Sequence record: OL631482.1 | Strand: one strand, 5' to 3' | Source: Escherichia phage ECML-359 | Length of the DNA: 64,000 nucleotides | Shown here: in pieces, positions 1 through 64,000 of the stretch | How positions within the stretch are numbered: the stretch's first letter is position 1 | Layout: every line of letters begins with the position of its first letter | Notes under the pieces: generated by a model | Database searches by the model: none | What the model was told of the DNA's origin: nothing | The model's input: the letters and a program-made list of their open reading frames with translations, nothing else | Made by a program: the position numbers and the translations under genes

Positions 1-1
1 A

Positions 2-2236
2 TTATTCCTTATTGGCCGCTTCCACGGCCTTCATGATTTGAGCAACGTTCTGTACTTGTTCAGTTGACATGGCGTTACGGTTATATAAAAAGTGTGAAAC
101 AATCGGGTGATTCTTTTCAAATTCCAAAACCATTTTATCGCTTGTTACCGAAGCGTTTTTGGTCAGGTCGTCATAAATCTTATTACAAAGGACCAGAGTT
201 TCCTGCATGGTCTTATCAACCGTTCCACTGTTATATGCGTTATAAGCAAAGAACTTATTGAACTGCATTAATTCGGCATAGTCAGTATTCACATCTTTCT
301 GAACATCTTTTGCATAAAAATACTTGAACATAAAATTCAGTTCTGCATATTCAGACAGGATAGGAATATAATAACGCGAACGGCTTGAAGCGGCAATGTA
401 CTGGTCCGCATCAACCGCATCAATCAATTCCACATAACGATTGACTGCAGCTTCAATCAGACAATCACACTGCGCCAGCTTGGTAATCTTTTTCTGAAGC
501 TGTGGACGAATAACACAGAATTCATTGATTTCCAACAGGTTTGCCAGTTTACACAATGTCTGGGTCCCGAAGGTCGTGGTACCATAATCCTGATTCAACG
601 GTGAAATGCTACTGCGGTTAATGAATACAGCATAACCATCGATTTCCTCTGCATCAGCTGCACATGTAAATTCTTCAACAGACTGCCATTTGCCATTAGT
701 TTTAGTCCAACGAATCACCGATGGAGTCTTTGACTTAACACGCTCTTTCGGGTCCGCAACCGGAATCCAGTCTTTTACAAGGGCAGTCAGTTCAGACGTA
801 CGATAGATATTAACCGTATCGCCTTTAAATCGTTCCTGGAGTTGAACCATCAACCGTGTTTGAATTTCGCTGGTTGGGTCAACGAACAATAGACTACTAC
901 CTTGTACAGTCGGGACTTTACCAGATGCTTTGAGCTTTTTGGCTTTCGCGCTGGTGTCATACAGCATTGTACTGATGCCACGAATCATCGCAATTCGCCC
1001 TTTAGCATCGTCAATAACAATGTTCAAGGTATTATTCTGAATACCAAACATGCTCGTCAGACTTGCAGTATTCGTATTCGAGCTTGAGTTACGCAGACGT
1101 TTCAGGCGGGTCGTGCTATAGATATCATAGACAACCCCGGCATTAATAAGGTCTTTATCCAGCTCGAACATTTCGTACATCTGGTTAAAAGTCAATTGTG
1201 ATTTTGTAAATTTCGTTTCAGCATTACGAGCTTTCAGAAAATTACGAGCTTCATAACTCAGACTCTGCAATTCGCGATACGTGTGGCGGATACATTCTGA
1301 TTCCTGCCATTTCTTACAATCATCTTCCATGACCTTCTTATCAAGCGATTCAATACGTTCAACGATATTTGCTACCGTACGTTTGTCCAGTGATAATGCT
1401 TCGCGAGAAGGTGCAATATCCAACGAACCCATCGGGAACTTAATAAAGACAACATCATTTTTGGCGGTCATCCAGGTTTTCTTTGTATAACCGTCGGCAA
1501 TTGGATAAACAATTCCACCGTAAATTGCATAAAGACCATAACGTTCTGGGCTACTATAATCAATACGCGCTGGAGCATAATAATCATCAAATTCCGGGAA
1601 GTAATTAATTTCGTTCACGCCTTGTACTTCAGCCAGTCCAGCAAATGGGCGCATGATATATGCAATCTCGTGGCGGAACTTACCAAAATCATTACTATCA
1701 ACCGGGACAACAACTTCAATCCCTGTGCGGTCGCCAGGTTTCATTGGTTCGCTAAAGGTTGGCTTAATCTGTGGACCATCACCATCCATATAAGCGACAT
1801 AACCATTAACTTGACCATCATGATACGAAATCAGGCTAAACGTCTCTGTATAACTGAACGGAGATTTAGAACCCAGACCAAAGCCACCAATAAAATCATT
1901 GGATTCAGCCTTGGATGATGCAAAGAAACTGTTATACAGACCTGGGGTATTTTCATCACCACGAATCTGGAAATCACTCATACCCGGACCAAAGTCACGA
2001 CACACAAAACGTGGGTCCAGTTCACCAGGAGCCTGGACAATGAATTTATCCTGACAACCATTGAGCATATGAGCATCAATCATATTGGTAATCAGCTCAC
2101 GAACAACCGCACGCACCTTGTTTGTATAAAGGTCGCTGGTCAGAATCTTAAATACCTTTGGAGATGCCTGGATTGTGAATGCTGATGCCTTGGCACCATT
2201 ACCAAGGATTGTTTCCTTTTCAGTTTCTAAAATCAT
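2..2236 (-). CDS. rIIA: rIIA membrane-associated protein (744 aa), complete; stop codon at 2-4
   Basis: Long minus ORF; N-terminus MILETEKETILGNG and ATPase-like region resemble T4 rIIA; sits at map origin next to gp39. Confidence 0.85.
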   Translation of the reverse strand: MILETEKETILGNGAKASAFTIQASPKVFKILTSDLYTNKVRAVVRELITNMIDAHMLNGCQDKFIVQAPGELDPRFVCRDFGPGMSDFQIRGDENTPGLYNSFFASSKAESNDFIGGFGLGSKSPFSYTETFSLISYHDGQVNGYVAYMDGDGPQIKPTFSEPMKPGDRTGIEVVVPVDSNDFGKFRHEIAYIMRPFAGLAEVQGVNEINYFPEFDDYYAPARIDYSSPERYGLYAIYGGIVYPIADGYTKKTWMTAKNDVVFIKFPMGSLDIAPSREALSLDKRTVANIVERIESLDKKVMEDDCKKWQESECIRHTYRELQSLSYEARNFLKARNAETKFTKSQLTFNQMYEMFELDKDLINAGVVYDIYSTTRLKRLRNSSSNTNTASLTSMFGIQNNTLNIVIDDAKGRIAMIRGISTMLYDTSAKAKKLKASGKVPTVQGSSLLFVDPTSEIQTRLMVQLQERFKGDTVNIYRTSELTALVKDWIPVADPKERVKSKTPSVIRWTKTNGKWQSVEEFTCAADAEEIDGYAVFINRSSISPLNQDYGTTTFGTQTLCKLANLLEINEFCVIRPQLQKKITKLAQCDCLIEAAVNRYVELIDAVDADQYIAASSRSRYYIPILSEYAELNFMFKYFYAKDVQKDVNTDYAELMQFNKFFAYNAYNSGTVDKTMQETLVLCNKIYDDLTKNASVTSDKMVLEFEKNHPIVSHFLYNRNAMSTEQVQNVAQIMKAVEAANKE

Positions 2237-2243
2237 GTTTTTC

Positions 2244-2453
2244 TCACTTTATGTTACGTTTGATTAATTCTGCAACTTCAAGAAGTTCATCCTTTGTTGC
2301 GGTGTCTGAAGCTATTTTAATACGGATTTCTTTGAAGCGTTCTTTAAACTCTTCAGCTTCTCTTATATCAAAAAATCGTTGGATAACACGGTATTCTTTG
2401 TGGACAGCTTTATCAAACAGTTCCATATTAACTTTGAAGTTTGTCATTTCCAA
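2244..2453 (-). CDS. small hypothetical protein (rIIA.1 position)
   Basis: 69 aa minus ORF immediately upstream of rIIA; may start at internal Met near 2426. Confidence 0.4.
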   Translation of the reverse strand: MEMTNFKVNMELFDKAVHKEYRVIQRFFDIREAEEFKERFKEIRIKIASDTATKDELLEVAELIKRNIK

Positions 2454-2712
2454 TCTCCTGCAATATTTTTCTCATACTACGCATGGTAGCTTTATGTTCT
2501 TGGCCATGGTATATCAATGCAAGGAGTGCTTCAATTCGCTCCTCAGGAACCTTCTGGCCAGCCTTAATGCTCATGGCTGATGCTCTTACAGCCAACAAGT
2601 AACTTCGCTTCCTGTCGCTATCTGGGAGCTCCTGTACCTTCCTCAGACCTGCTTCCATAATACAACGTGCAACATTCTGCAGATTAACTAAACTTCCGTC
2701 AGACATAATCAT
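2428..2712 (-). CDS. hypothetical protein (94 aa)
   Basis: Minus ORF preceded by GAGGTG ribosome site and promoter-like TGTACA/TTAAGAT element. Confidence 0.4.
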   Translation of the reverse strand: MIMSDGSLVNLQNVARCIMEAGLRKVQELPDSDRKRSYLLAVRASAMSIKAGQKVPEERIEALLALIYHGQEHKATMRSMRKILQEIGNDKLQS

Positions 2713-2724
2713 ATGTTCACCTCA

Positions 2725-2760
2725 AGGATATCTTAACGCAATTTTTGTGGCTTGTACATA
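2725..2760 (-). promoter_or_regulatory. early promoter-like element (TGTACA -35-like, TTAAGAT -10-like)
   Basis: Same -35 word as the PeSL cassettes, directly downstream of the terminator at 2762-2790. Confidence 0.35.
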
Positions 2761-2761
2761 A

Positions 2762-2790
2762 TAAAAAAAAAGGACCCGAAGGTCCTTTTG
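2762..2790 (-). terminator. intrinsic terminator hairpin GGACC-cgaa-GGTCC with 9-nt T run on minus strand
   Basis: Perfect GC stem flanked by A9 (plus) and T4; read directly. Confidence 0.7.
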
Positions 2791-2791
2791 G

Positions 2792-2944
2792 CTACTCAAC
2801 TTTATAGACTTGCCCATATGCGGTATAGTATTCGCCATCCCAAGTCTCGCACATAATGGTGACAAAGGATGCAAACAGAGGTTTAGTATCGGCCCACAGA
2901 TAACCGTATTCGCCATTTGACAACGTAACCCACCACTTTTTCAT
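2792..2944 (-). CDS. small ORF (50 aa, MKKWWVTLSNGEYGYLWADTK...)
   Basis: ATG preceded by AGGAGAAG, ends just before the terminator, late promoter TATAAATA upstream; not in ORF track (<60 aa). Confidence 0.4.
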   Translation of the reverse strand: MKKWWVTLSNGEYGYLWADTKPLFASFVTIMCETWDGEYYTAYGQVYKVE

Positions 2945-2983
2945 GGACTTCTCCTATAAGACGGGAGAATATTCTCCCACATC

Positions 2984-2991
2984 TATTTATA
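2984..2991 (-). promoter_or_regulatory. T4-type late promoter TATAAATA (minus strand), followed by inverted repeat GGGAGAATATTCTCCC
   Basis: Exact octamer on minus strand overlapping the gp39 stop, upstream of small ORF 2792-2944. Confidence 0.5.
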
Positions 2992-4819
2992 GTGTCGCAT
3001 TCATCCAATCTTTACGCTGCTGGGAATCTTTACCGAAGAGCATTTCGAACAGTTCTTTCCAGTTGTCGGGCAATTGAACAACTTCGAATACAGGTTCGAG
3101 CAATACGCGTTTGTACTCAGCATCTTCCAGAGAACCAAGTCCCTTTATATATCTGATAGTATGCTTCGGAAGTTTATCCTTAGCTTCTTCATAATCAGGA
3201 AGAGAATAAAACCATTCTTGTTTATCTTTGAGCTGCGCAATAATAACAGGAGTTTTCACAAAGCGAATTCGTCCTTCATGGAACAGCTCTGGCCAGTTAC
3301 TGAAAAACGCCAATAACGATGGATAGATACTACCGACACCATCCACATCCGCATCTGTCATGATAGCAATGTTTCGGTAATTCATATTCTCGGCCGGTTG
3401 TCCAATCGTTAACCCAGTAATTGCACACACATCAAAGGCTTCGGCGTTCTTCATAACATCAACAGCTTTCAGGCCCCATGTGTTTTTAAACTTACCACGT
3501 AACGGATAAGCACCTTGCAATTCACGGTCGCGAACCTTGATAAATGGCCCGGTTGCAGAATCACCTTCGGTCAGGAACAGAGTCGTTTCCAGCTTATCAT
3601 TGCCCCATTCGTTGGCCTTGATATGCTTTTGCACCTTGGCCTTTGAAGCTTTCTTATTCGCCTTGGTCTCTGCTGCTTTCTCTGCAGCCAATTTACGGGC
3701 TAATGCAGCTTCAACAATCGGCATAATCAGCGGTTCATTTTTCAGAATAGCTTGCGCGATTTTCTTGGCATCAATCTTAATGTGATTTCGAATTTCACCA
3801 GCCGGAGAAGTCAATCGCTCCTTAGTCTGGGAATCAAATCGCATGTTGCTCATATCGCGAATGAACATAAGCATGGTGAGGCATTCCTTAACTCGTGCCT
3901 TTGTCACCTCAATGCCTTTATATTTGCGTTTAATGGCTGGCTGAAGATGTTCACAGATATCATCCATAACACATTCAACGTGGTGTCCACCATTCTTTGT
4001 ATGAATGTTGTTGACATAAGTCAACTGGCGGAAACCATCCGGGCTAGTCGTAAAGGCCATCGATACTGTATCAGTTTCCTGGATAACAACTTCGGTTCCG
4101 AATTGCTTGGCGAACTTCTTGAAATTGCCATCAACCTTTTTACCATTAAAGGTAAACTGAATATCTGGATAAACAACCGCAAGAGTCTGCAGACGGTCCA
4201 ATGTAATATCCAGATAAATCCGGGACAGGCTATTTTCTTCAAAGTGACTGAAGTCCGGAACAAAAATAACAGTTGTACCTTTACCCTTAGATTTCTTGGT
4301 AGACCAACCTTTGTTTTCCATACCATTGGAGCAGTTAACGGTGATTTCATTTGCGCCGTCGGCGGTAATCCCGGTGAACAATACAGAGAAAATATTGGTC
4401 AGAGAAGACCCGACGCCATTCATCCCACCAGTTTTACGTTCAGCATCATCACCGAAGTTACCACCTGCTTTTGGAATAGTCCATGCTGCAACCGGGCCAG
4501 GGATTTGTTCACCGTTTTGGTCTGTAACCATTGCTTGTGGAATACCACGGCCATTATCGGAAACCGAAATCTGATTATCTTTAATTTGGACATCAATTTT
4601 ATTGGCAAATTTAAAACTGGTGCGAATTGCTTCATCAACAGAGTTATCGATAATTTCATCAATCAGTTTTACAATACCAGGAACATAGCTTACGGACTTA
4701 TATTCACCAAACAAGAATCGCTCATGCGCTTCATTTGAACTGGAACCAATATACATCCCGGAACGTTTTTTGATATGCTCGACGTCCGAGAGTACTTTAA
4801 TTTCATTATTAATCATCAT
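2987..4819 (-). CDS. 39: DNA topoisomerase II large subunit (gp39 with gp60-equivalent region fused, 610 aa)
   Basis: GyrB-like ATPase/TOPRIM motifs (GMYIGSS, DNGRGIP); single uninterrupted ORF. Confidence 0.9.
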   Translation of the reverse strand: MMINNEIKVLSDVEHIKKRSGMYIGSSSNEAHERFLFGEYKSVSYVPGIVKLIDEIIDNSVDEAIRTSFKFANKIDVQIKDNQISVSDNGRGIPQAMVTDQNGEQIPGPVAAWTIPKAGGNFGDDAERKTGGMNGVGSSLTNIFSVLFTGITADGANEITVNCSNGMENKGWSTKKSKGKGTTVIFVPDFSHFEENSLSRIYLDITLDRLQTLAVVYPDIQFTFNGKKVDGNFKKFAKQFGTEVVIQETDTVSMAFTTSPDGFRQLTYVNNIHTKNGGHHVECVMDDICEHLQPAIKRKYKGIEVTKARVKECLTMLMFIRDMSNMRFDSQTKERLTSPAGEIRNHIKIDAKKIAQAILKNEPLIMPIVEAALARKLAAEKAAETKANKKASKAKVQKHIKANEWGNDKLETTLFLTEGDSATGPFIKVRDRELQGAYPLRGKFKNTWGLKAVDVMKNAEAFDVCAITGLTIGQPAENMNYRNIAIMTDADVDGVGSIYPSLLAFFSNWPELFHEGRIRFVKTPVIIAQLKDKQEWFYSLPDYEEAKDKLPKHTIRYIKGLGSLEDAEYKRVLLEPVFEVVQLPDNWKELFEMLFGKDSQQRKDWMNATL

Positions 4820-4841
4820 CTTTCCTCTTGTGTATGGAGGT

Positions 4842-4867
4842 ATTATAAGTCACATATTTTAAAGCAA
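4842..4867 (-). promoter_or_regulatory. MotA-box middle promoter (tTGCTTTA, 12 nt, TATAAT) upstream of gene 39
   Basis: Minus-strand reading TTTTTGCTTTAaaatatgtgactTATAAT; box overlaps terminator T tract. Confidence 0.5.
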
Positions 4868-4886
4868 AAAGGCCCGAAGGCCTTTT
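4866..4886 (-). terminator. hairpin GGCC-cgaa-GGCC with flanking A/T runs
   Basis: Perfect stem between gene 39 start and upstream gene stop. Confidence 0.55.
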
Positions 4887-5286
4887 ATTTGAATCGAAGC
4901 TGCTCTAACATTTTAATAGCTTGTAGGCGCCCGGCTTCAGTTTTAACCGTAATAATAACATCGCCACCGGTAACAACGATATCCTCTTTTGATTCCTGTT
5001 CGGTTATTTCAGAATCACATTCCTTTGGGGTTTCTTCAAAATATTTAAATTCATCACCAAAAATAAGACCGGTTCCATTACGACTATGGAAAGAAAATCC
5101 AGTTCCATCGATAGTACTAAATTCCGTCACAACATTTGCTTCCATCTTGGTGACTGAAAACTCTTTGGTAGTAATCAAATCAATGATAGAGGTTCCTTGC
5201 TGGTTCAAAATGCAACCGGGCATACCGACATGTTTAAGGAAGCCATCTAAATCTTTAATGCAATAACTCTTTCCAATTTTAAACAT
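4885..5286 (-). CDS. hypothetical protein (about 133 aa from MFKIGKSYC...)
   Basis: ORF-track ORF 4885-5463; start moved to internal ATG with GAGGA site just after the lipoprotein stop. Confidence 0.45.
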   Translation of the reverse strand: MFKIGKSYCIKDLDGFLKHVGMPGCILNQQGTSIIDLITTKEFSVTKMEANVVTEFSTIDGTGFSFHSRNGTGLIFGDEFKYFEETPKECDSEITEQESKEDIVVTGGDVIITVKTEAGRLQAIKMLEQLRFK

Positions 5287-5293
5287 AATATCC

Positions 5294-5554
5294 TCATTCA
5301 AATCGGATGGTTGAATTCTTGAACAACAAACCAGAACAAACAGTTCCTTCAACTTTCTTACCAGTTGGACCCACGGCCGTAAAGCCTGTGTGTTGGAAAT
5401 CATCTTTACCACAAGAGAACCAATTATATCCGGTGATTTGGATTTGCTCATAGCCGTTTGCATCTAATACACGAATGGCGTTATCTGCATCAGTACAACC
5501 AGCTAATGAAACCGCCAGCACCAGCGCTGCAATAGAACGATTAATGTATTTCAT
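5294..5554 (-). CDS. putative lipoprotein (86 aa)
   Basis: N-terminal signal peptide with lipobox LAGC (MKYINRSIAALVLAVSLAGC). Confidence 0.55.
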   Translation of the reverse strand: MKYINRSIAALVLAVSLAGCTDADNAIRVLDANGYEQIQITGYNWFSCGKDDFQHTGFTAVGPTGKKVEGTVCSGLLFKNSTIRFE

Positions 5555-5560
5555 AATTTC

Positions 5561-5737
5561 TCACTTAGTCAGCAGGTCGTAAAAACCGCCATTAACATGT
5601 TTAGGGGCCGAGACTAACCGAACAGCCAGCCGATGGCAATCAGGACAAACATCATTATCTCTTTCAGAGATTTTCTTGATTTTTTCGTATTCTTTCGCGC
5701 AGTCATTGGATTGACATTTGTAATCATAAAGTGGCAT
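5561..5737 (-). CDS. small zinc-ribbon protein (58 aa, CxxxxC...CxxC)
   Basis: Translation MPLYDYKCQSNDCAKEYE...CPDCHR; AAGGAA ribosome site; fits exactly between flanking genes. Confidence 0.5.
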   Translation of the reverse strand: MPLYDYKCQSNDCAKEYEKIKKISERDNDVCPDCHRLAVRLVSAPKHVNGGFYDLLTK

Positions 5738-5738
5738 G

Positions 5739-6110
5739 TTATTCCTTAAAGTGTGCTTTCAACATCTGGTAAACGGTCCAGGCTTCGGAGTTATTAGAGA
5801 TGGTGATTTTAGTCAAAGGGAATTCGCTTGGCTCAGATGGAGCTGCGTCTTCGCATTCATCTTCAGTATCGTCATCTTTTTCTTCTTCAAAGAAACGGAA
5901 TTCGTCTTCCTTTATGAATAGGCTCACAAATTCACCAGTTGATAATTCCATTTTATACACATCACCATCTTCAATTCTGACTGGTCTAAATCCCTCGCCA
6001 TTGATTATAGCATTGGCTATATTATCATTATCTGTGCATAACAAACGGAATCTGCTTTCAGCAACATTATCTTTAAAATAATACCACTTATCAGTTTCAA
6101 ATTTAGACAT
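5739..6110 (-). CDS. acidic hypothetical protein (about 123 aa from MSKFETDKW...)
   Basis: ORF 5739-6233 trimmed to ATG with AAGGAG site; overlaps upstream stop by 8 nt. Confidence 0.45.
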   Translation of the reverse strand: MSKFETDKWYYFKDNVAESRFRLLCTDNDNIANAIINGEGFRPVRIEDGDVYKMELSTGEFVSLFIKEDEFRFFEEEKDDDTEDECEDAAPSEPSEFPLTKITISNNSEAWTVYQMLKAHFKE

Positions 6111-6327
6111 TATAAATCTCCTTCCAAAAATCTGTACCATCTTCTGATTCTTCGCGGAACAGCGCATAGCTAGGTAATTCTGCGTCTTTGTCTGCATACA
6201 CATAAATGATATCAGTGGTGCAAAGAAATTCATTGATGTTTTTCTTCACAATCACTTTATCACTTTCAGCAGTGTCCCAAAACTCTTCAGCGGTCAGGGA
6301 AGTGGTTACACAATCTTCATTAAACAT
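6103..6327 (-). CDS. hypothetical protein (about 74 aa)
   Basis: Minus ORF with GAGGAG site before internal ATG (MFNEDCVTT...). Confidence 0.4.
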   Translation of the reverse strand: MFNEDCVTTSLTAEEFWDTAESDKVIVKKNINEFLCTTDIIYVYADKDAELPSYALFREESEDGTDFWKEIYNV

Positions 6328-6372
6328 AATATTCTCCTCATTGATAGGGCAAAACCCTATCATTTTTATAAT

Positions 6373-6864
6373 TTAGGCAAAATGAATATCGGCATACTCA
6401 ACGATAAAGCTCTCAGGAACAACCTTAAAGGTTCCAAGGAACACGATATTATACAGTTTGACACCTTCTTCAACCCACTGGTCTGTGATGTAACCAGACA
6501 TGCTAGTGGTTTCATAAGTCGGACCATACTGACAATTATATTCAAACGGTTTAGGTGAAACAAAAAAGACACCTTTGCCCAATTTCCATTTAAAATCAAC
6601 CCCAACATGAGACTGGTCAATAGTTTCAACTTCTTCGGCCACAGGAGCGATGTACCCAGTAAATTCGGTTGATTCCAGGAATTTAGGATGCACATAAGCC
6701 AATTGAGTTTCAGTCTGACCATTTTTAGGAATGATGCGCACTTTAACTTCTTTAATTCCACCTGCTAAATTAGTGCGAAGACCCACAACCTCAACAAAAC
6801 GACCAGCAGCTTTGGAACGAGATTCTTTAGAAACACGTACAATATCACCAGCTTCAACTTTCAT
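6373..6864 (-). CDS. hypothetical protein (163 aa), motB-region paralog family
   Basis: C-terminal ...ITDQWVEEGVKLYNIVFLGTFKVVPESFIV resembles both halves of 6942-7697; PeSL promoter upstream. Confidence 0.5.
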   Translation of the reverse strand: MKVEAGDIVRVSKESRSKAAGRFVEVVGLRTNLAGGIKEVKVRIIPKNGQTETQLAYVHPKFLESTEFTGYIAPVAEEVETIDQSHVGVDFKWKLGKGVFFVSPKPFEYNCQYGPTYETTSMSGYITDQWVEEGVKLYNIVFLGTFKVVPESFIVEYADIHFA

Positions 6865-6937
6865 AATTTTCTCTCTTGGTTAATAAGTTTATTCTCCAGT
6901 GGGGTCATTATACTCCGACCCCAAGAGTTTGTACACT
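6865..6937 (-). promoter_or_regulatory. PeSL-like early promoter cassette (GTGTACA -35, TATAAT -10 inside GGGGTC/GACCCC inverted repeat, conserved leader)
   Basis: Member of repeated about 60-70 bp cassette family; read directly. Confidence 0.6.
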
Positions 6938-6941
6938 AAAC

Positions 6942-7697
6942 TTAATTAAAAATTTGAACAACCATGGAACGTGGGACAACAGTAAATTCACCAGCATGGA
7001 CGACGTTCAGGAGTTCAACCCCATCTTCAATCCACTGGTCTGTTACCCAACCACAAATGGAACTGTTAAATGGGCGTTTGATTTGAACTGGTTTACATAA
7101 CAAGTCAATAGGGTCACCCAGTTCGCTAACTTCTTCCAGCAGTACAGATTCACGCGGATAAAGGATAGCTTCAAGATTGTCACCTGATTCATTGACCGCA
7201 GTAAATTCAAAGATGCTTTGGTGATTGTGGTACTTAACTGTTTTAACGGTAAATGGAGCAAATCCAAAAATACCTTTCAGTACCCGCCACCCGGCATGCA
7301 TTGCAACAGTCTTTCCAAACTGACTGGCATCTTCAATAAGCTGATAGGTTTTACCAACTTTGATGGGAGTTTCTTCAACTTCTTTGAAGAGTTCAATCTC
7401 AGCTTCATAAACCATAATTTTTTCTACTTCATTTGTATCAAGGCGACGTGCATGCAAAATATATGCTTTATCAAACCAGTTACTTTTTACAAAAGTTTCA
7501 ACAATAAATTCACCTTCGCCTAAAGCATCAGTCAGAGTATTATACCCAGAAACCATAGCTGCGTTTTGAATAATAGGTTCAATCAGTTGATAAGTTTTGT
7601 TAATTTCAATAGTCATATTTTGTTTCTCAAGTTTTAATGGTTTAATTGGGCGAACATACATGCTTACAACATCAAAGTCAATAAATTCTGGTTTCAT
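6942..7697 (-). CDS. hypothetical protein (251 aa) with internally duplicated domain
   Basis: Two similar segments, each ending like the C-terminus of 6373-6864. Confidence 0.5.
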   Translation of the reverse strand: MKPEFIDFDVVSMYVRPIKPLKLEKQNMTIEINKTYQLIEPIIQNAAMVSGYNTLTDALGEGEFIVETFVKSNWFDKAYILHARRLDTNEVEKIMVYEAEIELFKEVEETPIKVGKTYQLIEDASQFGKTVAMHAGWRVLKGIFGFAPFTVKTVKYHNHQSIFEFTAVNESGDNLEAILYPRESVLLEEVSELGDPIDLLCKPVQIKRPFNSSICGWVTDQWIEDGVELLNVVHAGEFTVVPRSMVVQIFN

Positions 7698-7954
7698 TAT
7701 GTAACCTTATTGAACATCGCCAGTTGGTTAGGTTGTACAACCATAATTTCACGACGGCCTTTTGCGTTTGACACGTTCAAGTAGATGCCTTTGTTCATGT
7801 CTGTTTCTTTATCATATACCGCAATTTTATTGACAGTAAAGATTTTACCACGAATATTTGTAAATGCACATTCAAACGCTTCAGTCAGACCTGCTTCAGC
7901 AGCTTGAAGAGCAGACATTTCATATTGTTGGCCAATTTCAAAAGAAGTAATCAT
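7697..7954 (-). CDS. hypothetical protein (about 85 aa from MITSFEIGQQ...)
   Basis: ORF-track N-terminal extension ...SSTTDEDNK is translation of the PeSL leader; start moved to ATG after the conserved leader. Confidence 0.45.
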   Translation of the reverse strand: MITSFEIGQQYEMSALQAAEAGLTEAFECAFTNIRGKIFTVNKIAVYDKETDMNKGIYLNVSNAKGRREIMVVQPNQLAMFNKVT

Positions 7955-8016
7955 TTTGTTATCCTCATCAGTAGTTGATGAGATGATTATGTCTCTTTCC
8001 ATTGGCCTTGTACACT
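7955..8016 (-). promoter_or_regulatory. PeSL-like early promoter cassette
   Basis: GTGTACA ... TAATCAT ... ATCAACTACTGATGAGGATAA leader. Confidence 0.55.
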
Positions 8017-8021
8017 ACTTT

Positions 8022-8705
8022 TTATCGTTTTTTCGGTAAAGATAACGGGTCTGCATCTTCTTCGGAAGGAACTTCATCCAAACCAAGAGCATAGCGCTGG
8101 GCATACTTAAGCATCAAAATATCTTTCGCGCAGTCATGCACCGAATCATGCGCCACAAATCCATCTAAAGTCCCCTTTGGTAATGGAGTTTCACACATCT
8201 TACGGACGAGTGATAGGGCTTCGATTGCTGTCCTGATATCTCGCTGGTTCCAGAATACAACCGGCTCCAGGCCATAGGTATTCAATTCACGCTCGGGAAT
8301 ACCCTCATTGCGCTGTAGGTCACGGATAAGGTCAACAAACAACGGGAAGTCAAAAGACATTCCACGACACCACATAAGGCTTTCGTATTTGTTAATTCCA
8401 TTACCATTCAGATAATCAATTGCCTGTTGGATACCGGTCAGAGTATCAACATCTTGCGCAGAAGGAGCCAAGTTAACACGGGCTTCTGCTGATTGCTTTT
8501 TCCACCAACCCATGGTTGTTGTATCGAACAGACGCTTACCTTTTTGGTATTCAAGGCTAAACTTGATACGTTTGCCGCGATTAACCAGGGTTTCGAATGA
8601 TTCCACAATAGCAGGGTCAGATTCGAATGTAATCAGAGCCAGGTCAATAACGGCTCCCTTCGAGCCGTTTCCCAGAGTTTCAAAGTCAATAATAGCATCA
8701 ATCAT
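8022..8705 (-). CDS. dexA: exonuclease A (227 aa)
   Basis: Size and position match T4 DexA; DEDD-type exonuclease-like N-terminus (IIDFETLG). Confidence 0.75.
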   Translation of the reverse strand: MIDAIIDFETLGNGSKGAVIDLALITFESDPAIVESFETLVNRGKRIKFSLEYQKGKRLFDTTTMGWWKKQSAEARVNLAPSAQDVDTLTGIQQAIDYLNGNGINKYESLMWCRGMSFDFPLFVDLIRDLQRNEGIPERELNTYGLEPVVFWNQRDIRTAIEALSLVRKMCETPLPKGTLDGFVAHDSVHDCAKDILMLKYAQRYALGLDEVPSEEDADPLSLPKKR

Positions 8706-8782
8706 CGCACATCTCTTTTAATTTTTGAATTTCACCAGCAACCATCGCACATCTCTTTTAATTTCTGAATTTCACCAGCAAC
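8703..8782. repeat. perfect-but-one 40-bp tandem duplication (2 copies) spanning the dexA start codon and upstream gene 3' end
   Basis: catcgcacatctcttttaattt[t/c]tgaatttcaccagcaac repeated head to tail. Confidence 0.85.
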
Positions 8783-9013
8783 ATAGTCGGAGATAAAAAT
8801 CCCTGGCTCTTCATTGTTAAAATATTCAATCGCGGCCATACGTTTCCGAATAAGATTCAGTTCCAGCAAAACGTAATTACCCTGCACGACGATAGTCGGA
8901 TTATCTTCGAAAAATTCAACCGCGTCCTGAATACCATAGATAAGATTATCTAAATCTTCTTTATGTACTTTATACATAATATGCGTCGTACCTCGCTCGT
9001 GTGATTCCAACAT
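8732..9013 (-). CDS. hypothetical protein (probable start at internal Met near 8977)
   Basis: Minus ORF between dda and dexA; C-terminus encoded by the tandem duplication. Confidence 0.4.
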   Translation of the reverse strand: MLESHERGTTHIMYKVHKEDLDNLIYGIQDAVEFFEDNPTIVVQGNYVLLELNLIRKRMAAIEYFNNEEPGIFISDYVAGEIQKLKEMCDGCW

Positions 9014-10298
9014 AAGCCAACTGGCTCGCTAATGAAGCTTCGGCCATATGGATGCATGGAGTATAGATGAATGCTTTGTCCACTGAAACGCCCTGTGCCT
9101 TATGGATTGTACTGACCGGAAGAGCACGGACTTTCAAGAAGGTCCTGCGCGCTTTCCAGAAGTCTTTCCACTCTGGACGTTTACCAGCGGCTTTCATCTG
9201 TTTGTATGTGTCAGCAACTTTCGCCAGATATGCCTGGAATTTTGGTTGCTGGTCTTCTGGTAAAACTTTAATGCGGTCAACCTGATATTCTTCATCTTCA
9301 TCAATTGACTCAACTTCCAGGTCCCAGTAATTAATCACTAACTGGTGCGATTCGCCTTTACAACGGAGAATGGTGGAAGTGTATTTGCAATCCTTGATGC
9401 GAACCAACTGACCATTATTAAAAATGGTTTCGCTGAATTTCTTACCTTCAAATTCCAGCTCTTTCATGTGCGGCTCTTGCATAACCAGGACTTCATACGG
9501 TAAAAATGCTTTATCCGTTTCATAGAGCTTGCGACGAATAATATTGTTCAGTTTTTCAACTGATTTATTCGTGTATGCATACATCCTGTTTTCCATCAAC
9601 ATATCAGCATCTTTTACAATACTGAAATAGTTTACCATGAAATCCTTTAAAGCGGTTTGTGAGGTGAAACCTTGCACGCCATGGCCTTCATACATACAGT
9701 CGCGAAACCAGCCGCCATTGCGAATTTCTGTCGCCACTTCAATGATAGGAGCATTGCTTCGCATGACCTCAGTCAAATGAATCTGTTTGAACTTAGGGTG
9801 CGTAAAGAATGGACTTATCTTTTGTTGTGTACTTCCTGGGTCAACCGGCTGCAGCTGGTGCATATCACCAATCCCAAGAATAGTACACCATTCAGGAACA
9901 GAGTTAAGAATAATCTTAAACAGAGACCCGTCATACATACTTGCTTCATCACAAACCAGAACATTACATTTTGACATGTCAGGCATTTCGCGCTGTTCAA
10001 AAACGTTTTGGTCTTCATATGTCGTTGGGTTAATCTTCAAGATACTATGGATTGTATTCGCTGTTTGACCAGACAATTTAGATAAAACTTTTTTCGCCTG
10101 GTGAGTTGGTGCAGCAAGCACAATTCCCATAACTCCATTACGCACTAAGTGGTCAATGACAAATTTTGTCAGAGTGGTCTTACCTGTGCCAGCTGGACCA
10201 TTCAGAGTGATACATTCCCCTGAACGTCGCTGAATAGCTTCAGTAATATAATCAAAAGCTTCTTTTTGTCCTGTGTTCAAGTCTTCAAATTTAATCAT
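8970..10298 (-). CDS. dda: Dda DNA helicase (SF1B, 442 aa)
   Basis: Walker A GPAGTGKT, Walker B-like VLVCDEASM, SF1 helicase motifs. Confidence 0.85.
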   Translation of the reverse strand: MIKFEDLNTGQKEAFDYITEAIQRRSGECITLNGPAGTGKTTLTKFVIDHLVRNGVMGIVLAAPTHQAKKVLSKLSGQTANTIHSILKINPTTYEDQNVFEQREMPDMSKCNVLVCDEASMYDGSLFKIILNSVPEWCTILGIGDMHQLQPVDPGSTQQKISPFFTHPKFKQIHLTEVMRSNAPIIEVATEIRNGGWFRDCMYEGHGVQGFTSQTALKDFMVNYFSIVKDADMLMENRMYAYTNKSVEKLNNIIRRKLYETDKAFLPYEVLVMQEPHMKELEFEGKKFSETIFNNGQLVRIKDCKYTSTILRCKGESHQLVINYWDLEVESIDEDEEYQVDRIKVLPEDQQPKFQAYLAKVADTYKQMKAAGKRPEWKDFWKARRTFLKVRALPVSTIHKAQGVSVDKAFIYTPCIHMAEASLASQLAYVGITRARYDAYYV

Positions 10299-10594
10299 GC
10301 CAATTTTACTCGCTTAACATATAAAGTATCTAAAATTAATTTCAATTCTCGTGCGTGTTCTTCAGTAGGAAAAACAGTTTTTGTTTCCCACTTATCAAAC
10401 CACCATTTTCTAGGTGTGCATACTGTTTCAATACGTCCCATGCGTAAATAGCGGCTTGTAGTATATGAATAGTTAGCAAGTTCATATTCTGCGCCCACTT
10501 TTGTGGTGTATAAGGTAACCTTTCCATCATACTCCAATGGGTGTTCAAAACCATCTTTATCTTTGTGGACCAGCACATATGCGTAGTACATCAC
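10295..10594 (-). CDS. hypothetical protein (dda.1 position)
   Basis: 99 aa minus ORF overlapping dda start. Confidence 0.45.
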   Translation of the reverse strand: MMYYAYVLVHKDKDGFEHPLEYDGKVTLYTTKVGAEYELANYSYTTSRYLRMGRIETVCTPRKWWFDKWETKTVFPTEEHARELKLILDTLYVKRVKLA

Positions 10595-10595
10595 A

Positions 10596-11339
10596 TTAAC
10601 CTCTAATCAGTTTAAAAATTGACGCGTTCAAAGGCAGACCACGTTTCAGTTTAAGGCGGTCAATGAATGACAACTTATCTAAACGCTCCAGACCTTGAAT
10701 AATTTTATCATACATATCGTAACGCGTTTCAGCGTCAGATGATTTCATTTTCAGACGCCAGTCAGGACCACCCATAACCATTTTCAGCCCACGTTGACTA
10801 GTTCCGATGGAAGCCATTTGTCCATGGATACGAGCCTTGACTGCAATCACAGAAGGGGTGGTATCTTTAGCGCCACTTTTATAAAGCTCTTTTAAATGTT
10901 TTTGACGCTTCTTGATTCCACGCTCGGTATCTTTAATATTTTTAACAATTTTGCGAATTTTATAATAGTCAGCGGGAGTTACTTTAAAACTATTGGGCAT
11001 CTTAGAACCGCCATTAATACGCACCGCCAAACGAGTCTGTGCACGTTTAAGTTCATCAAGAGATAAATCAGCACGTAAACCGTTGTACTTAGTTTTGACA
11101 GGGATAACATTGCCTTCAATATAACCTATATCATTGTTAAAGCGTTCAAAGGAAACTTTATCTTGAGTTGAATTTTCATCAAAACGTTCACCAGAATACG
11201 CACAGAATTCTTGTTTCAAAAGATTGGCGATATACTTACTAGACAGATTGAAATCCTTGTTACGACGTTTTGCAGACGTTTTGGTATGCTCGCGACGTTT
11301 GTAAACTTTTAATTCAAACTCTTCTTTTGACATATTCAT
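10596..11339 (-). CDS. srd: Srd-position protein (247 aa) with degenerate HNH-like motif
   Basis: Position between dda.1 and modA as in T4; motif CAYSGERF...SFERFNNDIGYIEGNVIPV resembles HNH core lacking Cys/His ligands. Confidence 0.45.
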   Translation of the reverse strand: MNMSKEEFELKVYKRREHTKTSAKRRNKDFNLSSKYIANLLKQEFCAYSGERFDENSTQDKVSFERFNNDIGYIEGNVIPVKTKYNGLRADLSLDELKRAQTRLAVRINGGSKMPNSFKVTPADYYKIRKIVKNIKDTERGIKKRQKHLKELYKSGAKDTTPSVIAVKARIHGQMASIGTSQRGLKMVMGGPDWRLKMKSSDAETRYDMYDKIIQGLERLDKLSFIDRLKLKRGLPLNASIFKLIRG

Positions 11340-11414
11340 GATATTTTTCTCATCTTACGGACGTGAATAACTCAGTACGGAATCATTATATACTATTCAT
11401 CTTTCATGTACACC
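11340..11414 (-). promoter_or_regulatory. PeSL-like early promoter cassette (variant B leader)
   Basis: GTGTACA ... TATAAT followed by GATTCCGTACTGAGTTA leader. Confidence 0.55.
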
Positions 11415-11472
11415 ACTTTTTCGCCTTTAACGCTTTTATTTTTACTGTGTATAATGGTTCTAAGGTCTTTGG

Positions 11473-12087
11473 TTAGTTCAAAACAGTCAAATGCCAAACA
11501 GTATACAGGGTATTCAATGGGTGTGTTTCAATCAAGTCTACGCGGAGCGTAGTCCCAGCGGGAAACATAAACTCATCTTCATCATTAACCAGGTGCAAGT
11601 TTGACTTCCTGGTTGCTTCTGGATATGCACCATTGAACTCTTCAGGAGGAGCACCGCAAATCATTTTGAAGATTGCTTCCTGATAGTTATACGCATATGG
11701 TGCATTGTTTATACAGAAAATGTTCCTTGTGCCATAGAAACTGTATGATGCGAAATTTCTTGCAACTTGCCAGTCCCTGGAAAAACTCATTACACGATTG
11801 AATTCAATTGTTGCACCAACATATCTTAAATCTTCCAGGTATTCCATGGTTTTCTTTGATATACCACGGAACAATGCTGCCGGCGGTGCAGTATTCAGAT
11901 TGTTGCGGATAATCCTGGACAAGTCTTCTTGAATCAGGTCAGGTTTATTTTCCATACACTGCCAGAGTACTGATTGCTCATTATTTGTGTAAAGAGCATC
12001 AATCTCCGCTTGACATTGGTTACGAAAAGACTCACTAGAAGCGGCAGTGTCAATAATTCCATTCAAAACGTCATCAGTGTACAGCAT
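11473..12087 (-). CDS. modA: ModA-like ADP-ribosyltransferase
   Basis: R-S-E type motifs (FRGISKK, MSFSRD, EDEFMF); N-terminal ...STTDEDNK of track ORF is PeSL leader, start set to MLYTDDV. Confidence 0.6.
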   Translation of the reverse strand: MLYTDDVLNGIIDTAASSESFRNQCQAEIDALYTNNEQSVLWQCMENKPDLIQEDLSRIIRNNLNTAPPAALFRGISKKTMEYLEDLRYVGATIEFNRVMSFSRDWQVARNFASYSFYGTRNIFCINNAPYAYNYQEAIFKMICGAPPEEFNGAYPEATRKSNLHLVNDEDEFMFPAGTTLRVDLIETHPLNTLYTVWHLTVLN

Positions 12088-12149
12088 TTTATTATCCTCA
12101 TCAGTAGTTGATAGGAACATCTTAACGTGTCTTATTGCTCTTGTACACA
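12088..12149 (-). promoter_or_regulatory. PeSL-like early promoter cassette
   Basis: GTGTACAAG (overlaps modB 3' end) ... CTATCAACTACTGATGAGGATAAT leader. Confidence 0.55.
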
Positions 12150-12692
12150 GTCAAGAACATAATAATCATCAATAAATCCAGCATCAACTACCACGAATTT
12201 CTGGTCAACTGGAACAAACCATTCAAGCTCAGAATCAATCATGTCCATGTATTCTTCGCGCCTTAATGTAGCTGCCCGGGCGGAACCAGAAGCTGTATTG
12301 AAGAATTCCAGTGGAACGTCAAGCGCGATTTTGCGCATTGCATCATGGTAGCAAAAAGCTTTGGTCTGATTCAATCTGACGATAGTCCTAGTCACATATT
12401 CCATTGCAGCAAAATCCCTGGCAATACCATAGTCTTCTGTAAAGGAGGTTACCCGTCCAAATTCAAAAGGTTGCATTGATTCTTTTGCTTCATCTAATAA
12501 ATCAATCTCTTGCTGGGTTACTCCGCGCCACAAGACTGTATCGGGTATAGACAACCTTGACTTGATGATTGAGTTGACATTTGAATGCAAGGTCTTATCA
12601 ACCTTTGATGTGCGGCATTCAAATAATGAAGCTATCTCCATTTCACTAAATTTTAACTGGTTGGGTTCGGTATCAGATTTGATGATGTTCAT
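12132..12692 (-). CDS. modB: ModB-like ADP-ribosyltransferase (186 aa)
   Basis: R-S-E motifs (WRGVTQQ, TSFTED, ELEWFVP); paralog of modA in tandem. Confidence 0.6.
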   Translation of the reverse strand: MNIIKSDTEPNQLKFSEMEIASLFECRTSKVDKTLHSNVNSIIKSRLSIPDTVLWRGVTQQEIDLLDEAKESMQPFEFGRVTSFTEDYGIARDFAAMEYVTRTIVRLNQTKAFCYHDAMRKIALDVPLEFFNTASGSARAATLRREEYMDMIDSELEWFVPVDQKFVVVDAGFIDDYYVLDCVQEQ

Positions 12693-12749
12693 AATGGTCT
12701 CTCTGTTGTAAGAAAGACCATTATGTCATTAGGAGGGGAGTAAGTAAAC
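12693..12749 (-). promoter_or_regulatory. early promoter (GTTTAC -35, CATAAT -10) with stem-loop GGTCTTTCTT...AGAGAGACC
   Basis: Read directly upstream of modB. Confidence 0.5.
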
Positions 12750-13024
12750 TACTTAAACACTCCAAGTGGAACGCCAAAGACTGCAATGTCTACGGCCATG
12801 CCAATAGGAGATTGATATGATGAGTTAGGAGATTGATATGATGAGTAAGAACTTTTCGATTCTGTCGGTCGTTCGGCTTTAATTGTCTCGGATTCAGTCT
12901 TAAGCCTTTGTAACCGATTAATTTTTTGTTGCTCGATTTCCTTATGAGCATGTTTACGGTCGATATCCAGCGCCGATGTGGGAATATTTGTTAACCAGTT
13001 CATTGTTTCACCCATGGTGCCCAT
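12749..13024 (-). CDS. hypothetical protein with Ser/Tyr-rich repeat and C-terminal hydrophobic segment
   Basis: ...SSYQSPNSSYQSPIGMAVDIAVFGVPLGVFK; contains 21-bp tandem repeat. Confidence 0.4.
   Translation of the reverse strand: MGTMGETMNWLTNIPTSALDIDRKHAHKEIEQQKINRLQRLKTESETIKAERPTESKSSYSSYQSPNSSYQSPIGMAVDIAVFGVPLGVFK
12805..12846. repeat. perfect 21-bp tandem repeat x2 (taggagattgatatgatgagt)
   Basis: In-frame duplication encoding SSYQSPN/SSYQSPI. Confidence 0.8.
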
Positions 13025-13178
13025 GGAGGTGGGTCGTCATAATATGAGGCCAGGTCGCGTAGAACTTCCAAAGGGAGGCTAAAACCGTGCTTCTGTATAA
13101 TCGCATCAAGTTCGTCAACTAGGTCCACACGGGCTTCCGTAGGAGCTTTAGGCTCTTCAAAAAGTTCAAATAAATCCA

Positions 13179-13661
13179 TTAGTAACCACCGATAGGGCCG
13201 TAACCATACATACGAGCTCGGACTTTAGTATCGTGCATAGCTTCTTCTGTTAAAGTAAAGCGCAGACCAATATCAAAGTGTTTCCAAATCTGACGTTCGA
13301 CTTCAGCAAGGTCGTCGGTAGTGGAAATCAGATATGTGCGACCTTGAAGACGTTCAGTGGCCATTTTATCTCTATCTTTATAGAAAATGGTATCTTCTCC
13401 ATAAAGGTCTGGGTGACGATAGCCTTTGATGTGCAGAGCTTCAGAAACAGTAAACGGACACCCTTCGGCAACATCAACGTTTTTTCTATGAAATACCTTC
13501 AGCATAACGTTTTCTGGCATCGTCAATTTCATTAATTTTGTTTCCAATGCAGTGACCGAATCCATGCCATTGTAAACCATGATAAGGCATGCGGTAGCAT
13601 CGTAAGGTCGTGTTTGACCTGCCGAATCACGGACATAGAATTCTAATTCATATACTTTCAT
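13179..13661 (-). CDS. hypothetical protein (160 aa, mrh position)
   Basis: Minus ORF in modB-soc interval. Confidence 0.45.
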
Positions 13662-13803
13662 AATGTTTTCCTCTTACCAACTAATGGACCATCAGGAACT
13701 TTATTTTCCTTGATGTACTTTTCGTTTTCTTCCATCATTTTACTGCCAATTTTCAAAAGCAAATCCAGTGCTTCTTTTGCCCGGCGTTCAGCATCTTCTT
13801 GTG

Positions 13804-13998
13804 TCATGATTTATCTCCGTAGATATCACGCATCAGTTTAAGCGCTGCTCGTTCAGTCTTCTTTTCCTGCATGGCTTTAAGCCCGTTAACGGCCCATTCT
13901 TCGGCTTCGCGCTGCATTTCTTCCTCGGCTCTGGCCACCCAGGAATCATCAATCCCTGGAGTAACCAACCAATCTTTAAGCCAACTTGTAATTCTCAT
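13804..13998 (-). CDS. hypothetical protein (64 aa)
   Basis: Minus ORF; stop overlaps start of a further 48-aa ORF downstream. Confidence 0.4.
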
Positions 13999-14340
13999 TT
14001 AATCACACGAGCTGGAAGACGAATCACAGCTTCCTGAATCATAGGAGGAATAAGACGAATCACCGGTCCACGAACTAACTGCGGCAGCGGTGACCACAAT
14101 CGAAGTAGTATCGATACTACTTTGCGCTTGGGCTCTTTGTTCTTGCAGTCGAGTTAAACGTTTTTGTAAGTCTTCTTCTGACATTGTAGAATATAGGTCT
14201 TTTGATTTCGATTTGACCACTTCTTCCATCATGCCGTCACCCATGTAAACATATTCTCTTAGCTTAACATCCGGCAGGCTAACCGGAACCACACCTTCGC
14301 CAGGTTTAGTCTTGAATAAATTCTTGAGCCAACTAATCAT
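13999..14340 (-). CDS. hypothetical protein with Ser-rich C-terminal tail
   Basis: ...TGDSSYSSYDSGSCDSSSSSCD low-complexity tail. Confidence 0.4.
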   Translation of the reverse strand: MISWLKNLFKTKPGEGVVPVSLPDVKLREYVYMGDGMMEEVVKSKSKDLYSTMSEEDLQKRLTRLQEQRAQAQSSIDTTSIVVTAAAVSSWTGDSSYSSYDSGSCDSSSSSCD

Positions 14341-14534
14341 AGGAAACCTCGTTTAAATTCAACTTGACCATCATCATAACGGATTTCAATATTGAATTCT
14401 AAAGAGTCATCGTCATGCATCATGAATGAATGTACGATAACTTCATCAAACACACCCAGACCATACTTAAAATGGACATCATGAGCAATAATTTCATCTA
14501 AAGCTTTGTTTGGTTTAATCCAACGGTTTAACAT
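14337..14534 (-). CDS. hypothetical protein (65 aa)
   Basis: Minus ORF overlapping downstream start by 4 nt. Confidence 0.4.
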   Translation of the reverse strand: MLNRWIKPNKALDEIIAHDVHFKYGLGVFDEVIVHSFMMHDDDSLEFNIEIRYDDGQVEFKRGFL

Positions 14535-14582
14535 AGTATTCTCCTCTGTAATTGAAATAATTATACCGCTTCTATTAAAAGC

Positions 14583-14605
14583 AAAAAGGGAACCCGAAGG
14601 TTCCC
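14583..14605 (-). terminator. terminator hairpin GGGAACC-cgaa-GGTTCCC with T run (minus)
   Basis: Immediately downstream of soc. Confidence 0.7.
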
Positions 14606-14610
14606 TATAA

Positions 14611-14844
14611 TTAAACTACTGGGGTAGGCGTAAACATCGCCGCGTTCTTAGTTCGCCAATCAGCTGCACTAGACGCTACGGTGACATAAGCGGCCTTTTC
14701 GGAAGGAAAAGTCTGATAGTGTGCATTCGCAATACGATGCTCATTTGAATAGATTTCAAACGGAACAGATACTTCAACACCTTTAACTTCTTTACCTTCA
14801 CCAGCTGGATGCGTAAAGGTTTTGATATTAACGAAACCACCCAT
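14611..14844 (-). CDS. soc: small outer capsid protein Soc (77 aa)
   Basis: VNIKTF...HYQTFPSEKAAY matches T4 Soc; late promoter upstream. Confidence 0.75.
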   Translation of the reverse strand: MGGFVNIKTFTHPAGEGKEVKGVEVSVPFEIYSNEHRIANAHYQTFPSEKAAYVTVASSAADWRTKNAAMFTPTPVV

Positions 14845-14875
14845 AATTAACTCCTTTGTTGTTTAATTACGGGTG

Positions 14876-14883
14876 TATTTATA
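14876..14883 (-). promoter_or_regulatory. late promoter TATAAATA for soc
   Basis: Exact octamer on minus strand about 30 nt upstream of soc ATG. Confidence 0.6.
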
Positions 14884-14885
14884 AC

Positions 14886-15404
14886 TTAATAACCCCGGTC
14901 CTGACGAGCGAAGTTTTCAGCATTTTTCAGGTAATACAGTTTAAAGATTTCTTCTGCTGACAGACCAAGACCATGGAACATGTTCAGAACAAAGTGCAGG
15001 ATGTCAATCATCTCAAATTTAATTTCGAGCTGGTCTTCAGGAGACAACTCATCAATACGACGATTACGGAATTCAGCATGTTGGGCTTTCCACGGTTTCC
15101 AACAACTTGAGGCTGCTTTCTCGCCATTAGACATACCCCCGAGAGAAGTCAGAAGTTCACGGAATTCGTCGTCGACATAATCTTTCTGGTTACGAAGCCA
15201 TGCAACAACATCACCTGCAGTAGCCAATTCATCTGGATGTGAGTTATATTCTGGTTTTTCAGTAGCCAGACGAACTTGCAATGATTTCTGCATATCAAGC
15301 ATAATCTGCAGCGGGTCAATACCTTTTGTAATTGCATTGTCATAAGCCAGAGCAGCTTTATCAACGCCAGCAATCAGTTGGGAACACTCGTTAAAATGAG
15401 CCAT
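14886..15404 (-). CDS. 56: MazG-like NTP pyrophosphohydrolase (gp56 position, dCTPase-like)
   Basis: ExxE...ExxD-type motifs (DEFRE, EIKFEMID); size 172 aa similar to T4 gp56. Confidence 0.55.
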   Translation of the reverse strand: MAHFNECSQLIAGVDKAALAYDNAITKGIDPLQIMLDMQKSLQVRLATEKPEYNSHPDELATAGDVVAWLRNQKDYVDDEFRELLTSLGGMSNGEKAASSCWKPWKAQHAEFRNRRIDELSPEDQLEIKFEMIDILHFVLNMFHGLGLSAEEIFKLYYLKNAENFARQDRGY

Positions 15405-15442
15405 TATATTTTCCTTATCAATTCATGTTATTTTGTATGTTA

Positions 15443-15467
15443 ATTATATCATATTGGTTTGAAGCAT
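15443..15467 (-). promoter_or_regulatory. MotA-box middle promoter (aTGCTTCA, 11 nt, TATAAT) upstream of gene 56
   Basis: Read on minus strand. Confidence 0.5.
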
Positions 15468-15488
15468 AAATACACAGAAGGAGGATAT

Positions 15489-15686
15489 ATGCTCAAACTA
15501 TCTAGTCTAATTCAAGCCATCAAAGGCAGTCGTAAGCGAACGATTCTGGTCCTTTCGATACTCTGTTTAGTTCTACTCTGGAACTTCGTTGTTGCCCCTG
15601 TTGCATTGACACATGGTGTTATATTACCAGTCATTGCACTCGAATCAGTTGTAGATATTTTACTGGCATTAATCGGCCTTATATAG
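15489..15686 (+). CDS. plus-strand small hydrophobic protein (about 65 aa, two predicted TM helices)
   Basis: AGGAGG 4 nt before ATG; MLKLSSLIQAIKGSRKRTILVLSILCLVLLWNFVVAPVAL...; only non-overlapping plus ORF here. Confidence 0.35.
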   Translation: MLKLSSLIQAIKGSRKRTILVLSILCLVLLWNFVVAPVALTHGVILPVIALESVVDILLALIGLI

Positions 15687-15688
15687 AT

Positions 15689-15712
15689 GGAATAATGTGA
15701 ATATTATTCCAT
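15689..15712. other. perfect hairpin GGAATAAT-gtgaat-ATTATTCC
   Basis: Directly after the plus-strand small ORF stop; no clear U tract. Confidence 0.5.
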
Positions 15713-15804
15713 CGGATTTGGAAATTAACCAGTAAGAAAGACAAAAAACATCATGGGCTTTTTAGCTCTTGATGTTTTTCTGCGGAACTTACCGGAATTC
15801 CTTC

Positions 15805-16833
15805 CTAAACTTTTGCGTACTTCGAAAGTCGCATTCTCGCCATCAACCCTTGAGCAACGTTATCGGCCATATATGATTCGATTTGTTCAGGGGTTGCGCC
15901 CTCCGATTTAACCATCTCATTTATGTCTTTCGTATGCCATGGTGCATTGTCCCAGAACATAACGGCTTCACCCGCTTCAACGAGCTTCTTCATACGTTTA
16001 ATCGTATCCGGATGTCTTGGCTCGTTGTCCATTACCCATACTCGGGTTTCAGCATAAGGAACGGCTTCCAATGCTAATGTTCCACCGGTTATCGCAATGC
16101 TGTTAGGGATAAACAAACTATCAATCGGACCTTCCATTACCCACACACGTTTGCGCTCATCAATCTTGTCTACTCCGTAGACTTTGGAAGCTTCTGGGTG
16201 AGCTTTGATTGTGATATATTTTTGTGGTGCATCTTTGCGAAGAGCTCGTCCTTGGAAAGATTCGATTTCTTTTTTGCCGTTGAAGATAGGAATAACCAAG
16301 CGTGGTTCATTCGTTTCATTCTTATACGTCCCAGGATTAACGGAGTTAACTAATGCAGGCCATTTGTTTGTAAACCATAACCGGTTCCAAACATTGCTCG
16401 GAATACACCGACTTTTTACATACTTAACTATCGGATGCTCTTCTGGTAAAGTATCGATTCTTTCGCAAAAAGCAAGCTCTTCAATAACCGGAGTTTTTTC
16501 TTGTTCTTTCGGAGCTTCTGCAACTTCATTACGTTGTCGACCGAAGGCGTTTTCCTTGTACTTCTCAACCATATATTCCCGGTGCAAATCCGGCTCAAAC
16601 TCTTTTATGTATTTGCTTATATGCGTGGAGTAGTCACAGTTAAAACATTTCACGTAAACCGCACCATCAGACGGATTGGTATACGCCCAGAATCGGGCCT
16701 TGTGTGAATCTTTCTGGGAGTCACCGCAAACCTTACAACGACAGTTTGCCTTAAATGTGCTCCCGGTGACTTCTCTATAACGTGGTTGATACGATAAAGC
16801 TCTGATTGCAAATTCTCTATCAATATATGACAT
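15805..16833 (-). CDS. 61: DNA primase gp61 (342 aa)
   Basis: N-terminal zinc-binding CRCKVCGD...CFNCDY, TOPRIM-like region; T4 gp61 size. Confidence 0.9.
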   Translation of the reverse strand: MSYIDREFAIRALSYQPRYREVTGSTFKANCRCKVCGDSQKDSHKARFWAYTNPSDGAVYVKCFNCDYSTHISKYIKEFEPDLHREYMVEKYKENAFGRQRNEVAEAPKEQEKTPVIEELAFCERIDTLPEEHPIVKYVKSRCIPSNVWNRLWFTNKWPALVNSVNPGTYKNETNEPRLVIPIFNGKKEIESFQGRALRKDAPQKYITIKAHPEASKVYGVDKIDERKRVWVMEGPIDSLFIPNSIAITGGTLALEAVPYAETRVWVMDNEPRHPDTIKRMKKLVEAGEAVMFWDNAPWHTKDINEMVKSEGATPEQIESYMADNVAQGLMARMRLSKYAKV

Positions 16834-17053
16834 AGTTTCCTCATTTCAATGGCCCCGAAGGACCATTATACTGTAGGTTTATCGTCTTTATTCTTACGCT
16901 TTTTTGATGGGATTTGTTCAGGGCCTTTATTGACAACTGCCCCGGAAGTGGTACCTGTTGCGATATTAGTTGGGTTTCCACCTGCATCACCGGCAACCAT
17001 ATCTTCATTGATAAAATCTTTGAATGTTTTCATAACAACCCCCTTTCCGCTAT

Positions 17054-17245
17054 TTATACAACGAAGATAGCTTTATCGCCATTTGCATCAGTCACTTCAT
17101 AGGTGTCTTCATGATACAACGGAATAATCCAGGTAACACCATCATCAGCGATAACATGGATTGCTTCTTGGTCTTGCGACACGATTTCATATTCTTCAAA
17201 AATCTGGAAGACCGAAATCTTAGAGCCCGTACACATTGCAGTCAT
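17054..17245 (-). CDS. hypothetical protein (63 aa)
   Basis: Minus ORF in 61.x cluster. Confidence 0.35.
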   Translation of the reverse strand: MTAMCTGSKISVFQIFEEYEIVSQDQEAIHVIADDGVTWIIPLYHEDTYEVTDANGDKAIFVV

Positions 17246-17246
17246 A

Positions 17247-17615
17247 TTAACCTCGCTTCATGAAAGCATTAAAAATCTGGTCATCAATATCAGTAGGCGG
17301 TTCTTGAGATTTAACCCAGCCAGCATCCAGAATGTCATTTGCTTCAGTAGATAGCATGACCCCAATTTCAGGATTTCCGGTTATCCACGCTGCACAATCG
17401 CGTACATTCTTTTTATCAAATGGATAGCCACGAGTATCTTCATAAGGCCCATTCATTATCATAAATGAGCGAGCCTTTATGATAACGCCATCTTTAACAA
17501 TAATATAACCAATCGCCTGATTATAACGAGGCTCGCGGAATTCATAATGAGCATTACCATCATTATTTTTAACTAATTCAAAATTCAGATAAGACAAATC
17601 GCTTTGAATATACAT
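17247..17615 (-). CDS. hypothetical protein (122 aa, 61.1/61.2-like)
   Basis: C-terminus ...DDQIFNAFMKRG shared with neighbouring gene. Confidence 0.45.
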   Translation of the reverse strand: MYIQSDLSYLNFELVKNNDGNAHYEFREPRYNQAIGYIIVKDGVIIKARSFMIMNGPYEDTRGYPFDKKNVRDCAAWITGNPEIGVMLSTEANDILDAGWVKSQEPPTDIDDQIFNAFMKRG

Positions 17616-17616
17616 A

Positions 17617-18054
17617 TTAATCTCGCTTCATAAAGGCATTAAAAATTTGGTCGTCAACTGAATATACAGGGGTTTCCAGAAGTTTCAAAAGACTGTTTTT
17701 AATGTACTTACCCGGGATACCCATATTAACAATACTGTCATTCAATTCATTGTTAGGATTGATGTCTTTAAATTCAAACCCATCAAACTCAACCTTGTCA
17801 GGAATACCATCAGCGAAAAAATAAACCAATTGGTGCATTGTATTGCGCGAAAATAATTTAGACTTGACTGCAATAAGTTCTTGCCAATGGTTTAATTCTT
17901 TGTTAAGAAGCTTATGAGCAAACGTAATTCTATCATCACTATCAACAAGAAAATAACCCAGGTATTGAATTTCGTCGCTCCAAAACACCCGGTATGCCTG
18001 TGTATTTGGATTTTTACAGCGAAGTTTTTTGATAACTAAATTTCTGTTAATCAT
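17617..18054 (-). CDS. hypothetical protein (about 145 aa), paralogous C-terminus
   Basis: Ends ...VDDQIFNAFMKRD; start moved past spackle stop. Confidence 0.45.
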   Translation of the reverse strand: MINRNLVIKKLRCKNPNTQAYRVFWSDEIQYLGYFLVDSDDRITFAHKLLNKELNHWQELIAVKSKLFSRNTMHQLVYFFADGIPDKVEFDGFEFKDINPNNELNDSIVNMGIPGKYIKNSLLKLLETPVYSVDDQIFNAFMKRD

Positions 18055-18055
18055 T

Positions 18056-18349
18056 TTATTCACCTGTAACCCATTGAACAATTTTGCTATTGTCAAATGA
18101 AGCATCGCAATACAGAACATAGTTATACTGCATAACGTCACCAGAAGTCAATTTGTCAGATACTTCTTTAACCATATCAGGGCGGTCACGTTTAGTTATG
18201 TTCATAATATCAGCATAAATCTGATGTTCAACATCAGTCTGGTCAGCAGTCATAGACCACTCACAAAGGTCTTTATCAAGTCCAGCAGTAACTGGAGCTG
18301 TACCACATGATGCTACGGTAAGAATTGCCGCGATTAATAACTTTTTCAT
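18056..18349 (-). CDS. sp: spackle-like periplasmic protein (97 aa)
   Basis: Signal peptide MKKLLIAAILTVASC; T4 Sp size and 61.3 position. Confidence 0.55.
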   Translation of the reverse strand: MKKLLIAAILTVASCGTAPVTAGLDKDLCEWSMTADQTDVEHQIYADIMNITKRDRPDMVKEVSDKLTSGDVMQYNYVLYCDASFDNSKIVQWVTGE

Positions 18350-18417
18350 TTCAATCTCCTCAGTAGTTGATAGGGATAATATACAGCATTATCCCTTTGT
18401 TGTACACTATTTTAATG
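18350..18417 (-). promoter_or_regulatory. PeSL-like early promoter cassette
   Basis: GTGTACA ... TATATT within GGGATAAT/ATTATCCC inverted repeat ... ATCAACTACTGAGGAGATTGA. Confidence 0.6.
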
Positions 18418-18646
18418 CATCTTCCAGATAAATTTTGCGGAATTTGCGTTTTGTCTGACGAATCTGACGCTTGGTAGGTTTCACAGGAAATTCGAAGAAC
18501 TCTACGTATTCTTGTTCATAATCATTGTGGCCGACTGAAAGAACTAGTTCCCAGCTGCTTACGGTGCGTTGGATAAACATATTATGCTTACCAAAAGATT
18601 TATTCCAAAAAGAACTAGGGGTAGGTTTCATTAATGCGATATTCAT
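18407..18646 (-). CDS. hypothetical protein (79 aa, 61.4 position)
   Basis: Minus ORF. Confidence 0.4.
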   Translation of the reverse strand: MNIALMKPTPSSFWNKSFGKHNMFIQRTVSSWELVLSVGHNDYEQEYVEFFEFPVKPTKRQIRQTKRKFRKIYLEDALK

Positions 18647-18850
18647 TTAAATTTCCTCAATGCGGGCATCATATTCAAAAACTTTATTGTCATTAACAAA
18701 GGCTTTAACCAGCGCATTATTCACTTCTGCATACTGCACTGTAACCCATTCAATCATATTTTGGTCACTAACATCCAGCGCGGTTTCTTTGGTAAACATA
18801 TTACCATTTTCAAACCAACCAATAAATACTACGTTCTCTAATTTATACAT
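18647..18850 (-). CDS. dmd: Dmd-like protein (67 aa)
   Basis: Position between 61.4 and gene 41; N-terminal VVFIGWFENGNMFTKE reminiscent of T4 Dmd (from memory, unverified). Confidence 0.4.
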   Translation of the reverse strand: MYKLENVVFIGWFENGNMFTKETALDVSDQNMIEWVTVQYAEVNNALVKAFVNDNKVFEYDARIEEI

Positions 18851-19168
18851 TTAGATTTCCTCACAGAAGGCCCAGGCAGCGTGATAAACTGTTGCGCCTT
18901 TAGTATCATTTAAACAAACCACGTCAACCGGTGCAATCACACGATAAAGACGGGGTTCTCCTCCATATGAGCGAGCTGCTCTTCCTGCATAGATACGCGC
19001 CAAACCAATATCTTCAGTAAAAAACACACGCCCTAAATTTTTCTTACGTCCAACTTCTGACAGAACACCAGTTGCATCAGGAGGACAAAGCATATTTTGG
19101 ATTCCAGCATTAGAGCTTGACCCATGATAATAAACTTTGTATTCTGCCTTGCAATCAATGGTTTTCAT
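18851..19168 (-). CDS. hypothetical protein (105 aa) with own early promoter
   Basis: Minus ORF between dmd and gene 41; GGAGAATAAA site. Confidence 0.45.
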   Translation of the reverse strand: MKTIDCKAEYKVYYHGSSSNAGIQNMLCPPDATGVLSEVGRKKNLGRVFFTEDIGLARIYAGRAARSYGGEPRLYRVIAPVDVVCLNDTKGATVYHAAWAFCEEI

Positions 19169-19207
19169 TTTATTCTCCAGTAGTTGATAGGGTCATTATA
19201 ACATAAG
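19169..19207 (-). promoter_or_regulatory. PeSL-like early promoter (TTATAAT + conserved leader)
   Basis: TGTTATAATGACCCTATCAACTACTGGAGAATAAA directly after gene 41 terminator. Confidence 0.55.
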
Positions 19208-19228
19208 AAAAAGGGGCTGTAAGCCCCT
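19207..19228 (-). terminator. terminator hairpin AGGGGCT-gta-AGCCCCT with T run
   Basis: Downstream of gene 41 stop. Confidence 0.7.
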
Positions 19229-19239
19229 TTTAAAATATT

Positions 19240-20679
19240 TTAAAATTTCATTTGAGCAGCAAGGTCGTCCAGGTCGCTCCTGTTGACCCTGGTTTGTCGA
19301 TTCATTTCAGCCTGGCGATTCATCTCACCGGTGGCTTCTTTAACCGTAGGACCTTGTTTAGGAGCTGAATCATCATCAACCTCGTACCAGCGCTGATTAC
19401 CTTTCTTAACACCCATCTTGAATTTATTATAGTAGTTTTTATCGCCGTAACGAGACTTAAGCTGTTTGATTAACTGCAGTCCCATTTGAGCGAATTCTTC
19501 GGTCTCAACAACACCTAACATAAAGTCAGCTGTGTGAGCAATACCAAAGGATTCTGCGATGTCAGCCATATCAATCTCGGCTGCAACGTTCGCGCCCCTG
19601 GTTGTCTGCGCTGCAGTCCACAAGACCACATTTTTCTCGACTGCCAGACCACGAAGTTCTTCTGCAACCATCTTAATCAGACCGTAACTATTTTCGGTAA
19701 ACGTTTTCAGTCTTGAGCTCGCACAGATTGCCAGGTAGTCAACAATAATCACATCCGGTACAAACCCTTGCTTCAGTTTGTATTCATTCAGCAACGCGCG
19801 GAAGGTATCTGCATGAGCACCACCAGTTGGATATTGTTTTATCTTCAGAGTCCCAAGAGTCCCGGAAGCACGCCATTTTTCCATCTTAGCTTTATATTCC
19901 GCCCATGATATATGCCCTTCATCAATATCATCCAGAGACACATCCAGCAAGTTGGCATCAATACGTTTGGCACATACTTCTTCGGCCATTTCCATGCTTA
20001 TATAAAGAACGTTATGACCAGTCTGAAGATAGTCAGCAGCTAACGAACAAAGTCCAAGGGATTTACCGACGTTGGTCCCGGCCAGTAAAACGTTTTCTGT
20101 ACCATACTCAACTCCACCCTTCGTGATTTTATTCAGGATGTTAATGCGGAATGGAACCTTTTTCGATTTGTTCAGATAAGTCTGGAATCTAGCCTCGTAA
20201 TCGTTTAACCAGTCATGGCCGAGGGCAGAATCAAAACAGATAGATAATGCATCACGCATGATATCAGGGATAGCACCAATATCCGGGATTCGTTTATCAC
20301 GTTTATCTTTCGGAAGTTCGGCATTACTCTGGATTTCGATAATCCTGGATGTGGCATTGAACATCGCAGACTTCTGTACATACTTCTCGGTTTCTCTGAC
20401 CAACCATTCCTGGTCTTCTGGAGTATCGGCCAGGACTCCTAAGAGTTTCTTTGTGCCTTCGTATTCAACTTCAGAAAGGTCAGAACTGTCGAGCGCGATA
20501 TCAAGTGCAGTCTTAGTTGGCACCGCCTGATATTCTTTTACGTGTTCGTTAATCGTATTAAAAAGGGTCTTCGCTGGACCCTTTTCAAAATATGTGCTAT
20601 TCAGATATGGCCAGACTTTAACAAAATATTCCTTGTTAAAGAGTAGCTGGGATAAAATAGTTTCTACCACTTCCACCAC
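19240..20679 (-). CDS. 41: replicative DNA helicase gp41 (DnaB-like, 479 aa)
   Basis: DnaB-family Walker A/B region (GTNVGKS, VIIVDYL). Confidence 0.9.
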   Translation of the reverse strand: MVEVVETILSQLLFNKEYFVKVWPYLNSTYFEKGPAKTLFNTINEHVKEYQAVPTKTALDIALDSSDLSEVEYEGTKKLLGVLADTPEDQEWLVRETEKYVQKSAMFNATSRIIEIQSNAELPKDKRDKRIPDIGAIPDIMRDALSICFDSALGHDWLNDYEARFQTYLNKSKKVPFRINILNKITKGGVEYGTENVLLAGTNVGKSLGLCSLAADYLQTGHNVLYISMEMAEEVCAKRIDANLLDVSLDDIDEGHISWAEYKAKMEKWRASGTLGTLKIKQYPTGGAHADTFRALLNEYKLKQGFVPDVIIVDYLAICASSRLKTFTENSYGLIKMVAEELRGLAVEKNVVLWTAAQTTRGANVAAEIDMADIAESFGIAHTADFMLGVVETEEFAQMGLQLIKQLKSRYGDKNYYNKFKMGVKKGNQRWYEVDDDSAPKQGPTVKEATGEMNRQAEMNRQTRVNRSDLDDLAAQMKF

Positions 20680-21008
20680 CTCTTTTTCATTTTAATCTTA
20701 TCAATTTCATCTTGTATTTGCATTGTAACACACTTTTCTACATGCACTGCAAGCTCCGCTTTGCGGTCTTCAGAAGGGGTGCCGAAATCAACTGAAACTT
20801 TTCCCGATGGTTCAATTTTAATTCCGGTTACGTACACAATGTGATTGGACCCATCGGGGAGTGATAACAGAATTTCCTGTCGTACGGTTCCCATGGATTG
20901 CCGGATAATCTCCAAACTTTTTTCGTAGTAAGGCACAGAAGGAGCCTTAGCTCCCTCCGCATCTTTCTCGAAATTATCTAAATCAGATAAATCGATATCA
21001 TTCATCAA
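20664..21008 (-). CDS. 40: gp40-like protein (114 aa)
   Basis: Position between uvsX and 41 as in T4. Confidence 0.45.
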   Translation of the reverse strand: MMNDIDLSDLDNFEKDAEGAKAPSVPYYEKSLEIIRQSMGTVRQEILLSLPDGSNHIVYVTGIKIEPSGKVSVDFGTPSEDRKAELAVHVEKCVTMQIQDEIDKIKMKKRWWKW

Positions 21009-22176
21009 GGTCTTCCATCATATCTAAATCGTTTTCGATATCTGCCGCAGATGGTTTTGCCTTACCTTCAGGGGCAGAGTATTTTTCAACCTTGGAGGCA
21101 ATAAGCGCATCAACTTCGGCGTCAACAACAGCATTGCTATCGATTGCACCCAGCTGGTAATGTCGTTTGATTGCATCACGGAAAGGTTCGTGCTTGAACA
21201 ACGGACCCCAGAATTCGGTACAGTTAGTATCTTTTGCACGCCATGATTTTTCTTCGCGGACCATTTCACCGGTCTCAACATCAAGATATTCACGGTTATA
21301 CCAACCAACTTTCGGTTTCACCACAAATCCGATTTCCATTGCCATATCAAGCAGGCCAGAATACGGGTCAATACCACCATCGAATTTTACATCAATGAAG
21401 AATTTACTTTTCTCTTTGACCATACGAGATTTTTCGGCGTTCAGAACAAATTGGAAACCTTCAAGTTCTTTACCAGTTTCTTTAATCTGGCGTTTGCCGA
21501 TAATGAATACGGTGTCCGCAGAATACATAACACCTGTACCACCGGTCATAACGGTTTTGCTATACATCTCAATCGTCTCGATTGTATGGTTAACCGCGAC
21601 ACAAGGAATATCCTTGATACTAAAATATGGGGTAACAATACGGAACAGAGATTTCAGGGATTTAGCACGAGTCATATCGCCAACGACTTTTTCGTTCATC
21701 GCATCTTCTGTTTCTTTTTTAGACGCCATGTTACCGATTGAGTCAATGAAGATAATGACTTTTTCACCACGCTCAATTGCTTCAAGCTGGTTAACCATAT
21801 CAACTTTCAATTGTTCAACCGACTGGATTGGTGTGTGAATAACACGTTCCGGGTCAACTTTCATTGCACGAAGATATGCTTCTGTGATACCAAATTCTGA
21901 ATCATAGAACAAACAGATTGCATCGGGGTATTTGTTCATATATGCAGAGACCATCGTTAAACCCATATTGGATTTAAAGTGTTTTGACGGACCAGCAAAA
22001 ATAGTCAAACCTGACTGCATACCACCATCTAGTGCACCGCTGATTGCAATGTTCAGCATTGGGATTTTTGTACGAACTACATCTTTATCATTAAAGAACT
22101 TGGACTTGGTAAGAGTCGCAGTCATTTTGGATGTAGAAGCTTTAATCAAACGGGATTTCAAATCTGCAATAGACAT
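20998..22176 (-). CDS. uvsX: UvsX recombinase (RecA-like, 392 aa)
   Basis: RecA-fold Walker A GPSKHFKS; T4 UvsX size. Confidence 0.9.
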   Translation of the reverse strand: MSIADLKSRLIKASTSKMTATLTKSKFFNDKDVVRTKIPMLNIAISGALDGGMQSGLTIFAGPSKHFKSNMGLTMVSAYMNKYPDAICLFYDSEFGITEAYLRAMKVDPERVIHTPIQSVEQLKVDMVNQLEAIERGEKVIIFIDSIGNMASKKETEDAMNEKVVGDMTRAKSLKSLFRIVTPYFSIKDIPCVAVNHTIETIEMYSKTVMTGGTGVMYSADTVFIIGKRQIKETGKELEGFQFVLNAEKSRMVKEKSKFFIDVKFDGGIDPYSGLLDMAMEIGFVVKPKVGWYNREYLDVETGEMVREEKSWRAKDTNCTEFWGPLFKHEPFRDAIKRHYQLGAIDSNAVVDAEVDALIASKVEKYSAPEGKAKPSAADIENDLDMMEDLDE

Positions 22177-22261
22177 TCATTTTTTCCATAGGCACCATTA
22201 TATTTTTCTCACAGGTTTAAGATAGGATAATTATATCACTGTATTTTTAGAGCAATTAATG

Positions 22262-22765
22262 TTAGTTAATACCTTGACGTGCTTTCTCTTTAGCTACACA
22301 TTTATTAATATAGCTCAGACGGTTTTGAGCAGAACGCTGATACATATCGCGATACTCATTAGCTTTTGGAGAACCAGCCTCTGCTGCCTGATAAGCTTCC
22401 GCGCGCATGATGTTTATCTGCATATTGATGTATGACATGCAGACCTGTGAAATCTGGTTAACAGTATCCAGGTCATTTTGGCGCTTGGTTTCTGCTTCCA
22501 GTTTAGCAATGATTTCGTCATGCTTCGCAGCTTGTTCGCGTTTGTACTCAATTTCACGTTGAGCATATTTCGCGCAGTTATTTCCACATTGATTGTTGTC
22601 ACGTTTGTAGATAAGTCCAGTACCACCTTTGAAATCAAAGGAACCATTATGCACCTGACGGTCTGCAGCAATTCTTGCTTTACCAATCTCACTGGCATTA
22701 ACTACATCACCCTGGTAAGCACAACCGGATAGCAGCATAACAGCTGCGATAGCTAACTTTTTCAT
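22262..22765 (-). CDS. putative lipoprotein (about 167 aa from MKKLAIAAVMLLSGC)
   Basis: Lipobox LSGC; GAGGAA site; occupies the T4 beta-gt/42 slot. Confidence 0.5.
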   Translation of the reverse strand: MKKLAIAAVMLLSGCAYQGDVVNASEIGKARIAADRQVHNGSFDFKGGTGLIYKRDNNQCGNNCAKYAQREIEYKREQAAKHDEIIAKLEAETKRQNDLDTVNQISQVCMSYINMQINIMRAEAYQAAEAGSPKANEYRDMYQRSAQNRLSYINKCVAKEKARQGIN

Positions 22766-22775
22766 TTTATTTTCC

Positions 22776-22919
22776 TCAATTAAAACATTCATAACGGGCT
22801 TGGAGTCCCAAAAATACCCAACCCAAAATTAAAGTTGGAATCATATGCGGAGTCATTATTGCCCAATAGATTGACATACTAAAAAATGCAATCAGTACAA
22901 TAATTGTAATTATCTTCAT
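22776..22919 (-). CDS. small membrane protein (47 aa, imm.1-like)
   Basis: ATGA overlap with imm stop; hydrophobic MKIITIIVLIAFFSMSIYWAIM... Confidence 0.3.
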   Translation of the reverse strand: MKIITIIVLIAFFSMSIYWAIMTPHMIPTLILGWVFLGLQARYECFN

Positions 22920-23158
22920 TTGGTTTCCTTGATGATAATTAACTGTGCGTTTGATTTACGTTCAGCAACGAGTGCCCAAATAAACGCAATAAACCACCCA
23001 ACCATTGTCCAACCTAACAGAAGGTTAACAAAGAAGATTCCGCAATTACTTTTGGTTCCACGCAGTAGCGCGATAATCCACGGTAGAAAATAGGTCAGTG
23101 CAGCCAAGAAGAAAGAACCAGCACCAAGAACAACAGTACCCGCAATTAATGTTTCCAT
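22916..23158 (-). CDS. imm: Imm-like superinfection immunity membrane protein (80 aa)
   Basis: Two TM helices; adjacent to gene 43 as in T4. Confidence 0.5.
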   Translation of the reverse strand: METLIAGTVVLGAGSFFLAALTYFLPWIIALLRGTKSNCGIFFVNLLLGWTMVGWFIAFIWALVAERKSNAQLIIIKETK

Positions 23159-23230
23159 TTTAATATCCTTAAGTTAATCATCAGTAATTGATGGAGTAAT
23201 CATACGGCAATCCTTTGCCATTGTAAACAC

Positions 23231-25945
23231 TTAAAAATCAAACATATCAAAAAGAGATGCTTTTTTCTCGTAATCAACCTTAGCTGCTTCAGAGAACCCT
23301 GTCAATGGCTTAACAAAAGTCTTCTGGAACAGTGTGTTGTAGTCCATCCACTGCAAGACTTGGTCACGAATTTCAATCGGGAGTTCAATCCCTGATGGCC
23401 ATGCAATCACGGTTTCGCCAAACGGGTTACCAACTTTAAGAGGAAGTACATACACCTTTTCCCCTTCCATGATTTGTGGAACAGTCTTCATACCTTTAGT
23501 TGCACGCATGTAAGCGAGCACGCCTTTGATATGAGCTGGGCACTTAAATCCAGGGAAACCACCCTCATTATATTTCTGGATGTTGTTAACTGATGATACA
23601 CCTGCGATGGTCATGTAGTTAAGCTCATTAAATTCCTTGTTGAATTCCTTGAAGTATGTCTGCAGAGATTCTTCACCTTCTTGCAGCATACGGCGGATAC
23701 ATTCTTTCAGAGCTTTCTGACATGCTTTTGGTGTACTCGACTTTTGAGTTTCCAGGCCCATGATTTTCAGTTTCGGAACAGCGTATCGTGTGCCTTCCAT
23801 ATCGTACACGTTCAGAGCATAACGCTTCTTCGCCGTCCAGAATCCACCAACACCTTTAGAACCAAGTGGAGGACATGCAATCGCTTCACGGTCCATAAAC
23901 ATAAGGTGCTGTTTGTTGTTCATGTATTCAGCCAGCTCACGGAAAGCTTTATCGATTGCCGGTTCCAGACGGTCTTTCGCGAACTTGTCCATGAAGTCAA
24001 CCAGGTGGTTTGTATCGCGGAATTTAGATTCGCCACCAACCTTTTTAATCAGGTTATCGCACTGGATATAAATGGAGTCAGTATCGCCATAGAATACATA
24101 TGTTTCACCACTTGTACCACAAACACTATCAAAATATTCGTTAACTTTACGCTCAATCCACTGCAATGCAAGTTGTCCGAAAGATGTAATCGCGGTTGCA
24201 TTTCGCAGGTCAAAGTAACGGAACCAGATATTACCCAGAGCGCCATAACAACTGTTGATAAGCAGTTTACGGTTAATCTGTGCGGTCATGCCTGCGACTT
24301 CTTCCATCTGCGCTTTGTACAACATACCATTCAGAACTGTTTGATTCAGACCGTGCAAGGTTGTTTTCATATTGTCATCGAAGTCATAACGATAATCAAC
24401 TTCAGGCTCGGTTGTACCAGTTCCTGGATTACGCAGGGCTTCCTTAATCAGTTCACCATTACGTTGAGCCGCAAGCATATAACCTTTGTGCTCTTTACGC
24501 TGATTAAACACCTTGGTGACTTCTGTTGGAATAATACCCGCAACATCTTTAAAATACATCATACCGTTTGGAGCACAACTAAATGTATCAGATGGACGGT
24601 CAGCAGTTCCTGCAATGTATTCATACATCGGCGCTGGTGCAAATGACCCGGCAATCGTTTCTGGACTGATGTTAATCTGTCGGATGATGCTCGGATACAG
24701 AGATGTTAAGTCACAGCTCATAACGTATTTGTATGCGTTCGGAATAGGTTCCTTAACAAATGCACCTGGGAACGATTGACGAACATGCGATTTGGTTTCC
24801 GGAATGACTTTGTTTTGAGTCTTCAGGCTGTTAAAGATAATCGCATCCCAAGTTTTGATTGGGCTGAATACAGACTGAATCTGCATTTTTGCGTAATAAC
24901 CCATTGACTGGCTAAGGTTAATAAACTGGCGCTTACGGTCAATCTGTACAACACGATAAACATCGATGATGTTATAAGAAATATACCGTTGGTGATTTGA
25001 TTCACGCAGTTTAGAAATCGGACCATCATATGGGAGTTTACCAACACCCAGCTCAGATTCCGCAACATAATCCAACGAATAAGATGGCTGGTTTGTGAAG
25101 CTGAACTTTTTATACAGGTCCAGATAATCCAGAACAGAGATACCCAGAATCTGAATGATTTCTTGTTCTTCACCGAATCCGTTGTTAATGACCTTAACTT
25201 TTGTACGACGATGTGGACTCAGACGTTTTGCTGTAGCTTCACCAAACACATTTTTAAGGCGGTTGTAGATATATGGAATATCAAACTTCTCGATGTTCCA
25301 ACCAGTTAACATAACCGGAGTTTTCTCGTTCCAGAATACCAAATACTGCTGGAGCATTTCTTCTTCTGAATCGAAAGCCATATAAACAATTTTTTCCAGG
25401 ATTTCTTCAGGGACTTCATCGCCGCCATCTTCTTGCAGCTTAGCAGCAATATCGATAGACCATTGCTCCACAGTGGCGTATGGTGAGCTCAAAAGGTCAA
25501 AGACATAGAATTTATCGTCTACCGAATCATAGTGCGTCAGGGCATCAATAGGGTGACGTGCTTCAGACGGCTCAGGGAACCCATCAGGAGATGTCACCTC
25601 GATATCGAAGTTAGCCACACGGATTTTACTTGAATCGTATTTGATTTCGTGCGGGTAACGGTCGGACAAGTATGCGAGTTTAAAGTCATCCATACCCATA
25701 GCTTCGAGACCCATGTCATTCATTCGCTTCATCCACTGGGATGCATCACGCATGGAGTCGAATTCTTTTTTCACACAACCTTTATTATAGATGTCTGTAT
25801 ACTTTGCAGCCTGGTCTTCGCGGGCATGCATAAACAAGCATGGAGCATAAGGGATTTCACGAACACGTTCATGACCGTTCTTGTCAATGTATCGTTCGAG
25901 TAGATTGTCACCGATTTGTTCGATAGTTAAATAAAATTCTTGCAT
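23231..25945 (-). CDS. 43: DNA polymerase gp43 (family B, 904 aa)
   Basis: Exo motifs (FDIE), polymerase motifs (SLYPSII, YGDTDS). Confidence 0.95.
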   Translation of the reverse strand: MQEFYLTIEQIGDNLLERYIDKNGHERVREIPYAPCLFMHAREDQAAKYTDIYNKGCVKKEFDSMRDASQWMKRMNDMGLEAMGMDDFKLAYLSDRYPHEIKYDSSKIRVANFDIEVTSPDGFPEPSEARHPIDALTHYDSVDDKFYVFDLLSSPYATVEQWSIDIAAKLQEDGGDEVPEEILEKIVYMAFDSEEEMLQQYLVFWNEKTPVMLTGWNIEKFDIPYIYNRLKNVFGEATAKRLSPHRRTKVKVINNGFGEEQEIIQILGISVLDYLDLYKKFSFTNQPSYSLDYVAESELGVGKLPYDGPISKLRESNHQRYISYNIIDVYRVVQIDRKRQFINLSQSMGYYAKMQIQSVFSPIKTWDAIIFNSLKTQNKVIPETKSHVRQSFPGAFVKEPIPNAYKYVMSCDLTSLYPSIIRQINISPETIAGSFAPAPMYEYIAGTADRPSDTFSCAPNGMMYFKDVAGIIPTEVTKVFNQRKEHKGYMLAAQRNGELIKEALRNPGTGTTEPEVDYRYDFDDNMKTTLHGLNQTVLNGMLYKAQMEEVAGMTAQINRKLLINSCYGALGNIWFRYFDLRNATAITSFGQLALQWIERKVNEYFDSVCGTSGETYVFYGDTDSIYIQCDNLIKKVGGESKFRDTNHLVDFMDKFAKDRLEPAIDKAFRELAEYMNNKQHLMFMDREAIACPPLGSKGVGGFWTAKKRYALNVYDMEGTRYAVPKLKIMGLETQKSSTPKACQKALKECIRRMLQEGEESLQTYFKEFNKEFNELNYMTIAGVSSVNNIQKYNEGGFPGFKCPAHIKGVLAYMRATKGMKTVPQIMEGEKVYVLPLKVGNPFGETVIAWPSGIELPIEIRDQVLQWMDYNTLFQKTFVKPLTGFSEAAKVDYEKKASLFDMFDF

Positions 25946-26006
25946 TTGGTTTCCTTTATAGTCGAGTGATTGACTTTTGTTTTATGACTTGATGTTATTA
26001 TACTAC

Positions 26007-26022
26007 AAAAGGACCGAAGTCC
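26007..26022 (-). terminator. hairpin GGAC-cgaa-GTCC with T run (minus)
   Basis: Between gene 43 start and upstream ORF. Confidence 0.45.
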
Positions 26023-26029
26023 CTTTGCT

Positions 26030-26257
26030 TTAAATTTCTATTGTACGCCGTTCGATGGTTGGATTACCCTTTTCATCTTTAGTTCTAACCATAGCCTGGA
26101 AGGCTCTCTGTCCAGGATGCAATAATTTATTGAGTTCCTTTTGAAATTCTATTTGAAGTTCTTCGGAAAGGTCAAAAATAGTTTGAGTTGGGGAAAGTCC
26201 ATATATTTCTTTAAGGCGTTCGCATGTTTCAATTTCATGCTTCATATCAATTACCAA
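26030..26257 (-). CDS. hypothetical protein (75 aa)
   Basis: Minus ORF between regA and 43. Confidence 0.4.
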   Translation of the reverse strand: MVIDMKHEIETCERLKEIYGLSPTQTIFDLSEELQIEFQKELNKLLHPGQRAFQAMVRTKDEKGNPTIERRTIEI

Positions 26258-26615
26258 TTGTATATTTGGCTACGAGCTTCCAGTCGTCTTTTTGTTTAAA
26301 GGAGATAACACGGAAGTTGTTTGTTACTGCGAACAATTCATTATGCTCTTCTTCTTTGATAGTGATTAAGCCCCAGTCTTCGAGCAGTTGAGCAATGGAA
26401 TCACGGCGCTGATAGTCTTCACCATCAATATCTACCTGGCGACCATCCATACGCAGCATTTCTTTGAAGTGAACAATATAGTAACGACCTTGCTTCTGGA
26501 GGATGTGGCAGCTCTGGTACAGCACACGGTCTTTATTATTTGCGATGCCCATACGGGTCAGAGTTTCTTTAACTTTCAGGAAGTCTTCAGGTTGCTTTAA
26601 TGTAATTTCAATCAT
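26247..26615 (-). CDS. regA: RegA translational repressor (122 aa)
   Basis: Size and sequence pattern of T4 RegA; position next to 62. Confidence 0.85.
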   Translation of the reverse strand: MIEITLKQPEDFLKVKETLTRMGIANNKDRVLYQSCHILQKQGRYYIVHFKEMLRMDGRQVDIDGEDYQRRDSIAQLLEDWGLITIKEEEHNELFAVTNNFRVISFKQKDDWKLVAKYTIGN

Positions 26616-26616
26616 T

Positions 26617-27195
26617 TTACCATTCCAATATTTGTTTTTTAATTTCTTTTTGTTCTTTCACATTACTGGTAACGGTCTTTAAGAATTCATCCGTTACCAG
26701 ACCTTTTGTCTTTTTCAAAACATCTTTAAGACTACCTTTGACTTTCAATGTTTCCATATACATCAAAGCATCATCTGCATTAATTGTATAATATTTCATT
26801 AAAAGCTTTAACACAAGCTGGACGTTGACCGCATCCGGCTCAGCCTTTGCCCATTTGCCATAACGCTTGCCTTGTGGAACTGCATGCAGCAAATAATTAT
26901 AATGCTGTTGGTCTGTTAACCCGGAACCGATTAAGTTCATCACATTTACCTGCATGATACAATCGACATGTTGGCTCAATGCGTTTTCCAACCAGAATTT
27001 ATTGTAGTTTTCCGATTGAATCAGGTTTCGTGGTTTTTTACTAACGGTTATATCATTAAGAATCGCGAACAATTCATTTTCTGCTTTCTCTTTGTATGAA
27101 TCGGACAATTCCTGAATTTTGTTAAAGTCGCGTGATTTCCACGCAACCTCATGTTCGTTTAATTGAACGTCATCATCAAAGAGACTTACAGCCAT
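26617..27195 (-). CDS. 62: clamp loader small subunit gp62
   Basis: 192 aa ORF between regA and 44. Confidence 0.75.
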   Translation of the reverse strand: MAVSLFDDDVQLNEHEVAWKSRDFNKIQELSDSYKEKAENELFAILNDITVSKKPRNLIQSENYNKFWLENALSQHVDCIMQVNVMNLIGSGLTDQQHYNYLLHAVPQGKRYGKWAKAEPDAVNVQLVLKLLMKYYTINADDALMYMETLKVKGSLKDVLKKTKGLVTDEFLKTVTSNVKEQKEIKKQILEW

Positions 27196-28145
27196 TTCAT
27201 TTCCCCAGCCAGTTGAGCAAACAGATAAGTCAAGTGAACTTCGGTATTAGCTGCAATGCCATGGTACTGATTATTCTCACCCACAATCTCATACATACGG
27301 ATGATGCTTGCACCAGTCAGTTTGCCGTACATTTCATCAGCCAGCTTTGCAATGAAGTTTGAATAATCATTTGCATGCTTAGGAGCCAGACCACGGAGAA
27401 CTTTAAAGTTACGGTCCTTAAGGGCATCAATCACATCATCAATTGGCGTGCGATTGTTTGTCACGATACTCAGAATACCGGAATCGATAACACCCTTTGC
27501 AGAGTAACGGTCAAGCTCATTAATTGTCTTACGCAGGTCCGGGAAGTTATGCTTAACCAGAGCAGCAACAACTTTCAGGTCTTCGATTTCAACGCCTTCG
27601 TTTTTACATATCGCGACTGCACGATGAATCATCTCTTTCATCATAGTGGTCTGGTCAGCTGGAGTTGCTTCACCAAACTTAATTACGCGACAACGAGACT
27701 GCAACGGAGTGATGATGCCATCGATATTGTTCGCGGTCATAATGATTGAACAGTTGCTCGAATAAGCTTCCATAAAGCTACGAAGGTGTCGTTGTGATTC
27801 AGCCAGCCCCGCGCGGTCAAACTCATCGATAACGATTACCTTGCGGCGGCCTTCGATTGATTTAGATGATGCAAAGCGAGTCAATTCATTACGCACAAAG
27901 TCAATTCGGCAATCGGAGCCGTTAACAAACAGCATATCGGAATTCGTATCTGCGCACATAGCTTTTGCAACTGTCGTCTTACCAGTACCAGGGGAACTAC
28001 TGACCAGAATCAAGTTAGGAATCAAACCTTTTTTAACAATCGCCTCTAATGTTTCTTTATCATGAGCCGGGAGAATACACTCTGATAATGTGCCTGGGCG
28101 GTATTTTTGTTCCCACATGAATTCTTTGTCATTAACCGTTAACAT
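27186..28145 (-). CDS. 44: clamp loader large subunit gp44 (AAA+, 319 aa)
   Basis: Walker A SPGTGKTT, Walker B VIVIDEFD. Confidence 0.9.
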   Translation of the reverse strand: MLTVNDKEFMWEQKYRPGTLSECILPAHDKETLEAIVKKGLIPNLILVSSSPGTGKTTVAKAMCADTNSDMLFVNGSDCRIDFVRNELTRFASSKSIEGRRKVIVIDEFDRAGLAESQRHLRSFMEAYSSNCSIIMTANNIDGIITPLQSRCRVIKFGEATPADQTTMMKEMIHRAVAICKNEGVEIEDLKVVAALVKHNFPDLRKTINELDRYSAKGVIDSGILSIVTNNRTPIDDVIDALKDRNFKVLRGLAPKHANDYSNFIAKLADEMYGKLTGASIIRMYEIVGENNQYHGIAANTEVHLTYLFAQLAGEMKWL

Positions 28146-28201
28146 ATATTTTCCTCATATTAGTTTCTACTTTGTACTCCATGGGGCCGAAGCCCCATTT
28201 A

Positions 28202-28897
28202 TTAATCTTGGAATTCGTGGCTAGAGCCTTGTTCCATTGCAATCACATAGCTTGCTTGTGTGCCTTCAAACTTCGTAGCAAATTTATCATCTTTCGCCCA
28301 AAGCATAACACGGTAATCAGCCGGAATCATTTTCATGTTCAGTTTGTTAATGATAAATTTAAACGCTGCATCGCCTTCGTAGTCGCCACATACCAGGGAA
28401 TACAATGGACGCGCTAACTCTTTATCTTCGAGCTGATTATAACCATGGATAACAATCTTACCGTCTTTGTTGGTGATTGCAAAAGTATCCAGAGACAAAC
28501 CACCAGCCACACGCAGAAGCTGCTGCAGGTCACTGCCTTTCAGGTCGAAAATAACCTTAGCTACTGGGAAAGGAATCTTCTTAGCAGGGAACACGATAGT
28601 GCTCGGGTCTGCTGCAGGCCAGTGAATCGTTGAACGTTGGTCTTTGATAATGATGTTTGATGCGTCTTCAGCCAGAGATACTTCAGCTTGGTCAGTTACC
28701 AGGCCCAGGATACTTAAGAAGCCGTTCAAGTCATAAATTGCAGCTTCAAAGTCAATTGTATCATTGATTTCGGCTTCGCCGTATGACGCTCCAGTTACGG
28801 AACGAGTCAGGATGGTATTACCTGGCTTAAGCATAATGCCAGAGTAAATGGAAGTGAAGTTTTTCAGAACTGCGATAGTGTCTTTAGAGAATTTCAT
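28202..28897 (-). CDS. 45: sliding clamp gp45 (231 aa)
   Basis: Size and position; T4 gp45-like. Confidence 0.85.
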   Translation of the reverse strand: MKFSKDTIAVLKNFTSIYSGIMLKPGNTILTRSVTGASYGEAEINDTIDFEAAIYDLNGFLSILGLVTDQAEVSLAEDASNIIIKDQRSTIHWPAADPSTIVFPAKKIPFPVAKVIFDLKGSDLQQLLRVAGGLSLDTFAITNKDGKIVIHGYNQLEDKELARPLYSLVCGDYEGDAAFKFIINKLNMKMIPADYRVMLWAKDDKFATKFEGTQASYVIAMEQGSSHEFQD

Positions 28898-28927
28898 TTA
28901 ATTACCTTTTATTCAAATCAAAATTAA

Positions 28928-29359
28928 TTAAGCAACAACTGCCATTTGTTTGCGGATAGCTTCCGGAAGAGATTCAATATACTCTGGAAGTTGCGCAGCA
29001 ATAATAGAACCAGCTTGCACCAGATGGTCGTCCGAGTTAACACAATAATCATCTTCAAGACGTTCGGAACCATCACGGTCGATAACCAGTTTAGCACCAG
29101 CAGCCAGTGAATCGTTGTAGTGATTACGCATCAGTTCAATCCACTTATCAGATACATCAGTATCAATCACACCGTACAGCATGAATTTAATTTCTTGCGG
29201 CAGAGACTGCAGACGGGTAGCAGATGCTTCATCACAGGCCAGAACCCAGGATTTGCGCACACGGTTTTGGTTATGCGGGTTAGCGTCAGTGCGGATGGTT
29301 TTAACTTGGATATCTTTAGCAGTTACGTTGTTCATAATATTCTCTCTATTCATTATCAA
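28928..29359 (-). CDS. hypothetical protein (rpbA position)
   Basis: 143 aa minus ORF between 45 and 46. Confidence 0.4.
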   Translation of the reverse strand: MIMNRENIMNNVTAKDIQVKTIRTDANPHNQNRVRKSWVLACDEASATRLQSLPQEIKFMLYGVIDTDVSDKWIELMRNHYNDSLAAGAKLVIDRDGSERLEDDYCVNSDDHLVQAGSIIAAQLPEYIESLPEAIRKQMAVVA

Positions 29360-29611
29360 TTAATCAAAGTATTCATATGCGAACCAGGCATTGTGTCTGT
29401 TCGCGATTATTTTAACATATTCTTCACCGAAAGCGTTTTGCAAGTCACGTTCAGTGACAAGGTGTTCATCTTTCGAAAAGGTATTAACTAACACATACCG
29501 TTTAATTTCAGGGACAGCCAGTAAATGCTGCCCGGTTAAGAAGTCAGCCATAATAGCCTCTATTATAACATCCTTGTTTAAAGCATTATTCCATAACGGT
29601 GAATCGACCAA
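29360..29611 (-). CDS. hypothetical protein (83 aa)
   Basis: Minus ORF. Confidence 0.4.
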   Translation of the reverse strand: MVDSPLWNNALNKDVIIEAIMADFLTGQHLLAVPEIKRYVLVNTFSKDEHLVTERDLQNAFGEEYVKIIANRHNAWFAYEYFD

Positions 29612-31268
29612 CTTTTTTCATCTGGAGATGTTGCCCGTATGCTTCCGGGTCATGGTCTCGGTGACTGATAATAAAAATGTTGGTGTCTTCCAATTTGTTC
29701 AGGATGGTAGCAATTGCTTTAACACCCTCTACATCAGTGGCCGAGTCAAAAACTTCATCCAGAATCAATGTGTTAATATTAACACCAGATACTTTCGCAG
29801 CAATATCGCGCCATGTAAACAGCAATGCAATATCTATACGAGCTTTTTCACCCTGGCTAAATGATGCATAGCTAAAGTCTTCACGTCCACGAGATTTAAT
29901 CGTTTCGTTGAACTCTTCATCTAACGTAAAGCTATAATCAGCTTCCATAACTTTAAGATAAGCGTTTATCTGCTTATTAAAGATGGGAATATATTTCTTA
30001 ATAATCGCGCCCTTGATACCAGAATCTTTCAACATATCCGTTAGGATACCACGTTGATATTTTTCCATCACAAGGTCAGATTTCTGTTTAACTATTTTAT
30101 CAAGCTGGTCTTGAAGCATTTTAATGTCTGCTGCATGGTCAATAAATTCTGACTTAGCTTGCTCGATTAATGCTTTAACCTTTTTAGCCTTTTCGACAGT
30201 CTGGACTAAGGTTTGTTTCTTAGTTTGAATGTCTTGAGCTATTGTACGCTGGTTTTGTCTTGCCTTGGTATACGCATCAAATTGCTCCTGAACAGCATTC
30301 TGGCGAGCTTTATGCTTATCAGCTGATGCATTACATTCTTCAATCTTTGCCTCAATCCTGGCGACAATGGGGTCTCCTGGGTGCAACTGACTGGCACAGG
30401 TCTGACAACAACCACCTTTCTCGTACAGACCAACAACCTTTCGATAATCGTCAATCTTCGATTTAATCAGGAATGATTCCTGCTTTAACTTCGTGAGTTC
30501 ATGCTCAGGGTCTTCTCCCAAGATTATCTCGGTCAGTCTGGTCGTTGCTTCTTCGATAGTCGTTTTGATTCCACGTGCTTCTGTAGCAAGTTCATCATAC
30601 ATCGTTTGCAGTCGCAACAGATTATCACCTGATAATTTTCGTTGACGGTCTTCGTTGTCCTGATAGATTTTAATCTGTTGAACGATACCGTCATGCTGTA
30701 CATCCATCACCTGGATTTGGCTATTGACTTCACGGATAAGAGATTTGTTCAGCTTATCCATATCGGCCAGTACAGAAACCTCTAAAAGGTCTTCGACAAG
30801 CTTTCTTCTGGCAGGAGTGGATAGGCCCATAAAAGGGGTATATCCAGCTGTGCCGAGTACGACAATTTGTTTGAAACTGGCGTATGACATTCCGATAAGC
30901 TGTTCAAATTCCGCTTGGAAGTCTTTACTGCTGGCAGATTCATCAAGACGTTTACCGCCACAAGAGATTTCAAAAACATTGGGTTTTTGCCCGCGTTTGA
31001 TATAGTATTCTTTTCCATCATATTCCATCCACAATTCAACGAGCATATCTTTTTTGTTGCTCGAGTTAATCAGCTGGCCTTTCTTTACATCACGGAAAGG
31101 CTTACCGAACATAGCAAAGGTAACCGCTTCAAGGAACGTAGATTTACCTGCGCCATTCTTGCCAGTTACAAGAGTTTTCTGGACTTTATCCAGTTCAACA
31201 GTAATCGGTTGAGCACCAACCGACATAATATTTTTATAGATAACTTTCTTAAGCTTAAACGTTTTCAT
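29586..31268 (-). CDS. 46: recombination nuclease subunit gp46 (SbcC/Rad50-like, 560 aa)
   Basis: Walker A GKNGAGKST, coiled-coil CxxC hook, signature/Walker B LILDEVFD. Confidence 0.9.
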   Translation of the reverse strand: MKTFKLKKVIYKNIMSVGAQPITVELDKVQKTLVTGKNGAGKSTFLEAVTFAMFGKPFRDVKKGQLINSSNKKDMLVELWMEYDGKEYYIKRGQKPNVFEISCGGKRLDESASSKDFQAEFEQLIGMSYASFKQIVVLGTAGYTPFMGLSTPARRKLVEDLLEVSVLADMDKLNKSLIREVNSQIQVMDVQHDGIVQQIKIYQDNEDRQRKLSGDNLLRLQTMYDELATEARGIKTTIEEATTRLTEIILGEDPEHELTKLKQESFLIKSKIDDYRKVVGLYEKGGCCQTCASQLHPGDPIVARIEAKIEECNASADKHKARQNAVQEQFDAYTKARQNQRTIAQDIQTKKQTLVQTVEKAKKVKALIEQAKSEFIDHAADIKMLQDQLDKIVKQKSDLVMEKYQRGILTDMLKDSGIKGAIIKKYIPIFNKQINAYLKVMEADYSFTLDEEFNETIKSRGREDFSYASFSQGEKARIDIALLFTWRDIAAKVSGVNINTLILDEVFDSATDVEGVKAIATILNKLEDTNIFIISHRDHDPEAYGQHLQMKKVGRFTVME

Positions 31269-31489
31269 GTATTGTTCTCACGAATTGTTTGTTCAGCATA
31301 TTCTAGCATTTCTTCGGAAGAAGCAAACACGTCGTCAAGTTCCATGGCCCATGAAACACCTTCAGAATATTCAGAAGTGACATACATAGTTCCGGTATAC
31401 CAAGAACCATCCACGTCCCATTCTACATTACCGAACCAGCCATCGCCAATATGAAAATCATGTTTATACATTTTCATCATTATAAGCAT
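31265..31489 (-). CDS. hypothetical protein (74 aa)
   Basis: Minus ORF (46.1 position). Confidence 0.4.
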   Translation of the reverse strand: MLIMMKMYKHDFHIGDGWFGNVEWDVDGSWYTGTMYVTSEYSEGVSWAMELDDVFASSEEMLEYAEQTIRENNT

Positions 31490-31727
31490 CCTTGATGCAT
31501 GATTCAGCCATATGAATTAATGTTTCTGGAGTATCATCTACCATTACATTAAAGCTAAATTCCACAGCCCAATCGGTGACTACATAGACTTTGATAAGTT
31601 GACCGGTTTCCCGGTCAGTGATAGCTTCAAACCAATACTTAATAGTATTCGGTTGATTATCGTCGTCAACAACATCACATTCGCGGATATGCTCAAGTCC
31701 CGCTTCATTAAAATCATAAAGTCTCAT
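31464..31727 (-). CDS. hypothetical protein (87 aa)
   Basis: Minus ORF (46.2 position). Confidence 0.4.
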   Translation of the reverse strand: MRLYDFNEAGLEHIRECDVVDDDNQPNTIKYWFEAITDRETGQLIKVYVVTDWAVEFSFNVMVDDTPETLIHMAESCIKDAYNDENV

Positions 31728-32743
31728 GGTTGTACCTCAAGATATAATTTGTTGGCCAATGCTTTAAGAGCTTTTGATTCTTTCTCATTGGTGTCAGGTA
31801 ATGCATCAATATATTCTGCCATCATATCAGTTAAGCGTTTTATGTCTAACTCTTCTTCGGAGTCAGTCGTATCAACACTGTTATCAACCTTATTGACAAC
31901 ACGCAATTCATGTACACGCTTTTCTAATTCAGATTCGAACTTGGTCAGGTCTTTATCGACTTTTTCTACAATAACACGGACTGATAGGTCTTTGAAGTCG
32001 TCGTAGTTAATAGTTTCGTTTGGATAAAAAATCTTCCGATGCCAGGTGGTTTCATTCGGAATAAATTTCATCTCTTCGGTTTCTGTATCAAATTCCCAGA
32101 ATCCGCGCGGGTCATTCTCATCACCTGCTGTTAATGTCCATGGCGTTCCTATGTACTTAACGTTCGCAGCTTCTGAAATGGTATGGAAGTGCCCAGACCA
32201 AACTTGCTTGTACTTCTTAAGGAAATCAGGCTCAAGCCCGTGGGATTTCAATCCTTTATAGAAATAAAACCCGGTTAATTCCCAGTGACCGATGCAATAT
32301 TCGGCACCAGAAGTTTTGATGTGTTGATGAATGTCAGTCGCGTTCTCGTCACACATCCATGGAATCATATCAATCTGACAACCGTCAAAATCAACAGTCG
32401 TTGGCTTGTCGTAGATTTTAACATGGTCATACTTATTCAGGAGTTCGGTGATAGCATTAGGATGAATCTTATTCTTCAGATTCATGTCATGGTTCCCGAC
32501 TATCGTGTGCATAGTAATTCCTGCTTCACGAAGGAGTTCCATAATCTCGCGGCTGAATTCCATTGTCTTATGCGTTACGGCCTTACGGACGTCAAAAATA
32601 TCACCATATTGAATCCAAACTTTAATTCCATTCGCTTTGGAATATGCAATCGCCTGTAAAATACCATCACGTTGAATGTTTTGAGCCCATGGGTCGTCAG
32701 CTTTGACACCCAAGTGCCAATCACCTAAATTTAAAATTTTCAT
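31724..32743 (-). CDS. 47: recombination nuclease subunit gp47 (SbcD/Mre11-like)
   Basis: Phosphoesterase motifs GDWHLG, GDIFD, GNHD; ORF-track start is TTG, true ATG at MKILNLGDWHLG. Confidence 0.9.
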   Translation of the reverse strand: MKILNLGDWHLGVKADDPWAQNIQRDGILQAIAYSKANGIKVWIQYGDIFDVRKAVTHKTMEFSREIMELLREAGITMHTIVGNHDMNLKNKIHPNAITELLNKYDHVKIYDKPTTVDFDGCQIDMIPWMCDENATDIHQHIKTSGAEYCIGHWELTGFYFYKGLKSHGLEPDFLKKYKQVWSGHFHTISEAANVKYIGTPWTLTAGDENDPRGFWEFDTETEEMKFIPNETTWHRKIFYPNETINYDDFKDLSVRVIVEKVDKDLTKFESELEKRVHELRVVNKVDNSVDTTDSEEELDIKRLTDMMAEYIDALPDTNEKESKALKALANKLYLEVQP

Positions 32744-32883
32744 AAGCCAAGCGCCGTTATCGCAGTGCAAAATAAAATTATTGAAATGAACCCGTCAGGA
32801 GTAGAAAAGAATCCTATCCAACAAGCTCGTGTGAATGTGTAGAATGCCATGAATAACACAACATATCCTAAAAATAATTCCAT
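32740..32883 (-). CDS. small hydrophobic protein (47 aa)
   Basis: GAGGAG site; ATGA overlap with gene 47 start; MELFLGYVVLFMAFYTF... Confidence 0.3.
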   Translation of the reverse strand: MELFLGYVVLFMAFYTFTRACWIGFFSTPDGFISIILFCTAITALGL

Positions 32884-32903
32884 ATAATCTCCTCAGTTGG
32901 TTC

Positions 32904-32928
32904 ATTTTATCATCCCGAATATAAAGCA
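32904..32928 (-). promoter_or_regulatory. MotA-box middle promoter (tTGCTTTA, 11 nt, TAAAAT)
   Basis: Overlaps T tract of terminator 32927-32949. Confidence 0.4.
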
Positions 32929-32949
32929 AAAAAGGAAGCACTAGGCTTC
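32927..32949 (-). terminator. terminator hairpin GGAAGC-ctagt-GCTTCC with T6 run
   Basis: Read directly. Confidence 0.6.
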
Positions 32950-33453
32950 CTTTCCAATTAATACACCATACAGAGGTTCATGAGAAGACCTGAACTTGAT
33001 AGGCTTATAGGTAATAGTACCTTCATTTTCTGCTTTAATACGAGCGGCTTCAAATTGAAGTATCATCTCATTTTTATCAGATTTAATCTTATCAAAATCC
33101 GTCGAATTCGTCATTCATATGACCTCTTAAAAATCAGGATGTTCGTCTTGAAATATATTACCCAATCGTTTTAATTCGTCGGAAGTAAGAATATCTACAT
33201 CATCAATAGTCATAATACACCTCTTAAACTTTTTCGTATTCGTCATTCATTAACCAGCAGTCCATGTTATCATCGTTGCCACCACTTCTTAAGTTGATGT
33301 GAATCCACCCAAACCTTGGCTACAGGCTCAATCCGAAAAATTTCATCGGAATACTGCCCAACCATTTTATATTCGGTTTCAGTCTGCTTGATACAGATAT
33401 TACCATATGAGCGAAGTCTGAAAGCGGCTCCGACAAGAAGCCGCTTAAAAGGT

Positions 33454-33765
33454 TTATTTACTAATGCCATTTACGATTTCCCAAATTTGTTTGCGAGTAG
33501 TTTCCCACATCAACTTAATCAGGTCTTCCGTAACTGGTTGGCGGTAAATTCCACGCAGTTTAACTAAAGCATATTTGTATGCTTCAAAATTGTTTTCCAG
33601 CACTGCCCCTTGAGCATGCTTATTCAGTCGTGCAATTTCACGAGCATTCTTTTTCAGAATCTTTGCCGCTTGACTCTGTGCTTCGAGTGCGTTCGCTTCT
33701 TCGAGACGTTCCTGTGCTTCTTCAATCTGCTTATCGGTCAGTTGAGAAATATCTGGAGCTTGCAT
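33454..33765 (-). CDS. hypothetical protein (103 aa)
   Basis: Minus ORF in 47-55 interval where T4 carries alpha-gt. Confidence 0.4.
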   Translation of the reverse strand: MQAPDISQLTDKQIEEAQERLEEANALEAQSQAAKILKKNAREIARLNKHAQGAVLENNFEAYKYALVKLRGIYRQPVTEDLIKLMWETTRKQIWEIVNGISK

Positions 33766-33766
33766 A

Positions 33767-34018
33767 TTAATCCTTGGGAGTTAACTCAATTGTAAAATAT
33801 AGATTAGCATTATCCACATGATAACGGTAATCAACGTTATTATCCGGCGAAGTAAATTCCAGATTCCGGACGTTTAAAGGGTCGATATCAATTGGAAGAC
33901 CTTTTATGTCTCGCAGATAAAGTTTAATGAAATATGGGAGCGCAGTAAAGTCTTCCTCGATTTTATCTAAAAAATCGGTAATATCAAATTGATGTTCCAT
34001 ATAAAAAATCCAAATCAC
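33767..34018 (-). CDS. hypothetical protein (83 aa)
   Basis: Minus ORF. Confidence 0.4.
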
Positions 34019-34541
34019 CTTCTTTATCTTTGGCGCTCTTATCAGACCCTGGCGCTTTAACTAAAGAGGATTCGTACTGTGTCATTTTGTCATAGATGTC
34101 CTGGATAAATGTTTCATCAGCCAGAGCCACCATATCGTCGTCACGTGAATCATACACGTTATGAACGAAGTAGCTATATTTCTTTGCCATTTCTTTACGT
34201 TCTTTTTTGATACGCTGAACGAAAGCATTGAAGCAAGCCATTGTTATGTAAGCATGTGGATTATCGTATTTTGTTTCGTCGAAGTTATGAAGACCTTTTA
34301 TTGCGGCCTCAATTCCGTCTGCAATCATTTCTTGCTTCCAGGATTGGGTATATCCGGAGAAGTTGAAACGTTTGCTAAGACCTTCGGCTATAAGCATAAT
34401 TGCCAGACCAATAACATCGTTCTGGCGAATAATTTTATTCGGGTCGGTGTTCGCATTCAGCTTCTGTTTCCACTCCGAAATAGCTTTCAGAAGCTCTTTA
34501 TTATTTACATAGTTATTCTTGGTTAATTTAATTTCGTTCAT
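33984..34541 (-). CDS. 55: late sigma factor gp55 (185 aa)
   Basis: Size identical to T4 gp55; sigma-like region. Confidence 0.85.
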
Positions 34542-34589
34542 ATCGCCTCGCTTAGTATATGAATATTATATCATCCTTAATACAAAGCA

Positions 34590-34856
34590 TTAGCGAAGTA
34601 AACAGTAAGCCTGAAAGACCTTCTCCATAATTGCCTTAAATTCATGAATGTCAATATAAGGAATAACCTCGGCATCACTAATGAATTCCATCAAACGGTC
34701 ATGCTCGTTGTGGTATTGTCCTTCATTCAGCATACTGATATGGGACTCCCAAGAGCCATACCCTTCTGCGTGCGGAAAGAATGTTATTTTCATGAATTCA
34801 TCCACCCAAAACGTTCCCAGGCCCTGGACGGATATCATTGTATGATTGATGTGCAT
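34590..34856 (-). CDS. hypothetical protein (88 aa)
   Basis: Minus ORF (55.x cluster). Confidence 0.4.
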   Translation of the reverse strand: MHINHTMISVQGLGTFWVDEFMKITFFPHAEGYGSWESHISMLNEGQYHNEHDRLMEFISDAEVIPYIDIHEFKAIMEKVFQAYCLLR

Positions 34857-35122
34857 CAGTACACCATCTGAGCAGCTTCTAAAACATCGTCAAGCTTATC
34901 AAACTGGTCAACATAATCAATCCCACCTACTTCATCTTTGGCATACAACCAATACTGATGGAATTCATATTCAATAATAAAGTGGTCACCTTCAATCTGG
35001 AGGACACCAACATCATTAAATTGAACTGCATAACCCGCCAGACGTACATCATTCAGGAGTTCTTCTTTCATAGTAATCATTTCCAGGTTTTTCTCATAAT
35101 GAGAGAGTTTAATTTTAATCAT
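34856..35122 (-). CDS. hypothetical protein (88 aa)
   Basis: Minus ORF. Confidence 0.4.
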   Translation of the reverse strand: MIKIKLSHYEKNLEMITMKEELLNDVRLAGYAVQFNDVGVLQIEGDHFIIEYEFHQYWLYAKDEVGGIDYVDQFDKLDDVLEAAQMVY

Positions 35123-35363
35123 TTAAGTAGTCCAGGAATTCGTCTAATGTCATGCCTTCCGCCCAAGCTATTTTAGGGTCAAGCATTTTCATATAAGTGG
35201 TCTTAGAGCTTATAGGAAGTATCCTGAAATCATAATGACTTCCACGTAGCCTCTTAGCCTCTTTTATAATAGTTTCACTATTAACCATCATAGATGTACG
35301 TTGGAAACCAGATAAAGCTTTAAGGACGATTATGGCTGATACACCTTCTGGTAAATTATTCAT
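35115..35363 (-). CDS. hypothetical protein (82 aa)
   Basis: Minus ORF. Confidence 0.4.
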   Translation of the reverse strand: MNNLPEGVSAIIVLKALSGFQRTSMMVNSETIIKEAKRLRGSHYDFRILPISSKTTYMKMLDPKIAWAEGMTLDEFLDYLND

Positions 35364-35686
35364 TTCGCACCCTTAACAATTTTCAGGTCAACAAAACCTT
35401 TCTTGCGCTGGGACTTCATACGCTTGATAGCTTTATCAGAAACTTCTTTGTTTTCGCGCAGAAGCGGCAGACCAAACGCTACTACATCAAATTCATTCAG
35501 GATATACTGGACAAGGCTTTCACGAATACGCGCTTTACCCATTGTCTGACCTTCTGCAATAATCAGTTTCTGTACATCGCCTTCCCACTGGTCCAGAATC
35601 TCAGGGGTAACAAAACCAGATTTCATCAGAGTGTTAACTTTAGCAAATGCGAAATTAGCGATGATGTTAGTGATAGATGCAGTCAT
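35360..35686 (-). CDS. hypothetical protein (108 aa)
   Basis: Minus ORF. Confidence 0.4.
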   Translation of the reverse strand: MTASITNIIANFAFAKVNTLMKSGFVTPEILDQWEGDVQKLIIAEGQTMGKARIRESLVQYILNEFDVVAFGLPLLRENKEVSDKAIKRMKSQRKKGFVDLKIVKGAK

Positions 35687-35758
35687 GATATATTCCTCAG
35701 TCTCATTAAATTAAAATTTTATTATCCTGGGGCCATTATACCATGACCCCGTTGGTTT

Positions 35759-35956
35759 TTATTGCGCTTTAGCCGCTTTCCAGCCTTCATACATCATTGC
35801 GGCTGATATTAATATCGCTCCTGAGCAACTTGAATATTTGTGATTCCAAAACCAGTTCAGAAAAACTTCGTCATCAATGCCTTGAGCTATCATATTTTCA
35901 AAGAACTGGCGACGAGATTCAGCAATTCGTTGCGATAATTTAGATTCAGGATTCAT
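35759..35956 (-). CDS. hypothetical protein (65 aa)
   Basis: Minus ORF. Confidence 0.35.
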   Translation of the reverse strand: MNPESKLSQRIAESRRQFFENMIAQGIDDEVFLNWFWNHKYSSCSGAILISAAMMYEGWKAAKAQ

Positions 35957-36088
35957 TTAAATTTTCCAGTTACCGTTTTCATCAATAAATTCAATCCAGT
36001 CATTTACTGACCACTTAGTTGTATCGCCTTTTGGAGCAGAATTTAAAGCGTATAATCCTTGTTTAAAAAGCATTCGTTTGATATTCAT
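35957..36088 (-). CDS. small hypothetical protein (ORF 35957-36181 trimmed to internal Met)
   Basis: Trimmed to avoid overlap with 36096-36389. Confidence 0.3.
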   Translation of the reverse strand: MNIKRMLFKQGLYALNSAPKGDTTKWSVNDWIEFIDENGNWKI

Positions 36089-36095
36089 GTTTTCC

Positions 36096-36389
36096 TCAGC
36101 TGTAACGATAGCACTCGTTTGATTTACGTTTTGCAACAAGATGAGAAGTATTATAATCCAAATCATCCTCAACGTATACATCTTTTTTCAACTGACGAAC
36201 TTCTTTACGCAGTTGACGATTCATCTCATTCTTGACTTCTGAATCAACGCCACGCATACGCTTCCATTTGTCTGAACGAAAGATATTTTCTTCAACTTGT
36301 TCCTGACTTACACCATCAGGCGCCTGACGACGCCCTGAATAATAAAAATCTTTTACAGACAATTCTTTACGACGGATAGTTTTACCCAT
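36096..36389 (-). CDS. hypothetical basic protein (97 aa)
   Basis: Minus ORF, Lys/Arg-rich. Confidence 0.4.
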   Translation of the reverse strand: MGKTIRRKELSVKDFYYSGRRQAPDGVSQEQVEENIFRSDKWKRMRGVDSEVKNEMNRQLRKEVRQLKKDVYVEDDLDYNTSHLVAKRKSNECYRYS

Positions 36390-36391
36390 AG

Positions 36392-36646
36392 TTACCTCAA
36401 CAGTTTGTATCCAATAAGATTTTTAATGTACTGGATATCTTTGACATCCAAATCCAACTTAAGGTCTTTCAGACGGTCGCACAGGGTCAAAAAGGTTACA
36501 TGCTTCCAATTCTTCACTGGGCAGCAATAAGTCTTAGGACCATTTGCAATTTCAATATTCTTATCAGTGACGGTGAGAAAAATTAGGCGCTCATCATCCA
36601 GATTAAGGGTAATGATATTTTTCATTGAGTGTAATTTCAGACTCAT
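36392..36646 (-). CDS. hypothetical protein (84 aa)
   Basis: Minus ORF. Confidence 0.4.
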   Translation of the reverse strand: MSLKLHSMKNIITLNLDDERLIFLTVTDKNIEIANGPKTYCCPVKNWKHVTFLTLCDRLKDLKLDLDVKDIQYIKNLIGYKLLR

Positions 36647-36818
36647 AATTTAATTTCCTTAGCTATCGAACAAAACACTCCACGGTCACAAATCATTTTA
36701 ATACCAAGGTCAATTATGGTATACCACACATCCAGGCTAGATATTTCAGTTACTAAAACAGCTTTGCCGTTGATTGAATAATACTGGTTGACTTTAATTT
36801 CTTTATCTTCAATAACCA

Positions 36819-36880
36819 TTTTGTTTTCCTCATCAGTAGTTGATGGGATAATGATACACCGTTCAAAGGGGCTTGTACAC
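36819..36880 (-). promoter_or_regulatory. PeSL-like early promoter cassette; -35 embedded in hairpin GGGGtgtacaaGCCCC
   Basis: GTGTACA ... TATCAT ... ATCCCATCAACTACTGATGAGGAAAA. Confidence 0.55.
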
Positions 36881-36887
36881 CCCTTTT

Positions 36888-37205
36888 TTAATCTTCAATT
36901 AAGTCCTGGTCGTACCCCAGGGATATCAGTTTTGTTTTAAAGGCAGGAATATTTGTCATTTTTTCATCATTGACAAAAATCACTGGGTAACGAATGTTAA
37001 GGGTAGGATATCCAGCACGCTTAGCCAAAGACACGATTAAAGGCCTGTCATAAGCGATTTCAGAGCCTTGTTTGTTAAGGACTGAATAGAATGTATAAGG
37101 AAGGTTTAAGGAGCCCAGAAGGCTCCTGACGTGCATACAACCAGGGCATCGACCGACTTCTTCGGGGATACCATAGATTTCAATCTTAGTCGAGTTTTGG
37201 CCCAC
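36888..37205 (-). CDS. nrdH: NrdH-like glutaredoxin (105 aa)
   Basis: CPGC redox motif near N-terminus; position near nrdG/nrdD. Confidence 0.55.
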   Translation of the reverse strand: MGQNSTKIEIYGIPEEVGRCPGCMHVRSLLGSLNLPYTFYSVLNKQGSEIAYDRPLIVSLAKRAGYPTLNIRYPVIFVNDEKMTNIPAFKTKLISLGYDQDLIED

Positions 37206-37485
37206 AGGAAATCACTCCTTGGTAGTTCCAGGTTTTAATAACTTCTTCATCGCTGGCGGTTGCATACGGGACATAAATCTGAATAAGGAAACCTGTGTCA
37301 TCGAAAGAGAAATAAACCGTCGGTTTGATTCCATGAATCTCAGATAGAGCATAGATATCTTTAAGGTCTTCTTCTTTATCAGCAAAGAATTTCGGGTCCA
37401 GGTCACAGTCGTGGAAGTACCATTCATCACCGAACTTGTCCCACGCGGTCCAATTAGTAGCTACATATTCTTCAAAACGTTTCAT
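37186..37485 (-). CDS. hypothetical protein (99 aa)
   Basis: Minus ORF. Confidence 0.4.
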   Translation of the reverse strand: MKRFEEYVATNWTAWDKFGDEWYFHDCDLDPKFFADKEEDLKDIYALSEIHGIKPTVYFSFDDTGFLIQIYVPYATASDEEVIKTWNYQGVISCGPKLD

Positions 37486-37721
37486 TCTTTCACCTTCATC
37501 ATTTTAGCAATAACACTATGCACAGCCTGGATTCGTTTGTCGAACTCAGACCCTTCGAGGCCCTTTTCAGTACTCAGGGCACCAATCATCACAAACAGCA
37601 ATCCAAATGGGATAACCAGGATTAAAAGGCACACAATAAACAGGACAAATGTAATATTGGCCAGGATATCAGAAACAGCATTACGAAATTTATTCATATT
37701 TACCCTTAATTGATTAACCAA
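37482..37721 (-). CDS. small membrane protein (79 aa)
   Basis: Hydrophobic core FVLFIVCLLILVIPFGLLFVMIGAL. Confidence 0.4.
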   Translation of the reverse strand: MVNQLRVNMNKFRNAVSDILANITFVLFIVCLLILVIPFGLLFVMIGALSTEKGLEGSEFDKRIQAVHSVIAKMMKVKE

Positions 37722-37811
37722 GCATTGATAAGCACTAAACTATACTGCGAATAAAATTCTGGACCAAAATGAAAAATCATATCATTTATAGTATCCATAA
37801 TATAATTAAAT

Positions 37812-38282
37812 TTAATCATGTTTCCACACCCCATTGGTATTTGACCAAAGTCGCTGATTATCTGACCCTCGCCACAGTTTTTTGGTCGGAAGATTTTTCT
37901 CATACTTCCCATCAATAATAACATCAACATATTTAAGCATTTCTAGTTGTTTAATATCTTCAAACTTATATCCTGTCCACATCCAAATGCTTTTATTTGG
38001 ATAAAGATTTTTAACAGTTTGAACCACAGAGTGAATAACATCTCGGTTATCAGGATAGAGAGGGTCTCCTCCAGTTATAGTTAATCCTTCTATATAATCA
38101 TTATTCAAACATTCAATTAATTGTTCTAGTGTTTCACCAGTGAATGGAATACCATTTCTAGCGTTCCATGTTGATTTATTATAACACCCTTCACATTTAT
38201 GCAAACAACCTGTAACGAAAAGAACGACCCTGCAACCAGGGCCATTAATAAAATCACAAGGATAAATTCTATCATAATTCAT
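37812..38282 (-). CDS. nrdG: anaerobic ribonucleotide reductase activating protein NrdG (156 aa)
   Basis: Radical-SAM CxxxCxxC (CLHKCEGC); T4 NrdG size. Confidence 0.85.
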   Translation of the reverse strand: MNYDRIYPCDFINGPGCRVVLFVTGCLHKCEGCYNKSTWNARNGIPFTGETLEQLIECLNNDYIEGLTITGGDPLYPDNRDVIHSVVQTVKNLYPNKSIWMWTGYKFEDIKQLEMLKYVDVIIDGKYEKNLPTKKLWRGSDNQRLWSNTNGVWKHD

Positions 38283-40096
38283 TGGTGTTTAACCCTATGC
38301 ATGATTTCTTTATTTTTGCCGAGATTAAATCCGCGTTCGTTCGGATTTCCCAAATAACCGCAAGTTCTTCTTATTGTGTTCATCTTTTTAGGGTCAGTTT
38401 CTCCACAAATAGAACAAACAAATCCGTTTTCAGTAGGAGTCATTTCATGGGTACTTCCACACGTAAAACATTTATCTACTGGCATGTTAACACCAAAATA
38501 ATCTAAATGTTGCGCGGCATAATCCCATACAGCCTCAAGACCTTTTAGGTTATTTTTCATATCAGGAAGTTCAACATAAGAAATGTGACCACCTGTCGCA
38601 ATGAAATGATATGGTGCTTCACGAGAAATCTTTTCAAACGGAGTGATATTTTCTTCTACTGAAACATGGAAACTGTTAGTGTACCATCCTTTATCGGTAA
38701 CATCTTTTACACTTCCATATTTTTCAGTATCAAGTTTACAGAAGCGATAACAAAGGTTTTCAGCAGGAGTAGAATACAAGCTAAAAGCAAAACCGGTTCT
38801 TTCAGTCCACTGCTTAAGACGAGCATTCATTTTAGTCAAAATTTCTTGTCCAATATCACGACCGACAAGAATATTCAATTCGTGAATACCAATGTATCCC
38901 AAAGACACTGAACTTCTACCGTTTTTAAATAACTCAATTATATCATCATCGGGTTTAAGACGAACCCCGAATGCACCTTCTTGGTAAAGAATAGGAGCAA
39001 CAGTCGCTTTAACTCCTTTTAAGGAATTAATTCTACACATCAAAGCTTCAAAACACAAATCCATTCGCTCATTGAACAATTCGATAAATTTCTGTTCATT
39101 GAACTGTGTTCCAATATAAGAATCTAACGCAATGCGAGGAAGATTCAGTGTTACAACGCCAAGATTATTACGTCCATCAAGAATTTCATTGCCAGTCGAA
39201 TCTTTCCATAAGCTCAAGAAACTACGGCAACCCATTGGAGAAACAGGAATAGATGAACCGGTGATAGCTTTGTTATTCTTAACTGAAATAATATCAGGAT
39301 ACATCCTTTTGCTTGCACACTCTAGAGCAAGCTGCTTAATATCATAGTTCGGGTCGTCTTTATAAAGATTAACACCTTCTTCAACGAACATAACAAGTTT
39401 AGGGAAAATAGGAGTTATCCCATCGCGACCAAGGCCTTTAATACGATTTTTCAGAATTGCTTTCTGAATCATTCGTTCAGTCCAGTCAGTTCCCGTGCCA
39501 AACGTAATTGTCACAAAAGGCGTTTGCCCATTTGAACTAAAGAGCGTATTTACTTCATATTCATAAGCTTGGAATGCATCGTATACGTCTTTTTCTGTTT
39601 TAGATTGGGCATAATTCAATGCATCAGTGATTTGCCATTTTTCTGCATCTTCAATATGTTTTGCGTATGTACGTTTAACATAAGGAGAAAATACTTTGTC
39701 TACATTAGCAAAAGTCGTTCCGCCATATTGGTGAGAAGCAACCTGTGCAGTAATTTGTGCCATAATTGCAGTAGCAACACCGATTGATTTAGGAGTTTCA
39801 ATCTGTGCATTACCAAGCTTAAATCCGTTCTCAAGCATTCCTTTTAAATCTACTAAACAGCAATTAGTAAATGGAAGAGCAGGGGAATAATCAATATCAT
39901 GGAAATGAATAATTCCACTTTCATGTGCTTTCATAATAAAAGACGCGACCATATTTTTGGCAATGTGTTTAGATACAATACCAGCCATAAGGTCCCGTTG
40001 AGTTGGAAAAACACGAGAATCTTTATTAGCATTCTCGTTTAAAAGGTCTTTATTAGTTTTATGAATCAATCCTTCAATTTCGTTTTCAATTGTCAT
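38279..40096 (-). CDS. nrdD: anaerobic ribonucleotide reductase NrdD (605 aa, no intron)
   Basis: C-terminal zinc ribbon and glycyl-radical motif region (CGYLG); same length as T4 NrdD. Confidence 0.9.
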   Translation of the reverse strand: MTIENEIEGLIHKTNKDLLNENANKDSRVFPTQRDLMAGIVSKHIAKNMVASFIMKAHESGIIHFHDIDYSPALPFTNCCLVDLKGMLENGFKLGNAQIETPKSIGVATAIMAQITAQVASHQYGGTTFANVDKVFSPYVKRTYAKHIEDAEKWQITDALNYAQSKTEKDVYDAFQAYEYEVNTLFSSNGQTPFVTITFGTGTDWTERMIQKAILKNRIKGLGRDGITPIFPKLVMFVEEGVNLYKDDPNYDIKQLALECASKRMYPDIISVKNNKAITGSSIPVSPMGCRSFLSLWKDSTGNEILDGRNNLGVVTLNLPRIALDSYIGTQFNEQKFIELFNERMDLCFEALMCRINSLKGVKATVAPILYQEGAFGVRLKPDDDIIELFKNGRSSVSLGYIGIHELNILVGRDIGQEILTKMNARLKQWTERTGFAFSLYSTPAENLCYRFCKLDTEKYGSVKDVTDKGWYTNSFHVSVEENITPFEKISREAPYHFIATGGHISYVELPDMKNNLKGLEAVWDYAAQHLDYFGVNMPVDKCFTCGSTHEMTPTENGFVCSICGETDPKKMNTIRRTCGYLGNPNERGFNLGKNKEIMHRVKHQ

Positions 40097-40566
40097 TTTA
40101 AACTCTTTCTAAGCTGCTTCTTAAATGAAGCCATTAATTGTGTTTTGGTGTCAGATTCATTATAAGTCATACCATTCAAAAGCATTTCCCGAATCATTTC
40201 TTCTTTCCCCAGACGACCGAACTCTTTGGCTTTGTCTGTTACAAAATTGGGGTGAATATTGTTTTCGGTATAATCAGATTTCAGATAGACAAGCAAACTC
40301 TCTAACCATTCCAGGTAGTCAACATCGCGACTTTTTAGACCTGAACGGCTGAACTTATGCTTCATTTGTCCTTCTGTTCCATTGCACAGATTGCATAGTA
40401 ACCCGCGAACCTTACCAGCTTTTGGCCCGTTCAATTCGTGGTCATGGTCAAGATGGTTGGCCTGAACATCGGTGTCCAAATCACGGTGGCAAATTGGACA
40501 CTTACCAGCTTGTGCATCATAAAGTTTTTGTTTTTCTTCTTTGTATAATTTGCCAGTCAACAACAT
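40093..40566 (-). CDS. 49: endonuclease VII gp49 (157 aa)
   Basis: Zinc-binding CPICHRD...CNLCN pattern; T4 gp49 size. Confidence 0.85.
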   Translation of the reverse strand: MLLTGKLYKEEKQKLYDAQAGKCPICHRDLDTDVQANHLDHDHELNGPKAGKVRGLLCNLCNGTEGQMKHKFSRSGLKSRDVDYLEWLESLLVYLKSDYTENNIHPNFVTDKAKEFGRLGKEEMIREMLLNGMTYNESDTKTQLMASFKKQLRKSLK

Positions 40567-40777
40567 AATAAACCCTTACCATTATTAGATAAGGGTATTT
40601 ATTAAATCTTATAAAACGCGCGGTGTAACCGTTTAAATTGACGAATCATCTTTTTAGTAGGACGAGTATACAATCCCACACAGGTGGCCATAAACTGGTC
40701 AGTAGGGCTTCCTTTGATAAGAAGTTTCCAGACCTTGTCACCGTTTAACTTTTCGGTATAGACTAATGCAGTTTTCA

Positions 40778-41050
40778 TTAAACAATCCTAAAACAAGGAT
40801 AATGGCATTCAACGTTACCATTATCAATTATCATATACTCAGTGATACAGGTCCATGACCCTTCAATTTCTATGGTATCAAAAAGGTATTCATCTGTTTC
40901 AACAACGTCCCAAACATTACATTCAACGTCAGGGTCAAAACGTTGTCTTAACGCATGGATAACATCACCATTTTTAAATCCTGCGTCTTGAAGCTCTTTC
41001 ATAAAACCTGATTGAGCAGCCGCATGAATATTAACAATTTCTAAAAACAT
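40778..41050 (-). CDS. hypothetical protein (90 aa)
   Basis: Minus ORF (49.x). Confidence 0.4.
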   Translation of the reverse strand: MFLEIVNIHAAAQSGFMKELQDAGFKNGDVIHALRQRFDPDVECNVWDVVETDEYLFDTIEIEGSWTCITEYMIIDNGNVECHYPCFRIV

Positions 41051-41340
41051 TAAAAGGCCTCATCAGCAAAGCGAAGTTGAGCTTCAAGCCAATGGATATA
41101 ATCCGCCGCGGCAAAAATTAAAGCAGATTCTTCATCAGGTAACTTACGGGAATCCGACAGTTCATAAAGTGATTTTTCAATCAGGCGGCCTTTATGACGG
41201 CCAATTTCAATTTTGGTACTCATATCCAAACTCCATATCGATTAAATCATTGTTTGAAGGTTCATTATAATCTATTTCGGAATCGTTGTAAACAGGTTCC
41301 TCTGGCTCGACAGTTTCCCATCGAGCGGTGTACCATGGTT

Positions 41341-41661
41341 TTATAGCGTAATCCATTCTCTGATAGTTTGGGTTACGACACGTTCTTGGAGCTTAACCAG
41401 TTCAACAGTCGGGACCATATGGTCCCAGTCGGTATGATAAGAACCGGTACGAGTTTCGTTTACAGCCACATGCACATTATGTTTTTTGCTGAAATAAATT
41501 GCCTGGCGATATTGGTATTTGCCGGTTTGTGTCCATTCGCCTAATTCAACCGGAACCAGGTAGTCCGAAAATTCAAACTCGTATGATTCAGTAAACGCAT
41601 CATGGTCTTCAATGATTTCGCTTAAAACAGCATCAACATCTAATTCATTTTCAATAGTCAT
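41341..41661 (-). CDS. hypothetical protein (106 aa)
   Basis: Minus ORF. Confidence 0.4.
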   Translation of the reverse strand: MTIENELDVDAVLSEIIEDHDAFTESYEFEFSDYLVPVELGEWTQTGKYQYRQAIYFSKKHNVHVAVNETRTGSYHTDWDHMVPTVELVKLQERVVTQTIREWITL

Positions 41662-41966
41662 TGGTCACTCCAATAGCTTGATACTTCAAAATCAGGCTCG
41701 CCGTCGTCCCAGTACCAGGGACCCACCGGATGCCAATCGCCATGCTTATCTTCTTCATATTCTATAGATTCAAGCCCAACGTATTGCCATTGGACTTCAT
41801 AAGCAGTGCCACCAATTACAACAGTGTTCTCGCCATACGGGTTAGCCACAGCAAAGTCAATACCTTCTTCCTTTGCCAGGGCGACCATGTATTCGTATAG
41901 TTTATATTCCAGGTCGTCTTCGTTGCCATCGCCCAGATAAATTGTTTGTCCTTCTAATTCAATCAT
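41658..41966 (-). CDS. hypothetical protein (102 aa)
   Basis: Minus ORF. Confidence 0.4.
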   Translation of the reverse strand: MIELEGQTIYLGDGNEDDLEYKLYEYMVALAKEEGIDFAVANPYGENTVVIGGTAYEVQWQYVGLESIEYEEDKHGDWHPVGPWYWDDGEPDFEVSSYWSDQ

Positions 41967-42151
41967 AATTCCACCATAAATTCAAATAACTGGTCGCGTA
42001 CACAAGTATCAGTCCAACCCCATTCGTTGGCTTCTTCTTTTAACCAATCCGGGAGATTTGCCAATACGGTTTCTTTACTAGGCGCAGGAGTATCAAACTC
42101 TCTTGCAAACTCTCTTGCGCAGGTTTTATAGGCCATATCAAATTCGGTCAT
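41963..42151 (-). CDS. hypothetical protein (62 aa)
   Basis: Minus ORF. Confidence 0.35.
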   Translation of the reverse strand: MTEFDMAYKTCAREFAREFDTPAPSKETVLANLPDWLKEEANEWGWTDTCVRDQLFEFMVEL

Positions 42152-42311
42152 TTAAAGTTCCAGAATGAAGCACCAACCAGAAATAAAGGCCAACAAATCA
42201 TAGACGTCAGCCACCAACAAAAGTCACCTGCACCGAAATCATCTAATTTAGCTAGGGTCTTAGCATAACCAATACCGATGATAAGATACAAAATACCCAA
42301 CAATAATTCAA

Positions 42312-42575
42312 TCATTTAAAATATTCTCGCAGTTCAGTGAATCCGCCAATATGACTTCCGTCAGGAGCAAATACTTGCGGCATGGTCAAACCAATTTGAG
42401 ATTCGCGACCAAGTGCAGCCAGGAGTTGGGCAATCTTCTCATCATCAAACACACCTTTTTCTGGCATAACGTTGATGAACTCGTAAGGTTGTTTTTTAAC
42501 ATCCAAAAAACGTTTTGCATTATCGCAGAATACACAGCGATGAATAGATGAATCATAACCATATACTTTAAACAT
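42312..42575 (-). CDS. nrdC: glutaredoxin NrdC (87 aa)
   Basis: CVFC active site; same length as T4 NrdC. Confidence 0.75.
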   Translation of the reverse strand: MFKVYGYDSSIHRCVFCDNAKRFLDVKKQPYEFINVMPEKGVFDDEKIAQLLAALGRESQIGLTMPQVFAPDGSHIGGFTELREYFK

Positions 42576-42576
42576 A

Positions 42577-42834
42577 TTATTCCTTAATTCCTAATACTTG
42601 TTTGAAGGTCTCAGTATAATCGGGGTATTGACCGGTTTGTTCTTTATGTTTGACCATAATACCATAAACTTCTGAACGCATATTATTATATGAACGAGTT
42701 AAAGCAGATTTCAATACTGAATAACTATCCGGAAGTTTACCGTGTTCTTTATAATAGGCCAGAGTTAATTCACGGACCGCCTTATCAGCAGCCTCAAGAT
42801 ATTCTTTACGCTTTGCCATTTTCGTCTCGCTCAA
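42577..42834 (-). CDS. hypothetical protein (85 aa)
   Basis: Minus ORF. Confidence 0.4.
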
Positions 42835-43150
42835 ATTTGTGTTTACAATGTCTGCATTTGTAACGAAGAGTACTAGTCTGCCAATGGACTAACTGGACCT
42901 GTTCAGTTCCGCATTCTGGACAGTTTGGAACACGTTTAGAAGCACGTTCACGCCGACGAACCATAGCCATTACCATATCCCAATCAGGAACCTGACTATA
43001 ATCACCACAGCCATGAATCTTTCCTAACTGCACAAGGTCAGCACCCTCAGCGTTTTCAATAAATTTTAAAAGACCTTTATTAACCCCCGCTGCGGGGGTC
43101 CATTCTGGAAATGCAGTTTCTGCAATATCTTCAGCTAAACGTTGTTTCAT
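42806..43150 (-). CDS. hypothetical protein with C-terminal zinc ribbon (CPECG...CRHCKHKF)
   Basis: Minus ORF; four-Cys pattern. Confidence 0.4.
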
Positions 43151-44136
43151 TTAAGCAGCTCCAGAGCTTGTTCCAGTTTATCCAGACGATTAGTTGATTC
43201 TTCCCAAAGTCGCTTGGCTTTGGTATAGTCTTCAGTTGCCTTTTTATTAACAGCAAGAGCTTTATTATACGCCATTTCCAGAGCAACAATTTCAGGCGCT
43301 TTTTGTTCCACTGGCTCATTATTCAGATTATCAATCAGGTCTTCAAGGGTGGTTTCTTGCGGAGCATTCATAATTTCCTCACTTTTCTTTTTATAAATTT
43401 CTGCAACAGTTGGTTGTTTTGCACATTTAACTTCACGCAATGTCGCCACAATTTTCCAACCTTTCCAACCATGAGTACTGGTGATAGGGTCTACTTTAAT
43501 TTTTTCAACAGTGCGCATATAGTTAAGGGCACACTGCAGCTGTGAAGTAAGCGTGCTCGCGGCATCAAGATACTTTTTGACATTTTCTGGAGTAGCTACC
43601 GGCGTAAAGAATTCATACTTAACTGTAATAATTACCTGGTTTTCACCAGACTCTTTAACCTTTATCATGTGCTCAGCCAAATGGGAGATAGTGCGATAAT
43701 CGCTACCCATCAATTTTGTCGCTGATTTGATGATAGACATTTTGTTATCTCTGAATTCACGAGCCCAGCAATTTGCGAATTCAGAAACAGTATAGCCTTG
43801 TTTATCAAGGTAGTATTTTTCAACATCACCAAACCAATGATATCCAATTGTACCTTTACCATGTCTGGATTCAACGCCAAACTTATTAAGAAGGTCTTTA
43901 TTAACTAGGTATGCCAGGACTCGGGAACCTTTAAAAGTTTTCTTGATATCATCTTTACCCGCACGACTCGCAATAGTCGCGATGTCTTTCTTGAAGCGAC
44001 CAGATGCAACAATCGTCGAGTCAATCTGATTTAACCAGTAATTGATAATTAAAAGGATAGCCGATTCACCTATTAATGGTTTTACTTTTGTATCAATAGT
44101 GGTGTTAAAGGCCTGGATATATTCGTTGCGCGTCAT
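43147..44136 (-). CDS. hypothetical protein (329 aa) with C-terminal coiled coil
   Basis: Heptad-like C-terminus ...[13 protein letters not shown]. Confidence 0.45.
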   Translation of the reverse strand: MTRNEYIQAFNTTIDTKVKPLIGESAILLIINYWLNQIDSTIVASGRFKKDIATIASRAGKDDIKKTFKGSRVLAYLVNKDLLNKFGVESRHGKGTIGYHWFGDVEKYYLDKQGYTVSEFANCWAREFRDNKMSIIKSATKLMGSDYRTISHLAEHMIKVKESGENQVIITVKYEFFTPVATPENVKKYLDAASTLTSQLQCALNYMRTVEKIKVDPITSTHGWKGWKIVATLREVKCAKQPTVAEIYKKKSEEIMNAPQETTLEDLIDNLNNEPVEQKAPEIVALEMAYNKALAVNKKATEDYTKAKRLWEESTNRLDKLEQALELLK

Positions 44137-44194
44137 AGTGTTCTCCTCATAAAGTAGGAATTCATTATACTCCCTCCATCCTTGGAAGTAAACA

Positions 44195-45076
44195 TTATTT
44201 TAATGCTAAAATCGCCGCCTGCAATTTATTGCGTTGTGTTTCCATATTCTTGATGCGATTCATAACATCCTGAATACTCTTTTTCTCATCTTCAATCAGA
44301 CCGTTTAAGCGGTTGACTGATTCCTGGATAGCATCAGCATGATAGCTCTCAATAGGCTTCATTGGTGGGTTAAAGATTTCAAGAGAGCTGTTTGGCTGGA
44401 TTTTCCATTGATACATATTTTTAACTTCCAGTGGTGAAATTTTAGCCTGGTCGTAAGATTTAAACTGACCTGTAACTGCTGGGTTATATGTCGCAGTAGG
44501 GATATGTTCTGCCATTTCTGGTTCCTTTTTCTCTTGATAAGGTGCATAAGACAAAAGATATTCTTTAGTTAATTTAATATCAATGACTATAGTTTTAAGG
44601 AATTTTTCCGTTTGGTGGATATAATTTGTATCTTCTTCAAACGTGTATGCTTCAACAGCATGGCGCATATAAAACAGCGCGATACCCATAACCTCTTTAA
44701 AGGTATCACAAAGAGCAACGTCGCCCTTGGTGGTTGGTTTGAACTTAATCTGTATACCATCATTCTTGATATTGATAATCAAGTTACTGGAGTTAAAATT
44801 ATAGTTCTTGATGTTAACCGGAGCCTTGCGAATACGAAGCCCGCCAGCCAGGATTTCCTTAATGCTCTTACGAACTGTGGCACCAAACAAAAACGCAGGG
44901 CGGCGACAGTAATCATTCAGAGAGTTAATTCTTACAATACGTTGTCCATACCCCTGGGTGGCAGAACCTGATTTGATTTTACCAAAGTTAACCAGAGAAT
45001 TCATCGCGATAAGACGGGTTGCACGACCTTCACGCTGTTCAAATCGAGAATATTCTTTACGTGTTTTAATGTTCAT
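44195..45076 (-). CDS. hypothetical protein with C-terminal coiled coil (ORF 44195-45127 trimmed)
   Basis: Ends ...NKLQAAILALK; start moved to MNIKTRKEY. Confidence 0.45.
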   Translation of the reverse strand: MNIKTRKEYSRFEQREGRATRLIAMNSLVNFGKIKSGSATQGYGQRIVRINSLNDYCRRPAFLFGATVRKSIKEILAGGLRIRKAPVNIKNYNFNSSNLIINIKNDGIQIKFKPTTKGDVALCDTFKEVMGIALFYMRHAVEAYTFEEDTNYIHQTEKFLKTIVIDIKLTKEYLLSYAPYQEKKEPEMAEHIPTATYNPAVTGQFKSYDQAKISPLEVKNMYQWKIQPNSSLEIFNPPMKPIESYHADAIQESVNRLNGLIEDEKKSIQDVMNRIKNMETQRNKLQAAILALK

Positions 45077-45077
45077 A

Positions 45078-45314
45078 TCATAATCCAAATAATTTTTTAT
45101 AGAGTTTAGCAAAAGGCCAGGCCACACACATTATAACAGCGACTACCCAGAATATAGGCCAGCAAAATGTTGTGAACACCGCATCATACTCGTCCCCACT
45201 TTCGTAGGGACTATCAAACTTGTGGAGCAACAGGGTAGTAATAAAACCTATCACAAGATAACCAAAAATAATGCTGATAATCAAAATAGTCATATTAATC
45301 CTTAAGCAATTCAA
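45078..45314 (-). CDS. small membrane protein (78 aa)
   Basis: Two hydrophobic helices. Confidence 0.4.
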   Translation of the reverse strand: MNCLRINMTILIISIIFGYLVIGFITTLLLHKFDSPYESGDEYDAVFTTFCWPIFWVVAVIMCVAWPFAKLYKKLFGL

Positions 45315-46140
45315 TAACGTTCATCAGTTTCTGACGTTCGGCTTTCGCCGCGTTATTCAGTCCCGACAGACGGAAAATTTCATCATCTTGCTGCTGGATG
45401 GTGATGTTAAGCTCTTCAATCTGTTTAGTGAAAAGCTCAATTTGCTCTGAATATTTTTCATTGCTTCGCACTGGAACAGGTTCCATTTTAGGAGCTTGTT
45501 CTGAAGGGCTGACTTCAAATTGGTCTTTAATTTGGCATAATTTAATACGCTGGACGCCTCCAGTTTTAACATCATAAAAGGTAAGAATACCGTGACATTC
45601 CAGTACAGACAATGCCAAACGAAGATGGAATTTCCAATTATCATATTGACATCCACTAAAAGAAGAAATACTGTATTCACCTTCTTTTTGACCTTTAATA
45701 ACATTAAATAGTTTATAATCTAAAGAATTATTGGTTTTAAAGGTCATTTGTTTATCTTGACCGCTTGCTAAACGAGCGCCTAATGCCAATAAACGGCGCT
45801 GGTTTTTCCAAAGGTCTTTAACCACTTCATCAAACGTCATGGTGTTAATCGCACGACCATAAAGGTCATAACCTTTATTATAATTTTTAAGTAAAATTTT
45901 GGCATTAGCACGAGACAACATACCTGAACGATGAAGAGATTTCATGACTCGGTCTTCTAATGTAAGAAGACCAGTGGTCTTTTCAAAGATTTTAGTGAAT
46001 TCAGCGGAATTAGTACAAACATTGAACTTATTCCACATCATATATAGAACATTTAAAACCACATCTTTGGTGCTTGGTATACGACCAAATTTAACAACTT
46101 TTTTAACTTCAGAACGAATTTCATTAATTGCTTGCGACAT
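45295..46140 (-). CDS. hypothetical protein (281 aa) with C-terminal coiled coil
   Basis: Ends ...AERQKLMNVIELLKD. Confidence 0.45.
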   Translation of the reverse strand: MSQAINEIRSEVKKVVKFGRIPSTKDVVLNVLYMMWNKFNVCTNSAEFTKIFEKTTGLLTLEDRVMKSLHRSGMLSRANAKILLKNYNKGYDLYGRAINTMTFDEVVKDLWKNQRRLLALGARLASGQDKQMTFKTNNSLDYKLFNVIKGQKEGEYSISSFSGCQYDNWKFHLRLALSVLECHGILTFYDVKTGGVQRIKLCQIKDQFEVSPSEQAPKMEPVPVRSNEKYSEQIELFTKQIEELNITIQQQDDEIFRLSGLNNAAKAERQKLMNVIELLKD

Positions 46141-46203
46141 AATAATTTCCTCAATAGATTAATCAAAGGTCAGAACCATTATACCATCCTTGGTATAAAG
46201 CGT

Positions 46204-46728
46204 TTATGCGAGAACCGTCTTTAAACGCTCTTCAAACTTCCGAAGGAGTACCTGGCGCTCTGCTCTTTGTTTGGTATAGGTTTCAATACGCTCTGAAGTG
46301 AGATTGTATTGTTCATTAACTGATTCCCTCATGAATTCAGGAATCTCTTTACATGCTTTGATTTCATTGAACTTATCAAGCACCGCTTGTTGTTCAGCAA
46401 TCAGACCATCATAATATTGGATATCTGATTTGATGTTTTGTACATCAGATTCAGTAGGCATATTTTTCTTCGCTCTTGTCGCCTGATACTCTGCATTAGT
46501 CTCTCTTGACCAGAACAAAGAGCGGTTTTTGTTGGTGTTTTTATACACATCAACAATACCTACTGAATCAACAGTCACAATCCAGTTCCAGGCGTTTTTA
46601 TAAGTTTGACCACCTGATACTGTAATCTCACCCGCACAAGCAACATCATTAAAGAACTTGCTTTGTGCTTCTGATTTAAAATTACCATTATTGTAATTAA
46701 TCAGATTAAAGATTGATTTAGCTTCCAT
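46204..46728 (-). CDS. hypothetical protein (174 aa) with C-terminal coiled coil
   Basis: PeSL promoter and GGAGAATAAA site upstream. Confidence 0.45.
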   Translation of the reverse strand: MEAKSIFNLINYNNGNFKSEAQSKFFNDVACAGEITVSGGQTYKNAWNWIVTVDSVGIVDVYKNTNKNRSLFWSRETNAEYQATRAKKNMPTESDVQNIKSDIQYYDGLIAEQQAVLDKFNEIKACKEIPEFMRESVNEQYNLTSERIETYTKQRAERQVLLRKFEERLKTVLA

Positions 46729-46794
46729 TTTATTCTCCAGTATTTGGTAACTCAGTATGGGAACATTATACGTCTATCCCCATACCATGTACAC
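46729..46794 (-). promoter_or_regulatory. PeSL-like early promoter cassette (variant B leader)
   Basis: GTGTACA ... TATAAT ... GTTCCCATACTGAGTTACCAAATACTGGAGAATAA. Confidence 0.55.
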
Positions 46795-46796
46795 AT

Positions 46797-47099
46797 TTAA
46801 TTAAAAGTTCTTTCAGTCTTTTCACCACTGAACCAGACGCTCTTAACGGCTTGCTGGGCGCGATGAAGCTGCTCTGCCATATAAACACCAAGGGCCTCAG
46901 CTTTACGTGCCCTGTGAGCTTCTGCGGCGACTATTTGCAACTTATCCATCATGATAAGAGCTTTACATTTCTCCTTCAGAGCATATCGCTTCTTCTCTTC
47001 TGGGGTTTTGACCATTCCTCTTAACTTGTGCATTTTCAACTTAAAATGGTCAGCAGATTTCAGACATGCCTCAATCATGCCAAGTTCATACTTTTTCAT
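46797..47099 (-). CDS. hypothetical protein (100 aa)
   Basis: Minus ORF. Confidence 0.4.
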   Translation of the reverse strand: MKKYELGMIEACLKSADHFKLKMHKLRGMVKTPEEKKRYALKEKCKALIMMDKLQIVAAEAHRARKAEALGVYMAEQLHRAQQAVKSVWFSGEKTERTFN

Positions 47100-47105
47100 A
47101 ATTCC

Positions 47106-47312
47106 TCACTTGCGACGACGTTTTGGTAATGGTTTAGGGAAGAACATTGCTTTACCTGCAGGGGTCAAAGTCACGCGCAAAGCATTACCAATACCAAGGG
47201 ATGCTTTAACCAGACCTTTGGCTTTTAACTCACCAAATGCTTGACGTTGTTCAGGGTCACGAGTGTTAACCATCAGACCTTTTTCACCAGCAGCTTTGAT
47301 TAATTCTAACAT
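47106..47312 (-). CDS. small protein with basic C-terminal tail (68 aa)
   Basis: Ends ...FFPKPLPKRRRK. Confidence 0.4.
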   Translation of the reverse strand: MLELIKAAGEKGLMVNTRDPEQRQAFGELKAKGLVKASLGIGNALRVTLTPAGKAMFFPKPLPKRRRK

Positions 47313-47383
47313 TTTATTCTCCGTTTGTTTATTTGGTAACTCAGTATGGAATCATTATGCATCATGACCATCTGGTTGTACAC
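47313..47383 (-). promoter_or_regulatory. PeSL-like early promoter cassette (variant B leader)
   Basis: GTGTACA ... CATAATGATTCCATACTGAGTTACCAAATAAACAAACGGAGAATAA. Confidence 0.55.
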
Positions 47384-47429
47384 ATATACTAAATAAAAAT
47401 ACTTAATAAAACCATAAAGGAGAAAGTTT

Positions 47430-48176
47430 ATGATTTTATCCGGAAGAACTGTTGATGAACTCAATGAAAAAGTCCAGGCTGCCTTGGCTAATAATTGGTA
47501 TTTGTTTGGTTCTACTATGGTGTTGCCGAATACCCCTACAGATAGCAAAGAGCGTTTTTTCCAAACTATGTCCAGCTCGGAAACTCAGATACCGGGCCCG
47601 CCTGGGCCAAAAGGAGACCCGGGTGTACCAGGACCAAAAGGAGACCCAGGCGGGGATGGAAAGTCTTCTTATCAGATATGGCTTGACTTGGGAAATACAG
47701 GAACTGTTGATGATTTTTTAACTGATACAGCAGGAAAGAGGGAAAAATCCGAGGTGTTTTGGAGTGGTATAAACGTTCTATTAACTAATGGTGTGACGTC
47801 AAACATAATTAGTGTTTTAAAGGGGATTCCGCCGACTGCAGGGACTCTATCTCCGTTTTTTAGAACCACTGATGATAAGTTGTGGCCATATAACCAAGAC
47901 AGAAGCCTAATGTTTAAACTCAACCTTATTGGTAATTTTACAGGAGCCTCGCAAGCTCGAAGTATAACATTAAATTTCGTTGGAACCAACGGAAACACTT
48001 ATATACAGAATCGTCCGGAAAATGCTACAGATATTTTGTCTTTTACAACGTTCTTTAGCATTGATAAAGATGGGGCAATGGCTACCAATGGTACAGCTAT
48101 AACTGTTATGCCAAATGGCGGCAACTTTACAATAACATCTGCATTGTTAGTAGCCGAACAAACAGTGACTTCATAA
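47430..48176 (+). CDS. plus-strand collagen-like repeat protein (248 aa)
   Basis: AAGGAG 7 nt before ATG; G-X-Y tract GPPGPKGDPGVPGPKGDPGGDG; locally GC-rich; faced by a convergent terminator. Confidence 0.6.
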   Translation: MILSGRTVDELNEKVQAALANNWYLFGSTMVLPNTPTDSKERFFQTMSSSETQIPGPPGPKGDPGVPGPKGDPGGDGKSSYQIWLDLGNTGTVDDFLTDTAGKREKSEVFWSGINVLLTNGVTSNIISVLKGIPPTAGTLSPFFRTTDDKLWPYNQDRSLMFKLNLIGNFTGASQARSITLNFVGTNGNTYIQNRPENATDILSFTTFFSIDKDGAMATNGTAITVMPNGGNFTITSALLVAEQTVTS

Positions 48177-48177
48177 A

Positions 48178-48199
48178 CAAAAAAGGGCCGTATGGCCCT
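48178..48199 (-). terminator. hairpin AGGGCC-gtat-GGCCCT with T run on minus strand
   Basis: Stops minus-strand transcription entering the plus-strand gene antisense. Confidence 0.6.
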
Positions 48200-48394
48200 T
48201 AGATTGCACTCCAAAAATTATGGAATCTTATAGTATTGATAGCCCAGTTAACAAACATGCGAGTTTGCTTGGGAGTTGGTTTGCATATGTACTTATTGTT
48301 GATTCGTCTGCCAGTTTCCCGACAGACTGCTTCGAGATACCAGCGCCGACCTTTATTAGGTCTTCCATACGATAAGAAGACCTTGATTTCCTGG

Positions 48395-49405
48395 TTATCG
48401 ATAATAGGAATTGTGGTTGTCAAGATATACCTCCTCAACAAACTTGTCCCAGAACTTCATGTCCACCTTCGCAGGCATACCATTCTTAGCAGCCTGGATG
48501 GCCAGGACTTCAACTTCATCAACAGTATTTTCCAACAGGCCTTGAACTACTTTGAAAGGCATATCACCAGCTTTTATTGCTTTAATAATAGAAGCATTTT
48601 TAAGTGGATAAACCAGGTCACCAGTTTGATAGATTTCCTTCAGCTGATATCCAGCTCGGTAAGCATGACTCAATGCTTTCCAGTCAATACCTTCATTGGC
48701 TTCAGCCTTACGAGCACGTTCACCATATTCGGCATCAAGTTTATTCAGAGATTGCTTGAGCTCGATTAAAGACAGGGTGGTTTGGTACTTACGTCCAAGA
48801 ACAGTATAGAACGTTTGAGGACCTGTTTTCTCATGGTTATGAAATACCCATTCACAGAACTCGTTTTCAGGGAGCCGGTGCTTAATATCTTCTACTTTAG
48901 TTCGACGTTGTTTAATAGAACCATCTTCTTGATAATCGACCCACTGTTCAGGAATCTGGTTAACAATTGTCAGTACACCACGCAGTGCAGCCAATCGAGA
49001 ACCTTTAACACCATATTTGGAAGCTTGCTTACGGACGTACCCCAAATAGGCTTTCATGTTAGTTGTATAGAACCGCGAACGGTTGTCTTGAATAAACTTC
49101 CATACATCTGGTAAATCGGATTTGACTACCAGGTCAGCCGGGGTGTGAATCATATCCAGGGCAACGGTTTCGCCTTCGGCAGCCAGTTTAAAGAAATATT
49201 TCAGACTGAATAATTCATGGTCGATATCGTCTTTTGTGTTTTTGGTAGCCGTGTTATTCGTGTTCAGGTTTGTATGATTCATCGCGGTTCCGAGCAGGAT
49301 ATCTCGCGGATGAGGAACAAAGATTTCTTTAAAATCAACATCAGATTCTGGGGTGCTTGTTCCATAAAGGTGGCTACCGAAGTAGCCTTTCATAATAGTT
49401 TTCAT
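48395..49405 (-). CDS. pol-beta superfamily nucleotidyltransferase (about 336 aa)
   Basis: GS-x10-DVD motif (FGSHLYGTSTPESDVDF) plus downstream acidic strand (VALDM); C-terminal helical region; GAGGA site; ATGA overlap with upstream gene. Confidence 0.6.
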   Translation of the reverse strand: MKTIMKGYFGSHLYGTSTPESDVDFKEIFVPHPRDILLGTAMNHTNLNTNNTATKNTKDDIDHELFSLKYFFKLAAEGETVALDMIHTPADLVVKSDLPDVWKFIQDNRSRFYTTNMKAYLGYVRKQASKYGVKGSRLAALRGVLTIVNQIPEQWVDYQEDGSIKQRRTKVEDIKHRLPENEFCEWVFHNHEKTGPQTFYTVLGRKYQTTLSLIELKQSLNKLDAEYGERARKAEANEGIDWKALSHAYRAGYQLKEIYQTGDLVYPLKNASIIKAIKAGDMPFKVVQGLLENTVDEVEVLAIQAAKNGMPAKVDMKFWDKFVEEVYLDNHNSYYR

Positions 49406-49854
49406 TCTTTGTCCTCGAAGTGGATTACTGGGCACATCTTAGATTTACGAGCTTTGATATATTGAATGAAAACATTTTCTTTAATTTCCTTTCCTTCACG
49501 TTTAGCTTTAATGCGTTCCCATTCTTTTTCTTCTTTACGTAAATCGTACCAGGCCCATAAATTCATTAGACCATACATTAGACCAAATGCTACCGTCAGA
49601 ATAAGAGCCAGTGTAGCTAGTCCTAAAATAAACCCTAAGCCTAAACCGACCGGGGTGCTTAATACAAAGAAATGCTCTAATACACCTGCACCCGCGACAG
49701 TTAATCCAAAAACCATACTACCGATAAAAACGGCACAAACAAAACAAGCCCAAACCATTTTCCAGAAATAAGCACACAAAGAGTGTGGACGAGAATGACG
49801 GTCATAAAAACGGTCGTGGAAACGAGCGTGCCATGAGTTTGTATTGATAATCAT
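49402..49854 (-). CDS. polytopic membrane protein (150 aa)
   Basis: His/Arg-rich N-terminus, 2-3 predicted TM helices, charged C-terminus; AAGGAAA site. Confidence 0.5.
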   Translation of the reverse strand: MIINTNSWHARFHDRFYDRHSRPHSLCAYFWKMVWACFVCAVFIGSMVFGLTVAGAGVLEHFFVLSTPVGLGLGFILGLATLALILTVAFGLMYGLMNLWAWYDLRKEEKEWERIKAKREGKEIKENVFIQYIKARKSKMCPVIHFEDKE

Positions 49855-49865
49855 AATAATTTTCC

Positions 49866-50426
49866 TTAAGAGTTCATAGTTGGGATAACAGAGTTCAGAT
49901 AAGAGACTAAAACTTTTAGCTCGTCCTTAGTAAATACCACTTCACTTTCGCCGTCATGTCTTTGGACAATAGATAACAGGTCACGGCCGTTATGTTGATG
50001 CACAGTTAATTCAGTATTATAATCTAGTTCCTCTTCATCGCCTTCAAACGTTTCACTAGAGCGAATCAGTGCATCTTGTCCCGGAACTTTCCATTCAACT
50101 TCCGGTTTACATTCTTCCTGGAAGAGTTTGAAAATACAATCAAAGAATTTATCAGAATCGCTAATGCTCAGGCATTCTATACCATTTTCCAGATTAAACC
50201 CATTTTCATTTTTATAGATATAAGCGTATAGCTCATCGTTAATATCGACAGGAGCACTATTACGTCCATTGAGATAGTCAGCTCTATCCAAAACCATTAA
50301 ATTATAAAGTGGTTTAATATCTTGGATAGTCAGTACGATTTTATCGTCTTCTTGACAAAGCTCGATTGCGTTATTAACCACTTCAGCAGTCAGTTCGCCA
50401 AACAATTCAGTTGTTTCAATAATCAT
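49866..50426 (-). CDS. acidic hypothetical protein (186 aa)
   Basis: Minus ORF directly upstream of membrane protein. Confidence 0.45.
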   Translation of the reverse strand: MIIETTELFGELTAEVVNNAIELCQEDDKIVLTIQDIKPLYNLMVLDRADYLNGRNSAPVDINDELYAYIYKNENGFNLENGIECLSISDSDKFFDCIFKLFQEECKPEVEWKVPGQDALIRSSETFEGDEEELDYNTELTVHQHNGRDLLSIVQRHDGESEVVFTKDELKVLVSYLNSVIPTMNS

Positions 50427-50436
50427 TTTCTGTTCC

Positions 50437-50721
50437 TCAACGGTTATGTTTTAAAATACTATAAAGCGCTTCTACTTGGCTTGCATCCAGGTAAATAACA
50501 TCATCATCTTGCTCAATGGAAATCCCACCAGTATTACCTGCAACAAAATTACATTCGCATACTTCAACTGGGCGGTATACGTCACCAACTGGATGCTCAG
50601 GCTCCAGAACAATCACACCATTTTCAGAATTGCCGCTTGGGTCATATAACATTACATTTTCCTCACTAACCACGAAAAGAATAAACCGATTAAAATAGGA
50701 CCTATAATCATTGTTGACCAA
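50437..50721 (-). CDS. hypothetical protein (94 aa)
   Basis: Minus ORF. Confidence 0.4.
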   Translation of the reverse strand: MVNNDYRSYFNRFILFVVSEENVMLYDPSGNSENGVIVLEPEHPVGDVYRPVEVCECNFVAGNTGGISIEQDDDVIYLDASQVEALYSILKHNR

Positions 50722-50743
50722 GCCCAGGGTTCTAAGTAATAAA

Positions 50744-51001
50744 TCATCTCATGCTCCTGTGCCAACAATTTCTTGGTTCACGTTTAAAAATTTCATCATG
50801 CATTGATTGACAACCAACACAATATATCACACCTTTAATCGCTTGTCTCCGCGCTTCAGGAATTTTTTCGTCGCAGTCAAAACAGAATTCAGCAGACTCC
50901 CTTTCAACTGCAACTTGTGCTCGTGCGTGAACGATAGCGGCTTGGACAACCGCTTCCATCTCTAACTGTTCAGCACCATCTTTTGCAAATCCAACAGCCA
51001 T
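50744..51001 (-). CDS. TraR/DksA-type C4 zinc-finger protein (85 aa)
   Basis: CFDCDEKIP...CVGCQ four-Cys pattern near C-terminus. Confidence 0.5.
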   Translation of the reverse strand: MAVGFAKDGAEQLEMEAVVQAAIVHARAQVAVERESAEFCFDCDEKIPEARRQAIKGVIYCVGCQSMHDEIFKREPRNCWHRSMR

Positions 51002-51183
51002 TATTCTTTCAACTCATTCAGATAAGCAATTAATTCTTCTTTAGAACTATTCAAATCACGCTTGCACTGTTCTATTCCAGAATATGAATAACCTTCACAA
51101 TATTCAACAGCCAGGTCATTGGATGCATTTTCAATGTGCCAGGCGAGTTTGATAATTTTTTCAATCTGTTCAGTAGTTAACAT
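51001..51183 (-). CDS. hypothetical protein (60 aa)
   Basis: Minus ORF. Confidence 0.35.
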   Translation of the reverse strand: MLTTEQIEKIIKLAWHIENASNDLAVEYCEGYSYSGIEQCKRDLNSSKEELIAYLNELKE

Positions 51184-51187
51184 AATA

Positions 51188-51424
51188 TCACCAGTATTTT
51201 TTGATGGTAGAAATTAATTCTTGGACTTGAGTGGTCTTCAGCTTACACCCACAACCTTTTAAGGTGTCTTTAAGGAGCCATGGCTCCTTGAGCTCATCCT
51301 TTTCCAGGCGGATTCTATATCCGCGGTAATCAGCAAATATGCTTCCGTCATCAAATATCTTAATTTCAAGAATATGATTATTGGTTTCATATTCCAATGA
51401 AACCATGGTATTTGTAAGTTTCAT
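51188..51424 (-). CDS. hypothetical protein (ORF 51188-51487 trimmed)
   Basis: Start ambiguous. Confidence 0.35.
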   Translation of the reverse strand: MKLTNTMVSLEYETNNHILEIKIFDDGSIFADYRGYRIRLEKDELKEPWLLKDTLKGCGCKLKTTQVQELISTIKKYW

Positions 51425-51627
51425 TATTCCACCACATATGATAATGAGAAAATTGCTGATGAAAGATGAGTAGCATCTTCTTCGCACAGTTCAAATGGAG
51501 CTTTCTGCAAGAGTTCAACCACTTCTTCATCAGTGGCACTGTCCATAAAGATTGCATAATCATTAAGATAGATAACAACCTCATCACCAGTATTAACTGC
51601 ATCAATCTTGATATTTTTAATTCTCAT
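51424..51627 (-). CDS. hypothetical protein (67 aa)
   Basis: PeSL promoter and GAGGAG site upstream. Confidence 0.4.
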   Translation of the reverse strand: MRIKNIKIDAVNTGDEVVIYLNDYAIFMDSATDEEVVELLQKAPFELCEEDATHLSSAIFSLSYVVE

Positions 51628-51686
51628 TGTATTCTCCTCAGTAGTTGATGGGATAATAGTACACCCTTTTTATGAGGATGTAAACC
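51628..51686 (-). promoter_or_regulatory. PeSL-like early promoter cassette (GTTTAC -35, TATTAT -10)
   Basis: Conserved leader ATCCCATCAACTACTGAGGAGAAT. Confidence 0.5.
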
Positions 51687-51695
51687 CCCTAAATG

Positions 51696-51726
51696 AAAAA
51701 AGGTCCACCCGAAGGCAGACCTTTTG
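51696..51726 (-). terminator. bidirectional-type hairpin AGGTC-N12-GACCT flanked by A5 and T4
   Basis: Read directly. Confidence 0.5.
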
Positions 51727-51728
51727 AA

Positions 51729-52112
51729 TTACTCTAGTGTTAACAGATACTTAGTCTGAAAGAAAACTCCAACGATATCGTCCAGAGTCGATTGAATAGC
51801 CTTAGGTACAACTTTATAGACTCTTTCCGAGCTTTTAATCATTTCATCTAAAAACAAAATTGTATCTTTCGGCAAGTCCGAGGCGGACGGTAATGCAGCT
51901 TTGTATTGTTTCCCGCTGTAACCTAACCATTGCTCACTGAACTGGTCGAGTGGACCTTGGATTTCTGTGAAGTAGAAATCATAAGCTTTATGGCGGGCGT
52001 AACTTTTGGTTTCAAGATGGGCGGATTTAAAATAAGCCAAAGAGACTAACAACCACCCAATATATGAATCCACCTCAGACCCACGACCCGTTACGAAATC
52101 ATCAAATTTCAT
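51729..52112 (-). CDS. hypothetical protein (127 aa, rI.-1 position)
   Basis: Minus ORF. Confidence 0.4.
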   Translation of the reverse strand: MKFDDFVTGRGSEVDSYIGWLLVSLAYFKSAHLETKSYARHKAYDFYFTEIQGPLDQFSEQWLGYSGKQYKAALPSASDLPKDTILFLDEMIKSSERVYKVVPKAIQSTLDDIVGVFFQTKYLLTLE

Positions 52113-52395
52113 CTTCCAATTTTACCTTCATTAATTTAGCGTATTCGACTGCAGCCGCACGGCCATCAATTTGACATGTGATTTCATTTACACATTGACT
52201 CTTATTGTTCCATTCAGTTTTAATAAAAGCCCAAAATTGTTCGGACTGCTCGACGCTGGGTTCTTTGAATTGCGAATAGATTTGCATCGCACTATCTGCA
52301 TACTGGGTAAATTTACCATCTGTAGCAGAGGACATATTTGGGCCTAAACAGCCCATTAGTAATAGACTTAGAGAAAGTCCTCGAATAAGGTCCAT
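52102..52395 (-). CDS. rI: lysis-inhibition regulator RI (about 97 aa)
   Basis: Signal anchor then ...SEQFWAFIKTEW...CQIDGRAAAVEYAKLMKVKLE resembles T4 RI; AAGGAG site; late promoter upstream. Confidence 0.6.
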   Translation of the reverse strand: MDLIRGLSLSLLLMGCLGPNMSSATDGKFTQYADSAMQIYSQFKEPSVEQSEQFWAFIKTEWNNKSQCVNEITCQIDGRAAAVEYAKLMKVKLEDEI

Positions 52396-52466
52396 AAAGG
52401 ACTCCTTATTGTTGGTCATGATTACGCTTTGCAGCCTTAACATAGCGGAATACTAGTTAGTAACTG

Positions 52467-52474
52467 TATTTATA
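52467..52474 (-). promoter_or_regulatory. late promoter TATAAATA upstream of rI
   Basis: Exact octamer on minus strand. Confidence 0.5.
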
Positions 52475-52745
52475 ATCTTTTAAATTTGAAACAATACATT
52501 GCAAATAAATCAGAAAAATGTCTATCAACCCATATTCTTTGCACTGGACTAGTAACAGTCAGCATATAATGTGATTTTTGTAAATTTATTCCATTTTTAT
52601 TCGGGCATTCTTTATTAACAGAATGGTACGTGCTTGCTACTATTTCAATTTCCCTTTCATATCTCTCGCTATCTGTTTGTGTGGGAATAAATGCAATTCC
52701 AGCAATAACAAAAATAGAGATATACGTCCAAACCTTGTATACCAT
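52470..52745 (-). CDS. membrane-anchored small protein (91 aa, rI.1 position)
   Basis: N-terminal TM helix YISIFVIAGIAFIP. Confidence 0.4.
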   Translation of the reverse strand: MVYKVWTYISIFVIAGIAFIPTQTDSERYEREIEIVASTYHSVNKECPNKNGINLQKSHYMLTVTSPVQRIWVDRHFSDLFAMYCFKFKRL

Positions 52746-52752
52746 GCGAACC

Positions 52753-53325
52753 TCAGCTTGTTAATTCGAGCCAATGTTTTCTGCATAAAGATACGTACGA
52801 TTCATTCCCACCGACTAACACTTGCTCGCCGTCCTTTACAGCAGCACCGTCGATTACTCTCGCGGTCATGGTTGCTTTCCGGCCGCAATGACAGACGCCC
52901 TTTAATTCAACCAGTTTATCCGAAATAGCCAGAAGTCTGGCTGAACCGGGAAATAATTGACCCCGAAAATCTGTTCTTAACCCGTAACACATAACGGGGA
53001 TATTGTAATTATCAACCACTTGAGCTAACTGGTCAATTTGCTCTGGTAACAAAAATTGAGCTTCATCGACCAGGACACAATGGATATCCTTTTGAGACTC
53101 GGCCCATTTATAGAATTCAAACAGGTTCATGTCGGCCGTTACCAGGTTTGCTTCCTGGCTAATACCAATACGTGATTTGATTTCAGATTCCGAGTCCCTA
53201 TTATCAATAACAGGTTTTAGCAAAAGCACACTCATTCCACGCTCTTTATAGGAATAAGCTGCAGTCAGCAATGAAGCTGTTTTGCCTGCATTCATTGCTG
53301 CGTAATGATAAATTAAACTCGCCAT
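52753..53325 (-). CDS. tk: thymidine kinase (190 aa)
   Basis: P-loop NAGKTASLL, Walker B VLVDEAQF, C-terminal zinc motif CHCGRKAT...C. Confidence 0.85.
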   Translation of the reverse strand: MASLIYHYAAMNAGKTASLLTAAYSYKERGMSVLLLKPVIDNRDSESEIKSRIGISQEANLVTADMNLFEFYKWAESQKDIHCVLVDEAQFLLPEQIDQLAQVVDNYNIPVMCYGLRTDFRGQLFPGSARLLAISDKLVELKGVCHCGRKATMTARVIDGAAVKDGEQVLVGGNESYVSLCRKHWLELTS

Positions 53326-53334
53326 ATCACCTTC

Positions 53335-53520
53335 TTAAAGCGTATTCACATAAGCTATTAATTCGTTTTCTTTCGCATCAAATCGATTAGCAAATTCTTC
53401 CTGATGGTCGGCATCTATCGGGCCATATTCATCGTAAAAAGCGTTTGCTTCTGTATGCTCATCCAAAAGCTCATGGATAAGCTCAAACAATCTACTTTTC
53501 TGACTAATACTTAAACTCAT
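53335..53520 (-). CDS. hypothetical protein (61 aa)
   Basis: Minus ORF. Confidence 0.35.
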   Translation of the reverse strand: MSLSISQKSRLFELIHELLDEHTEANAFYDEYGPIDADHQEEFANRFDAKENELIAYVNTL

Positions 53521-53723
53521 TTCGGTTCACCATATCGCACAAATTTAGGATGTTCGCAATAACCAGAATGAAAACCTTCACCCTTATGATTAGAACATCC
53601 TTTATTAGAACAGTACCACCAGTAATCAAATTCACATTCCATTTCGTCGTTGCATAAAGCTGCGATTACTGGCCATTCGCATTTTTCACATTTGGCCGTT
53701 TTAAGAATTCGGGCTTGACTCAT
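53517..53723 (-). CDS. Cys-rich small protein (68 aa)
   Basis: Multiple CxxC-like pairs. Confidence 0.4.
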   Translation of the reverse strand: MSQARILKTAKCEKCEWPVIAALCNDEMECEFDYWWYCSNKGCSNHKGEGFHSGYCEHPKFVRYGEPK

Positions 53724-53882
53724 AATTCAATTCCATCCATAGCCAAAATTCTTTTTCGTTGGGTCTTGAGAGCTTCGTTAGCCCGGTCATAATCTTCTTG
53801 ACTACCGCTAGGCTGTAAAGCCGCTACCTTTTTGGCCAAGTGAATAAGCTTATCCAAGTTTTCAACAATACGTTCTTGTTCT

Positions 53883-54347
53883 TCATTCAGGCTCATAATC
53901 CACCACTATTAAATCAATATCAGGAGTAAACATGTCGATTAATTTAGAAACCTTTTCCCAATCTCCACCTGCAATACCACAACCAATGCGAGGAATGTAA
54001 ATTACCGGTTTAAACAAAAGGGTTTCTGCTTGTAGATTTAATTCTATCATACAGTTTACTAAAGCACCATAATCAAGATTAGGACCTGGTTCATATTGAG
54101 TATACAAATTATAACACATACCAAACCCAGTAGGTTTATGTTTAAAAACAATAGACATATCGCCTAATTTATCACGAGAACCATATTCAGTAGTGGTTTT
54201 ATCTATTTCTAAAACTTTTGGATAAGCCTTCGCCAACTGTCCAGCTACACCAGAACCCATTGTGTGGAAGCAGTTGCAACCATGAGCAATAATATTGCCT
54301 TGAAGAAAGAGGGCGACGATATCGCCCTTAATATACTGGGTAATCAT
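53883..54347 (-). CDS. macro-domain protein (154 aa)
   Basis: GDIVALF...HGCNC...GSGVAG and PRIGCGIAGG match macro-domain phosphate-binding loops. Confidence 0.6.
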   Translation of the reverse strand: MITQYIKGDIVALFLQGNIIAHGCNCFHTMGSGVAGQLAKAYPKVLEIDKTTTEYGSRDKLGDMSIVFKHKPTGFGMCYNLYTQYEPGPNLDYGALVNCMIELNLQAETLLFKPVIYIPRIGCGIAGGDWEKVSKLIDMFTPDIDLIVVDYEPE

Positions 54348-54703
54348 TTAGAGTTCAATCCTCTATTATATGAATCCACTAACCTGTCAACCATACTGGT
54401 GCAGGCCGCCTTATATTTTGCACTTGAAAGAATGCAATCCATTTCAAATAATTTCTTTTCATATTTGTTGGATAATACATTCTTTTTCAAAAGTGTATGT
54501 TCAACATCATTTTGGCCATCTTTATATGCCGCGGTGAGCTTGGCACTGAACTGGATTATACAATCCACATTGCTTGCTGCGCAATAATCTTTAGCCGTCC
54601 TCGTTGCATATTCTATGATGCTGTTGTTGTCGTCGCTCTGTACTGAAGCTATTCCTCCCATGCTGAATACTAACCCTATGGCTAAAGTGATAACTCTTAC
54701 CAT
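54344..54703 (-). CDS. secreted Cys-containing protein (119 aa)
   Basis: Signal peptide MVRVITLAIGLVFSMGGIASV; 4 Cys; coupled to neighbours. Confidence 0.45.
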   Translation of the reverse strand: MVRVITLAIGLVFSMGGIASVQSDDNNSIIEYATRTAKDYCAASNVDCIIQFSAKLTAAYKDGQNDVEHTLLKKNVLSNKYEKKLFEMDCILSSAKYKAACTSMVDRLVDSYNRGLNSK

Positions 54704-54705
54704 TT

Positions 54706-55248
54706 TTAATCCACCGTTTTTAATAGGCCTCGTGATTTTAAGTAGTTAGCTTTTTCTAGGACCTGTGAAGCATACGTATTACCAGCTTTCACATTCCATC
54801 CTGCGTTATATGATGATAGTGTTTTCCTTATATCCCCCTTATGAATATTCAACCAATATGAAAGCTCAATGTAAGCCCAGCGTGCACTGTTCTCTCTCTT
54901 GCTTATCATCTTGATTATTTCTTTATCTGTCATTGTCCACCCAACCTGTTTCACGCGTTCGCGCACGGTTGGAAGATAATTTTGGAATATACCATATGCG
55001 TGATGCTTATCTTTATTTAATCCAGTATTAATCCCAGCAGAACTCTCCTGCCAGGTTAAACCAGCCATGATATATCCCAAACCATTATGTTGGTGCGGAT
55101 TTTCTTTGTACTTACCATTTTTCTGGAACTGTTCTCCAAACGCATAAGCATATTGGAGGTTTTCCATTTGTTCATTACTGAAAGTAGGCTCTACGCTATG
55201 GGCAGACATACTAACTGTCAATAGTAAGGTGGCGATTACTTTTTTCAT
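54706..55248 (-). CDS. secreted SLT-domain lytic transglycosylase-like protein (180 aa)
   Basis: Signal peptide; catalytic ES, GIFQ and YNAG motifs of family-1 lytic transglycosylases. Confidence 0.6.
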   Translation of the reverse strand: MKKVIATLLLTVSMSAHSVEPTFSNEQMENLQYAYAFGEQFQKNGKYKENPHQHNGLGYIMAGLTWQESSAGINTGLNKDKHHAYGIFQNYLPTVRERVKQVGWTMTDKEIIKMISKRENSARWAYIELSYWLNIHKGDIRKTLSSYNAGWNVKAGNTYASQVLEKANYLKSRGLLKTVD

Positions 55249-55258
55249 GAATTCCCCA

Positions 55259-55717
55259 TTAGATATAAATCACTTTTGTGCTAATTTTTCCTTCCAGACG
55301 ATTAGAGTTAACAAACGCCATACGACAACACATGGTCGGAGACTTCCCAGGAATAGCGGGGTTAACTGTCATTCCTAACCACAGGTTCTTGTCTGTAATT
55401 TCCAGACGAAGTGGACGGTAGTTCACATTCGGGTCAATTTGTGCTTCAACTTCCGGGAGTGGTTTCATCTCCAAGAATTCAACGATTTCTTTTACATGTG
55501 GTGTGATTTTTCCAAACAAGTCAAAAACATATTGTTCATCAATTTCACGTTGGATTGCACGGTCCAACAGGTGCGGACTGTACTTAATGAAGAATGCTTC
55601 AAGGCCTGCTTCTTTACAAGCCTTGTTGATAGCATTATTAATTTTGAGGAACTCCGTTTCAAAAATGCGACGAAGTTTATTGCGGCGAATGTAAACACTT
55701 GAATCGATAGTAGTCAT
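55259..55717 (-). CDS. regB: RegB endoribonuclease (about 152 aa from MTTIDSS...)
   Basis: IRRNKLRR...HLLDRAIQREIDE resembles T4 RegB; track N-terminal extension is PeSL. Confidence 0.7.
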   Translation of the reverse strand: MTTIDSSVYIRRNKLRRIFETEFLKINNAINKACKEAGLEAFFIKYSPHLLDRAIQREIDEQYVFDLFGKITPHVKEIVEFLEMKPLPEVEAQIDPNVNYRPLRLEITDKNLWLGMTVNPAIPGKSPTMCCRMAFVNSNRLEGKISTKVIYI

Positions 55718-55773
55718 GATTATCTCCTTTTGTTTGATGGGATAATCATAACTCATTTCAATCTGCTTGTACA

Positions 55774-55775
<2 letters not shown>
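55718..55775 (-). promoter_or_regulatory. PeSL-like early promoter cassette
   Basis: GTGTACA ... ATCCCATCAAACAAAAGGAG. Confidence 0.5.
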
Positions 55776-56353
<578 letters not shown>

Positions 56354-56357
<4 letters not shown>

Positions 56358-56587
56358 TTCACTTCCTCATCAGATGCATTATCATATTCTACCAAACGGA
56401 GGCCATCATATCCGCCACGAACAGAGATATATGTACTCGGATAAACAATTTCTTTACCATTCCATTGGCCACCGTCCCAACATTCCATAAAGCCTTGTTC
56501 GCCCTGTTCGTGGAACCAGTCAACAAACATCTTCAGAGCTTCTTCAGAACCTTCAATAGTCAATTTAGACATATTTTTTCCAGTCAC
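56354..56587 (-). CDS. hypothetical protein (77 aa)
   Basis: Minus ORF. Confidence 0.4.
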
Positions 56588-56864
56588 TAATTAATCGCAC
56601 ATCCTGGTCATAGGTCAGGAGGCTACGAGTTATAATACCCTTACACGGTCCAGAAATAAATTCCAGAGTAAAGTAAGGAACCAACTTCATCAAGCGAATA
56701 CTCGGAGCAGTGCAACGAAATCTGGACCCAATAAAAGGTCCAGACAAAAACACATACTCAAAGAAATTAGCTTTATTAAAGATTTCATAATTCTTTACAA
56801 AATCCTCAGACCGAACCTTTGGAATAAAATAGAGTTGGTCAAAAAGCTCTTCATGGGTCATCAT
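56565..56864 (-). CDS. hypothetical protein (99 aa)
   Basis: Minus ORF. Confidence 0.4.
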   Translation of the reverse strand: MMTHEELFDQLYFIPKVRSEDFVKNYEIFNKANFFEYVFLSGPFIGSRFRCTAPSIRLMKLVPYFTLEFISGPCKGIITRSLLTYDQDVRLISDWKKYV

Positions 56865-57388
56865 TGCATTCCTATCACAAAGAACAGGGGCAGGGGTTTA
56901 GAACCCTGGCACATAAATTTATTCATCATTGTCTGATAAGCTTCATAGAACTTATCCATCGCTGGAAGACGCATTGGCTCTTCAATAATAATCAATAATC
57001 GGGTAACAGACAGCCCACGATACTTGTGAAAATGATCTTCATCTAAAAATGAACGAACAGTATCATATACAACAAAACCAGGTCGTTCAACATTAAGATG
57101 TGGCTGTGCTTTAGAAACCCGCTTTATTATATCACAGATTTCTCGTGAGCGATGCGAAGAACTCGACATAACAATTACATCATTACCCTTAGAAACCCAA
57201 TCCGCAGCGAACTGTGCAATGGCACTTGTTTTACCTGTTTGCCTTCCGCCGTCAAGTCTAAGAGTACCAAACTCTTGCATTCTTGAAGCGGGTTCATACC
57301 AGGTGTATTGGTCTGAATCTAAGCGTTCAATGGCGCGTTCAGCGAAGGCGTGCATTAAGGTTAGATAAATGGGAGTTAAAAATTTCAT
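56861..57388 (-). CDS. small P-loop NTPase-like protein (175 aa)
   Basis: Walker A GGRQTGKTS and Walker B-like LLIIIEE. Confidence 0.45.
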   Translation of the reverse strand: MKFLTPIYLTLMHAFAERAIERLDSDQYTWYEPASRMQEFGTLRLDGGRQTGKTSAIAQFAADWVSKGNDVIVMSSSSHRSREICDIIKRVSKAQPHLNVERPGFVVYDTVRSFLDEDHFHKYRGLSVTRLLIIIEEPMRLPAMDKFYEAYQTMMNKFMCQGSKPLPLFFVIGMQ

Positions 57389-57552
57389 AATTGTCTCTTT
57401 TTAAGTTGTGGGGCCGTTCCTTGGCACATAATTCATCCGTGTATCCGTATGTAAACCCCTTACCGCACTTGGGCTCGACCTTATTACAGGTAGGGAAAGG
57501 TCCATCACTCAGAGGACGCGACGTTCATGAGGAGAGGGCCGGCTTGCCTTTA

Positions 57553-57852
57553 TTAGAAAGAACCAGAACCTTTAATTGTGTTCTGGCGACCTTTATTTTC
57601 TAATTCAGAATGGTCGATTTCGTATGCTTGTGCTACACCAAAGGCCTTTTTAACTTTAGCTAAAGAACCTTTAGATGTAACAATATTAAAAGTATTGCCT
57701 TTAGTAAAATCAACCAAATCCACTTGTACACCCTGTTTACCGAGGCTTGCTACAATAGCATCAACATATTGTTGGTCTAAAGTACCTTGGACTCCAATTT
57801 GGAATGCTTTAGGGGCTTTGGCTTCTGTGATAAATTCTTGATAAGTTTTCAT
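57553..57852 (-). CDS. internal protein (IP) paralog with capsid-targeting N-terminus
   Basis: N-terminus MKTYQEFITEA matches T4 IPII/IPIII capsid targeting sequence. Confidence 0.6.
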   Translation of the reverse strand: MKTYQEFITEAKAPKAFQIGVQGTLDQQYVDAIVASLGKQGVQVDLVDFTKGNTFNIVTSKGSLAKVKKAFGVAQAYEIDHSELENKGRQNTIKGSGSF

Positions 57853-57906
57853 TTATTCTCTCCAAGTTGATGGGATAATTATACACTATCCCATCATAAA
57901 GTAAAC
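57853..57906 (-). promoter_or_regulatory. PeSL-like early promoter cassette (GTTTAC -35, TATAAT -10)
   Basis: TGTTTAC ... GGGATAGTGTATAATTATCCCATCAACTTGGAGAGAATAA. Confidence 0.55.
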
Positions 57907-57908
57907 AG

Positions 57909-58211
57909 TTATGCTTTACCGCCAGAAACAATACCAAAGGTCTCAAAGTCCCATTCAATATCATCAACATCAACTTTCTTACCAGCAACAACAAATGCGA
58001 TTTCACGGCGTTTTGCATAGGTGACAATTTCTTTACCATCACCGCCAAAGAAAGAATACCCATTACGCTTCATGGTGCCAAAGTCTTCAGCATCGCCAGC
58101 AAAGGCGCGAACTTTAAAAGCACCAGTAGGAGCTTTGGCAGATTCAGTAATAAATTCTTGATAAGTTTTCATTTTATATTCCATTGTTTGGTTGATAAAA
58201 TCATTATACAA
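57909..58211 (-). CDS. internal protein (IP) paralog
   Basis: N-terminus MKTYQEFITES; tandem with 57553-57852. Confidence 0.6.
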   Translation of the reverse strand: MYNDFINQTMEYKMKTYQEFITESAKAPTGAFKVRAFAGDAEDFGTMKRNGYSFFGGDGKEIVTYAKRREIAFVVAGKKVDVDDIEWDFETFGIVSGGKA

Positions 58212-58220
58212 CCTTTTTAG

Positions 58221-58637
58221 TTAAGCGTACACAGCTTTCCCATAGTATTTGTACCAGGTAGGCTTTTGAGAAATTTTCTCATTCAGTCTGGCTTGACTGA
58301 TTTCAATTGACCAGATTGATGGTTGATAATCATTCTTCCATTCATCAGGAATATCATTTAAATCTTGTGTAGAAATATCTTTTATGTTAAACCCTCGCTT
58401 TAAACATTCCGCAATAAGTTCTTGATGCCGGTTTTTAAGGAACAAAAGCTTATCATAAAAGAAGGTGACATGACCAGTCCCTAAAAGAAAAGATGATGGG
58501 ATTTTAAAGTCAGACACCTTTTTACCATTTTGCACATGCTTACGAACAGCGCCAAAAACGCGAGGAAGTTCACGATATTCAGCCATAAGATGTTGGTCAG
58601 CGAGTTCAGATACCAGGGTTAAATTAATGCGAGTCAT
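58221..58637 (-). CDS. denV: endonuclease V DenV (138 aa)
   Basis: N-terminus [26 protein letters not shown] matches T4 DenV; same length. Confidence 0.85.
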
Positions 58638-58693
58638 GTTTGTTCTCCGTAGTTGATAGGGTCATTATAACCCTATCATTTGGAGATGTACAC
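58638..58693 (-). promoter_or_regulatory. PeSL-like early promoter cassette
   Basis: GTGTACA ... GATAGGGTTATAATGACCCTATC stem-loop ... AACTACGGAGAACAAA. Confidence 0.6.
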
Positions 58694-59181
58694 TAATATG
58701 CGTCAAAAGTTCCGGTACGGAACGTTTCTATAACTCGTTTGGCTCGGTTCGGAGTCTGGACTTTATACCATCTTGAGTCCGCCAGTTCCTTGGCAGCCGC
58801 TTCCCATGATTTAGCCTTCAGTAATCGCATACCCTTAGGAAAACCAGCAACACCAGCAACACCCATCTGGAATACCATATTAATGAGTGCACAACGACGA
58901 ACTTCATCCAGTACATCATAAACAGGTTTTAAGACAGGATGCCTCAAGATTCCGGCTTTAGCCTTTTCGACCGAACGGTTAAACAGTGTTTCGGCTTCGT
59001 GCTGGGTTATACGACCATTACAAACGCGACCCATGAGCTTATCGAGCTCGGCGCGAGCAACATCTTTAGATGGGTTCTTAGTTATCAGTTGCCCGATGCC
59101 AATGGTCCAATAGCCTTCAGTATCTTTATACAAATCCAACTTACAACCTTCATCTATACGTAACATTTCGAATATATTCAT
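58693..59181 (-). CDS. e: lysozyme e (endolysin, 162 aa)
   Basis: [12 protein letters not shown]...[13 protein letters not shown]...[12 protein letters not shown] matches T4 lysozyme including catalytic E11/D20. Confidence 0.9.
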
Positions 59182-59183
59182 AA

Positions 59184-59205
59184 TACCCCCTTATATAGGG
59201 GTATT
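59184..59205. other. hairpin CCCCT-tatat-AGGGG between nudE and e
   Basis: Inverted repeat immediately upstream of e start. Confidence 0.4.
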
Positions 59206-59207
59206 TA

Positions 59208-59666
59208 TTATCCGAAAATTTGAGTCATTACCTTGTACATCGATTTGCCCATCACATACTGCCATTGACTCGGTTTAATCAGAGCAAATGCATCGAACTC
59301 TGGAACCGAACTACCATCCGGGAAGGTATGATAGGCAGAGCATTTACTATGTCTGAACTGCTCATGCTCGACCGGAACCGTGTACAGAAACAGGTGAAGA
59401 TTTTTGTTATCTGAATAACGGAATTCACCCAGGTCCTTTAAGAATGCTGGGTCATATTGGGTAAACCCGGTTTCTTCTTCGGTTTCACGGATAGCAGCTT
59501 CAATCGGGGATTCACCAGCTTCAACATGACCCTTAGGGATGTCCCATTTGTGTGCAGGCATACCTGGTTTACGAGAACCAGTCACACGACCCATGAATAA
59601 CTCTTTATCTTCAGTCATGAAAATAATGCCGGCGGATAATTCTTTCACCTTGTTTTTCTTACTCAT
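59208..59666 (-). CDS. nudE: Nudix hydrolase NudE
   Basis: Nudix box GHVEAGESPIEAAIRETEEETG; e.1 position. Confidence 0.75.
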   Translation of the reverse strand: MSKKNKVKELSAGIIFMTEDKELFMGRVTGSRKPGMPAHKWDIPKGHVEAGESPIEAAIRETEEETGFTQYDPAFLKDLGEFRYSDNKNLHLFLYTVPVEHEQFRHSKCSAYHTFPDGSSVPEFDAFALIKPSQWQYVMGKSMYKVMTQIFG

Positions 59667-59895
59667 CGTCACGTTTCCATGATTGGTTAAAAATATCACT
59701 CATTAAAAATTCAAGTCTATTTTCCAATGAAGGAGATTCACTATCAGAAGTTTGAATTCTGTATTCAGAAATCGGGCGGAACATATCTAAGTCAGTTTCT
59801 AAATCATCTTTGATTTTCTCTTCTGATGTACCAGTATCATAGGAATACAGATAAGAATCACATGACTCGGATTTAATATAAATTGCAATACTCAT
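59659..59895 (-). CDS. hypothetical protein (78 aa)
   Basis: Minus ORF (e.2 position). Confidence 0.4.
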   Translation of the reverse strand: MSIAIYIKSESCDSYLYSYDTGTSEEKIKDDLETDLDMFRPISEYRIQTSDSESPSLENRLEFLMSDIFNQSWKRDDE

Positions 59896-60479
59896 TTACG
59901 GCATTCCTCAATAAAGGAGTTCAATGTATTTTTCTTAGTGATATCGTCATATACCTTTTTAACTTTAGAAATACGAAAAGGTACTTCAATAACCATAGTC
60001 CATAAAAATGATGCAATAAGCCCAGCGAGAGCAGTAGAAAAGCACGCACCCATTACAGCTACGGGTGCTTCATTTTTGCCTGTCAAGAAAAACCACAGAA
60101 ACGGTAAAAATAAGATTCCAGCCCAGGCATAAAACCTGGAACAAATTAACTTATCAAATTCATCACTCCAGGTACGAAATCCATATTTCTTGCTATAAGA
60201 AATTAATGGGTCTGGTGTCTGTTCTTTGAGCGGTTCTGGTTGATGCCCATTAATAATGTATCCCATTTTATATTCCTTAATTAAAAGCTCTTTCACATGA
60301 CGATTGCATCGCGACCAATCAACATTTTCCACCTTGATTCCTTCATCACCATCATCAAGGTTCGCCCAATATTTTTTGGTAATCATAAATTCATCTCTTG
60401 ATACAATTATACCTGCATTTTCTGCCCGGCGGATGAAGTTTACATCAACACCCATGCACCCGGGCTCATAAAGGGCCAT
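59892..60479 (-). CDS. hypothetical protein (195 aa) with two C-terminal TM helices
   Basis: Hydrophobic segments ILFLPFLWFFL and AGLIASFLWTMVI. Confidence 0.4.
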   Translation of the reverse strand: MALYEPGCMGVDVNFIRRAENAGIIVSRDEFMITKKYWANLDDGDEGIKVENVDWSRCNRHVKELLIKEYKMGYIINGHQPEPLKEQTPDPLISYSKKYGFRTWSDEFDKLICSRFYAWAGILFLPFLWFFLTGKNEAPVAVMGACFSTALAGLIASFLWTMVIEVPFRISKVKKVYDDITKKNTLNSFIEECRK

Positions 60480-61171
60480 TACCAGCCCTCCATAGGGAAT
60501 TCCAGATATACTTGAGCATTAACGCGGATTTCATTTGTAATCTTTTTAACACGGTCAGTATTACGAGACACACGACCAAACCAGCGCCACCCGTTACTTA
60601 CTGCGCGAGAACCTGTATGCCATGTCTGCCAATCAAACTGGAGCAATGTGCGGTCAGGAGCATCCCACTTGGTTAATTCATTGGACTCAATTTTTTCCAG
60701 AACTTCTTTATGCCACTGACGATAGATAAGTTCGCCTTCAGGAATCTGACTAAATTGTGCAGTTCCGGTTGCAAAATAAGTAGGACACACATCAGCGTTA
60801 ACAAGACCAAGAATATGTTCAGAATGGTAACGAGGATTATCATAATCAGGTTGCCCTGCGGTAATAAAGTGTTGACCCACCGGAATATCCGGACGTGGTA
60901 CATCGTCATGGTGATAACCTGGGATAGCAGGATACCAACCAGGCATCAGCATATGAACCCGAGAATCAAACACCAAATTATCGGGGCCATCAGTCCATTC
61001 TTTTGGTAGGTTATCAAGAAAACTGCGCGTGATTGGACCACCATGCTCATACGCAAATTCTGGATAGCAGTTAAAGAACATTGGTTCATTTTTGATTTGG
61101 TCATTTTGTACGTTATGTGCAAAACCACCAACTGCACGAGCTTGACTATTAAAAGTTTTCGGACCGTTCAT
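60479..61171 (-). CDS. hypothetical protein (230 aa) with HHDD...H cluster
   Basis: GYHHDDVP ... YHSEHILG, possible metal-binding site. Confidence 0.4.
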   Translation of the reverse strand: MNGPKTFNSQARAVGGFAHNVQNDQIKNEPMFFNCYPEFAYEHGGPITRSFLDNLPKEWTDGPDNLVFDSRVHMLMPGWYPAIPGYHHDDVPRPDIPVGQHFITAGQPDYDNPRYHSEHILGLVNADVCPTYFATGTAQFSQIPEGELIYRQWHKEVLEKIESNELTKWDAPDRTLLQFDWQTWHTGSRAVSNGWRWFGRVSRNTDRVKKITNEIRVNAQVYLEFPMEGW

Positions 61172-61228
61172 AATATTTTCCTCATTGATTGTGGGACCAT
61201 TGTGTCATAGTCCCACTTGGATGTACAC
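61172..61228 (-). promoter_or_regulatory. PeSL-like early promoter cassette with stem-loop GTGGGAC...GTCCCAC
   Basis: GTGTACA ... stem-loop ... AATCAATGAGGAAAA. Confidence 0.5.
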
Positions 61229-61230
61229 AA

Positions 61231-62190
61231 TTATTTTTCGAAAGGACGAATTAAATGCTGGTTAGCTTTGAAACGTTTAACATAGTCTTCATGACCCAGG
61301 GTGTTGTACATATTAACCACTTCCTGGTAATGTTCCCAGGCATACTCGCGGAACCATCCAGAAGTAATGGAGGTGCAGACTTTTTCCAGCGCAATATTGA
61401 AGCTCACGGATGGAGAGATATTGAACTCATTGGGAACCTGCGAACGCTCCAGAGCGAGTACACATGCTTCTTCATAAACCCCTGCCAGTTTAATAATCTC
61501 AGGGAGTGCTTCAAATTTTTCACGCGAGGTCATAACTTCTGAATCATCCTTCATATAGAACTTATATGCAGGCTTATCAGCAAGCGCCACGGCCTCGTGG
61601 ATGGAGTCATGGTCAAGGGTATAGATTGTATCATTAAAGAAAGTTTTCTTGCCCACGTCTAGTTTAGGGTGACTATATGACAATGTTTCTGCCTGGCGCT
61701 GCAGCATGATTTTATGCAGTTCGTCATTAAGAACAACACCCTTATTGCGAAGGTAATTAATATGACTCATTGTCTTCAGGAAGAATGGATTGTTCTTCAG
61801 GTAACGATGAGACAGTTTAATTGCCAGACAAATATCAGGAGTCGCCCAATAGAAACCTGTAAGACGGTCTTTCTTAATATGATTTTCAGCGTATTTCAAG
61901 AGACGATAACTTGAGGTGAAATCTTCATCTTGAAGCTCACCAGTAATTTCTCGTACGTTAGTCAGGGCACGGACAATATAAGCTTCAAAATAGGTTTCTT
62001 TTCCATTGTACATACATTTAAAAGCTTGGACATCAGGGTTATCCACAGGAACATGAGCACCGAACATACGTGCTTTAAAGTGGTTCCAGGAGCCCTGGTC
62101 AGCGATAAAGTCCCAATCAGAGTTTTCAATTTTCTGACTTTCAATCAGACCAGCGTTATGTAATGCACGAGAACCAATAACTAACATCAT
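61231..62190 (-). CDS. hypothetical protein (319 aa)
   Basis: Minus ORF. Confidence 0.45.
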   Translation of the reverse strand: MMLVIGSRALHNAGLIESQKIENSDWDFIADQGSWNHFKARMFGAHVPVDNPDVQAFKCMYNGKETYFEAYIVRALTNVREITGELQDEDFTSSYRLLKYAENHIKKDRLTGFYWATPDICLAIKLSHRYLKNNPFFLKTMSHINYLRNKGVVLNDELHKIMLQRQAETLSYSHPKLDVGKKTFFNDTIYTLDHDSIHEAVALADKPAYKFYMKDDSEVMTSREKFEALPEIIKLAGVYEEACVLALERSQVPNEFNISPSVSFNIALEKVCTSITSGWFREYAWEHYQEVVNMYNTLGHEDYVKRFKANQHLIRPFEK

Positions 62191-62381
62191 AATATTTTCC
62201 TCATTAGTAAAGACGAGTTACTTCATATTTTCCAAGTGCCGATTTTTTCGCTTCAATTCGTGAGGCAGCAAGATTGGCGGCCTCTAGTGAAGAAAATTGA
62301 ACCACTTGAGAAGTATTCTGTCTTACTCCACCTTGCGGGTGAGTGACAAAAACAATAAGAACATTATACATAATATTTTCC

Positions 62382-62582
62382 TCAAATAATACCGTATGCG
62401 TAAATATCTCTTTTAATGCAGGAAACTACTTCTTCCAAAGAATCACAAACACGTTCTGTGGCGCCTGCGTAATCACCACTGATGGTTACTTTAATACCAT
62501 CAGAAACTTCCTGGAGATTAACCTCCAGTTGGTTGACTTTGGCTTCGTTCAGAACTTTGATTAATTCGTTTGCGATAGACAT
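62382..62582 (-). CDS. hypothetical protein (66 aa)
   Basis: Minus ORF with PeSL upstream. Confidence 0.4.
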   Translation of the reverse strand: MSIANELIKVLNEAKVNQLEVNLQEVSDGIKVTISGDYAGATERVCDSLEEVVSCIKRDIYAYGII

Positions 62583-62662
62583 TTTTATTCTCCTGTTCTG
62601 ATAACGCGATTGTCATCAGTTGATAGGAGTATAGTAACACAGTTTTTTAGACTTGTATACTG
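62583..62662 (-). promoter_or_regulatory. PeSL-like early promoter cassette (divergent copy)
   Basis: GTATACAAG ... CTATCAACTGATGACAATCGCGTTATCAGAACAGGAGAATAA. Confidence 0.45.
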
Positions 62663-62991
62663 CTTCTACAATATTCTAAAAATAATTTATCGTTGTCTAC
62701 CTTATCCCAACGACGCCAAGATGGATTCCAGACCAGAGCGTTGTCACCGCAATCATTGAGCTTAAAGTGGTCGTAGTACATAGCTATATGTCTGGTTTCG
62801 TCACCAGAGAACCCCAGTATATGCTCACCGTGGGTATGATACATATGATGATGCATTGAGAGGTCGCATTTGTAAAACATCTCACGTTTACCACGAACGA
62901 ACAAGAAGGCTTGCCCATTCATATAGAATTCTTTATCTGTTTTCAAAAGATATTTGAATACCGAATCTTTATGCATAATTCCTCCTACCAC
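62647..62991 (-). CDS. hypothetical protein (114 aa)
   Basis: Minus ORF. Confidence 0.4.
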   Translation of the reverse strand: MVGGIMHKDSVFKYLLKTDKEFYMNGQAFLFVRGKREMFYKCDLSMHHHMYHTHGEHILGFSGDETRHIAMYYDHFKLNDCGDNALVWNPSWRRWDKVDNDKLFLEYCRSSIQV

Positions 62992-63006
62992 ATCCTTGTG
63001 ATTAAA

Positions 63007-63234
63007 TTATTTTCCTAACGAAATACGAGTAGGTTTTTTACCGAAATATTCTTCATAGGAACCATCTAAACGACCCGCTTTAGACCGACAATACGAATCA
63101 TACTTTTTGTAATAAGTCAACTCGTTATTATAACGTGGATGTCTATCAGCCATAATAATACTTAATGGCCAACCTTTGGCATAATCACGAAGACCATTTA
63201 TTTTACGAATATATCTTTTCTTTAATTTTAGCAT
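63007..63234 (-). CDS. hypothetical protein (75 aa)
   Basis: Minus ORF. Confidence 0.4.
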   Translation of the reverse strand: MLKLKKRYIRKINGLRDYAKGWPLSIIMADRHPRYNNELTYYKKYDSYCRSKAGRLDGSYEEYFGKKPTRISLGK

Positions 63235-63452
63235 GAGCTCGGGTGCCAGATTTTACCGTCAGGTTGAGCAACGAAGGTACGACCAGCTTCTTCACCATAA
63301 CAAGAGCTGTTCAGCCAGTCTTCAAGACGAACCTCACCATCATATTCGTCAAGCTCAATACCGAAATCTTGAGCGTTAGCCATATCTTTTACTTTCTTAT
63401 ACAATGCAGCCAGTTCAAGTGCTGCTTTTTCTAATTCATTAATATCAGACAT
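63228..63452 (-). CDS. hypothetical protein (74 aa)
   Basis: Minus ORF. Confidence 0.4.
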   Translation of the reverse strand: MSDINELEKAALELAALYKKVKDMANAQDFGIELDEYDGEVRLEDWLNSSCYGEEAGRTFVAQPDGKIWHPSSC

Positions 63453-63461
63453 TTTTATTCC

Positions 63462-63674
63462 TTAGCATTCGTAAGAGGATGATACCCAAGAGGTACCACT
63501 AATAGTAATACAACCGTTATAAAGCGTGATATGTCGTTCTAAGTCACGAACACCATCAATGTAGATATCAGCTTCTTCGCGTTCTTCTTTACAAATCTGG
63601 ATAACGTTTTCAATAGCTGCCGCGGCAGTACGGATTGCACAATCTAATTCACGAGACATATAATTCCTTAACAT
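63462..63674 (-). CDS. small protein ending WVSSSYEC (70 aa)
   Basis: Member of tandem family with conserved C-terminal tail. Confidence 0.45.
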   Translation of the reverse strand: MLRNYMSRELDCAIRTAAAAIENVIQICKEEREEADIYIDGVRDLERHITLYNGCITISGTSWVSSSYEC

Positions 63675-63949
63675 TCAGAAGAGGAGGACACCCAACCGCC
63701 ATTTTCCAGGTCAGTTGTATAGTCATGAGTGTTAACAATAGCCCATTCAGGATGACCATGTTCTTCCCAATGAGCAAGGTCAGCTTTCAAGGCGCCAGGA
63801 GAATAATAGTCACCGCCCATACCGCGAGCAGGGTATATATTAAAATGAGTCTCATATTTGTTTGCGATTTCCTCGGCACGACGAATAGCTTTATGGATAT
63901 CATTTACTGCGTTAGCCAGTTCTTTATTTTTACGGTAATCATTCATCAT
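63668..63949 (-). CDS. small protein ending WVSSSSEC (93 aa)
   Basis: Member of tandem family; a third copy (…AWVSSSAMC) begins at 63958 and runs off the window. Confidence 0.45.
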   Translation of the reverse strand: MMNDYRKNKELANAVNDIHKAIRRAEEIANKYETHFNIYPARGMGGDYYSPGALKADLAHWEEHGHPEWAIVNTHDYTTDLENGGWVSSSSEC

Positions 63950-64000
63950 AGCGTTTCCTTAGCACATTGCCGAAGAGGAGACCCAAGCACCAACTGTAAC

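Follow-up and report, generated by a model that had tools for sequence, protein, structure and literature searches.

The genes for cytosine hydroxymethylation (hmC) and glucosylation are truly absent from the window, that is, the whole stretch of DNA analysed, which comprises the first 64 kb of the genome of a T4-like coliphage of the genus Gaprivervirus, and they are absent genome-wide in its close relatives. Our overall model, to which we assign a probability of about 60%, is that these phages carry a string of imm, 42.1 and a lipoprotein gene without a modification cassette, and that a Td enzyme with Asp at position 177 makes 5-methyl-dCMP, which brings 5-methylcytosine (5mC) into the DNA. 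That the Gapriverviruses discarded an ancestral cassette and rewired td to a dCMP methylase through the change of Asn177 to Asp, so that their DNA has 5mC for C, is a proposition which we regard as evenly balanced. The absence of gene 42 and of the glucosyltransferases has already been published for Gaprivervirus as a genus-level puzzle: the hmC gene is lost, yet dCTPase, DenA, DenB, Alc and Ndd are kept, and in T4 DenB, Alc and DenA are incompatible with C-DNA (PMC8056088, PMC12115623). Our follow-up adds a testable answer to the question, left open by two papers, of how a phage with dCTPase, DenB and Alc lives without a dCMP hydroxymethylase.

Gene order and missing modification genes

Positions 20000-26000 of the window share 96.5-97.8% identity with the phages pEC-M719-6WT.2, TH54 and SP18, and 60.9 kb can be aligned with TH54 at 95.1% identity. 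The genes from gp41 to gp43 all lie on the minus strand, and the interval from uvsX to gene 43 contains only imm, a membrane ORF of 47 aa and a lipoprotein gene of 167 aa. The features discussed here are:

14886..15404, minus strand: gene 56 ortholog (dCTPase/dUTPase), found by tblastn with T4 gp56
19240-20679, minus strand: gp41, ORF
20664-21008, minus strand: gp40, ORF
20998..22176, minus strand: uvsX recombinase, downstream flank of the locus; 392-aa ORF with 80.4% identity to T4 UvsX and 73.5% to JS98 UvsX
22177..22261, minus strand: intergenic, 85 bp, with a likely MotA-type middle promoter and Shine-Dalgarno sequence for uvsX
22262..22765, minus strand: lipoprotein, 167 aa, Imm.1 family (phrog_1754), by lipobox and PHROG match
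22776..22919, minus strand: membrane micro-ORF, 47 aa, homolog of T4 42.1 (phrog_3610)
22916..23158, minus strand: imm, superinfection immunity membrane protein (Pfam PF14373, phrog_1039)
23199..23227, minus strand: sigma-70-like promoter candidate upstream of imm (TTTACA-17-TATGAT)
23231..25945, minus strand: gene 43 DNA polymerase, upstream flank of the locus; 904-aa ORF with 60% identity to T4 gp43 and 78.5% to JS98 gp43
32743..34000, minus strand: alpha-gt slot with orthologs of 47.1, a-gt.2, a-gt.3, a-gt.4 and a-gt.5, found by tblastn with the T4 proteins

The original prediction that gene 42 and beta-gt are missing between uvsX and imm was borne out, as the lipoprotein and the 47-aa ORF occupy this place and tblastn returned no match there. 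It also holds on a wider scale, since no gene 42 or glucosyltransferase was found in the window or in the complete genomes of SP18 and TH54. Queries with T4 gp42, beta-gt, alpha-gt and Dam gave no tblastn match better than E=1 in the window and the complete SP18 genome (for gp42 the best E was only 1.6-2.3 in both), and nothing in the complete TH54 genome. A thymidylate synthase (TS) family profile made from ThyA, Td, gp42 and a 5hodCMP-synthase-like sequence detected one gene per genome in SP18 and TH54, namely td. Of the T4-type glucosyl-hmC pathway, gp42 and the alpha- and beta-glucosyltransferases are thus missing and the dCTPase gp56 is present. The genes of the arabinosyl-5-hydroxycytosine pathway were not encountered either: the five cassette proteins of phage JS98 have no homolog in the window or SP18 (E > 0.1) and none in TH54, and the sole TS homolog, td, carries D169 and not D169N. 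Moreover, Pfam searches with ten larger uncharacterised ORFs of the window revealed no methyltransferase, glycosyltransferase or TS-like domain, but only DUFs, an RlaP-like nucleotidyltransferase (nrdC.11), a MotB domain and a tail-needle-knob domain.

The MazG-like gene which had been noted at the gp56 position proved to be a true gp56 dCTPase ortholog, which aligns with T4 gp56 from end to end at 68% identity (172 aa, tblastn E 5e-77) and is syntenic between soc and 61. For the alpha-gt slot, the predicted loss of alpha-gt was correct and extends to mobB, neither of which has a tblastn match between 47 and 55. The small ORFs in this slot are no fillers, and we rejected them as replacements, because they correspond to the ordinary T4 genes 47.1 (78% identity), a-gt.2 (53%), a-gt.3 (43%), a-gt.4 (43%) and a-gt.5 (39%).

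The 85-bp spacer upstream of uvsX contains aaTTGCTCTAaaaatacagtgaTATAATtatcc, which can be read as a MotA box, a 12-bp spacer and a -10 element and thus represents a putative promoter. Apart from this promoter and the Shine-Dalgarno sequence, the spacer harbours nothing, in particular no pseudogene remnant of gene 42. The spacer of phage VR7 is longer and includes an additional 42-aa membrane ORF, which is not a gene 42 remnant. Just upstream of uvsX, a 60-bp stretch in VR7 is 93% identical to the uvsX upstream region of JS98, and the 83 bp of the window that span this stretch share 100% identity with VR7. The interval is best explained as a compact imm - 42.1 - Imm.1-like lipoprotein string with the uvsX promoter directly after it. 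Upstream of imm, the candidate at 23199..23227 agrees with 10 of 12 sigma-70 consensus positions; as our promoter scan gave fewer sites than in shuffled sequence, it is to be read as a consensus match only.

The td gene and the base in Gaprivervirus DNA

The original prediction allowed for an unmodified-cytosine or a differently modified phage. The second option is favoured because restriction analysis of VR7 indicated modified, unglycosylated cytosines, and it also fits the retention of dCTPase, DenA, DenB and Alc. VR7 DNA was described as DNA that 'has modified cytosines', unglycosylated and set apart from hydroxymethylated T4147, the source being the legend to a restriction digest, in which the base is not named (PMC6326788). 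It is highly improbable that Gapriverviruses contain plain cytosine as RB49 and Krischvirus do, in which case the loss of gene 42 would equal a loss of modification and Asp177 of Td would be functionally irrelevant. Such a phage would be expected to have no gp42, glucosyltransferase or arabinosylation genes, as we found for the window, SP18 and TH54, and VR7 is fully BREX-sensitive, as is the unmodified phage VpaE1 (PMC6326788). However, restriction analysis classed VR7 as a modified-cytosine phage, unlike VpaE1 (PMC6326788). Furthermore, the dCTPase (68% to T4), DenB, Alc and DenA, which in T4 are incompatible with C-DNA, are kept, whereas Krischvirus lacks DenB and Alc (PMC8056088 / PMC12115623), and Asp177 is conserved across Td proteins that are only 67-86% identical.

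Since td is located outside the 64-kb window, Asp177 was read from relatives with 95-98% nucleotide identity and not from the window genome itself. In SP18, pEC-M719-6WT.2, VR7 and YenM_P8, td encodes Asp instead of Asn at the position of E. coli ThyA residue 177, and all four proteins keep L143, C146, H147, D169, R21, R126, R127, R166, Y94 and W80 as well as an intact C-terminus. The Td proteins of T4, Mosigvirus, Dhakavirus and Gelderlandvirus have N177. Among the best 120 database clusters, N177 is found in 115 and D177 in the Gaprivervirus-type clusters (4/4) and in one uncultured T4-like relative. Gaprivervirus Td shares 65-70% identity with Td of the other genera, which are 74-84% identical among themselves; for eight of nine other genes compared, Dhakavirus is nearest to Gaprivervirus. 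The protein passes the NCBIfam model TIGR03284 (283 bits against a cutoff of 108), and its gene is orthologous to the T-even td and lies in the same order (frd - td - nrdA).

Gaprivervirus td does not have the Asn177 of a canonical thymidylate synthase, and the residues expected of a dCMP methylase (D177, C146, R21, R126, R127, R166, L143 and D169) are all present in the relatives. The substitution N177D turns TS toward dCMP with 5mdCMP as the product (PMC8670742), L143 goes with a methyl rather than a hydroxymethyl product, and D169N marks 5hodCMP synthases (PMC13326640). According to Lee et al., position 143 is acidic in hydroxymethylases and bulky hydrophobic in methylases (PMC13326640). 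Because the combination of Asp177, Leu143 and Asp169 equals this published dCMP methylase signature, we predict from the sequence that Gaprivervirus td converts dCMP to 5-methyl-dCMP and that virion DNA contains 5mC. Our literature search on 5mC in Straboviridae or Gaprivervirus and on a natural N177D phage Td returned nothing past the general rules, and it retrieved no enzymology or nucleoside chemistry for Gaprivervirus. The residue rules are correlative, and an Asp177 enzyme could also yield hydroxymethyl-dCMP or retain activity on dUMP.

With dCTPase gp56 kept, and with Asn177 changed to Asp in an otherwise intact reductive-methylation active site in the relatives' td, the phage would not be a plain-cytosine phage. 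In the proposed pathway, gp56 would first convert dCTP to dCMP, which the Asp177 Td would then methylate to 5-methyl-dCMP; kinases and gp43 would incorporate the base into DNA as 5-methylcytosine. The dTMP could be supplied by host ThyA, by host-DNA breakdown together with Tk, or by deamination of 5-methyl-dCMP by Cd. Several points count against this model. As td is the only TS-family gene and carries Asp177, the phage would have no canonical dTMP synthase. In E. coli K-12, which serves as the propagation host for some Gapriverviruses, McrBC, McrA or Mrr would be expected to attack fully 5mC-substituted DNA. The McrBC inhibitor Arn, absent in SP18 and represented in TH54 by only a weak 36-aa match, lends no support to 5mC.

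Two further explanations of the modified base were considered. It appears quite unlikely that the Asp177 Td is a dCMP hydroxymethylase which replaces gp42 and leads to DNA with non-glycosylated 5-hydroxymethylcytosine. Td does share both Asp177 and a Gln at position 82 with T4 gp42, and a lack of glycosyltransferases would agree with the term 'unglycosylated'. However, Td keeps Leu143, where an acidic residue has been reported for hydroxymethylases (PMC13326640), and the full-length TS C-terminus. Moreover, the VR7 digests included pre-treatment with T4 beta-glucosyltransferase, and T4147 was termed 'hydroxymethylated' but VR7 only 'modified' (PMC6326788). It is also unlikely, if somewhat easier to conceive, that an unrecognised enzyme elsewhere in the genome modifies cytosine, possibly to a new base, with the change in Td being unrelated or auxiliary. 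An 'unknown protein' and an 'unknown non-canonical base' have been proposed for the genus (PMC8056088, PMC12115623), and numerous ORFs in the genome lack a functional assignment. Yet the SP18 genes without relatives in JS98, T4, RB69 and other named phages are all shorter than 150 aa, the Pfam searches with the ten larger ORFs of the window revealed no modifying domain, and the Asp177 td by itself provides a candidate that is both specific and sufficient.

If the Asp177 Td is indeed a dCMP methylase, Gapriverviruses would be 5mC phages, which would put a name to the genus's 'unknown non-canonical base' and would represent a natural counterpart of the classic N177D/N229D mutagenesis. It would also show that exchange of a single residue can recruit an enzyme of core metabolism to DNA modification in nature. 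This would alter the predictions for sensitivity to McrBC, Mrr, type IV enzymes, BREX and CRISPR and would affect the sequencing and cloning of Gaprivervirus DNA. It would also bear on the transduction risk in phage therapy, for which no recommendation is at present given for the genus because information on the base is wanting.

The Imm.1-family lipoprotein beside imm

The lipoprotein had been thought to stand in place of the hmC genes. This does not hold, as it is an Imm.1 homolog which in JS98 coexists with a full cytosine-modification cassette. We rejected the replacement reading for the lipoprotein and the small ORF alike, since both adjoin imm in the sister genus Dhakavirus (JS98) too. 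The lipoprotein is related to T4 Imm.1 in the usual way; it is a routine T-even accessory gene product with predicted lipidation. It has a lipobox (LLSG|C, C15) with Ala at +2 and matches phrog_1754 at 8.2e-47 over 147 of 148 profile positions, compared to 6.1e-43 for T4 Imm.1. Their alignment retains the lipobox, an N-terminal Q-G-x-V-V motif and Cys60, Cys109 and Cys156, and C15, C60, C109 and C156 are invariant in 10 lipoprotein sequences including T4 Imm.1. The gene has a Shine-Dalgarno sequence, GAGGAAA, 5 nt ahead of its ATG. Homologs in a database of 5.8 billion proteins form only eight clusters, all of them T4-like, and an Imm.1-family gene adjoins imm in T4, JS98, VR7 and the window.

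The product of imm matches Pfam Imm_superinfect PF14373 (7.6e-18, 64.6 bits against a cutoff of 27.9) and phrog_1039 (4.7e-30) and is 50.6% identical to T4 Imm over 83 aa. The 47-aa micro-ORF, whose start overlaps the imm stop (ATGA), matches phrog_3610 at 7.6e-27. In tblastn searches it matched JS98 orf44 (53%) and, in T4, the spacer that separates gene 42 from imm (57% over 30 aa, E 1.6e-9); in VR7 it is annotated as 42.1. The products of imm, 42.1 and the lipoprotein gene would all be envelope-directed, as two small inner-membrane proteins and one lipoprotein.

A role of the lipoprotein in superinfection exclusion, as the original prediction had put forward, is plausible only from its association with imm and its predicted envelope targeting. 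More specifically, it might act together with Imm, e.g. by masking an outer-membrane receptor or by obstructing, in the periplasm, the tail tip of an incoming phage, which we consider a tentative and rather doubtful possibility. In three genera with differing gene order, the lipoprotein gene adjoins imm; it is packed tightly with imm and 42.1, and its lipobox has an outer-membrane-type +2 residue. The protein also diverges fast, with 23% identity to T4 Imm.1 and 46-52% to JS98 orf43, whereas the Imm proteins of JS98 and the window are 68% identical. Precedents exist in the phage lipoproteins Llp of T5 and Cor of phi80/N15, which exclude other phages through receptor blocking. These are likewise small, envelope-aimed and expressed during infection and serve here as a working analogy; no sequence or fold similarity between them and the lipoprotein was detected. 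However, our literature search on Imm.1 and its homologs yielded nothing relevant to function, and adjacency to imm could mean only shared early expression. The lipoprotein has no family in Pfam, NCBIfam or PADLOC, and searches with the lipoprotein, 42.1 and imm against the PADLOC and NCBIfam families gave no defence-family or other match above threshold. The signal peptide of the lipoprotein resembled a 'T6SS immunity lipoprotein' model, but this match stayed below threshold (E 0.007, 16 bits for a cutoff of 43) and was disregarded. The AF2 model (mean pLDDT 70.9) consists of a long helix followed by two short helices with a poorly modelled N-terminus, and a Foldseek search against the PDB gave no informative match (best E 0.9).

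Relation to known systems

In the imm/42.1/imm.1 region of T4, the same three families (PF14373, the 42.1 micro-ORF and the phrog_1754 lipoprotein) occur in the same neighbourhood and on the same strand, downstream of gene 43 and upstream of uvsX. The order differs, being 43 - imm.1 - imm - 42.1 in T4 and 43 - imm - 42.1 - lipoprotein in the window, and the window lipoprotein has 167 aa compared to 125 aa for T4 Imm.1 (23% identity). In T4, 42, beta-gt and segA come before uvsX, whereas in the window uvsX follows directly. The Dhakavirus JS98 has the order imm - orf44 - lipoprotein - orf42..orf38 - uvsX and shares with the window imm, the 42.1-like orf44, the orthologous lipoprotein (46-52%) and the conserved uvsX upstream sequence. 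In addition, it carries between lipoprotein and uvsX a 4.4-kb arabosyl-5-hydroxycytosine cassette of five genes (bifunctional UDP-arabinose synthase-like, phosphatase, nucleotide kinase, 5hodCMP synthase-like and arabinosyltransferase-like), which Gaprivervirus lacks entirely. Within this cassette, orf39 encodes a divergent protein of the TS family (gp42 match at E 3e-8) with E143/N169/D177, which is the 5hodCMP-synthase signature (Lee et al., NAR 2026; PMC13326640). At the same locus, RB69 (Mosigvirus) has genes for a 5-hydroxy-dCMP synthase, UDP-arabinose and an arabinosyltransferase.

Krischvirus (RB49-like), with unmodified cytosine, lacks gene 42 and the glucosyltransferases as Gaprivervirus does. 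However, it is also without DenB, Alc and Ndd, whereas Gaprivervirus keeps all three and VR7 has been reported as modified (PMC8056088 / PMC12115623; PMC6326788). The dCMP methyltransferase of Xanthomonas phage XP12 and the engineered TS mutants N229D of L. casei and N177D of E. coli are TS-family proteins in which Asp at the 177 position steers methylation toward dCMP, and in XP12 all C is replaced by 5mC at the nucleotide-precursor level. In Gaprivervirus, by contrast, the enzyme with predicted methylase activity is encoded by the T-even td ortholog in its syntenic place, and no second TS-family gene accompanies it; this td shares the Asp described for these enzymes, in an otherwise TS-like active site.

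Gene content around uvsX and imm

By megablast, 32 phage records cover at least 80% of window positions 20000-26000, with 97.8% for each of the Escherichia phages pEC-M719-6WT.2 and TH54 and 97.7% for Yersinia phage vB_YenM_P8 as the best matches, followed by Shigella phage SP18 (96.5%) and VR20 (95.4%). Taxonomically, the matching records belong to the genus Gaprivervirus of the Tevenvirinae. Like the SP18 record, the window begins within rIIA, and it aligns to TH54 over 60.9 kb at 95.1%. All genes from gp41 to gp43 are encoded on the minus strand:

19240-20679, minus strand, gp41 ORF
20664-21008, minus strand, gp40 ORF
20998-22176, minus strand, uvsX ORF
22177-22261, 85-bp spacer
22262-22765, minus strand, lipoprotein of 167 aa with a lipobox (phrog_1754)
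22776-22919, minus strand, membrane ORF of 47 aa (42.1; phrog_3610)
22916-23158, minus strand, imm (Pfam Imm_superinfect, 7.6e-18)
23231-25945, minus strand, gp43 ORF

For a T-even phage, this is an unremarkable locus. Its genes are closely spaced, with the imm stop overlapping the 42.1 start (ATGA), and a Shine-Dalgarno sequence, GAGGAAA, lies 5′ of the lipoprotein start. A sigma-70-like site is located immediately upstream of imm; the promoter scan itself was not above chance. The spacer before uvsX, in which no gene remnant was seen, probably consists of a MotA box and a -10 element. In VR7, a 60-bp stretch of the equivalent spacer, immediately 5′ of uvsX, shares 93% identity with the sequence preceding uvsX in JS98; over 83 bp including this stretch, the window and VR7 are 100% identical. 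VR7 also carries an extra hydrophobic ORF of 42 aa (MIGMLLISLWLLSAFGIGFMYWW...; 3505-3745 of its record) between the lipoprotein and the uvsX promoter, which is bordered by CATTAATT / CGTTAATTGCT repeats and missing from window 22177-22261.

The original observation that the hmC-modification genes are missing was confirmed, and the absence extends to the complete genomes of relatives: T4 gp42, beta-gt, alpha-gt and Dam as tblastn queries gave no hit below E=1 in the window or the whole SP18 genome, and the whole TH54 genome had no match. T4 Imm matches window 22919-23158 at 51%, and T4 gp56 matches 14889-15404 at 68% identity, so that the gene described as MazG-like is indeed present at the gp56 position and is a genuine gp56. 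The only genes missing from the alpha-gt slot are alpha-gt itself and mobB, a homing endonuclease gene; the small ORFs there are not fillers but orthologs of 47.1, a-gt.2, a-gt.3, a-gt.4 and a-gt.5, each also found in T4. Between 56 and 61, the dam slot (15405-15804, about 400 bp) contains no Dam homolog, and the corresponding gap in SP18 is also without annotation.

Several further features were observed. A plus-strand 248-aa ORF (47430-48176) within the minus-strand early nrdC.9-nrdC.11 region combines a collagen-like repeat with an Sf6-type tail-needle-knob domain (Pfam PF16532, 4e-32); at 95% identity or more it occurs in only about eight phage records, for example TH54, and is missing from SP18, and more distant copies are found in the T4-like phages fHe-Yen9-01, IME-CF2 and 44RR2.8t. 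An intact 310-aa DUF7235 gene (44195-45127, minus strand; Pfam 1.2e-118) is split into gp092 and gp093 in the SP18 annotation. The SP18 genes “alca” and “alcb” (38071-38821, a region outside the window) do not represent an alc gene split in two; alcb looks like a duplicate of the N-terminal part of alc (...YGD..DGIYVYKG...GF.TDL...).

An Imm.1-like lipoprotein

The view that the lipoprotein stands in place of the hmC genes was not borne out. Its lipobox reads LLSG-C15 with Ala at +2, it matches phrog_1754 (8e-47) as does T4 Imm.1 (6e-43), and the alignment of both proteins retains the lipobox, a Q-G-x-V-V motif, Cys60, Cys109 and Cys156; these shared features identify it as a diverged Imm.1 and not as a gene 42 substitute. 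The adjacent 47-aa ORF, annotated as 42.1 in VR7, has a match of 57% over 30 aa in the spacer that separates 42 from imm in T4, and another in JS98 orf44. Otherwise, the lipoprotein had no family, defence-system or fold match, and nothing was found in the literature on its role or that of Imm.1. A putative function in exclusion or envelope protection is reasonable, though of rather low probability, since the gene adjoins imm in three genera despite an altered order, all three products are envelope-targeted and the protein diverges fast. A spackle (sp) ortholog (18056-18349, minus strand), with 88.7% identity to sp of JS98 and 65% to that of T4, has a lipobox-like signal at its start (MKKLLIAAILTVASCG). 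Counting imm, 42.1 and the Imm.1-like protein as well, the window thus encodes several envelope-directed early proteins in a stretch of 5 kb.

Td as a candidate dCMP methylase

The absence of gene 42 in Gaprivervirus is not new. Two papers from one group reported that the genus has no hmC enzyme yet retains dCTPase, DenA, DenB, Alc and Ndd, and proposed an unknown enzyme or an unknown non-canonical base (PMC8056088, PMC12115623). Modification-sensitive enzymes have been used to digest VR7 DNA, both after treatment with T4 beta-glucosyltransferase and without it (Gordeeva et al., NAR 2019; PMC6326788); VR5 and T4 were classified as glycosylated, T4147 as hydroxymethylated and VpaE1 as unmodified, and “VR7 has modified cytosines”. 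Of the two options originally raised, these digests favour a differently modified phage; plain unmodified cytosine, which the missing genes alone would allow, is very improbable.

A profile of the thymidylate synthase (TS) family built from ThyA, Td, gp42 and one 5hodCMP-synthase-like sequence identified exactly one such gene in SP18 and one in TH54, each annotated td. As td lies outside the window, its residue 177 (E. coli ThyA numbering) was read from relatives. The protein encoded by this td reads GLPFDIGSY, compared to GLPFNIASY in E. coli ThyA and LPFNIASY in T4 Td. Asp177 is present in SP18, pEC-M719-6WT.2, VR7 and the 86%-identical YenM_P8, while Td of T4, one Mosigvirus, one Dhakavirus and one Gelderlandvirus has Asn177. 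All other active-site residues checked are retained (R21, E58, W80, Y94, R126, R127, L143, C146, H147, Q165, R166, S167, D169, H207, Y209 and the C-terminus). Of the 120 best-matching clusters in a large protein database, 115 have Asn177; Asp177 is restricted to the four of Gaprivervirus type and one from an uncultured T4-like relative. The latter is a 292-aa Td with A82/L143/D169/D177, encoded next to frd on a Logan contig (SRR24146912; genes frd.2, frd.1, DHFR and td, with td at 3953-4831). Among isolates, it is closest to Gapriverviruses, at 67.5% identity, and the Asp-Td clade therefore reaches beyond the named genus. Gaprivervirus Td is unusually diverged, being 65-70% identical to Td of other genera, which share 74-84% among themselves; for nine other genes compared, Dhakavirus was nearest in eight.

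The N177D exchange moves TS from dUMP to dCMP, with 5-methyl-dCMP as product (PMC8670742), and a bulky residue at 143 accompanies methyl rather than hydroxymethyl products, with D169N marking 5-hydroxylases (PMC13326640). Under these rules, which are correlative, Asp177, L143 and D169 make the Gaprivervirus “Td” a predicted dCMP methylase and 5-methylcytosine (5mC) the predicted base, a model to which we assign a probability of about 0.5. Both the VR7 digests and the retained gp56 agree with it. With L143 in place, hmC is an unlikely base; a modification system of another kind, as proposed in the two earlier papers, is slightly less improbable and would make Asp177 unrelated or auxiliary. Because Gaprivervirus Td passes the thymidylate synthase model, automated annotation is blind to the difference. 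Under the 5mC model, the phage would be without a canonical dTMP synthase, and dTMP might come from host ThyA, from salvage or from Cd acting on 5-methyl-dCMP. As a caveat, McrBC in K-12 should attack 5mC DNA, and no convincing Arn homolog was found in SP18 or TH54. The predicted dCMP methylase offers a specific, testable explanation for a question left open in the literature.

Comparison with the T4, RB69 and JS98 loci

The gene order of this stretch in T4 is uvsX, segA, beta-gt, 42, imm, imm.1, 43; the order in JS98 (Dhakavirus) is 43, imm, orf44 (42.1-like), orf43 (lipoprotein), orf42, orf41, orf40, orf39, orf38, uvsX. JS98 orf43 and the window lipoprotein share 52% identity by tblastn (141 aligned aa) and 46% in a multiple alignment. 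The five extra JS98 genes (orf42-orf38) are counterparts of RB69 gp52:53, gp51, gp45, gp48 and gp46:47, whose products have been assigned to UDP-arabinose synthesis, nucleotide kinase, 5-hydroxy-dCMP synthase and arabinosyltransferase (Lee et al., NAR 2026; PMC13326640). The similarity between JS98 orf39 and T4 gp42 is weak (E 3e-8); orf39 carries E143, N169 and D177, which by sequence is the published 5hodCMP-synthase signature (PMC13326640). No homologs of the five cassette proteins were found in the window, SP18 or TH54. A TS homolog that modifies dCMP occupies this position in T4, RB69 and JS98 alike. Loss of a cassette from Gaprivervirus would be the simplest interpretation. Window UvsX is 80.4% identical to T4 and 73.5% to JS98; the other eight genes compared (56, 61, sp, 41, 40, imm, 43 and regA) clearly place the window nearer to JS98. 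The affinity of UvsX to T4 suggests a mosaic created by recombination next to the missing cassette.

Follow-up and report, generated by a model that had tools for sequence, protein, structure and literature searches.

A plus-strand gene of the T4-like phage ECML-359 encodes a candidate virion-displayed fibre with a collagen-like stalk and an Sf6-type knob

Introduction

Phages related to T4 carry hyperplastic regions of early genes, and one such region in Escherichia phage ECML-359 contains a gene that points the other way and encodes a collagen-like protein. What does this protein do, and why is its gene placed against the direction of its neighbours? We addressed these questions in a stretch of 64,000 nucleotides from the phage (sequence record OL631482.1), referred to here as the window. 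An earlier note, made from the letters of the window alone, had described the open reading frame and suggested a horizontally acquired cassette encoding a virion fibre, a decoration protein or an adhesin-like factor. Homologues of the type found in phage RB43 were listed as "function unknown" by Leavitt et al. in 2013 (PMC3741392), while GenBank and PHROGs label the family "tail needle knob". Searches of the literature on RB43, fHe-Yen9-01 and Carvaje found no transcript, proteome or structural data for the full-length homologues. Our analysis confirmed the earlier observation in part and upheld its interpretation in part. [quoted passage not shown]

Results

The reading frame is a genuine gene in an exchangeable cassette

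The window comes from a Gaprivervirus, one of the T4-like phages of the VR7/RZ group. Within this Straboviridae genome the gene occupies the nrdC-mobD hyperplastic region, outside the T4-like structural gene block, and the coordinates of its parts are collected in Table 1. The plus-strand frame proved to be real, with an ATG start, 248 codons, homologues and purifying selection: dN/dS was 0.16-0.22 in comparisons with RZ, EAWsc9 and C6, and an alignment of 15 full-length homologues contained 53 invariant columns. We also checked whether the frame might be noise over a genuine minus-strand gene, as the earlier note had allowed. This was ruled out by the purifying selection and by the antisense frames within the coding sequence, none of which matched a PHROG family. 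The gene is not, as had been claimed, the only one on the plus strand of the window, because a second gene encodes a small protein whose counterpart in phage EAWsc9 is annotated "holin family protein". Upstream of this second gene we found CATAAATA together with a GAAGGAGG ribosome-binding site.

Comparison with relatives bore out the view of the locus as an accessory cassette. Homology to VR7 is interrupted by 811 bp that comprise a promoter-like region, the ribosome-binding site, the coding sequence and most of a hairpin; in their place VR7 has 397 bp that contain a small ORF on the minus strand (ORF099c) and a hairpin of its own. The cassette was found in seven distinct Gaprivervirus genomes; VR7 and many others carry other DNA instead. 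Beyond the hairpin, toward nrdC.11, lies a conserved minus-strand ORF, which shares the last base of the interval originally singled out (47313-48199).

The G+C-rich DNA of the G-X-Y tract had been taken as a sign of acquisition. The tract is indeed richer than its surroundings (0.639), but the rise is limited to it and comes from Gly and Pro codons, as the rest of the gene (0.390) does not stand out from the window (0.398). Base composition thus gives no evidence of foreign origin, and we dropped that argument.

Table 1. Features of the gene, its cassette and the surrounding window
Feature	Position	Strand	Basis or remark
Second plus-strand gene, 65-aa protein	15489-15686	+	phrog_2024 full-length match, 6e-26
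Sigma-70-type early promoter, TGTACA-17-CATAAT	47354-47382	-	VR7 has it too; left edge of cassette
Cassette relative to VR7, 811 bp	47384-48194		blastn: VR7 homology stops at 47383, restarts at 48195
Late-promoter-like A/T box	47388-47401	+	29-42 nt upstream of ATG
Shine-Dalgarno AAGGAG, 7-nt spacer to ATG	47417-47422	+	conserved AAAGGAG/AAGGAG in AnYang, C6, PEi20
Coding sequence, 248 aa and stop codon	47430-48176	+	ATG start; real ORF
Residues 1-50, divergent DUF1737-like domain, beta-alpha-beta-beta	47430-47579	+	Pfam, profile, AF2
Residues 56-79, eight G-X-Y triplets, collagen-like spacer	47595-47666	+	translation
Residues 80-103, connector S-Y-Q-I-W-L-D-L-G-N-T-G-T-V-D-D-F-L	47667-47738	+	AF2 helices 80-86, 93-100
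Residues 104-248, Sf6-type knob, TNF/C1q-like jelly roll	47739-48173	+	PF16532, 3RWN, Foldseek
G+C-rich hairpin, 7 bp, 4-nt loop	48183-48200		-12.7 and -14.3 kcal/mol, z about -2.5
Conserved minus-strand ORF between hairpin and nrdC.11	48199-48441	-	phrog_8921, 1.5e-37

Signals around the gene and its homologues suggest late expression between two early units

The AAGGAG ribosome-binding site was found as described in the earlier note. Upstream of it, the A/T box consists of ACTAAATA (47388-47395, 6/8) overlapping TAAAAATA (47394-47401, 7/8 to the T4 late motif TATAAATA). Because the window holds 14 copies of TAAAAATA, this site is not significant by itself, and such near-matches to the late promoter are common in the AT-rich DNA of the window. 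Exact copies of the motif number four in the whole 64 kb, none of them on the plus strand. Most full-length homologues have a perfect T4 late promoter, the window near-matches only. TATAAATA precedes the ATG at -30 in AnYang and C6 (Dhakavirus), at -33 in PEi20 (Kanagawavirus) and at -36 in fHe-Yen9-01 (Tegunavirus), and the RB43 homologue has CATAAATA at the equivalent place. From the promoters of these relatives, we infer that the gene is transcribed late in ECML-359 as well.

All homologues examined have a hairpin after the stop codon. The one in the window starts 7 nt past the stop codon and is common to two converging transcription units. An A-run on its 5' side in the plus strand becomes a T-run on the minus strand (AAGGGCCATACGGCCCTT TTTTGTTTAT), indicating that the structure primarily terminates the incoming minus-strand transcript; the plus-strand tail is AGATTGCA, and for the gene itself the hairpin would be only a weak terminator. 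Thus, the idea that a convergent terminator shields the gene gains support with respect to the opposing transcript, but the hairpin is weak as the gene's own end. At the other edge, the early promoter would restart minus-strand transcription into 47312-47106.

This arrangement resembles the promoter-early stem-loop (PeSL) shuffling cassettes of T4-type hyperplastic regions (PMC2839356, PMC4122927), in that a G+C stem-loop closes off the variable segment at one end and a sigma-70-type early promoter at the other. The hairpin of VR7 (4397-4418) adjoins the same early promoter (4379-4351), as in a PeSL. The ECML-359 locus differs in its exchanged unit, a gene of late type that runs antisense and has a promoter of its own.

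The N-terminal domain resembles DUF1737 and is a candidate anchor

DUF1737 (PF08410) was the top Pfam match for all six family N-termini (best E 2.9e-6). The protein from the window scored 17.7 bits (E 0.0033), which is under the gathering score of 24, while the family member P0059 reached 26.2 bits and thus exceeded it. A search of 1.84 billion proteins with the N-terminal profile retrieved bona fide DUF1737 proteins (P0064-P0071, E 4e-5 to 8e-4), which themselves score 26.8-62.9 bits on PF08410, and hhalign against residues 9-50 of phi24B gp84 gave a probability of 74.5% (E 2.7e-5). Against PDB sequences the profile yielded chance coiled-coil matches only. The AF2 model of the domain (E2-5, H8-20, E24-32, E42-48; pLDDT 81) places a helix on a three-stranded antiparallel sheet. 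It matched BFVD entries named "DUF1737 domain-containing protein" with TM-scores (query) of 0.66-0.86, although its alignment included DUF1737 proteins and the model is therefore biased toward that fold. The alignments behind the structure models were shallow (10 and 14 sequences). When the N-terminal model was compared with the PDB by Foldseek, nothing came under E 0.45, in a PDB copy that contained no solved DUF1737 structure.

The DUF1737 domain of phi24B gp84 forms a hexamer that binds the central pore of capsid hexons, according to a cryo-EM preprint (bioRxiv 10.64898/2026.04.10.717836). This single preprint is the source of the capsid-binding role, and it concerns a podovirus with an unrelated capsid lattice. 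Like gp84 and the NanS-p esterases of Stx phages, the ECML-359 protein begins with a small beta-alpha-beta-beta domain, which a Ser-rich linker joins to a functional module at the distal end. Where gp84 has an esterase, the ECML-359 protein has a collagen/knob fibre. The domains are only remotely similar, and Tyr42, the aromatic "tooth" that anchors gp84, has no counterpart in the Gaprivervirus and Dhakavirus sequences. The gp84 protein is reportedly cleaved, so that the DUF1737 domain alone stays on the capsid.

Carvajevirus phages encode the homologue between terL and the portal gene. At this slot after terL, near-identical Carvajevirus-like phages keep the N-terminal domain and vary what follows it: Carvaje, VLCpiS10a and BU9 have a knob there, whereas P0058 has a repeat module of 400 residues unrelated to it. 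A conserved anchor with an exchangeable tip should give just such a pattern. By analogy with phi24B, we propose that residues 1-50 serve as a virion or capsid anchor.

A collagen-like spacer of variable length leads to an Sf6-type knob

The G-X-Y tract was found as claimed, eight uninterrupted triplets with seven prolines. It is too short to reach the gathering score of PF01391 (Collagen), with 17.6 bits (E 0.0032) against 27.2; P0009, a homologue that has 22 triplets, has a precomputed match to this family. Among homologues the number of triplets ranges from 0 to 22 with the other three modules kept, as expected for a spacer. The connector that follows is covered by no Pfam family, and its motif is repeated between G-X-Y runs in many collagen-like phage fibre proteins (P0012-P0017, P0019, P0022). 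A second collagen-like gene of VR7, ORF196w, adjoins hoc; we considered it as a paralogue and rejected it, as its N and C termini are unrelated.

The suspected receptor-tip domain at the C terminus was borne out by the profile search. Residues 99-244 matched positions 30-175 of the 175 in PF16532 (Phage_tail_NK) with 111.6 bits against a cut-off of 27 (4.2e-32), and the PDB entry 3RWN was matched at 1.8e-31 (3RWN/4K6B about 1e-31). By BLASTP, the knob is 41% identical to residues 139-282 of Sf6 gp9; the C-terminal 145 residues are homologous to the Sf6 gp9/HS1 needle knob and are predicted to adopt the same jelly roll. The full-length AF2 model, a single chain, is of modest quality (pLDDT 64; knob 54-90), and its Foldseek match to 3RWN_A had an E of 4.8e-14 and a TM-score (target) of 0.76. 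The next-best folds were the PRD1 P5 spike knob (5e-5), the TNF-like lectins BC2L-C and PLTL, the exosporium protein ExsFA, and C1q-like proteins/C1QL.

In Sf6, E146, K200, S248 and D250 are in intimate contact with bound L-glutamate (PMC3741392). All four are conserved in ECML-359, as E108, K163, S210 and D212, and are invariant or nearly so in the family, while two peripheral contacts are changed (L255 to M217, K277 to L239). By analogy with the Sf6 structure, the knob probably forms a trimer.

Some homologues lie among head and packaging genes

Full-length homologues were found in five Straboviridae genera, Gaprivervirus and four others, always on the opposite strand in the nrdC-mobD region. 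All modules and the ligand-binding residues are conserved over these genera and in siphoviruses. A scan of IMG/VR gave no full-length contexts beyond the isolates already found. Knob-only genes occur on contigs of Mu-like myoviruses in the order protease, major head protein, orf84, knob, p200 and head-tail adaptor, an order kept in 10 of 16 IMG/VR loci. A knob-only protein of Kuttervirus, Sajous1 gp119, was represented by 16 spectra from CsCl-purified virions (PMC10892097). We also considered a detached DUF1737 anchor in the ORFs directly upstream of knob-only genes (Mu-like orf84, Sajous1 gp120), and these had no Pfam matches.

Discussion

The best-supported reading of the ECML-359 gene is the one suggested at the outset, a virion fibre, decoration protein or adhesin-like factor. 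It is favoured by the homology of the knob and the likeness of the N-terminal domain to DUF1737, by the late promoters in front of related genes, by genomic context in other phages and by the virion spectra of a knob-only homologue. More precisely, we propose that the protein is a fibre of several modules, probably a trimer, which is produced late in infection and presented on the virus particle, the capsid being the likeliest site; we give this a probability of roughly 0.45. The divergent DUF1737 domain would fasten the protein to the particle, and the eight triplets together with the short helical connector would form a stalk of about 10 nm. As the Sf6 and HS1 knobs do, the knob would trimerise and bind L-glutamate where its subunits meet, and its TNF/C1q-like surface may weakly bind ligands on cells or in the environment. 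The gene is non-essential and would travel as a self-contained late cassette of promoter, ribosome-binding site, coding sequence and hairpin, set antisense with an early terminator on one side and an early promoter on the other, and exchanged by recombination among co-infecting T4-like phages.

Other trimers are built on a similar plan. PRD1 P5, C1q and BclA have collagen-like stalks. The PRD1 P5 and C1q/BclA-type trimers also combine an N-terminal particle anchor with a C-terminal TNF/C1q-like trimeric knob, but sequence homology to them is undetectable, and the likeness is architectural rather than one of family membership. T4 Hoc is non-essential, as is the ECML-359 gene, and is a fibre-like display protein for which a role as adhesin or sensor of the environment has been proposed (PMC10385173). 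The build is different: Hoc consists of Ig-like domains, is monomeric and binds the capsid through a C-terminal domain, whereas the proposed anchor here is N-terminal and the polarity thus reversed, and a Pfam scan (E up to 1) found no Ig or Hoc family in the ECML-359 protein.

Display on the capsid is favoured by knob homologues that are tied to the head or virion in tailed phages without a needle. It is opposed by the presence of Hoc, which coexists with this gene family in related phages (VR7; JS98 and RB43): Hoc sits at hexon centres in T4, and a phi24B-like site may already be occupied. In addition, a hexameric anchor with trimeric stalks would require a 6:2x3 arrangement, and modules such as the collagen tract and the connector are otherwise found typically in tail fibres. 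The last point leads to another reading, an accessory fibre of the tail, baseplate or neck, in the manner of phage side fibres and whiskers, with the N-terminal domain on a six-fold tail structure and the knob aiding host recognition. Tail-fibre families in PHROGs (phrog_15437 at 1.9e-8, phrog_13286 and others) and many collagen-like, tail-fibre-like proteins resemble the protein in its G-X-Y tract and connector; the Sf6 knob is located on the tail, and six-fold docking suits a domain that is hexameric in phi24B. However, the sole structural datum for DUF1737 concerns capsid hexons, the informative genomic contexts are head and packaging modules rather than tail genes, and the Pfam scan found no known tail-fibre attachment domain. 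We consider a tail location unlikely, though more probable than the other alternatives. It is also conceivable, and in our view improbable, that the protein never joins the particle and is freed at lysis as a soluble, lectin-like trimer that masks receptors, binds debris or acts on neighbouring cells. Its gene is outside the structural block, virion detection is confined to a knob-only homologue, and soluble TNF-like lectins are among the fold neighbours. Against this stand the knob-only homologue itself, found in purified virions, the N-terminal domain, which behaves like a conserved anchor with exchangeable tips, and the absence of a signal peptide or transmembrane segment on inspection by eye.

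Two readings appear far less probable. The databases imply a tail needle or tail tip that plugs the channel and makes the first contact with the outer membrane, like Sf6 gp9 or P22 gp26. This label draws on the strong homology to the Sf6/HS1 knob, but residues 1-138 of Sf6 gp9, the plug and coiled-coil shaft, are unmatched, and in their place the ECML-359 protein has the DUF1737-like domain, the collagen tract and the connector. The hosts of the two genes differ as well, a P22-like podovirus for the Sf6-type needle and a T4-like myovirus here. The T4 tail tip is the gp5/gp5.4 spike, and in a contractile T4-like phage this end of the tail is made from baseplate hub proteins (gp27 and others are annotated in VR7). 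Moreover, the gene is not encoded with head-completion genes, and its absence from close relatives makes it dispensable, so that it cannot be an essential channel plug. Thus, we find the needle reading scarcely credible, and without plug and shaft the GenBank label misleads. Only slightly more credible is a decaying or selfish passenger of no use to the phage. Its patchy distribution, the hyperplastic location and the degenerate promoter in the Gaprivervirus lineage would fit such a gene; purifying selection, and the conservation of modules and ligand-binding residues over five genera and siphoviruses, argue against it.

The displayed-fibre model can be extended, tentatively and with more doubt than conviction, to a portable display system that would be independent of Hoc and shared by Straboviridae and unrelated siphoviruses such as Carvajevirus. 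In this scheme, a ring of six DUF1737 domains would sit on each hexamer of the major capsid protein and carry two trimeric, collagen-stalked, C1q-like fibres ending in lectin-like adhesin knobs loaded with L-glutamate. The distal module would be exchangeable, a knob, a repeat module or an esterase, and DUF1737 would become a general plug-in anchor for the decoration of phage heads.

If the displayed-fibre model is wrong, the gene is an ordinary accessory ORF of a hyperplastic region. If it is true, dozens of genes in myoviruses and siphoviruses would need a correction of the widespread label "tail needle knob", and the very recent finding of capsid binding by DUF1737 would apply to one more virus family and one more kind of cargo. 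The locus would be an example of a late gene parked antisense inside an early operon region, from terminator to promoter, with neither programme disturbed. T4-like phages would gain a second optional display fibre beside Hoc, of a compact natural design in which an anchor of 50 residues is linked to a trimerising knob by a collagen spacer whose length can be tuned. Such a design could serve phage display and help to understand how therapeutic phages adhere to mucus and cells.

A real gene in the nrdC–mobD region

The plus-strand open reading frame (ORF) singled out in the earlier note proved to be a real gene rather than a chance reading frame, as judged by its dN/dS (0.16–0.22 against RZ, EAWsc9, and C6), the conservation of its homologues (53 invariant columns across fifteen full-length sequences), and the three antisense ORFs within it, none of which matched a PHROG family. 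Its ribosome-binding site and G-X-Y tract were likewise borne out. Automated pipelines already annotate the gene, with labels in RZ, EAWsc9, and P8 reading "tail needle knob" or "tail-NK domain-containing protein." It is not, as had been claimed, the only plus-strand gene, because 15489-15686 is also on that strand. The latter encodes a hydrophobic, membrane-like protein ("holin family protein" in EAWsc9), carries a late-promoter-like box and a ribosome-binding site, and adjoins genes annotated in relatives as dCTP pyrophosphatase and DNA primase. The reported GC spike exists but comes solely from Gly/Pro codons in the collagen tract; outside the tract, the gene has a GC of 0.390 (window, 0.398) and a GC3 resembling that of neighboring genes.

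The 4-kb stretch around the gene shares 99.2% identity with Escherichia phage pEC-M719-6WT.2 and 94–96% with EAWsc9, vB_YenM_P8, TH40, TH54, vB_EcoM_RZ, and DK-13. Group assignment used only records with a taxonomy line (RZ, EAWsc9, and VR7), which point to Straboviridae, Tevenvirinae, genus Gaprivervirus (VR7 group). The surrounding genes, nrdC.5 to nrdC.11, mobD, rI, and tk of the T4 early region, are all on the minus strand.

Features of the gene, its cassette, and the second plus-strand gene in the window
Feature	Position (strand)	Residues	Observation
Gene	47430-48176 (+)	1-248	ATG start, 248 aa
Ribosome-binding site	47417-47422 (+)		AAGGAG, 7 bases 5' of ATG
Putative DUF1737-like domain		1-50	AF2 pLDDT 81, beta-alpha-beta-beta
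G-X-Y tract	47595-47666	56-79	Eight triplets, uninterrupted; GC 0.639
Connector		80-103	Motif SYQIWLDLGNTGTVDDFL...; two short helices in AF2 model
Sf6-type knob		104-248	PF16532, 111.6 bits (cut-off 27)
Cassette	47384-48194		811 bp between VR7 homology ends; promoter-like box, ribosome-binding site, coding sequence, hairpin
Late-promoter near-matches	47394-47401; 47388-47395		TAAAAATA (7 of 8); ACTAAATA (6 of 8)
Left edge	47382-47354 (-)		-35 element of sigma-70-type early promoter TGTACA-17-CATAAT; also in VR7
ORF downstream of early promoter	47312-47106 (-)		phrog_6001
Hairpin	48183-48200		T-run on minus strand
Right edge	48199-48441 (-)		Stop codon of conserved ORF; phrog_8921, 1.5e-37; homologue of VR7ORF100c
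Second plus-strand gene	15489-15686 (+)		65 aa; full-length match to phrog_2024 (6e-26); CATAAATA at 15465; ribosome-binding site GAAGGAGG

Four modules with a variable collagen spacer

The profile search of the C-terminal domain proposed in the earlier note returned the PF16532 knob. This was matched by phrog_1030 (2.4e-67), by the PDB entries 3RWN (Sf6; 1.8e-31) and 4K6B (HS1; 5.1e-31), and by Sf6 gp9 residues 139–282 at 41% identity. Foldseek placed the AF2 model closest to 3RWN (4.8e-14), with the PRD1 P5 knob, the TNF-like lectins BC2L-C and PLTL, the exosporium protein ExsFA, and C1q-like proteins as runners-up. In Sf6, E146, K200, S248, and D250 make intimate contacts with three bound L-glutamates (Leavitt et al. 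2013, PMC3741392); by alignment, they correspond to E108, K163, S210, and D212, whose conservation within the family is complete or almost complete. The knob belongs to PF16532; the protein as a whole does not belong to the tail-needle family.

Residues 1–50 are predicted to be a divergent DUF1737 domain. All six N-termini tested had DUF1737 as their best Pfam family (top match, 2.9e-6); the window protein scored 17.7 bits, under the cut-off of 24, and the homologue P0059 scored 26.2 bits, above it. A profile of the N-termini searched against 1.84 billion proteins recovered, at 4e-5 to 8e-4, small proteins that are bona fide DUF1737 members (26.8–62.9 bits), and hhalign paired the domain with that of phi24B gp84 (E 2.7e-5, probability 74.5%). 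Several viral "DUF1737 domain-containing" proteins match the AF2 model with TM 0.66–0.86, the alignment behind that model itself having contained DUF1737 proteins.

The connector matched no Pfam family, and its motif recurs, often many times, between the G-X-Y runs of metagenomic collagen-like phage fiber proteins. The G-X-Y tract appears to behave as a spacer, as triplet number varies among homologues from 0 (RB43, the Klebsiella/Citrobacter Pseudotevenvirus type, and Carvajevirus) through 8–10 (Gaprivervirus, Dhakavirus, and Kanagawavirus) and 15 (fHe-Yen9-01) to 22 (the database homologue P0009).

Distribution and exchange of the cassette

The N-terminal half was present in only 36 of 50,697 phage records. 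These comprise Gaprivervirus (8 records, 7 phages); Dhakavirus AnYang and C6 by record taxonomy, with which MN04 clusters (71% identity); Kanagawavirus PEi20, also by record taxonomy, with its near-twin PEi26 and Klebsiella phage vB_KM5a1-KLB31 grouped alongside; RB43-type phages of Citrobacter, Klebsiella, Enterobacter, and Cronobacter (RB43, a Pseudotevenvirus, via the full-length query); the Tegunavirus fHe-Yen9-01; and three Carvajevirus-like Klebsiella siphoviruses. The AnYang, C6, PEi20, and RB43 copies are on the opposite strand and either adjoin nrdC.11 or lie within two small ORFs of it; the fHe-Yen9-01 copy, also on the opposite strand, is beside rI in another gap of the same region.

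Comparison with VR7 revealed a replaced segment: homology stops at 47383 and returns at 48195, and VR7 carries 397 bp instead, with ORF099c and a bidirectional hairpin. The early promoter at the left edge restarts minus-strand transcription into the phrog_6001 ORF. The convergent terminator described earlier stands in so far as the hairpin mainly stops the incoming nrdC.11 transcript, but it terminates the plus-strand gene only weakly. Because the edges are the early promoter on the left and the ORF stop and hairpin on the right, the terminator-to-promoter gap holds the antisense gene exactly. The right-edge ORF overlaps the nrdC.11 3' end, ends inside the hairpin, and is unannotated in RZ and EAWsc9, the nearest relatives with annotation.

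Promoter-early stem-loop (PeSL) units are proposed mediators of module shuffling in T4-type hyperplastic regions (PMC2839356, PMC4122927), and the arrangement here, with the early terminator on one side of the antisense gene and the early promoter on the other, resembles them. At one border (47313-47383; VR7 record L003, 4351-4418), a stem-loop and the TGTACA-N17-CATAAT promoter form a PeSL-like pair. The C6 allele is a mosaic, with an AnYang-like upstream region and N-terminal domain and with a knob (dS 0.14) and downstream DNA matching the window's lineage. A recombination breakpoint therefore falls within the gene, close to its collagen tract.

In AnYang/C6, PEi20, and fHe-Yen9-01, a perfect T4 late promoter, TATAAATA, is found 30–36 nt 5' of the ATG; RB43 has CATAAATA. 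Since only four exact copies exist in the 64-kb window, every one of them on the minus strand, retention at the same place in three lineages is unlikely to be due to chance. The window's lineage has only near-matches, and because these are common in the window, we regard late expression in this phage as plausible at most.

A candidate virion-displayed fiber

We favor, with a probability of roughly 0.6–0.65, a virion-displayed fiber. The existing labels suggest a tail needle, which we rejected: the protein has no counterpart of Sf6 gp9 residues 1–138 (channel plug and coiled-coil shaft), the virus is T4-like with a contractile tail, and close relatives lack the gene. The GenBank/PHROG label names one domain, not function. 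For the displayed fiber, we only tentatively suggest a position on the capsid. The DUF1737 domain of phi24B gp84, termed capsid-binding by the preprint's authors, forms a hexamer on the central pore of capsid hexons in cryo-EM (2026 preprint, bioRxiv 10.64898/2026.04.10.717836). The Carvajevirus gene sits between terL, whose stop codon overlaps its start codon, and the portal gene; in a related metagenomic contig (L034; TerL 88% and portal 86% identical), the same slot holds the 520-aa P0058, with two copies of the same N-terminal domain and an unrelated distal part. Such a pattern is what a conserved anchor bearing exchangeable tips would give. In contigs of Mu-like myoviruses, the knob-only homologues form part of the head module (protease, major head protein, orf84, knob, p200, and head-tail adaptor), an order kept in 10 of 16 IMG/VR loci, and CsCl-purified virions of Kuttervirus Sajous1 yielded 16 spectra of the knob-only gp119 (PMC10892097).

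Several points count against a simple copy of the phi24B arrangement. Conservation does not extend to the Tyr42 "tooth" of gp84, and a hexameric foot needs reconciling with the proposed trimeric stalk. Hoc, encoded by related phages, sits at hexon centers in T4. Moreover, collagen and connector modules of this kind are characteristic of tail fibers.

P0058 (L034 8001-9563) carries two tandem DUF1737-like domains and a distal part unrelated to the knob: about seven W-rich repeats of roughly 25 residues (xIQWRxxGxxxWxxL), then a Gly/Ser-rich C-terminal domain; it matched no Pfam family. A small ORF lies directly 5' of the knob-only gene both in the Mu-like contigs (orf84, phrog_29297; L024 5713-5964) and in Sajous1 (gp120; L010 2213-2446). 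Neither matched Pfam, gp120 gave 4 spectra in virions (PMC10892097), and both are possible partners of the knob.

A 2013 paper had already listed N-terminally extended knob homologues of RB43-type phages as "function unknown" (PMC3741392). Our literature search found no paper describing the DUF1737-like foot, the four-module architecture, an antisense late cassette, or a display-fiber prediction. What appears new here is the recognition of a probable DUF1737-like domain that is below the Pfam threshold in this sequence, the proposed four-module architecture with its variable collagen spacer, the insulated antisense late-cassette arrangement, and the resulting prediction of a C1q/PRD1-P5-like display fiber.

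Outside the window, VR7 carries beside hoc (L009, 107816-110045) the plus-strand, collagen-like ORF196w (427 aa), whose G-X-Y runs are very long and whose C-terminal domain is unrelated, as well as a second Hoc-like gene, ORF197w. Gaprivervirus-type phages seem to collect optional surface-fiber genes.

Follow-up and report, generated by a model that had tools for sequence, protein, structure and literature searches.

A T4 NrdC.11 orthologue of the RlaP nucleotidyltransferase family, probably an RNA-repair enzyme, encoded beside a phage membrane protein gene

Introduction

Do a nucleotidyltransferase and a small membrane protein work together when their genes overlap in a phage genome? The question is raised by two minus-strand genes in a 64,000-nucleotide stretch of Escherichia phage ECML-359 (OL631482.1), which we refer to as the window. 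A preliminary description of this DNA likened the pair either to a minimal nucleotide-signalling module, with the membrane protein as effector, or to a tRNA/RNA-modifying nucleotidyltransferase, and considered either to be unusual in a lytic phage. Our analysis favors, as a probable though by no means certain reading, an RNA-repair nucleotidyltransferase of the NrdC.11-type RlaP family lying next to a separate membrane protein that does not work with it.

Results

Both open reading frames are real and lie on the minus strand. The nucleotidyltransferase gene (48395..49405) encodes 336 amino acids and the membrane protein gene (49402..49854) encodes 150, and direct reading of the sequence places the stop of the latter and the start of the former in an ATGA overlap (49402..49405, minus strand). 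The 150-residue protein with its His/Arg-rich N-terminus and its overlap with a 336-residue reading frame are as first described. Homologues of the enzyme and of the membrane protein are found in 1518 and 931 phage records, respectively, which rules out chance. The locus is 99.6% identical to a deposited phage and corresponds to the nrdC.11 region of phages SP18 and VR7. Upstream, 11 nucleotides before the membrane protein gene, is mobD.1 (y05I-like; 49866..50426, minus strand), identified by SP18 annotation and by Pfam matches to T4_y05I_N and T4_y05I_C. The last gene of the unit overlaps the 3′ end of the enzyme gene and encodes a 74-residue protein (48199..48423, minus strand) matching Pfam DUF7279 (E = 1.8e-6) and phrog_8921 (E = 1.5e-37); its start is probably a TTG behind GAGGAGG. 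A GC-rich hairpin followed by a run of T (48183..48200, minus strand), resembling an intrinsic terminator, closes the unit.

A program-made list of reading frames extends the enzyme upstream to a GTG at 49435 (346 amino acids). We dropped this start in favor of the ATG at 49405, because a Shine-Dalgarno-like GAGGA (49412..49416, minus strand) lies 6 nucleotides before it and because residues 2–9, which form strand 1 of the predicted model, are conserved in distant homologues. Some database entries start instead at Met5 (332 amino acids).

Sequence comparison identifies the enzyme as an orthologue of T4 NrdC.11 (NP_049709), with 82% identity over all 336 residues, and as a phage-type member of the RlaP family (PF10127). 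It matches phrog_388 with an E value of 1e-129 and the Pfam RlaP model at 45.2 bits (E = 1.2e-11), above the curated gathering cutoff of 23, and PF10127 was carried by 240 of 240 homologues among the matches listed. T4 NrdC.11 itself has been assigned to cluster 5 of the RlaP family (PMC12776372). The Pfam match joins residues 6–134 to profile positions 23–142 of 249, and the match to a bacterial homologue (L200) is partial in the same way. Because the model aligns these residues only, the C-terminal half, a beta insert at 154–208 included, differs from that of the characterised cluster-1 enzymes or is very diverged from it. Many database orthologues are labelled “thioredoxin,” a name leaked from the nrdC locus, and we discarded this label. 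The possibility had been raised that the protein would match a well-characterised housekeeping gene of T4; the match is indeed to a named T4 gene, nrdC.11, but this gene appears to be accessory and is not well characterised. The T4 segment from nrdC.11 to mobD.3 can be deleted (PMC9825161).

The families suggested at the outset, namely CD-NTases, OAS, CCA-adding enzymes, poly(A) polymerases, and AbiEii, did not accommodate the enzyme in Pfam, PADLOC, or structure comparison. No Pfam match to the CCA-adding/poly(A) polymerase head domain was found (NTP_transf_2 scored 14.2 bits against a cutoff of 21, E = 0.058), and these polymerases were absent from the top structural-match lists. The test for CD-NTase, cGAS, or OAS relationship gave no cGAS/DncV-like fold and no family HMM match, and neither Pfam nor PADLOC gave an AbiEii match. 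PADLOC matched neither the enzyme nor the membrane protein, and the NCBIfam MntA score of the enzyme (13.7 bits against a cutoff of 60) was below threshold.

In an alignment of 133 sequences (mean column identity 41%), the enzyme displays the Pol-beta signature of G-S, D-x-D roughly ten residues on, and further conserved acidic residues. The active-site motif that had been noticed in the sequence, G10-S11-x10-D22-V-D24 (49334..49378, minus strand), is evident in translation, alignment, and model. G10, S11, D22, and D24 are invariant, as are D60, D62, D84, K243, H247, and R250. The predicted model places the motif at the junction of strand 1, a helix, and strand 2, and sets the invariant carboxylates on core strands; D60 and D62 (strand 61–67) and D84 (49154..49228, minus strand) are candidates for the third catalytic carboxylate.

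An AlphaFold model built from the 133-sequence alignment reached a pLDDT of 89.4 and supports the nucleotidyltransferase fold: a nucleotidyltransferase core makes up the N-terminal part, and the C-terminal domain is helical. It replaced a first model from a shallow alignment (24 sequences of at least 66% identity), in which pLDDT was below 50 at residues 1–69 and for which Foldseek results were meaningless. The long helical C-terminal domain predicted earlier is present at residues 213–335, but the C-terminal half also contains a five-strand beta insert at 154–208. The structural neighbors of the model are HalB, 3c18, MNT, KNTase, and LinB. The closest solved fold is HalB of the Hailong system, which is itself partnered with a membrane protein; in sequence, even the 133-sequence profile detected no resemblance to HalB or to other PDB chains. 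Searches of PDB sequences with the enzyme and two profiles returned nothing relevant, so the Pseudomonas enzyme PfRlaP is apparently absent from the PDB. [quoted passage not shown]

We examined whether the two genes form a unit. Conservation as one is not supported: in 48 phage loci encoding the enzyme, the membrane protein gene abuts the enzyme gene in 13, is separated from it in 33, and is absent from 2. The ATGA junction is kept in the 13 abutting loci. The interrupted loci have spacings of 350–1840 nucleotides, holding one to five genes, with a homing endonuclease among the insertions. Fifteen minus-strand ATGA junctions between reading frames of at least 70 amino acids occur in the window, so the overlap of these two genes is not special. 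The membrane protein gene is upstream of the enzyme gene in 46 of the 48 T4-like loci, an arrangement that might stem from a functional link and not from inheritance of the gene order.

Each gene also occurs without the other. T4 encodes the enzyme and has mobD in the place of the membrane protein gene, and the enzyme likewise stands without it at two further loci (L011 and L050) and in distant phages. None of 80 bacterial and archaeal enzyme loci has a membrane protein gene of this kind. Conversely, membrane-family loci were sampled by a degenerate DNA motif scan covering only members with W-H-Y and C-x-Y-F-W; among the matches listed, no enzyme gene accompanied the family in 69 of 72 viral loci, and of the 29 loci with at least 3.5 kb of sequence downstream, 27 had none. 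Phage phiR1-37 and Aeromonas phage CC2 also encode it without the enzyme. We infer that the two proteins are independent; the membrane protein gene is a frequent neighbor in T4-like phages, not a signalling-module partner.

By sequence, the 150-residue protein is a member of a family of phage inner-membrane proteins that is very large, evolves fast, and is separate from the enzyme. It matches phrog_944 over residues 1–150 (E = 3.1e-56), and the family comprises 1134 cluster representatives at E ≤ 1e-3. Identity between genera is 22–37% for the membrane protein vs 51–82% for the enzyme. The first 26 residues include four His and four Arg, and they are followed by a single continuous hydrophobic stretch (∼27–101) with two Kyte-Doolittle maxima, consistent with two to three transmembrane helices, and by a Lys- and Glu-rich C-terminal tail. 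Both termini are predicted to be cytoplasmic. Across 90 diverse family members, Cys27 (49774..49776, minus strand), at the cytoplasmic edge of the first predicted transmembrane helix in the motif S-L-C-x-Y-F-W-K, and Cys141-Pro142 (49429..49434, minus strand), near the C-terminus, are invariant, and Ser7, Trp8, and His9 are nearly so. Together, these residues might make up a small cytoplasmic clasp that depends on a metal or on thiols. Neither Pfam nor NCBIfam assigned the protein to a family; scattered matches, each confined to one or two of the 90 members (oleosin, NIPSNAP, SieB, holin, and ABZJ_00895), are typical of hydrophobic sequence and were set aside. Clustering of the genes around the family in other phages, in which the clusters came mostly from one subgroup with ∼470-residue versions, yielded no informative conserved partner. 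To our knowledge, no member of the phrog_944 family has a described function.

The genomic neighborhoods of the enzyme point to RNA repair. An earlier scan of bacterial genomes with patterns drawn from T4-like phages only found zero loci, and rescanning with the diverse alignment found full-length NrdC.11-type homologues, at 30–50% identity, in the 80 bacterial and archaeal loci. A Pfam-confirmed RNA-repair gene lies within 6 kb of the homologue in 16 of these (RtcB in 9, Pnkp with a ligase domain in 4, T4-type PNKP in 3, and Ro60/TROVE in 4). Bacterial and archaeal members of the NrdC.11-type clade are themselves linked to genes for RtcB, Pnkp, and Ro60, a link that is new in this analysis, and it is through these loci that an association with RNA ligase and end-healing genes is seen. 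No RNA ligase or kinase gene was found beside the enzyme in the phage; the sister phage SP18 encodes pseT and rnlA ∼87 kb away. In a Ruegeria phage, the homologue is situated inside the tRNA gene array.

Biochemical work on Pseudomonas relatives is in keeping with such a role. PfRlaP and PaRlaP add one or two NMPs to RNA 3′-OH ends, prefer Mn2+, and do not use DNA or protein as substrate; through their action, a tRNA missing one anticodon-loop nucleotide regains part of its aminoacylation (PMC12776372). By analogy, the phage enzyme would share this activity. In jumbo phages, the distribution of RlaP mirrors that of RNA ligases, and RlaP is described as their most prevalent end-restoring nucleotidyltransferase (PMC7824862). 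With this prevalence and the 1518 phage records, the gene is not the oddity in a lytic phage that it was first taken to be. As for the two roles first suggested, the RNA-modifying one agrees with the Pfam assignment, RlaP biochemistry, and the RNA-repair neighbors, and the signalling module is not supported.

Discussion

We propose that the enzyme catalyzes template-independent nucleotide addition on RNA, relying on two metal ions for which D22, D24, and one further invariant Asp (D84, or D60/D62) would serve as ligands. Its in vivo substrate is probably the 5′ half of a tRNA that has been cut, and then trimmed, by a host anticodon nuclease of the RloC type. Phage Pnkp and RNA ligase 1 could then reseal a full-length anticodon loop, and the enzyme would have an accessory role in counter-defence rather than a housekeeping one. 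The enzyme and membrane protein genes would be adjacent because the nrdC-mobD early-gene cluster, which is conserved among T4-like phages, holds both, and their ATGA overlap would be ordinary gene packing of that cluster.

Other roles have to be weighed against this one. That the enzyme instead acts on tRNA 3′ ends, mending or completing the CCA tails of tRNAs from phage or host whose acceptor ends have been damaged by host toxins or exonucleases, seems unlikely. T4-like phages do encode tRNAs of their own, and depositors named the Ruegeria phage homologue “tRNA nucleotidyltransferase.” RlaP enzymes, moreover, work with any of the four NTPs and can label tRNAs and rRNAs that are full-length; however, PfRlaP, when offered both, favors the 3′ end at an anticodon break over the acceptor-side fragment (PMC12776372). 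Pfam finds no CCA-adding/poly(A) polymerase head in the enzyme, and the genes beside its bacterial homologues encode ligases and end-healing enzymes, activities that breaks require but CCA tails do not. We regard as very unlikely a protein or small-molecule substrate, such as a host HEPN RNase toxin neutralised by AMPylation (as for the type VII antitoxin MntA) or an antibiotic-like compound (as for KNTase). The faint MntA match that would favor it falls far below its cutoff, Pfam assigns the protein to RlaP, and bacterial homologues associate with RNA-repair genes rather than toxin genes; characterised RlaP enzymes left E. coli proteins unlabelled (PMC12776372).

The remaining alternative returns to the gene pair. 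The Hailong system consists of two genes, for a transmembrane protein and a nucleotidyltransferase (reviewed in PMC13434031), and here too a membrane protein gene precedes a nucleotidyltransferase gene, with an ATGA overlap and in an order preserved in 46 of 48 loci. A nucleotide or oligonucleotide made by the enzyme might therefore gate or restrain the membrane protein, as with HalB and HalA, or the enzyme might mimic HalB so that a host Hailong channel stays closed, in the service of superinfection exclusion, lysis timing, or anti-defence. We find such a functional module highly improbable. The enzyme has no detectable sequence similarity to HalB and persists without the membrane gene in T4, in distant phages, and in bacteria, where it adjoins RNA-repair genes; the membrane family occurs mostly without the enzyme; unrelated genes or a homing endonuclease intervene in 33 of 48 loci; and PADLOC was negative for both proteins. 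The specific version of a Hailong-like pair, in which a short oligonucleotide made by the enzyme binds the Cys/His cytoplasmic face of the membrane protein or a HalB-type oligo-dA silences host Hailong channels, is extremely unlikely; if true, it would amount to a nucleotide-gated membrane switch carried by a phage, or to a decoy against Hailong.

If NrdC.11 does put back nucleotides taken out by RloC-type anticodon nucleases, it would complete the classic T4 tRNA repair pathway of Pnkp and Rnl1 as its missing third enzyme, and it would account for the way T-even phages counter nucleases that have evolved to beat simple religation. The proposal itself is not new (Burroughs and Aravind, cited in both PMC12776372 and PMC7824862), so the window contributes one more orthologue and no discovery. 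Two side results may prove useful: the link of the NrdC.11-type clade to RtcB, Pnkp, and Ro60 genes, and a very large, uncurated family of phage membrane proteins with an invariant cysteine pair.

Among known systems, ANT(4′) and MNT-type enzymes act on different substrates (aminoglycosides and HEPN toxins), and a family-level sequence match to the phage enzyme is absent. Hailong differs on both sides of the pair: HalB has ∼217 residues to the enzyme’s 336, with no detectable sequence similarity, and HalA is described as a tetrameric channel with a cytoplasmic crown (PMC13434031), whereas the window encodes a 150-residue, predicted hairpin-type protein of another family. The pairing described here, in addition, is not obligate. 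The membrane protein finds its relatives in RB69 ORF104c, JS98 gp092, and phiR1-37 g265; it is a full-length phrog_944 member and shares the N-terminal S-W-H … S-L-C-x-Y-F-W-K and C-terminal K-x-C-P motifs, while other members range from 125 to 490 residues and carry additional inserts, transmembrane or coiled-coil, or a soluble domain at the N-terminus. The enzyme resembles PfRlaP and PaRlaP (cluster 1a) in its Pfam family, N-terminal Pol-beta core, three conserved acidic residues, predicted C-terminal helical domain, and a predicted part in RNA repair together with RNA ligases. The phage type (cluster 5), of ∼336 residues, differs in having the beta insert at 154–208 and in not lying between rtcB and rtcA. 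The T4 nrdC.11 gene has the same strand and the same place, between nrdC.10/nrdC.9-type genes and mobD.1, but in T4 the gene directly upstream is mobD, for an HNH homing endonuclease, where the window has its phrog_944 gene.

Results

Direct reading revealed two open reading frames (ORFs) on the minus strand, located where the preliminary description had placed them: a 150-aa membrane ORF (49402..49854) and, directly downstream, a nucleotidyltransferase ORF of 336 aa from an ATG at 49405 (48395..49405). The active-site motif and the stop/start overlap had also been described correctly. The membrane TGA and the enzyme ATG share the bases ATGA (49405..49402), GAGGA precedes the ATG (49416..49412), and we found no sigma-70-like promoter between the two genes. 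Because ORFs of at least 70 aa form 15 ATGA junctions on the minus strand of the window, the overlap is unremarkable. A GTG-initiated reading of the enzyme (346 aa) is unlikely because residues 2–9 match up with the N-termini of distant homologues and make up strand 1 of the predicted fold.

The minus-strand unit runs from mobD.1 (y05I-like) through the membrane and nucleotidyltransferase genes to one more small ORF, and ends, by sequence scan, at a terminator-like site made of a strong hairpin with a T-run (48200..48183). This last ORF (DUF7279/phrog_8921; 48199..48423 or ..48441, minus strand) reaches 29–47 nt into the 3′ end of the enzyme gene, and its probable start is the TTG at 48423, preceded by GAGGAGG; it is kept in several relatives and absent from the SP18 annotation. 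Convergent to the cluster, and sharing its hairpin, is a plus-strand ORF of 248 aa (47430..48176) in which a collagen-like G-X-Y run precedes an Sf6-type tail-needle-knob domain (PF16532, E 4e-32). It occurs in a minority of related phages, as most locus matches begin past its 3′ end.

Over the 2.5-kb locus, Escherichia phage pEC-M719-6WT.2 is 99.6% identical, and Gaprivervirus and Mosigvirus-type phages, whose annotation names the gene nrdC.11, are 85–95% identical; T4 NrdC.11 is 82% identical to the enzyme over its full length. Homologues were found by tblastn in 1518 phage records, including Escherichia, Klebsiella, Aeromonas, Acinetobacter and Vibrio phages, with the most distant matches in Caulobacter and Ruegeria phages (26–34% identity). 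The enzyme matched Pfam RlaP (PF10127), a family named for the association of its genes with RNA ligase genes, at 45.2 bits against a gathering score of 23, the aligned part being residues 6–134 only, and it matched phrog_388, 'nucleotidyltransferase', with an E value of 1e-129. PADLOC returned no match, and NCBIfam returned only MntA, below threshold. The enzyme is almost certainly a T4 NrdC.11-type RlaP. The name 'thioredoxin' carried by many GenBank and UniRef orthologues is wrong, as by Pfam the protein has no thioredoxin domain; the label is an annotation error leaked from the nrdC locus name. One database orthologue is called 'HNH homing endonuclease', also in error.

A first structure model, built on a shallow alignment, was unusable since its N-terminal domain failed. 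We gathered diverse relatives from a more distant viral homologue into a 133-sequence alignment, and the resulting second model had a mean pLDDT of 89.4. The motif G10-S11-x10-D22-V-D24, read from the translation, falls in an alpha/beta core with G10-S11 following strand 1 and D22/D24 opening strand 2; D60, D62 and D84 follow, all invariant in the alignment. Beyond the core are a five-strand insert (residues 154–208) and a helical bundle (residues 213–335) containing invariant K243, H247 and R250. Foldseek gave only weak matches to PDB structures, all Pol-beta-type enzymes (3c18, Hailong HalB and ANT(4′)). Profile searches of PDB sequences found nothing. For this reason the modeled relation to HalB is at the level of fold only.

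The preliminary description had also treated the two genes as a pair, and the comparison argues against this. Among 48 viral loci located through the enzyme, 46 have the membrane gene upstream on the same strand, yet the genes directly abut in only 13; in 33 they are parted by 350–1840 nt holding one to five unrelated small genes, and two lack the membrane gene. T4 has lost it, with mobD at the junction position, and in a Mosigvirus-like phage (L006:3237-4001) an HNH homing endonuclease is inserted exactly between the membrane gene and nrdC.11. Because both insertions lie there, the junction looks like a homing site; the target of mobD is listed as unknown (PMC2988022). In the reverse direction, a scan for the motifs W-H-Y and C-x-Y-F-W only, with HMM confirmation, gave at least 72 viral loci of the membrane family. 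Among the matches listed, the enzyme was present at only 3 of 72; 29 of these loci extend 3.5 kb or more downstream, and only 2 of the 29 contain it. The membrane gene also occurs in Yersinia phage phiR1-37 and Aeromonas phage CC2, where no enzyme lies close by, no membrane-gene neighbor was found for the distant phage enzyme homologues, and none of 80 prokaryotic enzyme loci contained the membrane family. Between genera, the membrane protein is 22–37% identical, versus 51–82% for the enzyme. On these grounds, the adjacency reflects gene order handed down in a single phage lineage rather than conservation of the pair as a unit, and the two genes are in all likelihood independent.

The membrane protein belongs to phrog_944 over its full length (E 3e-56) and has no family in Pfam or NCBIfam. 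Four His and four Arg lie within residues 1–26, residues 27–101 form one long hydrophobic stretch whose hydropathy peaks twice, and the C-terminal tail is rich in Lys and Glu. Searching 1.8 billion representative proteins with a profile gave 1134 clusters at E≤1e-3. In an alignment of 90 diverse members (mean column identity 20%), only C27 (49774..49776, minus strand) and C141-P142 (49429..49434, minus strand) are invariant, S7, W8, H9, L26, Y29 and K139 are nearly so, and the hydrophobic middle is conserved in character only. Both termini, we infer from this pattern, face the cytoplasm and jointly form a small conserved unit; the invariant residues together with the near-invariant S-W-H suggest that it may be metal- or thiol-dependent. 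Longer members (220–490 aa) keep both terminal motifs and carry extra transmembrane and coiled-coil segments between them (∼470–490 aa in L074, L089 and L098). In other versions (∼240 aa in L036, L039 and L051) a soluble extension of ∼95 aa is present at the N-terminus, and an Acinetobacter-type phage locus (L046:2712-3592) has two tandem copies.

Scanning one prokaryotic genome per species with the diverse alignment, we identified 80 bacterial and archaeal loci (L185–L264) with full-length homologues of the enzyme (30–50% identity), common in Desulfobacterales, Nitrospirota, Alphaproteobacteria and some archaea. These span residues 1 to ∼330, and the C-terminal half is therefore common to them and the phage enzyme. 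Sixteen have a Pfam-confirmed RNA-repair gene within 6 kb, some more than one: RtcB in nine, Pnkp with a ligase domain in four, T4-type polynucleotide kinase-phosphatase in three and Ro60/TROVE in four. One Pnkp gene overlaps the homologue's gene. In Ruegeria phage RpAliso (L063, 5001–6002), a 26%-identical homologue lies inside a tRNA gene array, flanked by tRNA-Met on one side and two tRNA-Tyr genes on the other, and sister phage SP18 encodes pseT and rnlA ∼87 kb from nrdC.11.

Discussion

Between the options raised in the preliminary description, a signaling module or a tRNA/RNA-modifying nucleotidyltransferase, the Pfam match, published RlaP activity and RNA-repair neighbors favor the latter. 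On the most likely account, which we think somewhat probable as to activity and role, the enzyme would restore nucleotides at broken RNA 3′ ends, which would then feed the phage's Pnkp/Rnl1 repair pathway, and the adjoining membrane gene is unrelated. A Hailong-like module of enzyme plus membrane protein is retained, at very low probability, because no solved fold is nearer than that of HalB and the two genes stand in the same order, but the comparative data are contrary. Pseudomonas RlaP enzymes add one or two NMPs (or dNMPs) to RNA 3′-OH ends, prefer Mn2+ and favor the 3′ end of an anticodon-loop break (2025 preprint, PMC12776372); action of the phage enzyme on tRNA CCA ends is unlikely. The Pseudomonas enzymes are inactive on DNA and proteins (PMC12776372), and nucleotidylylation of a protein or small molecule seems more improbable still.

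Earlier literature already covers both the gene and the role proposed for it, so there is little novelty here. A literature search for direct tests of NrdC.11 found none, and T4 tolerates deletion of its nrdC.11-mobD.3 segment (PMC9825161). In jumbo phages, according to a comparative study, RlaP is the most prevalent end-restoring nucleotidyltransferase, and its distribution parallels that of RNA ligases (PMC7824862). The 16 prokaryotic neighborhoods, the RpAliso tRNA array and the SP18 pseT and rnlA genes are new support for the RNA-repair reading. When a tRNA is short of one loop nucleotide, Pseudomonas RlaP partly rescues its aminoacylation; the authors of the preprint propose that RlaP is an antidote to cut-then-trim nucleases such as RloC, and they place T4 NrdC.11 explicitly, by family and not by assay, in RlaP cluster 5 (PMC12776372).
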